Virus record (IMG/VR): IMGVR_UViG_3300044712_001463
DNA from: a virus
Lineage: Duplodnaviria; Heunggongvirae; Uroviricota; Caudoviricetes
Strand: one strand, 5' to 3'
DNA length: 30,861 bases
Shown: piece after piece, positions 1-30,861 of the stretch
How positions within the stretch are numbered: position 1 is the first letter of the stretch
Layout of the letters: each line of letters begins with the position of its first letter
Position numbers and translations under genes: made by a program
The notes under the pieces: model-generated
Database searches by the model: none
What the model saw: only the letters and a program-made list of their open reading frames with translations
What the model was told of the DNA's origin: nothing

Positions 1-519
1 ACATGCTCTTATTGTAACGGCAATGTTCGTAGAGAGTTCCGGGAACTAGATGGTGTTAAAATAAAGAGTATGGGTCGCAAAGTATTTCCAAAAAGGGATT
101 ACAGGACTTTCTTTTGTTGCGAGTCTTGCAAGAGAGAAGAGGAATCCGAAACCGACCACATGGTAGATGTTGAGTGGGTAAAGTCACATATTAATGTTGA
201 TAAAAATCTTTGGCAATCAAAGAATGAATATCTCACAAAGCCATACGGAGATGAAGAGGAATATAGAGCCATTAATGTATTAAGGTTTAGGTTTAGATTT
301 CTTACACAATCCGTTTGGTACGCAGATAAGAAAAACTTCTGGAAACTTAGGTTGCCTTTTAAAATCAGTCTTAGTCTCAAGCGAACAAAGATGTACTTAT
401 ATAGCAGCATTGATATACCACAAGGAAAATGGGTTTATAATTTGCCGTTTAGATGCTCAGAGAAATTAGGCATGGTAATTATGAACCCAAAGGGAATACA
501 AAAATTAACTCTGAGTTAA
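1..519 (+). CDS. Hypothetical protein with two CxxC-type motifs, 5'-truncated
   Basis: Frame 1 is open from base 1 (TCSYCNGNVRREF...) into the ORF-track ORF 70..519 (also contains CCESC), so the true start is left of the window. Confidence 0.7.
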   Translation, partial: TCSYCNGNVRREFRELDGVKIKSMGRKVFPKRDYRTFFCCESCKREEESETDHMVDVEWVKSHINVDKNLWQSKNEYLTKPYGDEEEYRAINVLRFRFRFLTQSVWYADKKNFWKLRLPFKISLSLKRTKMYLYSSIDIPQGKWVYNLPFRCSEKLGMVIMNPKGIQKLTLS

Positions 520-521
520 AA

Positions 522-893
522 ATGAGTATTTGGGACAAAGTCAAAGTCAAAACAATCAAAGGCAAGCACGCAAAGGTTAGCTATGTTAATGTTACTGGTG
601 AGCAAATTGGAGAAGTGTTTGCTATCCATTTCACAAAAGGAATGGCTGAAAAATTTAAAAAGTTTAGACTTAGAAAAGCCACCGCGATATTCAGTTTATA
701 TGTAGACAAAGAATATCGCGGAGAAGGATGGGGAAGCATAATGCTTTGGTCAGTTACAAAAGACAAAGGACGTTATCTTTTAATAGCTGACAAAAGAGAA
801 AGTAAAACAATACATAAGTATTATGAAGCATTCGGATTTGAAAAGTTAATGAAGACAAAAAATGGCTGGATGATGACTCTAAGGAGGAAGTAA
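522..893 (+). CDS. GNAT-family N-acetyltransferase
   Basis: LYVDKEYRGEGWGSIML (acetyl-CoA-binding R-G-x-G motif) and YYEAFGFE; ATG 522 follows the upstream stop at 519. Confidence 0.75.
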   Translation: MSIWDKVKVKTIKGKHAKVSYVNVTGEQIGEVFAIHFTKGMAEKFKKFRLRKATAIFSLYVDKEYRGEGWGSIMLWSVTKDKGRYLLIADKRESKTIHKYYEAFGFEKLMKTKNGWMMTLRRK

Positions 894-895
894 AA

Positions 896-1120
896 ATGGC
901 TATCGAAATAATTTCAGAAACAGTAATAAGAACATGTGACATATGCTGTAAGAAATGTGATACTTATAATGACAAGACAGAAGCCACAATAGAAATACAG
1001 CATCATACGTTAAACAATTTAGGAGAAAGAAGCGGCTGGTATTCTAGAAAGCGAGACCTTTGCGATGCATGTTTATTGAAAGTAAATAATCTTATAGATG
1101 GTCTGATTAAAAATGCTTGA
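896..1120 (+). CDS. Small Cys-rich hypothetical protein (possible Zn binder)
   Basis: AGGAGG RBS upstream; CDICCKKC and CDAC motifs. Confidence 0.7.
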   Translation: MAIEIISETVIRTCDICCKKCDTYNDKTEATIEIQHHTLNNLGERSGWYSRKRDLCDACLLKVNNLIDGLIKNA

Positions 1121-1144
1121 CAAGTTCTCTAGTCTATGTATAAT
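1117..1144 (+). promoter_or_regulatory. sigma70-like promoter, 16-bp spacer
   Basis: TTGACA(1117-1122)-N16-TATAAT(1139-1144); flanks near-identical to the 5365 promoter. Confidence 0.85.
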
Positions 1145-1172
1145 AGAGTAAACCCATACTATGAGGATAAAA

Positions 1173-1430
1173 ATGACATCTATGGAAGCACTGAGTTTGA
1201 TTAAGGAAAAGGCTAATGATGATTTTTTAGATTTCATAAAAGATTTTAAAGAGTTTGTTACAGACTTCATTTTTGATGATGATCATCTCGTAATGAGGGG
1301 ACTTGGCGTACTTCTTTTAGTAGGACTTGTTTTAATAGGGTTTATTATAATCCCTGTTTTTCTTTTTCTTTATTTGTTGGGCATGATTATTTTTTGTTTT
1401 GAAATAGCATTTAATGATAGGAGTAAATAA
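1173..1430 (+). CDS. Small membrane protein
   Basis: GAGG RBS before ATG 1173 (alternative start 1161); long hydrophobic C-terminal stretch. Confidence 0.7.
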   Translation: MTSMEALSLIKEKANDDFLDFIKDFKEFVTDFIFDDDHLVMRGLGVLLLVGLVLIGFIIIPVFLFLYLLGMIIFCFEIAFNDRSK

Positions 1431-1861
1431 TGTTTATGTGGGATATGTTTAAGGACATGTTAAATGATGGTCCTTTAGGGATTATGTTGGCGCTATTGCT
1501 TGCACTACTTGGCTCCCTAGTTTTGTTTTTGTTTTTTATTATTGGAGTTGCGATATATAATTGCACGATAAATGGTGTGGATAAATGGACGCCAACCGAG
1601 GCAGTCTTTCAAGAATGCATCTATCATCATGGATACACAACCACTACATATGTAATGGTTGGGAAAGTCATGAGTCCTATTGTTAGTTATGTTCCAGAAC
1701 GCTGGGAAGCAAGGTTAAAAACCAAAGAGCCTATTAATGGACAGACTTACGATTTTATTTTGCCATCAGGCGATTGTTCGACGACTAATCCTGGAACAAT
1801 TTGGAAATGCAAATATGGTTATCATAGGGTGGATAAGGAAATTGATTTCATTACTTATTAG
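1430..1861 (+). CDS. Membrane-anchored hypothetical protein
   Basis: TAATG coupling to the upstream gene; N-terminal hydrophobic helix followed by a soluble Thr/Cys-containing domain. Confidence 0.7.
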   Translation: MFMWDMFKDMLNDGPLGIMLALLLALLGSLVLFLFFIIGVAIYNCTINGVDKWTPTEAVFQECIYHHGYTTTTYVMVGKVMSPIVSYVPERWEARLKTKEPINGQTYDFILPSGDCSTTNPGTIWKCKYGYHRVDKEIDFITY

Positions 1862-1881
1862 GAACTTATTAGGAGAATAAA

Positions 1882-2181
1882 ATGAAAATGGCAAAAGAGG
1901 ATTGGGGAATTGTCAGGATAGAGGCATTTGGATATATATCACGCATTAGCGAAGAGGCTCTAAAGATTTTGGGTCTCACTACTGTTTTTTGTCTTACTTA
2001 TTTTAATTGCGCATTTTTTCTTTTCTTTTATAGCAAAGCGCCACTACCAATATCTTTGTTTTTCTTTCCAATGTTTGCATCTTTTTTCGCATGTTTAATT
2101 TCAACTTTGATTTGGCATGCACTTAATGACTTTATTATTCCAGCATTGAAGACTATTCAGATAGAAAAGAGGGCAAGATGA
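1882..2181 (+). CDS. Small membrane protein
   Basis: AGGAG RBS; two hydrophobic Phe-rich segments. Confidence 0.7.
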   Translation: MKMAKEDWGIVRIEAFGYISRISEEALKILGLTTVFCLTYFNCAFFLFFYSKAPLPISLFFFPMFASFFACLISTLIWHALNDFIIPALKTIQIEKRAR

Positions 2182-2819
2182 GAGACGAACTGAATGATAG
2201 AATAATCAATGACTTCCCTAATCTCTACCGGGATAAGAATGCTCCTCCAACAGAGAGCCTTATTTGCTTTGGCATTGAGGCTAGTGATGGTTGGTTTCAG
2301 TTAATCTATGAACTTTCCATGAAATTGGAAAAGGAAATCCTTAACTCGAAGCCATCGATTAGTATTAAGTTGCCATATATAAATTGGTATAAAATCAAAC
2401 TCCTATTTAAATATAAACAATGGCATGGCAGCCCATTTTACATGCGTTATGCGCTTATCAGACTATATAGTGATTGGCTTGCGAAGAATGTAGCAAAGGT
2501 TCTCGCAAAGATTTTTGGTGAGAACAATGTTATCTACAAATCTAAGCAGGATCTTATTAATACATATCATGCTACCCAGGTCAAGAGCAAGTTTGGTGGG
2601 CTTAGATTCTATGGTACATTTTCTGACAAGATGCAAAAGATAATTGACAAGTATGAATCACGCAGTTATCATACCTGTGAAATGTGCGGTGAAAAAGGAA
2701 GAGAAGTAAACATGGGTTGGATTTATACTGTCTGCGAAACTTGTGAAAAGAAGATTAGAGATAATAAAGAGAGAATTAAAAGGGAGTATGAAGAAAAACT
2801 CAAAGGAGAATCTAAATGA
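2178..2819 (+). CDS. Conserved phage-type hypothetical protein (KxKFGGLRFY motif, C-terminal CxxC...CxxC)
   Basis: QVKSKFGGLRFY, CEMCG, CETC; ATGA overlap with the upstream gene. The motif is recalled from phage hypothetical proteins; function unknown. Confidence 0.65.
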   Translation: MRDELNDRIINDFPNLYRDKNAPPTESLICFGIEASDGWFQLIYELSMKLEKEILNSKPSISIKLPYINWYKIKLLFKYKQWHGSPFYMRYALIRLYSDWLAKNVAKVLAKIFGENNVIYKSKQDLINTYHATQVKSKFGGLRFYGTFSDKMQKIIDKYESRSYHTCEMCGEKGREVNMGWIYTVCETCEKKIRDNKERIKREYEEKLKGESK

Positions 2820-3127
2820 AAATCCTAACTAGCATAATGCTTATACTTATGACTATTCTTGTGACTTCATCCTTCTTAGTGCGTCACTCAATTAGGGGTC
2901 GCAACTTTTCATGCAATTGGAAGATTCAAATGGAAGATGGCAGGAAACTTGATATATATGAACCAGGGAAGTATATAAACCATGGTCCTGGTCAAGAGTG
3001 CGCCGATGATCCAATTAGAATGGCTGAAGTTGATTATGGAGACTTGAGAAACCATATTGTTGGATACATCAAGGTCAATAGATGGGGAACTGAAATAGGT
3101 TATGTTCCACCATGTAAAGGAAAGTAA
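2816..3127 (+). CDS. Hypothetical protein with N-terminal signal or anchor
   Basis: AAGGAG RBS, ATGA overlap, hydrophobic N-terminus. Confidence 0.65.
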   Translation: MKILTSIMLILMTILVTSSFLVRHSIRGRNFSCNWKIQMEDGRKLDIYEPGKYINHGPGQECADDPIRMAEVDYGDLRNHIVGYIKVNRWGTEIGYVPPCKGK

Positions 3128-3132
3128 TAAAA

Positions 3133-3420
3133 ATGGAATCGACGCCATCTCCTAAAAAGAAAAAAGCATTTGAGGAAAAGTTTCCAGTTGTAATTGGAAG
3201 ATGGTATCGTTGTAATTTGATTAAGAAAAGAAACACAATAATAAAAATAACGGGCTACGAAGAGATATATCAGTGTGATGTTTATAAGTTGAAATATGGT
3301 TCTGCTTTTTTGATAAAAAAATCCCTTCCAATTACGGAAGGGGATTTGTTTAATTTCTTCAGACCAGCGAAGAAGCCTAGTATTCATGGATTTGATTATT
3401 CAGAGTATAAACTTCTTTAG
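3133..3420 (+). CDS. Hypothetical basic protein
   Basis: ORF track; follows the upstream gene by 5 nt; 3' end overlaps the convergent HNH gene by 21 nt. Confidence 0.6.
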   Translation: MESTPSPKKKKAFEEKFPVVIGRWYRCNLIKKRNTIIKITGYEEIYQCDVYKLKYGSAFLIKKSLPITEGDLFNFFRPAKKPSIHGFDYSEYKLL

Positions 3421-3798
3421 CATTGCTTTGGCAGTCTTGAAATTAAACTTCTTCTTTTTCTTTTTTAATTCTGCTTTGATTAGTTCAGCCTGGTTAGGAG
3501 AAAGATTGAAATGCAAAGCAAAGTGTTCAGTATCTTTTAGAAGTTGAAGATTTTCTATTCTATTGTCGTTTCTTTTTTTGTTTATATGATGAACGTGCTG
3601 ATCTGATTTCAGTGGTTTGCCAAGGTTATGCATTATAATCAGTCTATGTATGAAGTGCTTCTGCCATCCTATCTTAAAATACAAATAGCCATTCCGAGCC
3701 CGGGATGGCTTTTTCTTTGGGCTATCCTTTAGAACCACGGTTCCTTTGGCTTCATCTATTATCAATAGATTCATTAATTTTTCAAATGACTTGTTCAT
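3400..3798 (-). CDS. Free-standing HNH endonuclease (HNH_3-like, homing-endonuclease type)
   Basis: IHRLIIM...HVHHINKKRNDNRIENL is an HNH signature; oriented against the flanking genes; Lys-rich tail. Confidence 0.85.
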   Translation of the reverse strand: MNKSFEKLMNLLIIDEAKGTVVLKDSPKKKPSRARNGYLYFKIGWQKHFIHRLIIMHNLGKPLKSDQHVHHINKKRNDNRIENLQLLKDTEHFALHFNLSPNQAELIKAELKKKKKKFNFKTAKAMLKKFIL

Positions 3799-3800
3799 AT

Positions 3801-3818
3801 TATATTTGTTTTTTATAA
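3801..3818 (-). promoter_or_regulatory. Candidate late-promoter motif TTATAAAAAA-NNANTAYA (HNH gene)
   Basis: Minus strand reads TTATAAAAAACAAATATA, ending 2 nt before the HNH ATG and lying almost entirely within the loop of a 9-bp inverted repeat (3793-3801/3821-3829). Confidence 0.5.
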
Positions 3819-3861
3819 GAAATATGAACCTAATAGATTAATTAAAAATGGGCTATTTATT

Positions 3862-3879
3862 TTATAAAAAATTAATATA
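3862..3879 (+). promoter_or_regulatory. Candidate late-promoter motif
   Basis: ATTTTATAAAAAATTAATATA; the same 13-nt core occurs at 15330 and 27911. Confidence 0.55.
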
Positions 3880-3906
3880 GTAAATGTGTGTATCACAGGG
3901 GAAAAA

Positions 3907-4641
3907 ATGACCAAAGAAGAGATTATTCAAAAAATAAAAGAAGATTCTATTGCTATCAGTAGTGACATTGAGGCTATTGAGGCTCAGATTGCTATTTTTA
4001 TTAGACTCAACCATAGTATAGATGAAAACTTTTTCCATATGATTAGGGAAGTAACCATTGAAGCAAATAAAATTGATAATTTTGTAAAATCAAAAGTGGC
4101 AAGTGGAGAGATTACTCACCAAGAGATTCCAAATGAGATGAAAGTTGTTGTTGAATTTTTACAACTTTTGAAAGAATTAGAAGAACAAGATAAACAAAAC
4201 TCTTTCGTTTCTCCCATTACTTTTGATGAAAATAGAGCAAGAGTTCTTGAGTCTACGGAAATACAAGAAAAGATTTTTAAAGAATTTGAGAAGTTGCTAG
4301 ATAAGATTTTGGCAGAAGTTGGGAGTAGAGACTTAACGGCAGAGGAAAAGGCATCTATTGCAGAAAGTTTTAATAAGAACTTGACTAATTTTAAAAATAA
4401 TTTGAGAGAGTTGTCCATATCGATTAAGATTGTGCCTGCTAGTATAAAAGAAAAAATAGGTCAAGTTAAGGATGCTATATCATACAACTATAAGCAAACT
4501 GGTGAAGAACTTGATGAGGATTTAATTGAGCTGGCAGAAGACCTTGCAGCAGAAACAGACCCAGCAGAAAGAGCTGCAATAAAAGAAGACATAAAGAATA
4601 TAATCATGTCTATAAAGACAGAATTTGACCTTGGAGTTTAG
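3907..4641 (+). CDS. Acidic, helical/coiled-coil hypothetical protein
   Basis: GGGG-A-rich RBS before ATG 3907; E/K/I-rich composition. Confidence 0.7.
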   Translation: MTKEEIIQKIKEDSIAISSDIEAIEAQIAIFIRLNHSIDENFFHMIREVTIEANKIDNFVKSKVASGEITHQEIPNEMKVVVEFLQLLKELEEQDKQNSFVSPITFDENRARVLESTEIQEKIFKEFEKLLDKILAEVGSRDLTAEEKASIAESFNKNLTNFKNNLRELSISIKIVPASIKEKIGQVKDAISYNYKQTGEELDEDLIELAEDLAAETDPAERAAIKEDIKNIIMSIKTEFDLGV

Positions 4642-4642
4642 A

Positions 4643-5359
4643 ATGAGATTAGCGTATTCACAAACAGAGTCTAATTTGATAGGTCAAATCAAAGGTGAGA
4701 TTAATGATCTTTATGTTGTATTTTCAAATTTTGGAAGATTGAATGATGCGCAGAGACATAGTGCTATTATTGCATTTTTGAAACTTGATAAAAAAATAGA
4801 TGAGTATAAAGAAGCCGATATTATAACTCCAGCGACTCTAGGTGAAAGTCTTTCTCAGTTTTCAATGATTGGAAGAACAGTAATGCATTTAATGAAGACT
4901 CTATATAAGAGAAATGATTTCACTTTATCTTTTGTTCCAGAGCAAGTTACAACTAAGAAGCAAGCAATTGATTTTATAGAAAAACACATAAACAAGTTTG
5001 AAGAATTGAAAGAACAATCAGTTTTACCTAATGCAAAAATGGATAGGAAAAAGCTTGCAAAGTACTATGCGACTTTTTTCACATATATAACAAAGTTTTT
5101 TAACGAGGGACTTGTTGATATCCAGGATATAGAGAATTTTCATATTATTTTAAAGATACAGAAATATGTTAATAACATTTTGGGTGGACATATTATAGAT
5201 GTTTCTCTTCTGAACCCTAAAATAAGGGTAAAATTATCAGATGAAGAAAAGGACAGTTTTCTTATTTCACTTATAAAGAGATTTGTTTATTCTTCTAATC
5301 CAAGGGAAAAAATGCTTGCTTTATCTAGGTTAAAAACGCTAGTTAAGGATGTAGCATAA
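4643..5359 (+). CDS. Hypothetical protein
   Basis: GGAG RBS and ATG 2 nt after the upstream TAG; the ORF-track TTG start at 4625 is less likely. Confidence 0.7.
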   Translation: MRLAYSQTESNLIGQIKGEINDLYVVFSNFGRLNDAQRHSAIIAFLKLDKKIDEYKEADIITPATLGESLSQFSMIGRTVMHLMKTLYKRNDFTLSFVPEQVTTKKQAIDFIEKHINKFEELKEQSVLPNAKMDRKKLAKYYATFFTYITKFFNEGLVDIQDIENFHIILKIQKYVNNILGGHIIDVSLLNPKIRVKLSDEEKDSFLISLIKRFVYSSNPREKMLALSRLKTLVKDVA

Positions 5360-5364
5360 AATGC

Positions 5365-5392
5365 TTGACAAGTTTTAAGAGTTATGTATAAT
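5365..5392 (+). promoter_or_regulatory. sigma70-like promoter, 16-bp spacer
   Basis: TTGACA(5365-5370)-N16-TATAAT(5387-5392). Confidence 0.85.
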
Positions 5393-5409
5393 AGAGTCAG
5401 GAGGACGCC

Positions 5410-5997
5410 ATGAAAACCCTGACTCTCATAATCGAAATCATCAGCGCACTAGGTTCAATCCCCTTCTTGATTATTCTTCCATATTTGATGGTTAGAAGGG
5501 CTTATTTGTTGATGCCAGAAACCTTCAAGATTTATCAGGTTCTTGCTTTTACCTTTGTTTCTGCAATCTTCTTCAACTCAAACTCTGGCGATGTATTAAA
5601 GATTGTTTATTGCCTCTATGCGATTGTTACATTAAACAACTTCATGAAGATTAAGAGTGTCTTGAAGTTTGTTTATTACAACATCATGCTTGCTGTTTGC
5701 CCTTCAGAGTATTATCAGTTACTCGTTAGCGACATGAAGTATTACTTCAAGGTTCCTATTGATTTTAATTTTATCATTGGTCATGAGTTTCTCGTTCTTA
5801 CAGACCCGTTTCTTAGGAACACAAAGAGGAAGTTGCACCTTGGTTTTTGTGAAGGTAATCCAGAAGGATTCGTTCAGATTGCAAAGTTCTACCTGGAATT
5901 CATCAAGGATGCAGATTATTTAGAAACATTAGAAAGATACTACGACATCGTTGCATTTAACACACTTTCACTAGTCTTGATTTACTTAATAAAATAA
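5410..5997 (+). CDS. Membrane protein, hypothetical
   Basis: AGGAGG RBS; several hydrophobic N-terminal segments. Confidence 0.7.
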   Translation: MKTLTLIIEIISALGSIPFLIILPYLMVRRAYLLMPETFKIYQVLAFTFVSAIFFNSNSGDVLKIVYCLYAIVTLNNFMKIKSVLKFVYYNIMLAVCPSEYYQLLVSDMKYYFKVPIDFNFIIGHEFLVLTDPFLRNTKRKLHLGFCEGNPEGFVQIAKFYLEFIKDADYLETLERYYDIVAFNTLSLVLIYLIK

Positions 5998-6009
5998 GGG
6001 GAAATAAAA

Positions 6010-6684
6010 ATGAAAAAGAGAGCAAGCAAAGGAAGAATTATAGACCCTCTATCTTTTATTCTAAGAGATAAGAGTGAAAATAACATTCAACTTTCCCCAG
6101 TAGATGGGGATGGTTATGATATTATCTATAAGAGCTTAAATAAGGACTTATTGGCTGCTTTTCCAGATGGCATAAGAATCGGTCAAATAAAAATACAAGA
6201 CGCTTTCATTAAGTTGATTGAATTTATAAAGCATAACGAGGGGCAGCACAATCAGGAAGCCGCCAGTATGCCGAATGAAATATGGCAATATATTGTCAGT
6301 AAGGACTTGAAGTCACAAGATGAAAATCAGACGGAGATTATAAGCAACAACTTTACGATTTGTCAAAATCTAAACACTGGCGCTTATCTTGGAAAGAAAG
6401 AGCAATATGATGCCGCCATTGAAAGATTAAAGAAGTTTCAACACGAATCTGCCGATAAGATTGTTGCTAGATATGCCCTTGCTGCTGGAAACGGTAAATG
6501 GGCAGGTGTAATCAGAGAATCTCTTCCTTTGTTTCAAAGGCTTCATCCTGCTGAAGCTAGGGAACTTAGAGTTGTTTCGGCAAAGATGGAAGAGAAACAA
6601 AGAAAAATTGTTGCCTATAAGAAGCAGATAAAGAAGGCTTCTTATAAAACCAGAATTAAAAACTCAACAAAAAAGGAGAAGTAA
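6010..6684 (+). CDS. Hypothetical protein with basic C-terminus
   Basis: AAGGGG RBS; ORF track. Confidence 0.7.
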   Translation: MKKRASKGRIIDPLSFILRDKSENNIQLSPVDGDGYDIIYKSLNKDLLAAFPDGIRIGQIKIQDAFIKLIEFIKHNEGQHNQEAASMPNEIWQYIVSKDLKSQDENQTEIISNNFTICQNLNTGAYLGKKEQYDAAIERLKKFQHESADKIVARYALAAGNGKWAGVIRESLPLFQRLHPAEARELRVVSAKMEEKQRKIVAYKKQIKKASYKTRIKNSTKKEK

Positions 6685-6686
6685 CC

Positions 6687-7190
6687 ATGGCTACACCTCA
6701 GGAGAAGAGGGCAATTCTTATGTCGGCTGGAGATGGCATGTTTGAGGCTTGCTTTATGGCTGATAGCAAAAAGAAGGGACAGTATGTTCGTAATATGATG
6801 GCTAAACTTCATGTTCCCTATCAGTCCTCGCATGCTTCAGATGAAGCAGATGTGGCTGCTAGGACTAGCACGAGGGTTGAAAGCGATACTCAAAAGGATT
6901 TAGTTACTTGCTATGACTTGAATCTTGCCAATGAGGTTTGGACGGAAGCAAAGGCTAATGGCAAAACTGATGAAGAGGCTGACCGCGAAGCAAACTCTAA
7001 GTGCTATCGTCGCATCCCCCTTCAAAGGCTTTTCTGGTTGGTTGTAAATGGCAGAACCTATGATTTCAGAAAGAATGTCTATGACGGAGATCTTGAACAG
7101 GGATTGACATTGGATAATGTAAACAATGACCAAACTCATCAGACTCCACAAAACCCAGATGGAGATCGTCCTCCAATTTCATACAGGTAA
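6687..7190 (+). CDS. Hypothetical protein, possibly SH3-like beta-barrel (WYL_2/DUF2693-like)
   Basis: AAGGAG RBS; pattern FEACFMADSKKKGQYVRNM...VTCYDL...YRRIPL...VNGRTY resembles this phage family (recognised by eye). Confidence 0.45.
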   Translation: MATPQEKRAILMSAGDGMFEACFMADSKKKGQYVRNMMAKLHVPYQSSHASDEADVAARTSTRVESDTQKDLVTCYDLNLANEVWTEAKANGKTDEEADREANSKCYRRIPLQRLFWLVVNGRTYDFRKNVYDGDLEQGLTLDNVNNDQTHQTPQNPDGDRPPISYR

Positions 7191-7210
7191 ATAAAATAAA
7201 AACTTTAACA

Positions 7211-7240
7211 AAAAGCCCCTAATTTTCATTAGGGGCTTTT
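7211..7240. terminator. Bidirectional intrinsic terminator
   Basis: AAAAGCCCCTAAT-TTTC-ATTAGGGGCTTTT, perfect 13-bp inverted repeat. Confidence 0.85.
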
Positions 7241-7246
7241 ATTTTT

Positions 7247-7255
7247 TGATATAAT
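7247..7255 (+). promoter_or_regulatory. Extended -10 promoter
   Basis: TGATATAAT (TGnTATAAT) directly after the terminator; no -35 match. Confidence 0.5.
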
Positions 7256-7280
7256 ATATATAAGATTTTTGGAGTCAAAA

Positions 7281-7637
7281 ATGAACTCAGTAATAGCATA
7301 TTTGATATATAATAAAAATTGCCCAGTATGCTCCTTTATTGCAGAGGAAGTTAAAGACTGGTTCAGTAGAGGTATTATAGATATAATACCAAACGACCAT
7401 TGCGTAGCACCACATATGCACGAGGATTTAGATGAAGAAAAAGTCAGAAGGGATGTCCATTTAGTTGTATTGGAAAAAAATGGAGACTATGTTCTTTATT
7501 CTGGTGGCAAGGCTGTTTTTAGAATCTTCTCTATGAAGTTTAAAATAATGGGTTGGTTTTTTTATCCACCATTTACTTCAATCTTCAGTTTAATGTATTT
7601 TATTTTAAAGAAGTTCATAGCATATGTGTTTGATTAA
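7281..7637 (+). CDS. DCC1-like (DUF393) thiol-disulfide oxidoreductase-like protein
   Basis: N-terminal LIYNKNCPVC (DxxCxxC-like), VHLV...YSGGKAVFRI and a hydrophobic C-terminus; GGAG RBS before ATG 7281. Confidence 0.6.
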   Translation: MNSVIAYLIYNKNCPVCSFIAEEVKDWFSRGIIDIIPNDHCVAPHMHEDLDEEKVRRDVHLVVLEKNGDYVLYSGGKAVFRIFSMKFKIMGWFFYPPFTSIFSLMYFILKKFIAYVFD

Positions 7638-7659
7638 AGAATCACTTTAACGTAAAGTA

Positions 7660-7685
7660 AAAAGCCCCTCAAAAGAGGGGCTTTT
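7660..7685. terminator. Bidirectional intrinsic terminator between convergent units
   Basis: AAAAGCCCCTC-AAAA-GAGGGGCTTTT, perfect 11-bp inverted repeat. Confidence 0.85.
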
Positions 7686-7691
7686 CTTTTA

Positions 7692-7721
7692 TTAACAGCC
7701 GCAGGGTTTCTTAGGTGCCAT
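7692..7721 (-). CDS. Candidate 9-aa mini-peptide MAPKKPCGC
   Basis: Strong SD AAGGGAGGTGG (plus-strand 7728-7738) with GGAGG 9 nt before ATG; lies between the groES stop and the terminator. Confidence 0.4.
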   Translation of the reverse strand: MAPKKPCGC

Positions 7722-7774
7722 TAACAACCACCTCCCTTGTATATGGATATAACGTAAGAGTCATGCTTTTGGAT

Positions 7775-8065
7775 TTAGATTACTCTTAGAATTATATCTT
7801 CTTCTGGAAGCGCTTTGTATTTTACCGCATCAATTTCGACTTCGTGCCCTGCATATTTTCCAATGACGACAACATCCCCAGGGTTTACTTGCATTGGGAT
7901 GAGAACTCCATCCTTATCCCTTTTGCCTGGTCCAACAGAAATAACAGTATAGGTTTCGCTTTGTTGTTCAACTATGTTTTCTGGAAGCAAGATTCCAGAT
8001 TTTGTTTTTTCATCTCTTTTATTCTCTTTTATCAAAACTATGTTTCCTAAAGGCTGAAATTGCAT
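7775..8065 (-). CDS. groES: Co-chaperonin GroES (Cpn10)
   Basis: QPLGNIVLIK, mobile loop KTKSGILLP, VISVGPGK, GDVVVIGKYAG; AGGAG RBS. Confidence 0.93.
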   Translation of the reverse strand: MQFQPLGNIVLIKENKRDEKTKSGILLPENIVEQQSETYTVISVGPGKRDKDGVLIPMQVNPGDVVVIGKYAGHEVEIDAVKYKALPEEDIILRVI

Positions 8066-8093
8066 TTTCTCTCCTAGAAGGTTGGTTTATAAT

Positions 8094-8121
8094 ACTATAC
8101 ATAATTTTACTTATTTTTAAA
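8094..8121 (-). promoter_or_regulatory. sigma70-like promoter for groES, 16-bp spacer
   Basis: Minus strand TTTAAA-N16-TATAGT; divergent from the nadD promoter. Confidence 0.55.
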
Positions 8122-8133
8122 GAAAATAATTCG

Positions 8134-8161
8134 TTGACAAGAAAGATTTTTTAAGTATAGT
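8134..8161 (+). promoter_or_regulatory. sigma70-like promoter for nadD, 16-bp spacer, likely leaderless transcript
   Basis: TTGACA(8134-8139)-N16-TATAGT(8156-8161); ATG 7 nt downstream; no SD visible. Confidence 0.8.
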
Positions 8162-8167
8162 AGTGCT

Positions 8168-8773
8168 ATGACTAGAACTATTGCAATCCTAGGCGGGTCT
8201 TTCAATCCAGTGACCAACGGTCATTTGGCTGTGGCTAATTGCGTTTTAAAAAGCATTAGAGATATAGAATGTGTGTATTTGATGCCAGCAAATAAACATA
8301 TGTTTGGAAAAGAGAATGAGTATTGGAAAAATCGATTGGACTTATTGAAATTGGTAGAAACCGATAGGATAAAAGTATTCACATATGAAATTGACAATAA
8401 TCTGAACGGGTCAACATATGAAACAATGAAAATGTTAAAGTCGGATCCTGAATACAAAGATACCAACTTTCTTTTTATTGTTGGGTCTGATTGTCTTTCT
8501 AATCTTCATAGATGGAAAAACATAAAAGGTCTTGGAGAACTAGTTGATTTGGTTGTTGTAAAAAGAGAAGGATTTTCAATAGAGCCAGAAGATTTAAGCG
8601 AGCAACAAAAAGAAGCCCTATTTTGTTTCAATAAGTTTATTATGTTAGATTGTGCGACGGAATCATTTTCCTCTACACAAGTAAGAAAAGTATTGACAAG
8701 TGGTGGCGATATAAGTAAAATGGTACCACACAAAGTCTTTGAGGCTATTCATGCAAACCTTCCTTCCTTATAA
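8168..8773 (+). CDS. nadD: Nicotinate-nucleotide adenylyltransferase
   Basis: ILGGSFNPVTNGH ((H/T)xGH), IVGSDCL, SSTQVRK. Confidence 0.9.
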   Translation: MTRTIAILGGSFNPVTNGHLAVANCVLKSIRDIECVYLMPANKHMFGKENEYWKNRLDLLKLVETDRIKVFTYEIDNNLNGSTYETMKMLKSDPEYKDTNFLFIVGSDCLSNLHRWKNIKGLGELVDLVVVKREGFSIEPEDLSEQQKEALFCFNKFIMLDCATESFSSTQVRKVLTSGGDISKMVPHKVFEAIHANLPSL

Positions 8774-9254
8774 AAACTTCAATCTATGCGCTAGGGCACT
8801 TGATAGAAAGAGACTTGGCAAGCAACGCGTCGAGGCTCTTCAGATACTTTATGCCCTTACTGGATTGAGCGCATCTATTGTAAATCCCGCCGTTGGAGAA
8901 GAGTATACAAAAACAACCACAAAGAAACATGGTTGGAGTAATCATCCAGCAGTCCTGATGTGGAAGGGGCATGAACGCGCCTTGATTCGGTATGGTATTG
9001 CAATGTGCCAAGAATGGATTAGGCTAGGATACAAAGATACTTGCACTAAAAAGTTTTTGTATGTCCAGTCATTGCTCAAAGATGCAAGTGATAGCAATCC
9101 CTGGTGGCTTGGTGATGACAGGCTTCATTCTAGTCATAGGTCAAATCTAATAAGAAAAGATTCATCTTTCTATGGTAATACTTTTAAGGAAGATGATTCG
9201 ATGCCATATTTTTGGCCAACAAGGGAGACTATAAATGAAGTCAAAGCTGCTTAG
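8751..9254 (+). CDS. Pyrimidine-dimer DNA glycosylase-like protein (MSMEG_6728/T4 endonuclease V-like family)
   Basis: MQTFLPY...ALDRKRLGKQRVEALQIL...NHPAVLMWKGHE...HSSHRSNLIRKD; GAGG RBS before ATG 8751; overlaps the nadD 3' end. Confidence 0.85.
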   Translation: MQTFLPYKNFNLCARALDRKRLGKQRVEALQILYALTGLSASIVNPAVGEEYTKTTTKKHGWSNHPAVLMWKGHERALIRYGIAMCQEWIRLGYKDTCTKKFLYVQSLLKDASDSNPWWLGDDRLHSSHRSNLIRKDSSFYGNTFKEDDSMPYFWPTRETINEVKAA

Positions 9255-9648
9255 TATTCTAAGGGAATCATATAAGTTGATTGATAAGGATGATGCAATA
9301 GAACAAGATGCCAAGTTTATTGCTAAGGTATCTTTTAGGTATTACTTAACAAACAAGTTTATTACTAGACAGTTTGCAATTTATGATGTTAGATTTGTAA
9401 CAACGCTATTGTTTTGGTTCTTGTCAATATTAGGCATGTTTCTTGGTCATTATTTAAATCTTCCAGCAATTTATTTCTTTTTGATATTTATAACAACTTC
9501 TTATTTGATTTATATAGAGTTCAATGGTTTTAAGATACTGCGTAAAAAAAGGATACGACTACTAAAGAATATCCTTCATAATCCCAAAAACACATTTCTT
9601 GATGATGAAACAATAAAGAATTTAAAAGAAGCGATCGGAGAAGAATGA
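9235..9648 (+). CDS. Membrane protein, hypothetical
   Basis: Two central hydrophobic helices; overlaps the upstream stop. Confidence 0.65.
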   Translation: MKSKLLSILRESYKLIDKDDAIEQDAKFIAKVSFRYYLTNKFITRQFAIYDVRFVTTLLFWFLSILGMFLGHYLNLPAIYFFLIFITTSYLIYIEFNGFKILRKKRIRLLKNILHNPKNTFLDDETIKNLKEAIGEE

Positions 9649-9661
9649 CAGAAATTTTTAC

Positions 9662-9689
9662 TTGACAAGTTAGCAAATCTAAGTATAAT
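9662..9689 (+). promoter_or_regulatory. sigma70-like promoter, 16-bp spacer
   Basis: TTGACA(9662-9667)-N16-TATAAT(9684-9689). Confidence 0.85.
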
Positions 9690-9727
9690 AGTGTTCATCA
9701 GACAATAATCCATATATGGAGGAACAG

Positions 9728-10180
9728 ATGGCAAATGTTACTTTGGCAAAGGCTTTGAATGTTAAGAACAAGTTGGCTGGCGAGATTAACTTGCTCCAGC
9801 AACGCATCCAGGCTTGCAACACTTACGTTGATGGTAAGGTTGGCAACTTTGATGTGAAAAAGATGATGGCTGAACTCTTCGAAAAGAAGGTTCGGCTGAT
9901 TGCCATTAAGACGGCAATCTCGACCGCAAACACGGCAATCTATGACAAGATTGAGCGTGTGAAGGAACTTAAGGGAGACATTGTCTTCCTTGGTTCAGTC
10001 CCGTGTCGGGAACACAAGGATGTCTCTGGTTACGGAGAGCACCGCACGGAGCGTGTTTTTGATTGTGTTTATAAGGACGTTGAGATTGCAAAGATGGTTG
10101 AGGAGCGTTCTGCGCAGATTGAGCAGTTGCAGGATGAAATCAACTATTTCAATAACACTACCAAGATTGATATTCCTTGA
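9728..10180 (+). CDS. DIP1984/DUF6847-like helical (coiled-coil) protein
   Basis: GGAGG RBS; N-terminal TLAKAL..KNKL..EI..LQQRI and C-terminal IEQLQDEINYFNNTTKI match the family pattern as recalled. Confidence 0.65.
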   Translation: MANVTLAKALNVKNKLAGEINLLQQRIQACNTYVDGKVGNFDVKKMMAELFEKKVRLIAIKTAISTANTAIYDKIERVKELKGDIVFLGSVPCREHKDVSGYGEHRTERVFDCVYKDVEIAKMVEERSAQIEQLQDEINYFNNTTKIDIP

Positions 10181-10192
10181 GTAGTGTTGCAC

Positions 10193-10398
10193 GGTGGGGA
10201 GGATGGTGACGAGTAATAGTTGAGAGGTGGCTTGGACGCGCCTGAACAGGGCGCATCCATATTACCTTCGCAGATCAGGACGATGATGAGCATAAGCTTA
10301 AAACACTTAATCTCTTAATCTAATCCTAAAGCCTCAACAATTAAAACTCTTTCGGCCATCCTTAACTGTGAAAGCATCATCCTCCCTGCCACCCTTTT
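10193..10398 (+). ncRNA. Putative ~200-nt structured RNA (nested long-range stems, internal hairpin, G-poor repeat loop)
   Basis: GGTGG/CCACC plus GGAGGATGGTG/CATCATCCTCC closing stem; TAGTTGAG-A-GGTGGCT (10217-10232) pairs with GGCCATCCTTAACTG (10354-10368); hairpin at 10234-10258; ends in CUUUU. Confidence 0.7.
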
Positions 10399-10412
10399 AA
10401 CATGGAGATAAA

Positions 10413-10643
10413 ATGAAGTTCTATATTCATTATAGGTATAATGCGAAAAATTTTCCAAAAGTTAGATATGAAGCAATTATGGCTAGTTTTAAAAAAATGC
10501 CTAAAAACTTTTCCTATGATGATGACAGGATTTGTGATATTGGAATGGGCAGGAATAAGGAAGAGGCACTTAAAGATTTAAAGGAAAGAACTCTTAGGAA
10601 TTTCCATTTTGCAGTAGATATGATGCGGACCATTGGATACTAA
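10413..10643 (+). CDS. Small hypothetical protein
   Basis: GGAG RBS; ORF track; contains DIGMGRNKEEALKDL. Confidence 0.65.
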   Translation: MKFYIHYRYNAKNFPKVRYEAIMASFKKMPKNFSYDDDRICDIGMGRNKEEALKDLKERTLRNFHFAVDMMRTIGY

Positions 10644-10656
10644 AAAGGAGAAAGTC

Positions 10657-11313
10657 ATGGGAAATAAACACTATGTAGTCGCCAGCCAGACTGCTTCACT
10701 TGATGTTGATCCTCAAATTGGATTTACGCCACTTAGCCCAAGTGAACTTCCAGTAGCAGATGGAAATCTTATTGTTGATGAATTGAATAAGAATGCAACT
10801 AAGGCTCAGAGGCGCCTAGCCTCTAAGGATGCGCATAATCCAGTTGGAACCTGGATTGCAACAAATGAAAATCCTCAATTCTCACCTGTTGGAACGGCTA
10901 ATGTTGATATTCGCTGGAACCGGCACTGTGAGGTTGGCACTAGGGGCATGGACTTCATTCCTGGGCTACCGAAGCCACTTGAGTATGACTTTGTGGCATA
11001 CAAGGGCATTGAGGCTGATTCTCACCCCTATGGTGCGTGCTATCACGACCTTGCAGACAAGCAAAGCACTGGGCTTATTGAATACCTGCTTCGCTGGGAT
11101 GTCAAGGAAGTCATTGTCGGCGGACTTGCTCTTGACTACTGCGTAAAGACAACGGTCTTGCAATTGGTCAAGGCTGGCTTTAAGGTTATCGTTAATCTTG
11201 CATCAACAAAGGCTATTGATTTCAATGGAAGTAAGCAGGCATCGATTGATGAAATGAAAACTGCTGGAGTTATTTTCGTTGACTCTGCGGATGACATTGT
11301 TTGTGTCAGGTGA
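10657..11313 (+). CDS. pncA: Nicotinamidase (isochorismatase family)
   Basis: DVDPQIGF, SKDAH, RHC, YKG, GLALDYCVKTT give the D-K-C triad and metal ligands; AAGGAG RBS before ATG 10657. Confidence 0.9.
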   Translation: MGNKHYVVASQTASLDVDPQIGFTPLSPSELPVADGNLIVDELNKNATKAQRRLASKDAHNPVGTWIATNENPQFSPVGTANVDIRWNRHCEVGTRGMDFIPGLPKPLEYDFVAYKGIEADSHPYGACYHDLADKQSTGLIEYLLRWDVKEVIVGGLALDYCVKTTVLQLVKAGFKVIVNLASTKAIDFNGSKQASIDEMKTAGVIFVDSADDIVCVR

Positions 11314-11323
11314 CAGATTTCAC

Positions 11324-11351
11324 TTGACAAGTAGAGAGGTCTCGGTATAAT
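11324..11351 (+). promoter_or_regulatory. sigma70-like promoter for pncB, 16-bp spacer, embedded in a hairpin
   Basis: TTGACA(11324-11329)-N16-TATAAT(11346-11351). Confidence 0.8.
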
Positions 11352-11371
11352 AGTTACCGAGACCTCTTTTT
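11335..11371 (+). terminator. Intrinsic terminator or cruciform overlapping the pncB -10 box
   Basis: AGAGGTCTCGGTA-TAATAGT-TACCGAGACCTCT, perfect 13-bp inverted repeat followed by a T-run. Confidence 0.75.
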
Positions 11372-11397
11372 GTATGCATGCCACTATGGGAGCGAAA

Positions 11398-12570
11398 ATG
11401 ACTATTATCAATTCATTGCTAGATACGGATTTTTATAAGTTTTCGATGCTCCAGGCTATAATCCATCAATTTCCGCATTGTATTGCGGAATATGAATTTG
11501 TATGCAGAAATGAAGATGTGAGATTCCCTCCCGAGTTCTTAAAGGAACTAAACAAAGAGTTGGATCATCTTTGTTCCCTCCGTTTTACCGAAGATGAACT
11601 TTCTTACCTTTCAAAGATACGTTTTTTCAAGCCCGACTTCATTGAATACCTTAGAATGTTCCAGCTCGATAGGAATAAGATTATCGCAACTGTTAATGAT
11701 GGTCGTCTATATATCCGTGCCAAGGGTGCTTTCCAGTCAGCAACAATGTTTGAGGTTTATGTCCTTAGTATTGTTAATGAACTTTATTTCAGACTCAAAG
11801 ACAAGGAAGATCCATTTGTTCTTGAAGAAGGAAGGATTACCCTTGAAAATAATTTGAACATGTATACTTCTCCATATAACCATGGGATTAAATTTGCTGA
11901 TTTTGGAACTCGTCGTCGGTATTCATTTGCCTGGCATGATGAAGTGATTCAATACTTGCTAAAGCATGGGCATGGCATTCTTGGCGGAACTAGTAACGTC
12001 TTTTTCGCTAAGAAGTATGGAATCATTCCAGTTGGAACAATGGCGCATGAAATCTTCATGGCTAGTCAGCAACTTACAAGGCTTAAGGAGAGTCAGCAAT
12101 TTACTCTCCAGAAGTGGGCTGATGAATATCGTGGAGATTTAGGGGTGGCACTTACCGATACCATTGGTGTCGATGCGTTTCTTCGTGACTTCGACCTTTA
12201 CTTTGCCAAGTTGTTCGATGGCGTCCGGCATGATAGCGGAGACCCCAAAGAGTTTGCCAATAAGATTATCGAACACTATAAGAAACTCGGTATCGACCCC
12301 AAGACCAAGAGCATCACGTTCTCTGATGGATTAACATTCAAAAAGATGTTGGATCTTCGTGTCTTTAATGGTGAGATTAAAGTTCTATTTGGAATTGGCA
12401 CTAAGTTGACAAATGATATGGGTGAAGGGCACAAGCCTTTGAATATCGTTATGAAGATGGTTACTTGCAATGGTCAGCCAGTTGCCAAGATTAGCGATGG
12501 TGCAGGAAAGACCATGTGTCATGATCCTCTATTTATTGATTATCTTAAGCAGCAGTTTGGAGTTAAGTGA
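11398..12570 (+). CDS. pncB: Nicotinate phosphoribosyltransferase
   Basis: LLDTDFYKFSM, DFGTRRR, GTMAHE (phospho-His), RHDSGDP, FSDGL, FGIGT, KISD; GGGAG RBS before ATG 11398. Confidence 0.95.
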   Translation: MTIINSLLDTDFYKFSMLQAIIHQFPHCIAEYEFVCRNEDVRFPPEFLKELNKELDHLCSLRFTEDELSYLSKIRFFKPDFIEYLRMFQLDRNKIIATVNDGRLYIRAKGAFQSATMFEVYVLSIVNELYFRLKDKEDPFVLEEGRITLENNLNMYTSPYNHGIKFADFGTRRRYSFAWHDEVIQYLLKHGHGILGGTSNVFFAKKYGIIPVGTMAHEIFMASQQLTRLKESQQFTLQKWADEYRGDLGVALTDTIGVDAFLRDFDLYFAKLFDGVRHDSGDPKEFANKIIEHYKKLGIDPKTKSITFSDGLTFKKMLDLRVFNGEIKVLFGIGTKLTNDMGEGHKPLNIVMKMVTCNGQPVAKISDGAGKTMCHDPLFIDYLKQQFGVK

Positions 12571-12680
12571 TGAAATCCATTAAGAGAATAATTAGCGCGG
12601 CATGGAAAAAGGTAATTGAGTTTTGTGACATAACTGTTGATTTTTGGAATAAGGATAAGGAGGAAGACCATGGCTATTAA
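12570..12680 (+). CDS. 36-aa small protein not in the ORF track (MKSIKRIISAAWKKVIEFCDITVDFWNKDKEEDHGY)
   Basis: TGATG coupling to the pncB stop, GGAG at 12559-12562; fills the gap exactly and overlaps the next start. Confidence 0.5.
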   Translation: MKSIKRIISAAWKKVIEFCDITVDFWNKDKEEDHGY

Positions 12681-12990
12681 GATGATTAAGAAGACTCTAT
12701 ATATATTTACAGATGATAGGGTTCCAGGCTCTCTAGAATATAGAGGCGGCAACACTTTTATATATAGGTATAATCAATCAGTAATACATGGACACTATTC
12801 GGTGTTTAGTGGAATAGCCATCAATGGAGATGCTTTTTGGGATCCCACTGAAGAGAATATTCATGCTTGCGCCCAACATATTATGGATGATAAGGCAAGT
12901 GAGATAAATGAGCAGAGGCAGGAGATAAATGAGAAGAAGAAAGAGTCTAAGGTCTCTTTCTTTAAGCGTCTATTTGGGGGAAAGTCATGA
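12670..12990 (+). CDS. Hypothetical protein
   Basis: AAGGAGG RBS before ATG 12670; ATGA overlap with nadE. Confidence 0.7.
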   Translation: MAIKMIKKTLYIFTDDRVPGSLEYRGGNTFIYRYNQSVIHGHYSVFSGIAINGDAFWDPTEENIHACAQHIMDDKASEINEQRQEINEKKKESKVSFFKRLFGGKS

Positions 12991-14720
12991 AGATTATGTT
13001 GGCTCAAATCAATACGACCCCTAATGACTTTGTTGGAAATTACAATAAAATCATTGATGGCATTGAACAAGCCAAAGCAGAAGGCTGTAAACTAGCTGTA
13101 TTTCCAGAGCTAAGCATCTGTGGTTATGGCGTCAAGGATTTGGTTTACAAGCCAGGCTTCATTGAGAAAAACTCAAAGACTCTCAGGGAAATTATTGATT
13201 ATTCCTCGCAGGAGCCTGTGAGTGGAATAACTATTGTTGTTGGTTATATCGATGAAAACACAACTGGAGAAGGCAAGCCATTCCGTAATATGGCGGCTGT
13301 AATTCGGGGCGGCAGAATTCTTTGCACCTACCAGAAGCGCCTATTGCCGTTCTATGATGTTTTTGATGAGGGTCGCTGGTTTGAGCCTGGAAAAGAGAAC
13401 GCTGTCTTTGATATCGATGGCGTTAAGTGGGGTGTTATTATCTGTGAGGATGGTTGGCACTCGGATAAGGGCGAAACTGGACTTATCAATCATCACGTTG
13501 ATCCTTTGCAGAGTTATAAGGACATCGGCGTAAAAAACATTGTGAGTCTAAATAGTAGCCCTTATTATCATGGCAAGGACATTGTGAGACTTCAGACCTT
13601 TAGAGATAAGTGCACGGAACTTGGCTTTGATCTGTTGGTCTATTGTAATCAGAGTGGTGGGCAGGATGAACTCGTGTTTGATGGCAATGGATTCGTGGTC
13701 GGCAAGGATTCCTACATTCATGACACCTTCCAATCGGCTTTCCCTAGATACGGTAGAGACACATTTAATAAGGAATATTTTGTAGTTGATACCGAGCAGG
13801 GCGGAATCTCGGTAAGTCATAGTAGACAAGCGGAATACCTTCGCATGGCAGTAGTTGGGCTCCAGGATTATGCTAGAAAGACAAAGCAAAAGAAGTTTGT
13901 GATTGGCTCTAGCGGTGGAGTAGATAGCGCCCTAGTAATTAGTCTCGCCTGTATTGCATTCGGACCTGAGAATGTAACAGGTATTCGTATGCCATCTGCT
14001 ATCAGTAGTCAGGGGAGTAAGGATGATGCCTTGAGACTCCATCAGAATTGGGGATGTAAAGACTTGATGGTTTCAATTGATCATCAGGATTTCCTTGCTC
14101 ATGTAAACTCTGGACTAGGATTGGAGCAAGGAAATTATCATGCTGTTGCCGACGAGAACATTCAGGCTCGTATGCGTGGTCAGATTGTGATGCACTATAG
14201 CAACGCAACTGGAGCCCTACCTCTTACAACGGGTAACAAGACTGAGTTGAGTCTCGGATATTGCACACTCTACGGTGACATGTCGGGTGGTTTCAATCCG
14301 ATTGGCGATATGTATAAGTATATGGTTTATGAGATGTGCAAATTGATTAATGAGTTTTATGGAAACAAGATACCTAAGGAGATTATTGAAAAGGCTCCAT
14401 CGGCTGAATTAGCCCCTGGACAGACTGATGAAAAGTCATTGATGCCATATCGACTTCTTGATAAGATTGTTGAGGAGTATGTTGAGAACTATATCTGCAA
14501 TCTTGCACAGTTCAAGGCTAAGATTGAAAAGACAGGATTGCATACCTCTGGTCTTTGGGCACTTCAACCAGAGGATATCACAATCTTAGATGAAAAGTAT
14601 GACCAGATGATTCGTAGGACCGATAACTGTGAGTTTAAGCGTAGACAGGCTGCTCCTTGTATCAAGCTTACCAAGAAGAGTTTTGGAACTGGGCGACGCA
14701 TGCCTATTGCCAGAGGATAA
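12987..14720 (+). CDS. nadE: Glutamine-dependent NAD+ synthetase (nitrilase domain plus synthetase domain)
   Basis: FPEL, YQKRLLP, ICEDGW (E-K-C triad); SSGGVDS, ENIQARMR, TGNKTE, APSAEL, KRRQAAP. Confidence 0.96.
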   Translation: MKIMLAQINTTPNDFVGNYNKIIDGIEQAKAEGCKLAVFPELSICGYGVKDLVYKPGFIEKNSKTLREIIDYSSQEPVSGITIVVGYIDENTTGEGKPFRNMAAVIRGGRILCTYQKRLLPFYDVFDEGRWFEPGKENAVFDIDGVKWGVIICEDGWHSDKGETGLINHHVDPLQSYKDIGVKNIVSLNSSPYYHGKDIVRLQTFRDKCTELGFDLLVYCNQSGGQDELVFDGNGFVVGKDSYIHDTFQSAFPRYGRDTFNKEYFVVDTEQGGISVSHSRQAEYLRMAVVGLQDYARKTKQKKFVIGSSGGVDSALVISLACIAFGPENVTGIRMPSAISSQGSKDDALRLHQNWGCKDLMVSIDHQDFLAHVNSGLGLEQGNYHAVADENIQARMRGQIVMHYSNATGALPLTTGNKTELSLGYCTLYGDMSGGFNPIGDMYKYMVYEMCKLINEFYGNKIPKEIIEKAPSAELAPGQTDEKSLMPYRLLDKIVEEYVENYICNLAQFKAKIEKTGLHTSGLWALQPEDITILDEKYDQMIRRTDNCEFKRRQAAPCIKLTKKSFGTGRRMPIARG

Positions 14721-14721
14721 G

Positions 14722-15300
14722 ATGCCTAAAAAGAAAAAAGAACAAGACGCACAGGAAGAACAAGAAGTTCAAAAAGTGGTCCAAAAAATTGAAGACGATG
14801 ATGATGAAAATGGTGGGTCATCGAGAAAACTCCAAGACAACGGAGTTGGACATGGTCCGTATTCAAAATTGCTTGCTGGATGTAAAAGGGCAATTCTTGA
14901 ATATAAAGTCTGTGGAAATTTAACATCTGCTTGCCTTGCTTATGCAAAGCCAAACGGTAGCGTTAGACTTTATTTATATGATAAGGAAACAATTAAAAAG
15001 TTAGAAGAAGATATGGGAATGAAGGTAGATTTTCAAATGATTGAAAAAAAGATAGCAGAATATGGATATCTTGTAAGACCAGTAAATTATGTAGAGGAAG
15101 GGAGAGCGTCCGAGCCTCTGCCTTCTGGGAAAAAGATAACAAAAAAGCAAGAGGCTATAAATAAAAAGAAAGATAAAATAAAGAAAAAAGTCGATGGTTT
15201 AGAGGATAAATTAAGTAAAATCAAAAATCAGAAATGTGACCGAGCAAACAAATTAAAGGAAAAAATAAAAGAACTAACAACTAGAATGGATAGGCTCTAA
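14722..15300 (+). CDS. Highly charged hypothetical protein
   Basis: GAGG RBS, ATG 2 nt after the nadE stop; acidic N-terminus and Lys-rich coiled-coil C-terminus. Confidence 0.7.
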   Translation: MPKKKKEQDAQEEQEVQKVVQKIEDDDDENGGSSRKLQDNGVGHGPYSKLLAGCKRAILEYKVCGNLTSACLAYAKPNGSVRLYLYDKETIKKLEEDMGMKVDFQMIEKKIAEYGYLVRPVNYVEEGRASEPLPSGKKITKKQEAINKKKDKIKKKVDGLEDKLSKIKNQKCDRANKLKEKIKELTTRMDRL

Positions 15301-15303
15301 AAC

Positions 15304-15325
15304 AAGCCCCTAGAAATAGGGGCTT
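15304..15325. terminator. Intrinsic terminator
   Basis: AAGCCCCTA-GAAA-TAGGGGCTT (GNRA loop). Confidence 0.75.
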
Positions 15326-15332
15326 AATTATT

Positions 15333-15350
15333 TTATAAAAAAGTAGTACA
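15333..15350 (+). promoter_or_regulatory. Candidate late-promoter motif
   Basis: ATTTTATAAAAAAGTAGTACA just after a terminator; no sigma70 boxes nearby. Confidence 0.55.
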
Positions 15351-15373
15351 GAAATACACTAATGGAGAGGTTC

Positions 15374-16165
15374 ATGAAAAAGAATGCAAGTCAAATATAT
15401 GATCGGGAATCTGTTGAGCAGATACTCATGGCTCTTATTAAAAATATGATTTCTACATTCGGAAGAAGTGGAAAGATATTTAAGGATTATGAAAATATAA
15501 AGATGTTCAATTTGGGAATACAAGACGTTAGAGGTGAAGATATAAACGTTGATTTTTATATCAGAGCAAAAAAAGATAGCGATTGGTCATCCGCGCAAGC
15601 TCTAGTTCCAGAAGAAAACAATGGCAAGCCTGGAATAGTAATGCTATTTGATAAAGATATGACTATGAAAGACTTTATAAAAGAAATAGATACAGAAGAT
15701 TTCTTTCAAGATGTATATTCTAGAATAGCACATGAGTTGACACATATAATGGAAATGATGGCAAAGCCAAAAATCTACTCTCATGAAGAAGAAGAGAGAT
15801 TGAGAAAAGTTAGAGAAGAAAAGGGTGATGAGGAATATCAAAAAGTATATGGAGATGCAGAGGTCGAGTTTGAATCTCTTCTTACTTCTATGATATCTTT
15901 TGTAGATTCAAATTTTGTTCAGAAACTAATACAAAGAAAAAATGATAAATCATTCCTAGAACATATTATTAAAAAGTGCCAGAGCGGAGAAATGTTTAAG
16001 TATCTTCTAGTCTACGTTAATAAGGGAATAAATCTTTATGCTAAAAAAGGTAATTGGAATGAAAAAAAGAAAAAAAGAGCTTATAGAAAAGCCTATCTTG
16101 GGGTAAATGAAGTAGTGGAAGGCATGCTTTGGAAGGCAAAAAATCTTTTGGAGCAAAATGCTTAA
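15374..16165 (+). CDS. HExxH-motif (zincin-like) hypothetical protein
   Basis: RIAHELTHIME plus a downstream EVEFE as possible third ligand; GGAGAGG RBS. Confidence 0.55.
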   Translation: MKKNASQIYDRESVEQILMALIKNMISTFGRSGKIFKDYENIKMFNLGIQDVRGEDINVDFYIRAKKDSDWSSAQALVPEENNGKPGIVMLFDKDMTMKDFIKEIDTEDFFQDVYSRIAHELTHIMEMMAKPKIYSHEEEERLRKVREEKGDEEYQKVYGDAEVEFESLLTSMISFVDSNFVQKLIQRKNDKSFLEHIIKKCQSGEMFKYLLVYVNKGINLYAKKGNWNEKKKKRAYRKAYLGVNEVVEGMLWKAKNLLEQNA

Positions 16166-16346
16166 GACACCTGAAAAAGACAACATCATATATAGGGATT
16201 ATTCTTTAAGTCAACAACAAGATTATTCACAAAATATCTTACCCTATATAAATGCTGGATATAACATGGATCCGATAGGATCTCATAGATATGGATTTTT
16301 TGTTGTTGAAGGATGGAAAATCATAGAAAGTTCAGGTCGATTTTGA
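16158..16346 (+). CDS. Small hypothetical protein
   Basis: ORF track; overlaps the upstream stop. Confidence 0.5.
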   Translation: MLKTPEKDNIIYRDYSLSQQQDYSQNILPYINAGYNMDPIGSHRYGFFVVEGWKIIESSGRF

Positions 16347-16352
16347 TATAAT
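16344..16352 (+). promoter_or_regulatory. Extended -10 promoter
   Basis: TGATATAAT 18 nt before ATG 16370; no -35 match. Confidence 0.45.
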
Positions 16353-16369
16353 TTGCCATGGAGGTTAAT

Positions 16370-16603
16370 ATGGCAAGACCAGCCGCTTATCAAGACGAAG
16401 ACCTTATGATTCTTTTGTATGAGATAAACAAAAGATATGGATATGTTAGCGTAGAAACAATGCAGATGGCTCATGAAGATGACCCATATAGATACCCATC
16501 ATACAAGATGTTTGAGCGTCGGTTTGGCGGAGTCAGAAAAATGGTAACAAAAGAATTCATAAAAAATCTAGAGGCATACGCCGACAAAAAGTTGGAGGAA
16601 TAA
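16370..16603 (+). CDS. Solo homing-endonuclease-associated-repeat-like (HNH_repeat-like) protein, putative DNA-binding
   Basis: YQDEDLMILL...YPSYKMFERRFGG fits the Y..e.l..L...PS...f..RFG pattern; GGAGG RBS. Confidence 0.55.
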   Translation: MARPAAYQDEDLMILLYEINKRYGYVSVETMQMAHEDDPYRYPSYKMFERRFGGVRKMVTKEFIKNLEAYADKKLEE

Positions 16604-18807
16604 TGAATAAGTCAGAGCAGAGAAAGATTGAATATTATAAGAAGCTGAATAAGACTTCATTTGGAAAGTTAATAAACAATACATTTGGAAATGTATTGAA
16701 TATTGCCGCCGAAGGTCATAGTCTAAGAAATTTCATGAAGAAGCATTACAAGGAAATTTATGGCGCTGGCGAATATGATGAGGCTCTTCAGGCTAGATCT
16801 GATTTTAGAGATAGGACTTTTTCTGATGAAGTTGTCCCTCCTCATGCCATACAAAGAATACAGCATCCTTTTCAATTTAGAAACAACGTTACTGACTGGA
16901 CTGCAAGAAAGCAAGAAGAACTCATAGCAGCTGGTGTTCAGGATTCTGTCAGACAACTAAAGCGTTATCATCTTTATGTTGCCGAGGATACTGTAGAACA
17001 AGTATGCTCTGGCTTTATAGAAAACAAACAAAAATCAGGAATGCTTTTTAGGGCACCAGCCGGTTATGGTAAGTCAACCATATGGGAGTATTTCGGATAT
17101 ATGGCGGCTCAAAGGTCTCCGCTTTCTGATGAACATCTAGTTTTATGGTTATATCATCCATCGGTTTCCAACATCAGTTTGAATCAGAGCAACGAATCGA
17201 TAAGAAAAAACATAAGAGAGAGACATTTCTGCTGGATGGAATCTTGGGCATTAGATACATCTAGAACATATGTTGGAACAGAGCATGAAGCTAATGATGC
17301 AATGGAAGCGGCATTTTCATATAATGACCATCAAGATATTCATCACGGATTTCCAATGCGCGAAAGGTTTGTTTTGATATGTGATGAATTTTATTCAGCA
17401 CAGCATAACGCCCATGGAGGAAGGAATCCATCCCAAAATGGAATTCTAAGACAATTCGAAGCATTAAAAGGAAGACTTGAGGGCCAGGGCGGCGCTCAAA
17501 TGAACATTATTTTAACATACGCCGAAGAGGATCATGCGAATTTAATAAGTGATTTGAGAGCTTCGGGTATGATAAATACTCAATTTAATGGAAGATTCCA
17601 ACAAGTATCAGCGAAACCATATACTAGACATGATATTTATGAGATTATAGATCACTCTCTAGAAACATGGATGACAAGTCGTGGTCTTACTAATTTTAGG
17701 ATTCCAGATAGATCAAGAGTTGTAAATGCAATTGTAGATAAAGCATATCAATGTTTAAATATTTTCTTAAAAACAAGCGACCCAAAACAACTAAGAGAGA
17801 AACACGATGTTGTAGGAGTTCCAAGACTTGTTTCAAGATTGATGTGGCCTGAAATAATTTCAATGGCAGAACAAAGAAAGGCTGATATAGATAAATTAAG
17901 AGGACTAATAGTAAATAACAATCAGGTTAAATCAGTTAAGAAAGATATCGAGGATCAAATAGTTAAAGAAACAAGGAAATTAGAAAGAGAACAGGGAGTA
18001 TCAAATCCTAGAAGTGAGAATCAAAATCAAGGTTCTACTACAAAAGTAACGACTAGACCATCGGAAGTTGGTGGAATTGAAATAGAAGAAGAACCAGTTC
18101 AGATTTCAGAAGAAGAACAATCCAATCAGCAATCTGATGCTGGAAATGAAATAGAATTCGATTCAGCAATGCTTACGAGTTTAAGAGCAAAACTAGAAGA
18201 ATATAATGAAACAGATGAAAAGCAGACTCACGATATAGAAATTCTAAAAGCTAGATTTGTAAGAAAGTATCCAGACTTTGTAGATAAAGACATTAATAGT
18301 GCAGATACCATTCATGCTGAAGATGTTGAAATGGTTCCTAATGAAGAAATAGTTCAAAGTTTAATAGAAGACGCAGCATCAATGGAAAGAGCAAAGATAG
18401 AATTGAGGGAAAGAATTAAAAAACTTACGGGTCAGATAGATCAAATGATTGCCAAATTAGATGATAATGATTTGGACGGAGAAGACCCGAGTGTTTTCCA
18501 GGCAAAACTTGAGGCTCTTATTTATGATAAAAATACATCTGTTATAAGATTAATAGGAATGGAACAGCAATATTCCGACGATGAAATTCAACAAAGTATA
18601 AGAAATATCCCAAGGCATGAAGGAAATCCTATTGCTGAATATAAGAGCAAATCTGGTCGCCGTGGGCAAAATGAATTTGCTAGGCAATTAGAAAGAGTTC
18701 AGTCTAGGGCTTTGCAAGGAGAAAGCCCAGTTCCAGGCGGTGAATCTCCATCTAGTGAAGTTCCTCCTCCCCCGCCTCCTCCGAAACCATCAAGCAGAAG
18801 ATTATAA
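16603..18807 (+). CDS. Large P-loop ATPase (ExeA/AAA_22-like) with acidic linker, coiled coil and poly-Pro tail
   Basis: Walker A APAGYGKST, Walker B VLICDE, GVPRLV lid motif; TAATG coupling to the upstream gene. Confidence 0.65.
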   Translation: MNKSEQRKIEYYKKLNKTSFGKLINNTFGNVLNIAAEGHSLRNFMKKHYKEIYGAGEYDEALQARSDFRDRTFSDEVVPPHAIQRIQHPFQFRNNVTDWTARKQEELIAAGVQDSVRQLKRYHLYVAEDTVEQVCSGFIENKQKSGMLFRAPAGYGKSTIWEYFGYMAAQRSPLSDEHLVLWLYHPSVSNISLNQSNESIRKNIRERHFCWMESWALDTSRTYVGTEHEANDAMEAAFSYNDHQDIHHGFPMRERFVLICDEFYSAQHNAHGGRNPSQNGILRQFEALKGRLEGQGGAQMNIILTYAEEDHANLISDLRASGMINTQFNGRFQQVSAKPYTRHDIYEIIDHSLETWMTSRGLTNFRIPDRSRVVNAIVDKAYQCLNIFLKTSDPKQLREKHDVVGVPRLVSRLMWPEIISMAEQRKADIDKLRGLIVNNNQVKSVKKDIEDQIVKETRKLEREQGVSNPRSENQNQGSTTKVTTRPSEVGGIEIEEEPVQISEEEQSNQQSDAGNEIEFDSAMLTSLRAKLEEYNETDEKQTHDIEILKARFVRKYPDFVDKDINSADTIHAEDVEMVPNEEIVQSLIEDAASMERAKIELRERIKKLTGQIDQMIAKLDDNDLDGEDPSVFQAKLEALIYDKNTSVIRLIGMEQQYSDDEIQQSIRNIPRHEGNPIAEYKSKSGRRGQNEFARQLERVQSRALQGESPVPGGESPSSEVPPPPPPPKPSSRRL

Positions 18808-18827
18808 ATCAATAAGCAAAGATTAGT

Positions 18828-18860
18828 TTAAAACGCCAGCTTAAAACGCTGGCGTTTTAA
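18828..18860. terminator. Bidirectional intrinsic terminator
   Basis: TTAAAACGCCAGC-TTAAAAC-GCTGGCGTTTTAA, perfect 13-bp inverted repeat. Confidence 0.85.
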
Positions 18861-18868
18861 TTTTTCCC

Positions 18869-18896
18869 TTTAAAATGATAAAGAATTGAGTATAAT
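18869..18896 (+). promoter_or_regulatory. sigma70-like promoter, 16-bp spacer
   Basis: TTTAAA(18869-18874)-N16-TATAAT(18891-18896). Confidence 0.6.
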
Positions 18897-18916
18897 ACGA
18901 TAGTGAGGAGAGTTAT

Positions 18917-19798
18917 ATGATAGTGATGCCAGAGACATTATCTTTGCACCCAACAATGCAATGCGATTATCATTGTGTTAATTGTTATTTGAAGAAAGAC
19001 ATTGATTCTTTGGAAGAAAAGTCTCCAGAGTTTTTTCTTAAATTAGTTGAAGAGGCATCTAAAAATGGAATCAAGGAATTAATGATTCCAGTTAACTATG
19101 TAAAACCAGAAGCGACATATGAAGAAAGTCTCAAAAAGGATAGAAATCTTTTTTACTACAATACGTTAAGGAAAAAGGCAATAGAGTGTGGTATGACTTT
19201 CTCCATGACATGTAATTATGAGTTCATTGAGTTTTACAAGAAAGATCTTGATTTTGATGGTATAAGACTTCTTAGTGTATCAATGAATGATTTTGTTACT
19301 AGCACAAAAGATAAGAAAAATGCCGCAATCGAAACAATGAAGTTTTTGAAAGAAAAAGGAGTAGAGCATGTTAATTGCACAGTTCTTCTTTCAAAGAATA
19401 TGGCTGAGCAATTAAGAGATGGGCTAGCTAGCGAAATCTTAGAGGTTGCAGATACTATCTTTATCATATCTAGTAAGCCACATACGGTTCCGATGAATGT
19501 CATTTATGCCTGGCTTGATATATTGAAAAACAATGTGCTGACAATGATTGATAAAAGAGTTCTTCTTGATAGCTGCCTTAAGAACATTATAGGAATAACA
19601 AATGGATATTGTTCAAGGCATGATATGATTTATGTAAATCCATATGGTGAAGTCAAGATGTGTAGTTATGATAAGTTGAATCTATTTACATTAGAAAATC
19701 CAGAACAGATAGGTCATGTTATAAAAACGTTCTATCCTCAAAAGCAGGTTTTTGATTGTCCGCTGTTAACTATGGGAAAAACACTTAGGAGCAAATAA
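18917..19798 (+). CDS. Radical SAM protein with possible C-terminal Twitch/SPASM-like Cys cluster
   Basis: CDYHCVNC (CxxxCxxC); YVNPYGEVKMCSY plus additional C-terminal cysteines; GAGGAG RBS. Confidence 0.85.
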   Translation: MIVMPETLSLHPTMQCDYHCVNCYLKKDIDSLEEKSPEFFLKLVEEASKNGIKELMIPVNYVKPEATYEESLKKDRNLFYYNTLRKKAIECGMTFSMTCNYEFIEFYKKDLDFDGIRLLSVSMNDFVTSTKDKKNAAIETMKFLKEKGVEHVNCTVLLSKNMAEQLRDGLASEILEVADTIFIISSKPHTVPMNVIYAWLDILKNNVLTMIDKRVLLDSCLKNIIGITNGYCSRHDMIYVNPYGEVKMCSYDKLNLFTLENPEQIGHVIKTFYPQKQVFDCPLLTMGKTLRSK

Positions 19799-21660
19799 TG
19801 TCTATTATAAAAAGAAAAGGCTTATCGGAACTTAAGGGTCGCAAGGCCAGCGTGATTAGTGGATTGATTGATCATGTTTATTCTGGAACATCACTGCTAT
19901 ATCTTTTAGGTAATGATGAAAAAAATACATTACTAGATGTTAGACGAGCAATTTCTTCTTTGATTAAATATCAAAAAAAAGAAGGCGAACCAAGAGAGTA
20001 TTCTTATTATGAGTGGTCTTCCGCAAAGGGACTTTATGAATTTCAGATGTCTCCAATAAACAAGCAATTCGATGCTGAGTTTAATAACTACATCACTGCC
20101 GAAAAGGAAGATGAGGTTCTACAACAGACTTCTACTCAGGTCAATATGACTATGCCATCTCCGCAGGGTGGCGGAATGATTCCTTTGAATCAAACGGACC
20201 CTTTAAGCCCATTGACTTTTTTAACATCAAAGAGTGTTCAGACGCGAAAGGACGCATCTGCTTCAAGTGTTAAGTTAAAAATTGTAGTCATGAAGGATGT
20301 CCATCCATTTCTTGAAAAGAATCCGAATTTTGTAAGGAAGGTAAAAGACATTATTATTGATAATGATTCAGACTTGGAAGATGCTCTTAATCGTAGACTT
20401 ATCATTATTTTTGTTGGGAACACTAAAGTTGTTCCAGCAGAAATCGAGAACCTTATTACTGTAATTGATTGGGGTCAGCCTACTCCAGATGAAATCGTTG
20501 ACCATCTCAAGGGTCTTGTTATCGAAGAAATAGTTGACAAGGTTCCTACTGAAAAGGATATTTTCAGGACCAAGTATACAAAGGAAGAGGTTGATCAAAT
20601 CAAATCTGCTCTTACTGGATTGTCATATCCAGAAATTGAGACGGCTATTACTACATCCAATGTAAGATTTGGAGAATTGAAGCCCGAATTCCTGGTTGAT
20701 TTCAAGAGACAAATTGCATTAAAGAATGGTATGCTAGAATACCGTCCTGTAAACAACGCCATGGCTGACGTTGGAGGACTTGACTGCCTCAAGGATTGGA
20801 TTAAAGTAAGAAAGACAGCATATAGCAAAGAGGCTCAGGAGTTTGGAATCAAGCCTCCAAAGGGAGTATTGCTTGTAGGAATCCAGGGTTGCGGAAAGAG
20901 TCTTTCAGCTCAGGCTATAGCCGCAGAATTTGGACTTCCTCTCGTAGTCTTTGACATTGGAAGAGTTCTTTCAAAGACCGTTGGTTCTTCTGAAGAAAAT
21001 ATGAGAAGAACTCTAGCTACTCTTGACGCCATATCTCCAGTTGTTGCTGTTTTTGAAGAGGCTGAAAAGGCTCTATCTGGAGTCCGGTCATCGGAATCAT
21101 CTGATGCTGGAACAACTAGCCGTGTCGTAAGCACCCTTCTTGATTGGATGCAAAATAGAACTTCGCCAGTTTTCGTCGTAATGACGGCAAATGATATAAG
21201 AAAATTTGACGCTGAACAAATCAGAAAGGGTCGTTTAGATGAAGTATTTTTCTGTTCTCTTCCAGAAGAGGATGAGAGAGAGGAAATCTTCAGGATTCAT
21301 CTTAAGAAAGCCGGAAGGAATCCAAATGATTTTGACGTAAAGGCTTTTGCTAAGATGTCGGCAAATTTCTCTGGCTCAGAAATTGAGTATGTAATCCATG
21401 ATGCTCTAATTATAGCTTTCAATTCTCCAAAAAGAAAATTAGATAACATGCATATTTTACAGGCTATCAAGCAGGCTATTCCACTGTTTAGGACTTGTGA
21501 AGAACAACTTCAATTTATGTATGATTGGGTTGGGTGGGATGAGGAAAGAAAGGAAGGCAATAGGGCAAGGTATGCATCTCAATCAAGAAAGCGGCAGTCT
21601 GAAAAAGAAGGTAAGAACATTATTAAATTAAGAGACATGAGCAAGAAAGAGGCTTCATAA
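19798..21660 (+). CDS. Ycf46-like AAA+ ATPase
   Basis: Degenerate N-terminal AAA region (IVVMKDVHPFL), DVGGLDCLKDW, GVLLVGIQGCGKS, FEEAEKAL, TANDI, RKGRLDE. Confidence 0.85.
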   Translation: MSIIKRKGLSELKGRKASVISGLIDHVYSGTSLLYLLGNDEKNTLLDVRRAISSLIKYQKKEGEPREYSYYEWSSAKGLYEFQMSPINKQFDAEFNNYITAEKEDEVLQQTSTQVNMTMPSPQGGGMIPLNQTDPLSPLTFLTSKSVQTRKDASASSVKLKIVVMKDVHPFLEKNPNFVRKVKDIIIDNDSDLEDALNRRLIIIFVGNTKVVPAEIENLITVIDWGQPTPDEIVDHLKGLVIEEIVDKVPTEKDIFRTKYTKEEVDQIKSALTGLSYPEIETAITTSNVRFGELKPEFLVDFKRQIALKNGMLEYRPVNNAMADVGGLDCLKDWIKVRKTAYSKEAQEFGIKPPKGVLLVGIQGCGKSLSAQAIAAEFGLPLVVFDIGRVLSKTVGSSEENMRRTLATLDAISPVVAVFEEAEKALSGVRSSESSDAGTTSRVVSTLLDWMQNRTSPVFVVMTANDIRKFDAEQIRKGRLDEVFFCSLPEEDEREEIFRIHLKKAGRNPNDFDVKAFAKMSANFSGSEIEYVIHDALIIAFNSPKRKLDNMHILQAIKQAIPLFRTCEEQLQFMYDWVGWDEERKEGNRARYASQSRKRQSEKEGKNIIKLRDMSKKEAS

Positions 21661-21681
21661 CATTTACTAGGGGATTAAATA

Positions 21682-22956
21682 ATGCCGCCGACATCCAAAG
21701 AAAAATGCTCTTTTTGTGGAAAGAAACAAGATGAAGGAGTTCGTCTGTTTAAGTCTCCAGACAATTCCACAAATATATGTTCAGAATGTAATGCATTAAT
21801 ACATGAAATGAATGATGCAGAAGAAAAGAAAAAAGAAGACGGAGAACAGTCTTATGAGTTTACTTTGGATTTATATACACCAGATCAAATGTATGATCAT
21901 TTGAATAAGTTTGTTATTGGGCAAGACAGGGCTAAGAAGTTTCTGTCTGCGGCAGTTTATGAACATTATAAGAAGATTAAAAACAATGTTTTCGAAAAGA
22001 AAAAGGGAGAGTTAGAATTAGAAAAATCAAACATTCTTATAACTGGTCCATCTGGTTGTGGTAAAACTCTTATGCTTAGAATGCTTGCTAAGATGGTTGG
22101 TGTGCCATTTGCGATTGCTGATGCCACAACCTTGACGCAAGCAGGATATGTTGGAGAAGATGTTGAGAACGTGGTCCAGAGGCTTTATCAGGTTGCTCCA
22201 GGTAGGACACATGAAGAAAAGGTATTTTTTACTCAAGTCGGAATGGTTGTAATTGACGAGGGCGACAAAATAGCAAGAAAGGGAGAGGGTCCATCAATTA
22301 CTAGAGACGTTAGCGGCGAGGGCGTCCAGCAGGCTTTATTGAAACTCCTTGAAGGGACTAGATGCAATCTACCTCTTCATGTTCATGCTGGCGGTAGAAA
22401 GCATCCTAGGCAGGAGATGTTTCAGGTAGATACCTCTAACATACTTTTCGTTTATTGTGGCGCCTTCGAGGGGCTAAACGAAATAGTTAAAAAGAGAGTG
22501 AATACTGGAAATTCAGGTCTTGGATTTGAATCAAAAGTTCAAAAAGATTTTGTTAATAGTTCTTCTCACATTAAGAAAGTAATAGATGAAGACTTTATAA
22601 AGTTCGGACTAATTCCAGAACTAGTTGGACGGCTTCCAGTTATTGTATCTTTAGAAGAATTAACTAAGGAGCAATTTAAGAGGATTTTAACAGAGCCAGA
22701 AAACTCTATCATCAAGCAGCAGAAGAAAATGTTTGAAATGGATGGAATTGAACTTGTAATAACAGAAGATGGACTAGACGCCATAGCAGAAGAGGCAAGC
22801 AAAAAGAAGATTGGGGCTAGAGCATTAAGGTCGGTAGTTGAAACGGTTCTTTTTGAAGATAAATTCAATATAGTAAAATTGAAAGGTAAAAAACTAATAA
22901 TAGATTCAGAAAAAGTCAAGAAAATGCTTTCTAACAATGATGAAATTGCTGCTTGA
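21682..22956 (+). CDS. clpX: ATP-dependent Clp protease ATP-binding subunit ClpX
   Basis: CSFCGK..CSEC zinc domain, [37 protein letters not shown] ClpP-docking loop, GARALR. Confidence 0.96.
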
Positions 22957-22980
22957 AAAATATCCATTTTTTGGTATAAT
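22953..22980 (+). promoter_or_regulatory. sigma70-like promoter P1 (16-bp spacer, extended -10)
   Basis: TTGAAA-N16-TATAAT with TGG before the -10 box. Confidence 0.75.
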
Positions 22981-22985
22981 TAAGG

Positions 22986-23013
22986 ATGACAAGCAAGAAA
23001 AAACGCATATAAT
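22986..23013 (+). promoter_or_regulatory. sigma70-like promoter P2 (16-bp spacer), tandem with P1
   Basis: ATGACA(22986-22991)-N16-TATAAT(23008-23013). Confidence 0.65.
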
Positions 23014-23050
23014 ATAACTAATCAAATTCATTCATCAAAAGGAGAACAAA

Positions 23051-23452
23051 ATGTCACACGTAACTACTGTAAAGACTGTAATTACAAATCTTGATGCAAT
23101 CAAGAGAACCGTCAAGGAGCTAGGATATGCAAGCAAGGAGAATGCTTCCTTGTCTGGGGCATATGTTAAGGGTCAAAAGGTTGATTTGGTTATCGATCTT
23201 GGTTCAAGAAGCGATGTTGGCTTTAATAAGGAACCTGACGGGACCTACACTATGGTTGGCGACTTCTATGGGCTTGATGGGTATGGACAGCCGTTCAAGG
23301 ACAGGTTCATGAATAGATATAACTATCTATTGGTAATGGATGCAATCAATGCTGGTGCTGCTCCAGCCATCTCAATTGATGGAGTAAATATCCAACAGAA
23401 TGGTATTATTGAGATTGAGGCAACTATTAACGAGCAAGTCGTCGGTCTATAA
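23051..23452 (+). CDS. DUF1257 (Ycf35-like) protein
   Basis: MSHVTTVKTVITNLDAIKRTVKELGY...DVGFNKEPDGTYTMVGD; AAGGAG RBS. Confidence 0.8.
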   Translation: MSHVTTVKTVITNLDAIKRTVKELGYASKENASLSGAYVKGQKVDLVIDLGSRSDVGFNKEPDGTYTMVGDFYGLDGYGQPFKDRFMNRYNYLLVMDAINAGAAPAISIDGVNIQQNGIIEIEATINEQVVGL

Positions 23453-23479
23453 TCCAAAAACTATATAAGGAGAATTAAA

Positions 23480-23668
23480 ATGGCTAAGCTGAAGATTACC
23501 TTTAAGGATGGGAAGATTGTTTCGCAAACTAATGGGGTTGCTGGTTCATCCTGTCTCAAGGTTGATGAGTTTCTAAATAACCTTGGGCAGGCTAATACTC
23601 AGTTGACTCAAGAATATTACAATAAAGAACGTGCCTCTGATGTTGTAATTACTGGGTTTGAGGGATAA
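23480..23668 (+). CDS. DUF2997 family protein
   Basis: ITFKDGKIVSQTNGVAGSSC...LG...TQEYY; adjacent to DUF1257, its usual partner. Confidence 0.8.
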   Translation: MAKLKITFKDGKIVSQTNGVAGSSCLKVDEFLNNLGQANTQLTQEYYNKERASDVVITGFEG

Positions 23669-23685
23669 AACAAAACTTTGAGGCT

Positions 23686-24654
23686 ATGATGACTAGAGTT
23701 TCTGGATCTCTCGCAAAGAGATTGAAAAAGATTTACAAAGAACCATCTGTTGAACAAGAAAAAGATGATGATGATGAAAATGTAGATGATGTCTACAATC
23801 AGTGGTCTTCCCCTGACAATGTCTGTTTTTTCCCTAGCTCTAAAACTGTTAAGTCAGTTGAACCTGGAGTCTATTATGGTATTTCTACACAAAGTAGAGG
23901 TATTGGCATAAAGAGAATAGACTTCATGACTGGCAATCTTATTAAGTTTCCAGATACAGTGTCGGATAGAGTCATATTCGATATTGAAAAGTTTTGGAAA
24001 TCGGCAGATGAATATGCTGGAATCGGAGAAGTTTACAAGAGGGGTATTCTCCTTCATGGAGACCCTGGGCATGGAAAAACCTGCACAATTAACATGGTCA
24101 TTAAAGATTTGATTGAAAATCGAAACGGAATTGTTTTGATGTTCAGGGATCCGAACATTGACATTGAGGCAATGAGAATTATAAGAAAGATTGAGAAGAG
24201 CAGACCACTAGTTGTATTGATGGAAGATATTGATGCCATCATAGATCGACACGAGGAGTCTGATATACTCAATCTTCTTGATGGCGTAAATCAGATGGAA
24301 AATGTTGTATTCTTGGCGACTACAAACTATCCTGAAAAACTAGGAGGACGCGTTACTAACCGTCCTAGCAGGTTTGATAGGGTGTTTGAGATTGCTCCTC
24401 CAGGAACGGCATCTAGGAAGATGTATATTGAGCATCTTGTTGGAAACTATTGTAAGTATAAAAAGATTGATAAGGCTCCAAATATTAACATTGCAAATAT
24501 CGTTGAAGACACCGCAAATCTTTCATTCGCCCATATAAAAGAACTCGTATTGTCAACTCTTGTATATGGATACGAATACAATGATACAGTTAAGGTGTTG
24601 AAAGGAATGAAGAAGGTAAAAAAGACTGGGAAAGATGTAGGGTTTAATGAATGA
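23686..24654 (+). CDS. Single-domain AAA+ ATPase (BCS1-like classical AAA)
   Basis: RGILLHGDPGHGKT, LMEDID, LATTNYPEKL, RPSRFDR. Confidence 0.85.
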   Translation: MMTRVSGSLAKRLKKIYKEPSVEQEKDDDDENVDDVYNQWSSPDNVCFFPSSKTVKSVEPGVYYGISTQSRGIGIKRIDFMTGNLIKFPDTVSDRVIFDIEKFWKSADEYAGIGEVYKRGILLHGDPGHGKTCTINMVIKDLIENRNGIVLMFRDPNIDIEAMRIIRKIEKSRPLVVLMEDIDAIIDRHEESDILNLLDGVNQMENVVFLATTNYPEKLGGRVTNRPSRFDRVFEIAPPGTASRKMYIEHLVGNYCKYKKIDKAPNINIANIVEDTANLSFAHIKELVLSTLVYGYEYNDTVKVLKGMKKVKKTGKDVGFNE

Positions 24655-25622
24655 AAAATCCTTACAAGATTTTAGGGGTTTCAGAAAACGCATCTGATGA
24701 TGAGGTCAAGTCAGCATATAGGAAGTTGGCTAAACAATTTCATCCAGATGTAAACCCTAGTAAGGATGCCGAGTCTAAGTTTAAAGAAATAACACACGCA
24801 TACGATACTATAATAAATAAAAAACATGTCCAGGAGTCACAGCAGCCGGACATGAATGAATTCTTCAGAGAAGCATTCCGAGCCCAAGATGAACTCTTTA
24901 GGCGGGCTCGGAATGCTTTTAATTTTTTGCATTCATTGCCGCCAAATGTAGAGATGTTAATCCAAATAGGCTTCCTTGAGGCTTGTTTTGGGTGTGAAAA
25001 GAAAATAGAGTTTCGCGTAAAGGATAAATGTGAAAGTTGTGAAAAAGAAAAAAAGCATAAGCCATGTGTCGTTTGTGGAGGAACTGGTCATCAAAGTATT
25101 AGAAATGGTTTCTTAAATATAACAACCATATGTTCGGCATGTAATGGCACTGGCAGGATAGTAGAATGTTCTGAGTGTGGCGGAAATGAATATATTGAAA
25201 AAACAAAAGTAGTTCAGATAAAAATACCAGCAGGAATAGATACTGGCAATATTTTAAGAGTTCAAGGAGAAGGCAATTGGGACTTTAAGAATGAAAGATT
25301 TGGTGATATTTTAATAAGGATTGAAATCGAAAAACATTCTAATTTTCAGAGAAACGCAAGGGATATATACAGCAAACAAAAGGTTAATTATTATGATTGC
25401 ATATTAGGCTCTGAGATAGATGTTCATACGATACATGGAATAATAAAGTTTAAAATTCCAGAATGCTGTCAAAATAATACAACTCTGAAGATTGATGGAT
25501 TTGGTATTAAAAATCAAGGAAATCATTATCTAACAATAGAAGTAAGTATTCCAAATAAATTAAATAAGAAAGAAAAAAAAATACTAAACAATATAAAAAA
25601 AAATGCTTCACAAAGTATTTAA
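24651..25622 (+). CDS. dnaJ: DnaJ (type I) co-chaperone
   Basis: J-domain with HPD; four CxxC repeats (first and last degenerate in the GxG part); C-terminal IPAGIDTG and TIHG motifs. Confidence 0.93.
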   Translation: MKNPYKILGVSENASDDEVKSAYRKLAKQFHPDVNPSKDAESKFKEITHAYDTIINKKHVQESQQPDMNEFFREAFRAQDELFRRARNAFNFLHSLPPNVEMLIQIGFLEACFGCEKKIEFRVKDKCESCEKEKKHKPCVVCGGTGHQSIRNGFLNITTICSACNGTGRIVECSECGGNEYIEKTKVVQIKIPAGIDTGNILRVQGEGNWDFKNERFGDILIRIEIEKHSNFQRNARDIYSKQKVNYYDCILGSEIDVHTIHGIIKFKIPECCQNNTTLKIDGFGIKNQGNHYLTIEVSIPNKLNKKEKKILNNIKKNASQSI

Positions 25623-25634
25623 ATGTGATATAAT
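25607..25634 (+). promoter_or_regulatory. sigma70-like promoter, 16-bp spacer
   Basis: AAATGC-TTCACA(25607-25612)-N16-TATAAT(25629-25634), with TGA extended -10. Confidence 0.75.
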
Positions 25635-25661
25635 ATACGTGAAATAAAACATGGAGGAAAA

Positions 25662-26936
25662 ATGGTTACTATAAACGTAAATCCAGAAGCTAACAAAAAT
25701 ATGCTTATTATCGGCGCTGGAGAGGCTGGCGGCAGGATAGCATGCGAGTTTTCTCTTCAAGGTTTTCCAAATGTCATTGCAATAAATACTGCAAAAGCTG
25801 ATTTGGATGGACTTGAGTTGTCTGATGATAATAAATTTCTAATTCCAGTCACTAAAGGTGCTGGTGCTGGTAAAGATCCTAACGTTGTAAGAAATGCAAT
25901 TGATAGTTTTTATGAAGATGTTCTTAAGTTTATAAGGTCAAAGGCTGCTGGGGCAGAGTATGTTTTGGTCTGCATAGGCGGTGGCGGTGGAACTGGTGGT
26001 GGACTTGGAATTGTAATGGCTCAGATTGTTTCAGAGATTGGTCTTCCAGTTGGAGTTATTTATACTATCCCTAGGAGCAACGAAGGGACGTTAGTCTTTG
26101 TAAACGCATTGGATAATCTAAAAGAAATCCACCAAAACGCCCAAGATGCAGCCATAAGCCCAATGATTGTAGTTGACAACAATAAGTTAGTTAAAGAATT
26201 TAATCCGACTGCATCAAATTTCTGGGGACCGTTGAATTCAGCAATTGTTAGAGTAGTAAGAAAATTCAATGAATATTCTGTTCAGCCATCAAAGTTCATT
26301 TCTGCTTTGGATAGACAAGATTTAAAGCGCCTCCTTTCTACAGGAGGTGTTTGTGCTATTGGAGAACTTGAGATTTCCGCAGAGTATTCTGAAGAACAAC
26401 TTATGACTCAAATAGCAGAGCATTTCTTTATGGATGGATTTGATTTAAGCACTTCTACTGCTTGTGGAGTTATTGTTACTGGAACAAGTGCAACTCTTGG
26501 AACTAGCTCTTCGGCAAAGTGCATCGAAACCATATTTGATAAAATCAGCCAACTCCTTGGCGGAGGAATGTTCTTCAAGGGTGTATATGAGGATGGAGAC
26601 ACCAAGTTCTTGAAGATTTATGTTATATTTAATGGACTTGCATTACCTAGTGAGCAAATAGATGAAATGATGAAGAGCATAAGAACTGGCTATCAGAAGA
26701 TTAAGACACAGCAAAACCGCCTTGATGGTGTGCATGTGGATTTTGGTTCAGGTGTTGGCGGGATGTTTAATCAACAGTCTGCTTCTAAAAAAATTGTTCG
26801 CAAGTCTTCCGTTAATGTAAATGTTGAGTCAGAGGGTGAGAATGTTGAAAATGTTCCGGTCGCGCCAAATAGCCCGACGCCACAGACGCCTCGAAACCCA
26901 ATAAACATCCCTGGAATTAAAAGGGGTGGAAGATAA
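25662..26936 (+). CDS. Tubulin/FtsZ-family GTPase (phage tubulin, PhuZ/TubZ-like)
   Basis: IIGAGEAGG, AINTAKAD, GAGAGKDP, signature GGGGGTGGG, VDNNKL, T7-like LDRQD; disordered Pro/basic tail. Confidence 0.88.
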   Translation: MVTINVNPEANKNMLIIGAGEAGGRIACEFSLQGFPNVIAINTAKADLDGLELSDDNKFLIPVTKGAGAGKDPNVVRNAIDSFYEDVLKFIRSKAAGAEYVLVCIGGGGGTGGGLGIVMAQIVSEIGLPVGVIYTIPRSNEGTLVFVNALDNLKEIHQNAQDAAISPMIVVDNNKLVKEFNPTASNFWGPLNSAIVRVVRKFNEYSVQPSKFISALDRQDLKRLLSTGGVCAIGELEISAEYSEEQLMTQIAEHFFMDGFDLSTSTACGVIVTGTSATLGTSSSAKCIETIFDKISQLLGGGMFFKGVYEDGDTKFLKIYVIFNGLALPSEQIDEMMKSIRTGYQKIKTQQNRLDGVHVDFGSGVGGMFNQQSASKKIVRKSSVNVNVESEGENVENVPVAPNSPTPQTPRNPINIPGIKRGGR

Positions 26937-26942
26937 CGGAAG

Positions 26943-27503
26943 GTGACTAAATTGGCCTGGTGGATTGTAAACATAACAAGCGGATACGAGCAAAAGGTTA
27001 AAAACACGCTCGACACAACACAGGATCTTAAAAAGATTGATAAAACAGTCTTGGTCCCAGTGTTGAAAAAGAAGAAGTTTCATCGGGATAAGTTGTATTT
27101 TTATACCGAAAAACTTTTTCCTGGATATGTTTTTTTCCAATGTGCCGACTCGGATTTGGAAGCGATTGTAACCACAGTCGTTAACATCCCTGGCATTCTT
27201 AACATGTCTAGTATAAAAGGAATAAGACATGTTGTTTTGCCGATTCAGGACAGGGAAATGGATTATGTTTTTAGATATATTTGTGACAGTAAAGACAGAA
27301 CCAACAATGCTCTTGATGGACTGAATATTATTAGAAAGAAAGTTAAAATAGTAGAAGGTCCATTCTGTAATTTTGAGGGTATTGTCCTAGAGGCGCATAA
27401 GGCAGCCAATAAAGAAACAAAACTAAAGATTTGCACAAATATGTTTAACAATGAGCTATCAACTGTGGTAGTTCCAATTTCTCAAGTAGAACTAATAGCT
27501 TAG
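26943..27503 (+). CDS. nusG: NusG-family transcription elongation/antitermination factor
   Basis: WWIVNITSGYEQKV, LFPGYVFF, KOW motif KVKIVEGPFCNFEGIV; GTG start. Confidence 0.88.
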   Translation: MTKLAWWIVNITSGYEQKVKNTLDTTQDLKKIDKTVLVPVLKKKKFHRDKLYFYTEKLFPGYVFFQCADSDLEAIVTTVVNIPGILNMSSIKGIRHVVLPIQDREMDYVFRYICDSKDRTNNALDGLNIIRKKVKIVEGPFCNFEGIVLEAHKAANKETKLKICTNMFNNELSTVVVPISQVELIA

Positions 27504-27511
27504 GTGAAAAT

Positions 27512-27874
27512 ATGCTAGCAGATTGCCCAAAGTGCGGACCAAGTCAAGAAATAAAGATGGAGAAAGAGACTGAAATTGTTCGTTGCGTTGAATGCAAGGA
27601 AGAGGTTAATGTTAGCAGCTTCTTCAAGAACATGATGAAGTCTAAAAATGAATTCTTTGACCCTAGGGCTAAGTTAAAGATTCCCGAGGGAGGCATGATG
27701 ACAAAATGCCTAAATTGTCAAAATGATTTTAGTGCAGAAATAGAAAAAGATACAAAAAAGGTTTTTTGTCCTCATTGCAAACAAGAGGCTAGATTATCAG
27801 ATATAGTCAAAGAAAGACTATTGGAAAACAAGATATTTCCAGGAACTACCAAGGCTTTGATGGAAGAAAAGTAA
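27512..27874 (+). CDS. Double zinc-ribbon protein
   Basis: CPKC..CVEC and CLNC..CPHC. Confidence 0.7.
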   Translation: MLADCPKCGPSQEIKMEKETEIVRCVECKEEVNVSSFFKNMMKSKNEFFDPRAKLKIPEGGMMTKCLNCQNDFSAEIEKDTKKVFCPHCKQEARLSDIVKERLLENKIFPGTTKALMEEK

Positions 27875-27913
27875 TAAAATAAGAAATTAATTAATCTATT
27901 TTTGATGAAAATT

Positions 27914-27931
27914 TTATAAAAAATTATTATA
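27914..27931 (+). promoter_or_regulatory. Candidate late-promoter motif
   Basis: ATTTTATAAAAAATTATTATA in the intergenic gap. Confidence 0.55.
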
Positions 27932-27992
27932 TAAAGCATATATTTTATGCTTATGCATAAAAAAATAATCTATAAAAACAAGGAGAAATAAC

Positions 27993-28664
27993 ATGGCCGC
28001 AAATATTCCTGATTTAACCGCCCCAGTAACAAGAGGGCAGGTAGCATCTATTGGAGTCGTTGGAAACATAGGAACTGCAAAGGGTGGCTCTACGAACATC
28101 GCTGGAGCCGCTGGTGCAGCTGGTGCCACCGCAGGAACAGTTGGTGGATCAGTTACCAATGGTATCTCATCTTTCAATCAGGCTCCAGTAAATCCTAGCA
28201 CCTTTACAAAGGATGTTAACCAGGGTGGTGGAACAATTGCAAACAATACAAGTTCTTCTAACCCAGCAAGTGGACAGGAGCAGGTAGGAGTTGCTAAGGA
28301 TGGTGAAACCGTTGCTTCCACATCTAGCGGTTCACTAAATGCTCTAGGAATCTCTGAAGAGACCAAATTCCCAGATGCCAACGTAATTGTTGAGCGCCCA
28401 GCAAACGGACTATTTGCAACTAGTGCAAACTCAACCGTTGCAGGAAACAGAGTAAATATTGCTGGAATCTCTAACAAGAGGACCCTTGGCTCAGTAAGCG
28501 ATATTACAAATATAACAAATGAAAACAATATGGCTAAGAATCAAGCATCTAAATCAATAGGTGGAGCAAAGGCAATAGGTGATCCAACCGTTCAGGATAG
28601 AGATTTGCTACCTGGCGGATTCACTGATAGCAACAAGATTTCGAGCAACCCAGCATCGGAATAA
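27993..28664 (+). CDS. Gly/Ala/Ser/Thr/Asn-rich low-complexity protein (possibly virion-associated)
   Basis: AAGGAG RBS; monocistronic between the late-like motif and a terminator. Confidence 0.7.
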   Translation: MAANIPDLTAPVTRGQVASIGVVGNIGTAKGGSTNIAGAAGAAGATAGTVGGSVTNGISSFNQAPVNPSTFTKDVNQGGGTIANNTSSSNPASGQEQVGVAKDGETVASTSSGSLNALGISEETKFPDANVIVERPANGLFATSANSTVAGNRVNIAGISNKRTLGSVSDITNITNENNMAKNQASKSIGGAKAIGDPTVQDRDLLPGGFTDSNKISSNPASE

Positions 28665-28692
28665 CTAAGTAAAATACAAATGAGAGATAAAC

Positions 28693-28730
28693 AATAGGAG
28701 CAAGGATTTTTCCTTGTTCCTATTTGTTTT
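28693..28730 (+). terminator. Intrinsic terminator
   Basis: AATAGGAGCAAGGA-TTTT-TCCTTGTTCCTATT (14 bp, one G-U) followed by TGTTTT. Confidence 0.8.
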
Positions 28731-28733
28731 TAG

Positions 28734-28761
28734 TTGATTTTTATTTGAATTTAGGTATAAT
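28734..28761 (+). promoter_or_regulatory. sigma70-like promoter, 16-bp spacer
   Basis: TTGATT(28734-28739)-N16-TATAAT(28756-28761). Confidence 0.7.
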
Positions 28762-28789
28762 AAGAGCAACAGCCCTCTTAGGAGACTCA

Positions 28790-29446
28790 ATGGATATATC
28801 TAAGCTCATAGATCATACCTATCTAAAGCCATATGCTTCTTTCCAAGACATAGAAAAACTTTGTAATGAAGCAGTAGAAAATAAAACATTTTCAGTTTGT
28901 GTTGCTCCTTGTTGGGCAAGACCAGCTTCTGGTCTTTTATTCAACAAAGGAAAGGGAGAAATAAAAACCTGTTCCGTTATTGGTTTTCCACATGGAAATA
29001 GCATCCTTACATCAAAGATAAATGAAATAGTTTCCTTGGAGGATGTTGCTGACGAGTTTGATATAGTAATAAATCTAGGAAATGTTAAGAGTGAATTTTG
29101 GTGGAGAGTAGAAGAAGAAATTAAAATTATGAGGGCAGTTACAGTCAAGCCAATCAAATATATCATAGAAATAGGAGTATTGACTCCAGGAGAAGTTAAA
29201 AGAATTTGTGATATATTGATAAAAAATAGAATAGATTTTGTGAAAACATCAACTGGAGTTATTGACCGTGGAGCCACGGTTGATGACATAAAGTTTCTTA
29301 AGGAATATTGCAAGGGAGCAATTAAAATAAAAGCTTCAGGAGGAATTAAAACATTCGAAAACGCGAAGGCTCTTATTGAGGCTGGAGCCGACAGGATAGG
29401 ATGCTCTGTATCAGTTGAATTAATCAAACAATCAAAAATCTCTTGA
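28790..29446 (+). CDS. deoC: Deoxyribose-phosphate aldolase
   Basis: LIDHTYLKP, VIGFPHG, EFDIVIN, FVKTSTG (Schiff-base Lys), IKASGGI, GADRIG; AGGAG RBS before ATG 28790. Confidence 0.95.
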   Translation: MDISKLIDHTYLKPYASFQDIEKLCNEAVENKTFSVCVAPCWARPASGLLFNKGKGEIKTCSVIGFPHGNSILTSKINEIVSLEDVADEFDIVINLGNVKSEFWWRVEEEIKIMRAVTVKPIKYIIEIGVLTPGEVKRICDILIKNRIDFVKTSTGVIDRGATVDDIKFLKEYCKGAIKIKASGGIKTFENAKALIEAGADRIGCSVSVELIKQSKIS

Positions 29447-29450
29447 GGCA

Positions 29451-29945
29451 ATGAGCATGCGTAAAAATAAGAGGATAGATTGGGATGGATTTAATTCTCT
29501 TATCGATGAAGTAGTAAGGCAAATACATGCTAGCAAAAAAACATACAAATGGGTCATATCTCTAAATAGAGGCGGATGCATTCCCGGTGTAGTCATATCT
29601 CATAGACTTAATGCAAATCATGGCGTCTTCACCGTGCAGTCATATAACGGCAAAGAGAAGATGAAAGAAGTTAAGCATGATTTATATATATCAATGTTGG
29701 GTCAGATTCATCCAAGTGATAGAATATTGATAGTTGACGATATTTTAGATAGCGGGGATAGCCTCAAGGCTGTAATGAAAAAGATTCCAAAAATAGATTC
29801 TGATATAAAAAATATAGACACGGCAGTTCTTTGCTATAAGCCAAAATCTTCAGTTACTCCTACATATTATGGCGAAGAAGTAAGCGGTCATACATGGGTA
29901 TCTTTCCCATGGGAGAGTGATAATCAAGATGAGCATAGAAAATAA
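29451..29945 (+). CDS. Type I phosphoribosyltransferase (purine salvage, Gpt/Hpt-like)
   Basis: LNRGGCIPG, PRPP loop ILIVDDILDSGDSL, WVSFPWE. Confidence 0.88.
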   Translation: MSMRKNKRIDWDGFNSLIDEVVRQIHASKKTYKWVISLNRGGCIPGVVISHRLNANHGVFTVQSYNGKEKMKEVKHDLYISMLGQIHPSDRILIVDDILDSGDSLKAVMKKIPKIDSDIKNIDTAVLCYKPKSSVTPTYYGEEVSGHTWVSFPWESDNQDEHRK

Positions 29946-30258
29946 AATAAAAGAATTAGCATCAAATATTGATGAACTATTTGAAATTTTCTATTGCGGC
30001 TATGACGGAATGATTATCTCGGCACATCAAGTTAAAAAATCGGGGCTCAATGCCGAGTATTTCTCGGCAAAATATACAGATGCAATCAAGTCATTAAGGG
30101 TTGATGATTTAAATCTCAAAGACTTAGTGGCATACTATGATAAGTATGTTATAATGGTAAGATCTTTTAATATGGGTTATGTTTGTCTAATACTAGAACC
30201 AGGCGCGAATGTTGGAAGAGCAAGAATAGAATTAAATAAATTGAAGGAGGAAGATTAA
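29929..30258 (+). CDS. Roadblock/LC7 (MglB-like) domain protein
   Basis: GYDGMIISAH...YVCLIL...NVGRARIEL pattern; ~110 aa. Confidence 0.6.
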   Translation: MSIENKIKELASNIDELFEIFYCGYDGMIISAHQVKKSGLNAEYFSAKYTDAIKSLRVDDLNLKDLVAYYDKYVIMVRSFNMGYVCLILEPGANVGRARIELNKLKEED

Positions 30259-30259
30259 A

Positions 30260-30499
30260 ATGGACCAACCACAAGCGCCTCCATTATCAACAACGATAAA
30301 GTGTAATCACTGTAAATTAGATGTTACATTTAGTAGCCCAAAAGAAAAGGTATCCTGTCCTAGATGTGGATGCGGAGTCTTTAATACGCTTCACGTTGGA
30401 AATTCAAATTATCCAAGCATACAAACTCCTACTTATAATAATCCTAACGATAGAGCCGTCAAGAAGAACGACGGAACATACCTAAACCGTAACCAATAA
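30260..30499 (+). CDS. Small zinc-ribbon protein
   Basis: CNHC and CPRCGC; AAGGAGG RBS. Confidence 0.65.
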   Translation: MDQPQAPPLSTTIKCNHCKLDVTFSSPKEKVSCPRCGCGVFNTLHVGNSNYPSIQTPTYNNPNDRAVKKNDGTYLNRNQ

Positions 30500-30861
30500 T
30501 GTTAATAGATTTAAGAGACAAAAATCATCTGTCGATAGCGTTTCGCTATAATCAACAAACGATAGAGATTATAAAACAAATGCCCACTCGGGCATTTGAT
30601 AAGAAAACCTCAACGTGGGTAATTCCCATCCTAGATCTTTTTGTCCTCAAGAAAATACTAAAAGAAAATTCTATAGATGCAGAAATAACAGAAAAAGCAA
30701 AATTTAGGTATCTTGAAGTTGCAAAAGAATATGGTGCAATTAAGGATATTGCTGCAAAGAATGACACGGACTTTCAGGCAAAGGGTCTCTTGGATACAGC
30801 TAAACTTTATCCATTTCAGAAGGTCGCTGTTGAATTCTTAAAAGAATCAAAGAGTGGGTTG
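30499..30861 (+). CDS. HARP-like domain plus start of an SNF2-like helicase, 3'-truncated (not in ORF track)
   Basis: TAATG coupling; MLIDL...FRYNQQTIEIIKQMPTRAFDKKTSTWVIP (HARP-like) then LYPFQKVAVEFL (Q-motif-like); open to the window end. Confidence 0.75.
   Translation, partial: MLIDLRDKNHLSIAFRYNQQTIEIIKQMPTRAFDKKTSTWVIPILDLFVLKKILKENSIDAEITEKAKFRYLEVAKEYGAIKDIAAKNDTDFQAKGLLDTAKLYPFQKVAVEFLKESKSGL

Follow-up and report, generated by a model that had tools for sequence, protein, structure and literature searches.

Depleting NAD+ is one of the main strategies of bacterial immunity, and a gene block in the window, the whole 30.9-kb stretch of DNA analysed here, raises the question of whether a large phage could rebuild NAD+ from nicotinamide through deamidated intermediates, and whether such a route would serve against host defence or in general metabolism.

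Identity of the four enzymes

Four intact genes, all on the + strand, lie within 6.6 kb of the window and encode the following predicted enzymes:

8168-8773, + strand: nadD, nicotinate-mononucleotide adenylyltransferase, 201 aa
10657-11313, + strand: pncA, nicotinamidase, 218 aa from an ATG behind AAGGAG (the ORF opens at 10633)
11398-12570, + strand: pncB, nicotinate phosphoribosyltransferase, 390 aa from an ATG behind GGGAG (the ORF opens at 11374)
12987-14720, + strand: nadE, glutamine-dependent NAD+ synthetase, 577 aa, with glutaminase and synthetase domains

The likely start codons of pncA and pncB are those at 10657, behind its AAGGAG site, and 11398. NadD scored 116.6 bits against TIGR00482 (cut-off 112.45), has the (H/T)xGH and SxTxxR motifs with G9-GSFNPVT-NGH19 and S168-STQVR kept (residues 9-19 and 168-173), and matched NadD proteins among solved structures. 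By homology, it is a NadD-type NaMN adenylyltransferase with a predicted preference for NaMN over NMN.

PncA matched the Pfam family Isochorismatase (PF00857), and its best solved match was the Acinetobacter nicotinamidase 2wt9 (E 6e-21). The catalytic triad Asp26, Lys124 and Cys170 and the metal ligands Asp66, His68 and His98 are all conserved, and the protein is 56-59% identical to PncA encoded beside pncB in three surveyed loci (L012, L013 and L088). The E. coli-type PncA model NF008623 gave 69 bits, under its curated cut-off of 174, which counts against the overall assignment of the route; the substrate of PncA is therefore deduced from the conserved residues and the position of its gene beside pncB.

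PncB exceeded the cut-offs of two nicotinate phosphoribosyltransferase (NAPRTase) models by a wide margin, with 471.6 bits against TIGR01514 (cut-off 269.55) and 519.8 bits against NF003704 (cut-off 379), and carries the phospho-histidine His225 in a GTMAHE motif. All of its solved-structure matches were NAPRTases and none was Nampt or Namat, while phrog_448, the phage Nampt family, matched weakly at 50.7 bits versus 471-520 for the NAPRTase models. These matches identify the predicted protein as a true nicotinate phosphoribosyltransferase, the NAPRTase equivalog, and not as Nampt or Namat. NadE reached 498.3 bits against NF010588 (cut-off 479) and matched both PF00795 and PF02540; alignment to 4f4h placed Glu41, Lys117 and Cys153 in the CN_hydrolase domain and SGGVDS at residue 309 of the synthetase domain.

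The initial annotation, made from the sequence alone, had proposed that nadD, pncA, pncB and a glutamine-dependent nadE all retain intact catalytic motifs, that PncB is not Nampt and that NadE brings its own glutaminase. Profile matches, solved-structure matches and individual residues bear out these proposals, and the chemistry outlined there, from nicotinamide through nicotinate, NaMN and NaAD to NAD+, agrees with the enzyme assignments. It had also remarked on the absence of a PRPP synthetase; likewise, no such domain was found in window ORFs of at least 200 aa, so that PRPP must come from the host. Taken together, the four proteins would very probably form a working nicotinamide-to-NAD+ route.

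Organization and transcription of the gene block

The four NAD genes do not constitute one operon. They are distributed over three co-directional units, each with a consensus or near-consensus sigma70 promoter, and between them lie six ORFs, either unrelated or unknown, together with one structured non-coding stretch. Besides the four genes, the block contains:

8134-8161, + strand: sigma70-type promoter, TTGACA-N16-TATAGT, 11/12, in front of nadD
8693-8721, + strand: promoter-like site, 11/12, preceding the glycosylase-like gene
8739-9254, + strand: pyrimidine-dimer DNA glycosylase-like gene (Pyr_excise / MSMEG_6728 family), not an NAD gene
9235-9648, + strand: ORF of 137 aa (orf137), without a family match
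9662-9689, + strand: perfect sigma70 promoter, TTGACA-N16-TATAAT, heading the unit that ends with pncA
9728-10180, + strand: DIP1984/DUF6847-like gene, with weak matches below curated cut-offs
10193-10393, + strand: structured non-coding stretch between the DIP1984-like gene and orf76/pncA
10413-10643, + strand: ORF of 76 aa (orf76), without a family match, directly upstream of pncA
11324-11351, + strand: perfect sigma70 promoter, TTGACA-N16-TATAAT, heading the pncB-nadE unit
11333-11369, + strand: 15-bp hairpin, -25.3 kcal/mol, with the -10 box in the loop, followed by a T-run
12570-12680, + strand: ORF of 36 aa (orf36), whose start overlaps the pncB stop (TGATG)
12670-12990, + strand: ORF of 106 aa (orf106) behind AAGGAGG, whose stop overlaps the nadE start (ATGA)
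14722-15300, + strand: lysine-rich ORF of 192 aa (orf192), beginning 1 nt after the nadE stop
15304-15325, + strand: intrinsic terminator-like hairpin, 9 pairs, closing the pncB-nadE unit

The first unit comprises nadD, the glycosylase gene and orf137; the second comprises the DIP1984-like gene, the structured RNA, orf76 and pncA; and the third comprises pncB, orf36, orf106, nadE and orf192. The three near-consensus promoters reported initially thus proved to be two perfect sites and one of 11/12, heading the three units. Across the whole window, perfect sigma70 consensus matches number four, all on the + strand, versus 0.03 expected by chance. Since a sigma70 promoter heads each unit, host RNA polymerase can probably transcribe the units early. 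The -10 box of the nadD promoter stops 6 nt before the ATG, and the predicted nadD mRNA may be leaderless. The hairpin at 11333-11369 likely acts both as the terminator of the pncA unit and as part of the pncB promoter, resembling a T4-type PeSL (promoter-early stem-loop).

The structured stretch at 10193-10393 has an MFE of -77.8 kcal/mol (z -5.08 versus shuffles) and matched no Rfam family at E <= 1. At the same threshold, no riboswitch for NAD+, PRPP or other ligands was detected in the gene block. The sole Rfam matches in the block were weak, terminator-like matches to Phe_leader.

The interruption of the cluster by unrelated genes counts against the reading of the block as a four-step NAD+ salvage route. 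In addition, GC3 is about 0.40-0.42 in pncA, pncB and nadE and 0.29 in nadD, the latter resembling the phage background, which argues that the pathway came together in two or more steps and that its genes are not necessarily co-regulated. The DIP1984-like gene has the highest GC3 of the window (0.54), and two other loci, L006 and L007, have a homologue of 40% identity immediately upstream of nadE. For orf106 and orf192, no relatives were found, Atlas search included. The 106/117-aa ORF between pncB and nadE was also considered as a counterpart of the 121-aa ORF that follows pncB in L006 and was rejected, as the two share no similarity.

Phage or cellular origin

The source of the window is a rhizosphere metagenome. 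Its DNA was found in two sequencing runs, both of them rhizosphere metagenomes and one the probable source, and no RNA sequencing run was among the runs listed as carrying it. No phage structural (virion) or terminase gene is present in the 30.9 kb, so that the case for a viral origin is built on context and relatives. NadE has its nearest relatives, at about 50% identity, on contigs of 570-620 kb, among them the published huge phage LR756511. A neighbouring 267-aa protein has Atlas neighbours in Uroviricota clusters only, and an AAA/ClpX/DUF1257 module is common to the window and an IMG/VR contig (L083). The window further encodes an HNH endonuclease, GroES, DnaJ, a TubZ/PhuZ-like tubulin and many orphan ORFs. 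A kinase / PP2C / vWA cassette present in related loci is absent from the window even at relaxed Pfam thresholds. A tRNA-Arg called by ARAGORN at 26423-26507 lies inside the tubulin ORF and was treated as a probable false positive.

The four genes might instead be ordinary bacterial housekeeping genes on cellular or plasmid DNA, a reading that the lack of virion and terminase genes favours. It is also favoured by the nearest pncA-pncB pair (56% and 55% identical), which belongs to a bacterial-looking nadD / coaD-like / nudix / pncA / pncB operon adjoining OmpA and ABC-transporter genes (L088). Bacterial salvage operons of this type, as well as NrtR-regulated pncA-pncB-nadE operons, use the same enzymes and have pncA adjoining pncB. 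The L088 proteins were rated the nearest known relatives of the window PncA, PncB and NadD, the last at 36%, and in a quick tree the window PncB paired with that of L088, outside the named Moraxellaceae/Neisseriaceae clade. However, L088 has a cellular setting, whereas the window has no Nudix/NrtR regulator and carries phage early-type promoters instead.

The best matches to all four proteins reach just 34-59% identity, and the neighbouring ORFs are mostly orphans or match phage-only families, both of which argue against a cellular source. The same holds for the repeated identical early-type promoters, the HNH endonuclease and the huge-phage size of the contigs that carry the NadE relatives. 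A cellular or plasmid origin is accordingly rated highly improbable, and the phage-like setting described initially is upheld by these orphan and phage-only families, promoters and NadE relatives. Megablast of positions 8000-15300 against 50,697 phage records gave no match, and an exact 46-mer from pncB had no match in IMG/VR. Overall, the window DNA looks phage-like and looks to derive from an uncultivated large phage.

Proposed pathway

The preferred interpretation is that the window probably carries a phage-borne four-step deamidating NAD+ salvage route, consisting of PncA and the Preiss-Handler enzymes, from an uncultivated large rhizosphere phage. PncA would hydrolyse nicotinamide to nicotinate, which PncB would combine with host PRPP to form NaMN in a reaction ATP-coupled through His225. 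NadD would then adenylate NaMN to NaAD, and NadE would amidate NaAD to NAD+ with ammonia channelled from its own glutaminase domain. With host RNA polymerase probably reading the three units early from their sigma70 promoters, the likely effect would be that NAD+ is held or raised in the infected cell, which would serve the phage under normal consumption or a host NADase alike. Enzyme activity, early timing and physiological role are all inferred here.

Occurrence in viral genomes and comparison with known systems

At least 497 viral PncB genes are contained in IMG/VR. A survey of viral genomes for co-occurrence of pncA, pncB, nadD and nadE, a check suggested in the initial annotation, was positive: all four enzymes lie within 3.1-9.4 kb in 11 of the 66 non-redundant IMG/VR PncB loci examined, a rough frequency of about one in six, and are also encoded by the published 735-kb phage LR756501. 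One positive locus, L041, is a 114,344-bp viral genome with terminal repeats that is rated 100% complete. The four enzyme families were confirmed by NCBIfam for L041, L024 and L072. The terminase model PF03237 proved a poor virality test, matching only 7 of 34 viral records, of which 5 passed the cut-off; better evidence came from CheckV/IMG-VR completeness and a T4-type prohead protease (7 loci).

The viral pncA-nadE-nadD-pncB operons comprise the same four families on viral contigs (L041, L047, L050, L055; L024, L027), with proteins about 28-59% identical to those of the window. They are mostly tight, at 3.1-4.2 kb, with a short ammonia-dependent NadE, and L024 and L027 have the long form. 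In L053 and L075, NadD is fused to NadE, unlike in the window.

Preiss-Handler clusters of pncB, nadD and nadE were described in 'NAD-jumbo phages' such as Kuafu_71 and Kuafu_19, defined by genomes of > 200 kb (Microbiome, December 2024, PMC11662467). Independent NAD+ synthesis, and possibly a counter to NAD+ depletion, was proposed for these large uncultivated phages, and phage pncA was also mentioned (PMC11662467). The window resembles them in encoding a complete nicotinate-to-NAD+ enzyme set with the genes clustered within 6.6 kb. It differs in having pncA beside pncB, so that the route starts at nicotinamide, in the long glutamine-dependent form of its NadE and in the spread of its genes over three units, each headed by a promoter, with unrelated genes in between. 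Moreover, NAD-jumbo phages come from the gut, whereas the window comes from a rhizosphere metagenome and is known from 30.9 kb, with a contig of 94,861 bp on record for NadE.

The described NAD+ reconstitution pathways of phages use other chemistry. NARP1 (Adps and Namat) also restores NAD+ but recycles ADP-ribose via ADPR-PP. Namat and the window PncB belong to the same broad phosphoribosyltransferase superfamily; no domain like that of the PRPS-like Adps was found in window ORFs of at least 200 aa, and the phosphoribosyltransferase present is the NAPRTase equivalog. Experiments showed that NARP2, composed of Nampt and a bifunctional NMNAT as in Vibrio phage KVP40, overcomes NAD-depleting defence (Osterman et al. 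2024, preprint 10.1101/2024.02.11.579819). It likewise rebuilds NAD+ from nicotinamide and PRPP in the infected cell, but with two enzymes, via NMN and without deamidation and re-amidation; the window has PncB instead, and the pair of Nampt and NMN adenylyltransferase was not found in it. NARP3, the third reconstitution pathway, consists of PnuC and NadR (Sci Adv, August 2026, PMC13464706) and restores NAD+ too, but by importing nicotinamide riboside; neither PnuC nor a NadR-like protein was recognised in window ORFs.

The window gene set is thus a further example of a published, common phage gene set and not a new pathway. The proposal of a new candidate third NAD-reconstitution pathway does not stand, since the same clusters and the counter-defence idea were already published in December 2024 (PMC11662467) and the 'third' place now belongs to NARP3 (PMC13464706). 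Nor is the gene set unusual: it is common among the viral contigs of IMG/VR, often in a more compact form, and LR756501 has it too.

Counter-defence or metabolic support

Counter-defence has been proposed as a role of phage NAD genes (PMC7824862 and PMC11662467). As a dedicated counter-defence module, the window genes would rebuild NAD+ from nicotinamide freed by SIR2/TIR-type NADase effectors, rescue the phage from Thoeris, DSR, SIR2-HerA or short-pAgo systems and functionally represent a fourth NAD+ reconstitution pathway. The start of the route at nicotinamide, the product of NADases, and the strong early-type promoters are consistent with this reading, and NARP2 and NARP3 show that salvage routes can defeat NAD depletion. 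The NAD genes of related viral loci have RNA-repair and counter-defence neighbours (Thg1, RNA ligase, CCA-adding enzyme, NADAR and Gad2) as well as NrtR, an ADP-ribose-responsive regulator. On the other hand, each NAD+ would take four enzymes and consume host PRPP, glutamine and about three ATP, and many bacteria, including E. coli, have the same deamidating route yet still lose NAD+ to NADase defences. Furthermore, the window cluster has neither NrtR, Nudix or NADAR nor any other anti-defence gene as a neighbour, and no test of the deamidating route against NAD-depleting defence was found in the literature. A dedicated counter-defence module is therefore a tentative reading, rated below an even chance, and that the genes were selected specifically to defeat NAD-depleting immunity is similarly doubtful.

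General metabolic support, the alternative raised in the initial annotation, is conceivable to a slightly greater degree, while also falling short of probable. Here, the route would supply more NAD+ to serve NAD+-consuming enzymes of the phage and to sustain a very large phage through its long infection cycle, or would complement a host without nicotinamide salvage, with no specific link to immunity. In agreement, NAD-jumbo phages are reported to encode numerous NAD+-consuming enzymes and to have pathways that often complement those of the host (PMC11662467). The surroundings of the cluster are also housekeeping-like (chaperones, ClpX, DnaJ, NusG, DeoC and a purine phosphoribosyltransferase) and not defence-related. 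Against metabolic support, no NAD+-consuming enzyme was recognised in the window, and in relatives, RNA-repair and anti-defence genes are found close to the clusters.

Experiments have demonstrated three phage pathways of NAD+ restoration, none of them deamidating. The deamidating route is encoded by many large phages, and any protective role is directly testable, for which the window provides a clean, intact test set of four genes with a glutamine-dependent NadE and defined promoters. It is possible, if somewhat unlikely, that this four-enzyme route is switched on early by host-type promoters and genuinely counters defence by reconstituting NAD+ via nicotinate intermediates after SIR2/TIR NADase attack. 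If so, it would become the first such counter-defence demonstrated to rely on deamidation and re-amidation, and since the gene set is widespread in large phages, a positive result would extend to hundreds of viral genomes.

Identity and catalytic residues of the four enzymes

The deamidating route from nicotinamide to NAD+ is encoded by four genes in the window, and the enzyme identities proposed by the initial annotation were borne out by profile searches.

Genes of the NAD+ pathway (profile scores against curated cut-offs)
8168-8773, + strand: nadD (TIGR00482, 116.6 bits against 112.45)
10633-11313, + strand: pncA, isochorismatase-fold nicotinamidase, with a likely start at 10657 behind AAGGAG
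11374-12570, + strand: pncB, with a likely start at 11398 (TIGR01514, 471.6 against 269.55)
12987-14720, + strand: nadE, two-domain glutamine-dependent form (NF010588, 498.3 against 479)

Alignment to solved structures likewise upheld the catalytic residues. PncA keeps Asp26, Lys124, and Cys170 as well as the metal ligands Asp66, His68, and His98 of the Acinetobacter nicotinamidase 2wt9. PncB carries the GTMAHE motif with His225 (aligned to 1yir), NadE contains Glu41, Lys117, and Cys153 together with SGGVDS at residue 309 (aligned to 4f4h), and the NadD motifs GGSFNPVTNGH and SSTQVR are intact. Because PncA scored 69 bits against the E. coli-type curated model, under the cut-off of 174 bits, the assignment of nicotinamide as its probable substrate rests on the conserved residues and the position beside pncB. 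The view that PncB is not a Nampt also held, since every solved structure that it matches is an NAPRTase and phrog_448, the Nampt family of phages, reached just 50.7 bits.

As previously stated from the sequence, no PRPP synthetase was found in domain searches of the window ORFs of 200 aa or more. The window ends with DeoC and a purine phosphoribosyltransferase, the latter being its second PRPP-consuming enzyme.

28724-29945: deoxyribose-phosphate aldolase (TIGR00126, 194.7 bits), then a xanthine/hypoxanthine-type phosphoribosyltransferase

Transcription units and composition

The four genes are arranged in three transcription units and not in a single operon.

Transcription units
Unit 1: nadD, a Pyr_excise glycosylase, and orf137 (ORFs are named by length in amino acids)
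Unit 2: a DIP1984-like gene, a 200-nt structured stretch, orf76, and pncA
Unit 3: pncB, orf36, orf106, nadE, and orf192, followed by the unit's terminator at 15304

Promoters
9662 and 11324, + strand: perfect TTGACA-N16-TATAAT promoters
8134 and 8693: promoter sites matching 11 of 12 positions
1117, 5365, 8134, 9662, 11324, 22986, and 25607: sites with the extended promoter motif

The whole window contains four perfect sigma70 consensus sites where chance would give 0.03, and each of them lies on the + strand; the extended motif common to the window promoters reads (AAAATGC)TTGACAAGT-N13-GTATAAT(AGAGT). In front of nadD (8156-8170), 6 nt separate the end of the promoter's -10 box from the ATG and no Shine-Dalgarno sequence is present, which suggests that the nadD message may be leaderless. 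At 11324-11369, a 15-bp hairpin (-25.3 kcal/mol) enfolds the pncB promoter, its loop containing the -10 box; a T-run follows, and transcription of the pncA unit probably ends at this hairpin too. The element looks like a terminator and promoter in one and resembles the PeSL (promoter-early stem-loop) elements known from T4-type phages.

The window has a G+C content of 36.6%, with nearly all genes on the + strand. GC3 is about 0.40–0.42 in pncA, pncB, and nadE and 0.29 in nadD, with most of the remaining window at 0.24–0.37; because GC3 differs within the four-gene set, the pathway was probably built up in two or more steps. The window maximum (0.54) belongs to the DIP1984/DUF6847-like gene at the start of the interval 9728-10393, and the stretch of about 200 nt on its 3' side is strongly structured (-77.8 kcal/mol, z -5.08 against shuffles) with no Rfam family matched. 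A 40% identical homologue of this gene lies directly upstream of nadE in two phage-like contigs (L006:9259-10000 and L007:2391-3132), whose spacers 3' of the gene were not alignable with the structured stretch of the window.

Probable viral setting of the window

The gene context of the window points to a large phage. Orphans are numerous among the window ORFs, and several of the proteins listed below (HNH endonuclease, GroES, ClpX-like and other AAA proteins, DnaJ, tubulin, and NusG-like protein) have strong PHROG family matches. GroES and the genes at 19798-27503 form a chaperone and cytoskeleton block.

Other features of the window
3400-3798, - strand: HNH endonuclease among + strand orphan genes, likely a homing endonuclease
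7775-8065, - strand: GroES
19798-27503, + strand: AAA ATPase (phrog_8638), ClpX-like protein with zinc finger, DUF1257, second AAA ATPase, DnaJ, TubZ/PhuZ-like tubulin, and NusG-like protein

A cellular origin of this DNA, which occurs in a rhizosphere metagenome and has no virion gene among its 30.9 kb, was considered and is very improbable. The Atlas neighbours of a 267-aa protein downstream of the cluster are Uroviricota clusters only; the nearest NadE relatives, about 50% identical, are located on contigs of 570–620 kb, one of them being the published huge phage LR756511; and the AAA/ClpX/DUF1257 module is common to the window and the IMG/VR contig L083. A tRNA-Arg(TCT) of 85 nt called by ARAGORN at 26423-26507 lies inside the tubulin-like ORF and is probably a false positive.

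Occurrence of the pathway in other viral genomes

A tblastn search of 50,697 phage records revealed the complete set of four enzymes in LR756501/LR756503, a phage of 735 kb, with pncA, a short nadE, and pncB inside about 8.5 kb (L087, LR756501.1 418000-436000) and nadD lying apart at LR756501.1 31136-31702. nadD is the sole NAD gene credited to LR756501 in the published survey (PMC11662467).

The survey of pncA, pncB, nadD, and nadE co-occurrence suggested by the initial annotation was run on part of the viral PncB genes, which number at least 497 by an IMG/VR profile scan. The flanks of the best 80 of these loci were searched with iterated profiles and collapsed to 66 non-redundant loci. PncA, PncB, a NadD-type enzyme, and NadE were found within 3.1–9.4 kb in 11 of the 66, and another 23 contained PncA, PncB, and NadE. 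NCBIfam upheld the enzyme assignments in three loci (L041, L024, and L072). The L041 genome (114,344 bp, terminal repeats, rated 100% complete) harbors a pncA-nadE-nadD-pncB operon of about 3.2 kb, and the loci L024 and L027 encode the long glutamine-dependent NadE. In two further viral contigs (L053:11551-12807 and L075:8005-9339), NadD is fused to an ammonia-dependent NadE in a single ORF, with both domains above curated cut-offs.

The closest relatives of the window PncA (56%), PncB (55%), and NadD (36%) all fall in L088:1003-5039, a bacterial-looking operon (nadD, a coaD-like fusion, nudix, pncA, and pncB) adjoining OmpA and ABC-transporter genes. The phage NAD genes could plausibly derive from an operon of this type.

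Role of the NAD+ pathway

The most likely reading, and one of good confidence, is that the route works and sustains the NAD+ level of infected cells, probably with early expression. What it was selected for is a separate matter. A role in specifically defeating NADase immunity is credible at somewhat less than even odds: the route begins at nicotinamide, its promoters are strong, and related clusters keep counter-defence genes nearby, but it is costly at four steps and already present in many hosts, and no defence-related gene adjoins the cluster in the window. In the pncB flanks of IMG/VR loci (L010-L086), the recurrent neighbours are Thg1 and an NrtR-type Nudix regulator (9 loci each), a T4-type prohead protease and a GIY-YIG endonuclease (7 each), a vWA/PP2C/kinase trio (6–7), RNA ligase (6), a CCA-adding enzyme (5), and Nudix genes, and NADAR and Gad2 occur near NadE relatives; none of these lies beside the window cluster. 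That the module was selected for the general NAD+ supply of a large phage is about as likely, likewise somewhat short of an even chance.

The idea of countering NADase effectors by phage NAD+ synthesis has precedents. Nampt-type synthesis in jumbo phages was interpreted in this manner by Iyer et al. in 2021 (PMC7824862), and a Microbiome paper of 2024 described salvage or Preiss-Handler pathways in 174 "NAD-jumbo phages", singled out a pncB-nadD-nadE cluster in Kuafu_71, noted phage pncA, and put forward counter-defence against NAD+ depletion (PMC11662467). NARP1 and NARP2 were demonstrated experimentally in 2024, and NARP3 (PnuC and NadR) in 2026 (PMC13464706). The deamidating route was tested in none of these papers. 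The initial annotation was confirmed in its observation and partly supported in its interpretation, and its description of a candidate third NAD-reconstitution pathway does not stand, since Preiss-Handler phage clusters and the counter-defence idea were already published (PMC11662467) and NARP3 has followed.

From the survey, the frequency of the complete route among viral contigs can be roughly estimated, and the window genes constitute a clean candidate set for the deamidating route.

What the first reader, a model, noticed from the sequence alone, without database searches (positions are those of the whole stretch)
9662..10398. DIP1984/DUF6847-like gene followed by a ~200-nt nested-stem RNA: candidate RNA-protein system
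Seen in sequence: 13 nt after the stop of the 9728-10180 gene, a GC-richer segment pairs end to end. GGTGG(10193-97) pairs with CCACC(10389-93); GGAGGATGGTG pairs with CATCATCCTCC (one G-U); TAGTTGAG-A-GGTGGCT(10217-32) pairs with GGCCATCCTTAACTG(10354-68); and GGACGCGCCT/GGGCGCATCC form a hairpin (10234-58). It ends in CUUUU. The many G-U pairs argue for RNA-level rather than DNA-level selection. CCTGA (10241-45) can alternatively pair with TCAGG (10275-79), giving a possible switch or pseudoknot. I do not recognise the element as a tRNA, tmRNA, ribozyme or known riboswitch. Inference: gene and RNA share one promoter, and the helical protein may bind this RNA as an RNP of unknown function.
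Basis: partly seen in the sequence, partly recalled or inferred. Interest (0 to 1): 0.85.

Follow-up and report, generated by a model that had tools for sequence, protein, structure and literature searches.

The report
Uncatalogued folded RNA partnering DIP1984-like gene
Right behind a small phage gene of unknown function lies a real, roughly 200-base folded RNA carrying a row of short evenly spaced units; the same gene-plus-RNA pair recurs in many phages and bacteria, is in no RNA catalogue, and is probably an undescribed protein-RNA particle.

Summary
The 150-aa gene before it has the DIP1984 fold (PDB 3KDQ, TM up to 0.80) but scores below the Pfam DUF6847 and NCBIfam cut-offs. About 60 homologous loci, in uncultivated phages and in Planctomycetota, Armatimonadota, Verrucomicrobiota and other MAGs, share no neighbouring gene. 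They share only an RNA of the same build directly after the stop codon: a long closing helix, a hairpin, a GAU box, a G-poor single-stranded array of about seven U-Y-A-A units (7-nt spacing in 47% of cases against 8% in shuffles), and an AAACUCUUU box. A model built from the window alone finds the partners (E 2e-5), and 32 of 43 pairs change on both sides. Canonical DUF6847 genes of Bacillota carry a different RNA in the same place. No Rfam family matches and I found no paper. Metatranscriptome contigs cover a homologue's RNA.

Best reading (about 0.55): a co-transcribed stable RNA whose array binds several copies of the protein. Binding and function are not shown. This scan has already reported the same pair on other DNA several times, so it is new to the literature but not to the scan.

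The parts
9662..9689 (+). sigma-70-type promoter TTGACA-16-TATAAT for the gene-plus-RNA unit
   Evidence: 12 of 12 consensus matches, the best site in 9400-10800
9728..10180 (+). 150-aa DIP1984-fold gene (GGAGG Shine-Dalgarno 9718-9722; three long helices plus a small sheet)
   Evidence: ORF. Pfam and NCBIfam hits below cut-off. AF2 model pLDDT 95.7. Best PDB match 3KDQ, TM 0.67-0.80. 2240 family clusters
10193..10398 (+). whole structured RNA (about 200 nt) including the CCCUUUU tail
   Evidence: fold z -5.0. Covariance model of it finds partners behind homologous genes. No Rfam match
10193..10232 (+). 5' strand of closing helix P1 (16 + 1 + 9 + 7 bp), with internal-loop strand GAGUA at 10211-10215
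   Evidence: helix list. 31 of 33 P1 pairs change on both sides in alignment A9
10233..10259 (+). hairpin P2 (4 + 6 bp, loop GAACA)
   Evidence: A hairpin at this place is seen in most homologues
10282..10290 (+). GAU box (GAUGAUGAG), conserved across the family as GAU(R)AUGA
   Evidence: invariant GAT in alignment A5. In the Gemmata clade its counterpart pairs with the 3' box
10291..10346 (+). G-poor single-stranded array of Y-A-A units (sites at 10293, 10299, 10308, 10316, 10321, 10327, 10335, 10342)
   Evidence: site list and family-wide 7-nt period. Predicted unpaired probability 0.67 against 0.35 for the rest
10343..10353 (+). 3' box AAAACUCUUUC directly before the 3' strand of P1
   Evidence: best conserved block of the MAFFT alignments
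10354..10390 (+). 3' strand of P1, with internal-loop strand GAAA at 10370-10373

Best explanation
The promoter at 9662-9689 drives one transcript that carries the DIP1984-fold gene (9728-10180) and, 13 nt after its stop codon, a stable RNA of about 200 nt (10193-10398). The RNA belongs to an uncatalogued family that goes with this protein family in phages and bacteria. A 33-bp three-part helix (P1) joins its two ends and holds out a hairpin, two conserved boxes and a G-poor, mostly unpaired array of about seven U-Y-A-A units spaced about 7 nt apart.

I think the array is a multi-site landing strip for several copies of the protein, which is modelled as an antiparallel dimer. P1, with its GAGUA/GAAA internal loop, would protect the ends. 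The product would be a ribonucleoprotein particle.

Shown: the RNA structure, its conservation, its linkage to the gene, and the periodic array. Inferred: co-transcription, protein binding and stoichiometry. Unknown: what the particle does. Phage copies inside tRNA gene arrays hint at an RNA or translation-related role.
For: - **Fold:** z -5.0 on the + strand.
- **Recurrence:** RNAs with the same build lie directly after the stop codon of homologues sharing only 26-40% protein identity.
- **Linkage:** no protein-coding neighbour is conserved across the family. The only other shared ORF groups are clade-level synteny or antisense ORFs over the same locus.
- **Covariance model:** a model made from the window sequence alone hits full-length RNAs at the expected place in L047 (E 2e-5), L003 (0.0045) and L002.
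- **Covariation:** in the resulting alignment, 94.5% of cells pair, against 61% in shuffles and 41-52% with slid partners. 32 of 43 pairs change on both sides.
- **Strand:** in the Gemmata clade, P1 has compensatory changes and the + strand scores 100-205 bits against 12-25 for the - strand.
- **Period:** successive YAA sites are exactly 7 nt apart in 47% of cases, against 8% in shuffles.
- **Position:** the best heptad window of a whole 5-kb locus lies 40-330 nt after the stop codon in 32 of 52 loci.
- **Accessibility:** the array is less paired than the rest of the RNA in 29 of 29 cases.
- **Oligomer:** the homo-oligomer model scores ipSAE 0.57 against 0.00 for the best of 3 controls. That mark was reached by 20 of 30 proteins solved as pairs and 1 of 23 solved as single chains. 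Runs agree in at least 59% of contacts and partner pLDDT is at least 83. The tool calls these counts rough here, because my own alignment and four copies were used rather than two. 3KDQ is a solved multi-chain relative, so the pass may be from memory.
- **Second branch:** canonical DUF6847 genes of Bacillota have their own covarying RNA in the same position.
- **RNA libraries:** contigs of two studies cover a homologue's RNA (L019 2912-3120, and 2923-3126), which is a weak hint.
Against: - There is no direct evidence of binding, and no RNA run for this phage.
- The window's own array is irregular (spacings 5-9 nt).
- Whole-RNA and end-pairing z-scores are modest in a number of homologues.
- The single-sequence model reaches only some members, and with filters off the true hits fall into the noise.
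- Some invariant protein residues (N31, K61, E80) sit in the modelled dimer interface rather than on an obvious RNA-binding face.
Confidence: 0.55

Rival explanations
1. The RNA works in cis as a 3' UTR or intergenic device. P1 plus the U-run would act as a terminator, attenuator or stabiliser that gates read-through into the 76-aa ORF and pncA, or that protects the mRNA.
For: No good promoter lies between the RNA and the next genes, and the RNA ends in CCCUUUU. The stop codon lies 0-13 nt before P1, so a terminating ribosome would open its outer pairs.
Against: The downstream gene differs from locus to locus, while the upstream gene is constant. In several phages the pair sits among tRNA genes, and in L006 a tRNA lies between gene and RNA. 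Planctomycete copies have a separate classical terminator after P1. The terminator scan finds none at 10390. A helix closing a 150-nt loop is not a classical intrinsic terminator.
Confidence: 0.12
2. The RNA antagonises the protein rather than building a working particle with it. It would be a sequestering or antitoxin-like RNA, in the manner of CsrB or type III toxin-antitoxin pairs.
For: There is a multi-site array next to the gene of a small oligomeric protein. The pair occurs on phages and in scattered bacterial lineages, as mobile defence and counter-defence modules do.
Against: The protein has no nuclease-like fold or motif. The repeats are 7 nt, not 30-40 nt, and lie after the gene, not before it. 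No toxicity data exist.
Confidence: 0.13
3. The RNA acts on its own, as a decoy or sponge for a host RNA-binding factor or nuclease, or as an RNA-only machine, and the neighbouring gene is only an accessory.
For: The G-poor, unpaired, periodic tract resembles protein-titrating RNAs. Phage copies lie beside tRNAs and, in L008, beside GOLLD RNA.
Against: Linkage to one protein family is strict across phyla and across two RNA types.
Confidence: 0.12
4. It is a DNA-level element: an inverted-repeat mobile element, an attachment site or an origin.
For: It has long terminal inverted complementarity.
Against: G-U pairs are frequent and become C-A mismatches on the other strand. The + strand scores far above the - strand. 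Position and orientation relative to the gene are fixed. Pairing is kept through compensatory changes rather than sequence identity.
Confidence: 0.02

Closest known systems
DIP1984 family / Pfam DUF6847 (crystal structure 3KDQ, Corynebacterium diphtheriae; often annotated 'septicolysin')
   Same: Same fold: three long helices plus a small sheet, TM 0.67-0.80. Similar length. Canonical members also carry a roughly 200-nt RNA after the stop codon.
   Different: The window protein and its relatives fall below the curated cut-offs. PF20935 does not detect them in five genomes that carry them. The two RNAs cannot be aligned to each other. The function of the whole superfamily is unknown.
TRAP with the trp leader, and HutP with the hut leader (Bacillus)
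   Same: A short motif repeated at a fixed spacing in single-stranded RNA, read by an oligomer of a small protein.
   Different: Those arrays are triplets in 5' leaders and control attenuation. The proteins are beta-rich rings, unrelated in fold. Here the units are about 7 nt, lie in a stable RNA after the gene, and are closed by a long helix.
Ro60 (Rsr) with bacterial Y RNAs (Yrn1, YrlA)
   Same: An RNA of 100-200 nt whose 5' and 3' ends form a long protein-binding stem, encoded beside its protein partner, also found in phages.
   Different: There is no Ro60/TROVE gene, no tRNA-like domain and no Rfam Y RNA hit. The protein partner is a 150-aa helical rod.
CsrA/RsmE with CsrB/RsmZ
   Same: A multi-site RNA that can load several dimers of a small protein.
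   Different: Those sites are GGA in hairpin loops. The window's array has almost no G. The genes are unlinked, whereas here they are adjacent.
Type III toxin-antitoxin (ToxIN)
   Same: A protein gene and a repeat RNA in one transcription unit, found on phages and mobile DNA.
   Different: ToxI repeats are 36 nt, lie before the toxin gene and are cut by the toxin, which is an endoribonuclease. None of that is seen here.
GOLLD, ROOL and other ornate phage-borne RNAs near tRNA genes
   Same: Conserved structured RNAs of unknown function in phage tRNA regions. GOLLD lies 700 nt from the pair in L008.
   Different: Those RNAs are much larger and have no dedicated protein partner or periodic array.

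Membership tests
Pfam DUF6847 (PF20935) | whole-protein score at or above the gathering cut-off of 27 bits | tested here: not met
   24.2 bits, E 3.7e-5, N-terminal 57 residues only. 17 of 45 relatives match at E < 0.01. The model finds nothing in five genomes that carry window-type genes.
NCBIfam DIP1984_fam (NF038048) | score at or above the curated cut-off of 70 bits | tested here: not met
   32.1 bits, E 1.1e-7.
DIP1984 fold (3KDQ) | same three-helix rod with small sheet over the full length | tested here: met
   Foldseek best hits 3kdq_A and 3kdq_C, TM 0.67-0.80, E 1.8e-3. ESM Atlas 'putative septicolysin' DUF6847 cluster, TM 0.80.
Any Rfam 15 family | covariance-model score at or above the gathering score | tested here: not met
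   0 matches in the window. Only chance-level snoRNA matches at E 3-9. None over the RNA in 20 homologous loci.
Heptad-array RNA behind DIP1984-like genes (provisional family of this scan) | starts within about 15 nt of the gene's stop codon, same strand | tested here: met
   P1 starts 13 nt after the stop. Homologues start at 0-8 nt.
Heptad-array RNA behind DIP1984-like genes (provisional family of this scan) | long helix joining the 5' and 3' ends, kept by compensatory changes | tested here: met
   33 bp in the window. 31 of 33 P1 pairs change on both sides in A9, with 94.5% of cells paired.
Heptad-array RNA behind DIP1984-like genes (provisional family of this scan) | G-poor unpaired array of U-Y-A-A units at about 7-nt spacing, followed by an AAACUCUUU box | tested here: met
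   Eight to nine YAA sites at 10293-10342 with a mean spacing of about 7 nt but irregular (5-9). The box is at 10343-10353.
Ro60-Y RNA system | Ro60/TROVE gene nearby and a Y RNA or YrlA-type RNA | tested here: not met
   No Y RNA model matches. No conserved neighbour gene of any kind.
Type III toxin-antitoxin | tandem repeats of about 30-40 nt before an endoribonuclease toxin gene | tested here: not met
   Units are about 7 nt and lie after the gene. The protein is a helical rod with no nuclease match.
TRAP/HutP-type periodic binding arrays | short motif at a fixed period in single-stranded RNA | tested here: met
   47% of spacings are exactly 7 nt, against 8% in shuffles. This is a likeness in working principle only: the proteins are unrelated in fold.
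Intrinsic terminator | compact G+C-rich hairpin directly followed by a U-run | tested here: not met
   The scan reports no terminator at 10375-10398. The helix there closes a loop of about 165 nt, and only 4 U follow.

The most novel reading that the evidence does not exclude
DIP1984/DUF6847-fold proteins are the protein half of a widespread, unrecognised class of ribonucleoprotein particles in bacteria, archaea and large phages. Several protein dimers would line up on the heptad array of a dedicated RNA whose ends are clamped, or possibly even ligated into a circle. The particle would act on tRNA or other RNA during infection or stress.
Probability: 0.3. Interest if true: 0.9.

Novelty: categorically new. 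Interest (0 to 1): 0.8.

Why it matters
A protein superfamily with thousands of members and a crystal structure, but no known function, would gain its first functional handle: a dedicated RNA partner. The RNA itself would be a new class of structured non-coding RNA, found from soil phages to Planctomycetes. Its periodic single-stranded array suggests a testable binding code. Its place in phage tRNA clusters points to RNA metabolism or to the phage-host conflict over translation. The pair is small (150 aa plus 200 nt) and easy to express, so binding assays and cryo-EM are feasible.

Tried and rejected
- **Alignment of the stems.** MAFFT alignment of 19 RNAs gave no consensus pairs, because the stems covary beyond sequence alignment. 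mafft-xinsi and mafft-qinsi are not installed.
- **nhmmer core profile.** It found 31 of 63 loci, all on the + strand 84-226 nt after the stop, but drifted on iteration and lost the window.
- **Gemmata-clade model R1.** It is too clade-specific.
- **R2 with filters off.** It placed L023, L005, L020 and L036 correctly but not above noise.
- **Shuffle tests.** Partial results favour the RNA over coding controls but are modest for many loci.
- **Pairing between the GAU box and the CUCUUU box.** It is clear in the Gemmata clade and inconsistent in A+T-rich phages. I leave it open.
- **Sequence searches.** Nucleotide search of GenBank phages found no match. A protein search there found only two huge uncultured phages.
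- **Sequencing runs.** No RNA holder is listed for the window. The two DNA holders are rhizosphere metagenomes, and one of them is probably the source of this DNA.
- **Phage T5 lead.** Earlier notes named T5, but neither profile A3 nor PF20935 finds anything in AY543070.
- **Literature.** 'DUF6847' gave 0 papers, 'DIP1984' gave 1 unrelated paper, and 'septicolysin' gave 34 papers. None of the 20 listed titles concerns an RNA, and a follow-up search pairing the term with RNA-motif words brought up none of them.
- **Other.** ESM Atlas feature search gave no named relative. I considered tmRNA, tRNA-like, 6S, C/D-box and retron RNA and rejected them (no reverse transcriptase or other conserved neighbour).

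Full report
**Observation.** The window is an A+T-rich, phage-like stretch carrying NAD salvage genes, GroES and a pyrimidine-dimer glycosylase. A perfect sigma-70 promoter (9662-9689) precedes a 150-aa ORF (9728-10180) with a GGAGG ribosome-binding site.

- 10193-10208 with 10375-10390
- 10216-10224 with 10361-10369
- 10226-10232 with 10354-10360
- a hairpin at 10233-10259

Eight of the 57 predicted pairs are G-U. The + strand folds at -76.9 kcal/mol against -54.1 +/- 4.6 for shuffles (z -5.0). The - strand reaches z -3.4. ARAGORN finds no tRNA or tmRNA here. Rfam has no match at gathering scores, and only chance-level snoRNA matches at E 3-9.

**The protein.** Pfam DUF6847 (24.2 bits, cut-off 27) and NCBIfam DIP1984_fam (32.1 bits, cut-off 70) match only the N-terminal 60-70 residues. 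An AlphaFold model built on 45 relatives is confident (pLDDT 95.7) and shows three long helices plus a small sheet. Its best solved match is 3KDQ, the C. diphtheriae protein of unknown function (TM 0.67-0.80). ESM Atlas clusters of viral proteins match at TM 0.85-0.92, and a 'putative septicolysin' DUF6847 cluster at 0.80.

So the fold assignment is right, but the window protein belongs to a separate sequence family. PF20935 finds nothing in five genomes that carry window-type genes. That family is large: 2240 clusters at 50% identity reach E <= 0.001.

A four-copy model supports self-association through an antiparallel helix-2 interface. The score is ipSAE 0.57 against 0.00 for the best of 3 controls. 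The mark was reached by 20 of 30 proteins solved as pairs and by 1 of 23 solved as single chains. The runs agree in at least 59% of contacts and partner pLDDT is at least 83. The tool notes that these counts hold only roughly here, because my own alignment and four copies were used rather than two. 3KDQ is a solved multi-chain relative, so this may be memory.

**Relatives and what is conserved.** Seven close homologues came from the protein database. Profile-guided scans gave 33 loci on IMG/VR viral contigs and 27 on bacterial MAG contigs. The bacterial ones include Fimbriimonadaceae, Gemmataceae and other Planctomycetota, Verrucomicrobiota, and one Eubacteriales MAG.

Clustering all ORFs of these loci shows no protein-coding neighbour conserved across the family. 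What recurs is a non-coding stretch of about 200 nt directly after the stop codon with the same build:
- a long helix joining its ends
- a hairpin
- a GAU(R)AUGA box
- sometimes a further hairpin
- a G-poor tract of Y-C-A-A-like units
- an AAACUCUUU box that abuts the 3' strand of the closing helix

In Planctomycetes a separate terminator hairpin follows. In several phages the pair sits inside tRNA gene arrays. In L008 it lies next to a GOLLD RNA, and in L006 a tRNA lies between gene and RNA.

**Tests of structure.** Sequence alignment cannot align the stems, so I used covariance models.

A model of the Gemmata clade shows a 15-bp P1 with compensatory changes. It also shows pairing between the GAU-box and CUC-box counterparts. 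It scores 100-205 bits on the + strand against 12-25 on the - strand.

A model built from the window sequence alone, with its P1 and P2, finds full-length matches at the expected place behind homologous genes in 285 kb searched. These are L047 (E 2e-5), L003 (0.0045), L002 (0.12), and also L059 and L035.

In the six-sequence alignment, 94.5% of cells form standard pairs. The figure is 61% when partners are shuffled and 41-52% when they are slid by 1-3 columns. Of 43 pairs, 32 change on both sides, including 31 of the 33 pairs of P1. This alignment was fitted to the model, which inflates pairing, but the slid controls share that bias.

The internal loop GAGUA/GAAA (10211-15 / 10370-73) recurs in part. 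It resembles a loop-E or sarcin-ricin motif. That likeness is from memory and was not tested.

**The array.** In 24 distinct arrays, successive YAA sites are exactly 7 nt apart in 47% of cases and 8 nt apart in 13%. In shuffles the figures are 8% and 7%. The unit is U(80%)-C/U-A-A. The G fraction is 0.11 in the arrays against 0.22 in the loci.

A crude heptad detector puts the best window of the whole locus, both strands, at 40-330 nt after the stop codon in 32 of 52 non-redundant loci. The array is predicted to be less paired than the rest of the RNA in 29 of 29 cases. The window's own array has eight to nine sites with irregular spacing (5-9 nt).

**A second branch.** Canonical DUF6847 genes, found in 14 of 201 sampled Bacillota genomes, are also followed at once by a conserved element of 190-220 nt. 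It has a covarying long-range helix (GCGAGYRC with GYRCUG) and a nearly invariant G-rich tail. It has no Rfam match and no conserved neighbours. The gene-plus-RNA rule therefore holds in two distant branches of the fold family, with RNAs that cannot be aligned to each other.

**Expression.** No RNA library holds the window. For the freshwater-phage homologue L019, 13 metatranscriptome runs hold part of it. I laid four of them:
- One holds a single 209-nt contig covering 2912-3120 without mismatch (the RNA is about 2931-3131).
- Another holds contigs covering 2923-3126 at depth 23-46, against 1.5-3 over the end of the gene.
- Two hold contigs running from the gene through the RNA.

Contigs cannot prove ends or levels, so this is only a weak hint that the RNA part accumulates. 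One contig joins 3126 back to 2925 with seven letters between, and I cannot explain it.

**Reading.** The RNA is real, strand-specific and tied to this gene. The most economical mechanism is a ribonucleoprotein. P1 clamps the ends and the array offers about seven equivalent sites to copies of the self-associating protein. This is the working principle of TRAP, HutP or CsrA arrays, without homology to any of them. Binding, stoichiometry and function are inferences.

The rivals are a cis-acting 3' device, an RNA that antagonises the protein, an RNA that titrates a host factor, and a DNA-level element. They are weighed in their own sections. The variable downstream gene and the tRNA-array context speak against a cis role, and G-U pairs and strand asymmetry speak against a DNA element.

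**Novelty.** No Rfam family matches and I found no paper. Earlier notes of this scan describe the same kind of pair on other genomes. I reproduced the heptad period and the 'different RNA behind bacterial relatives' independently. I could not reproduce the phage T5 claim with my profiles.

Noticed in passing
L063-L073, L077, L078 (Bacillota genomes): Canonical Pfam DUF6847 genes are followed directly by a conserved 190-220-nt element. It has a covarying long-range helix (GCGAGYRC with GYRCUG) and an almost invariant tail GUGAGGGYGGGnnnGGGG. No Rfam family matches. Two genomes carry two such gene-plus-RNA units 2 kb apart.
   Followed up: partly
L019:2925-3126 in run X9: One metatranscriptome contig joins position 3126 back to 2925 with seven letters (CCTCACT) between. 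That is the 3' end of the RNA joined to its 5' end. It could be a circular or tandem form, or an assembly artefact.
   Followed up: no
L008:1-4200; L001; L005; L006: In these viral contigs the gene-plus-RNA pair lies inside dense tRNA gene arrays. In L008 a GOLLD RNA (3645-4079, 243 bits) and a freshwater-1 RNA are also present. In L006 a tRNA-like stretch lies between the gene and its RNA.
   Followed up: partly
window 10211-10215 and 10370-10373: The internal loop of P1 reads GAGUA opposite GAAA, which resembles the loop-E or sarcin-ricin (AGUA/GAA) motif. It recurs in L035 and partly in L047 and L003.
   Followed up: partly
window 8168-14720: The pair is embedded in a block of NAD salvage genes: a cytidylyltransferase-like NadD/NadR-type gene, an isochorismatase-type PncA, NAPRTase and NAD synthetase. 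A GroES gene lies on the opposite strand at 7775-8065, and an MSMEG_6728/denV-like glycosylase at 8739-9254.
   Followed up: no
window 10413-10643: A 76-aa ORF with its own GGAGA ribosome-binding site starts 15 nt after the RNA. It has no family match and no strong promoter of its own, so it would need read-through past P1.
   Followed up: no
L038:965-1104 and 1478-1553: A group II intron domain (D1-D4, - strand) and an alpha-proteobacterial-type SAM riboswitch lie just upstream of the DIP1984-like gene in a deltaproteobacterial MAG.
   Followed up: no
L053:421-855: The DIP1984-like gene of this Verrucomicrobiota MAG has a stop codon in its frame after 76 codons, but the match goes on beyond it. 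The heptad RNA still follows.
   Followed up: no
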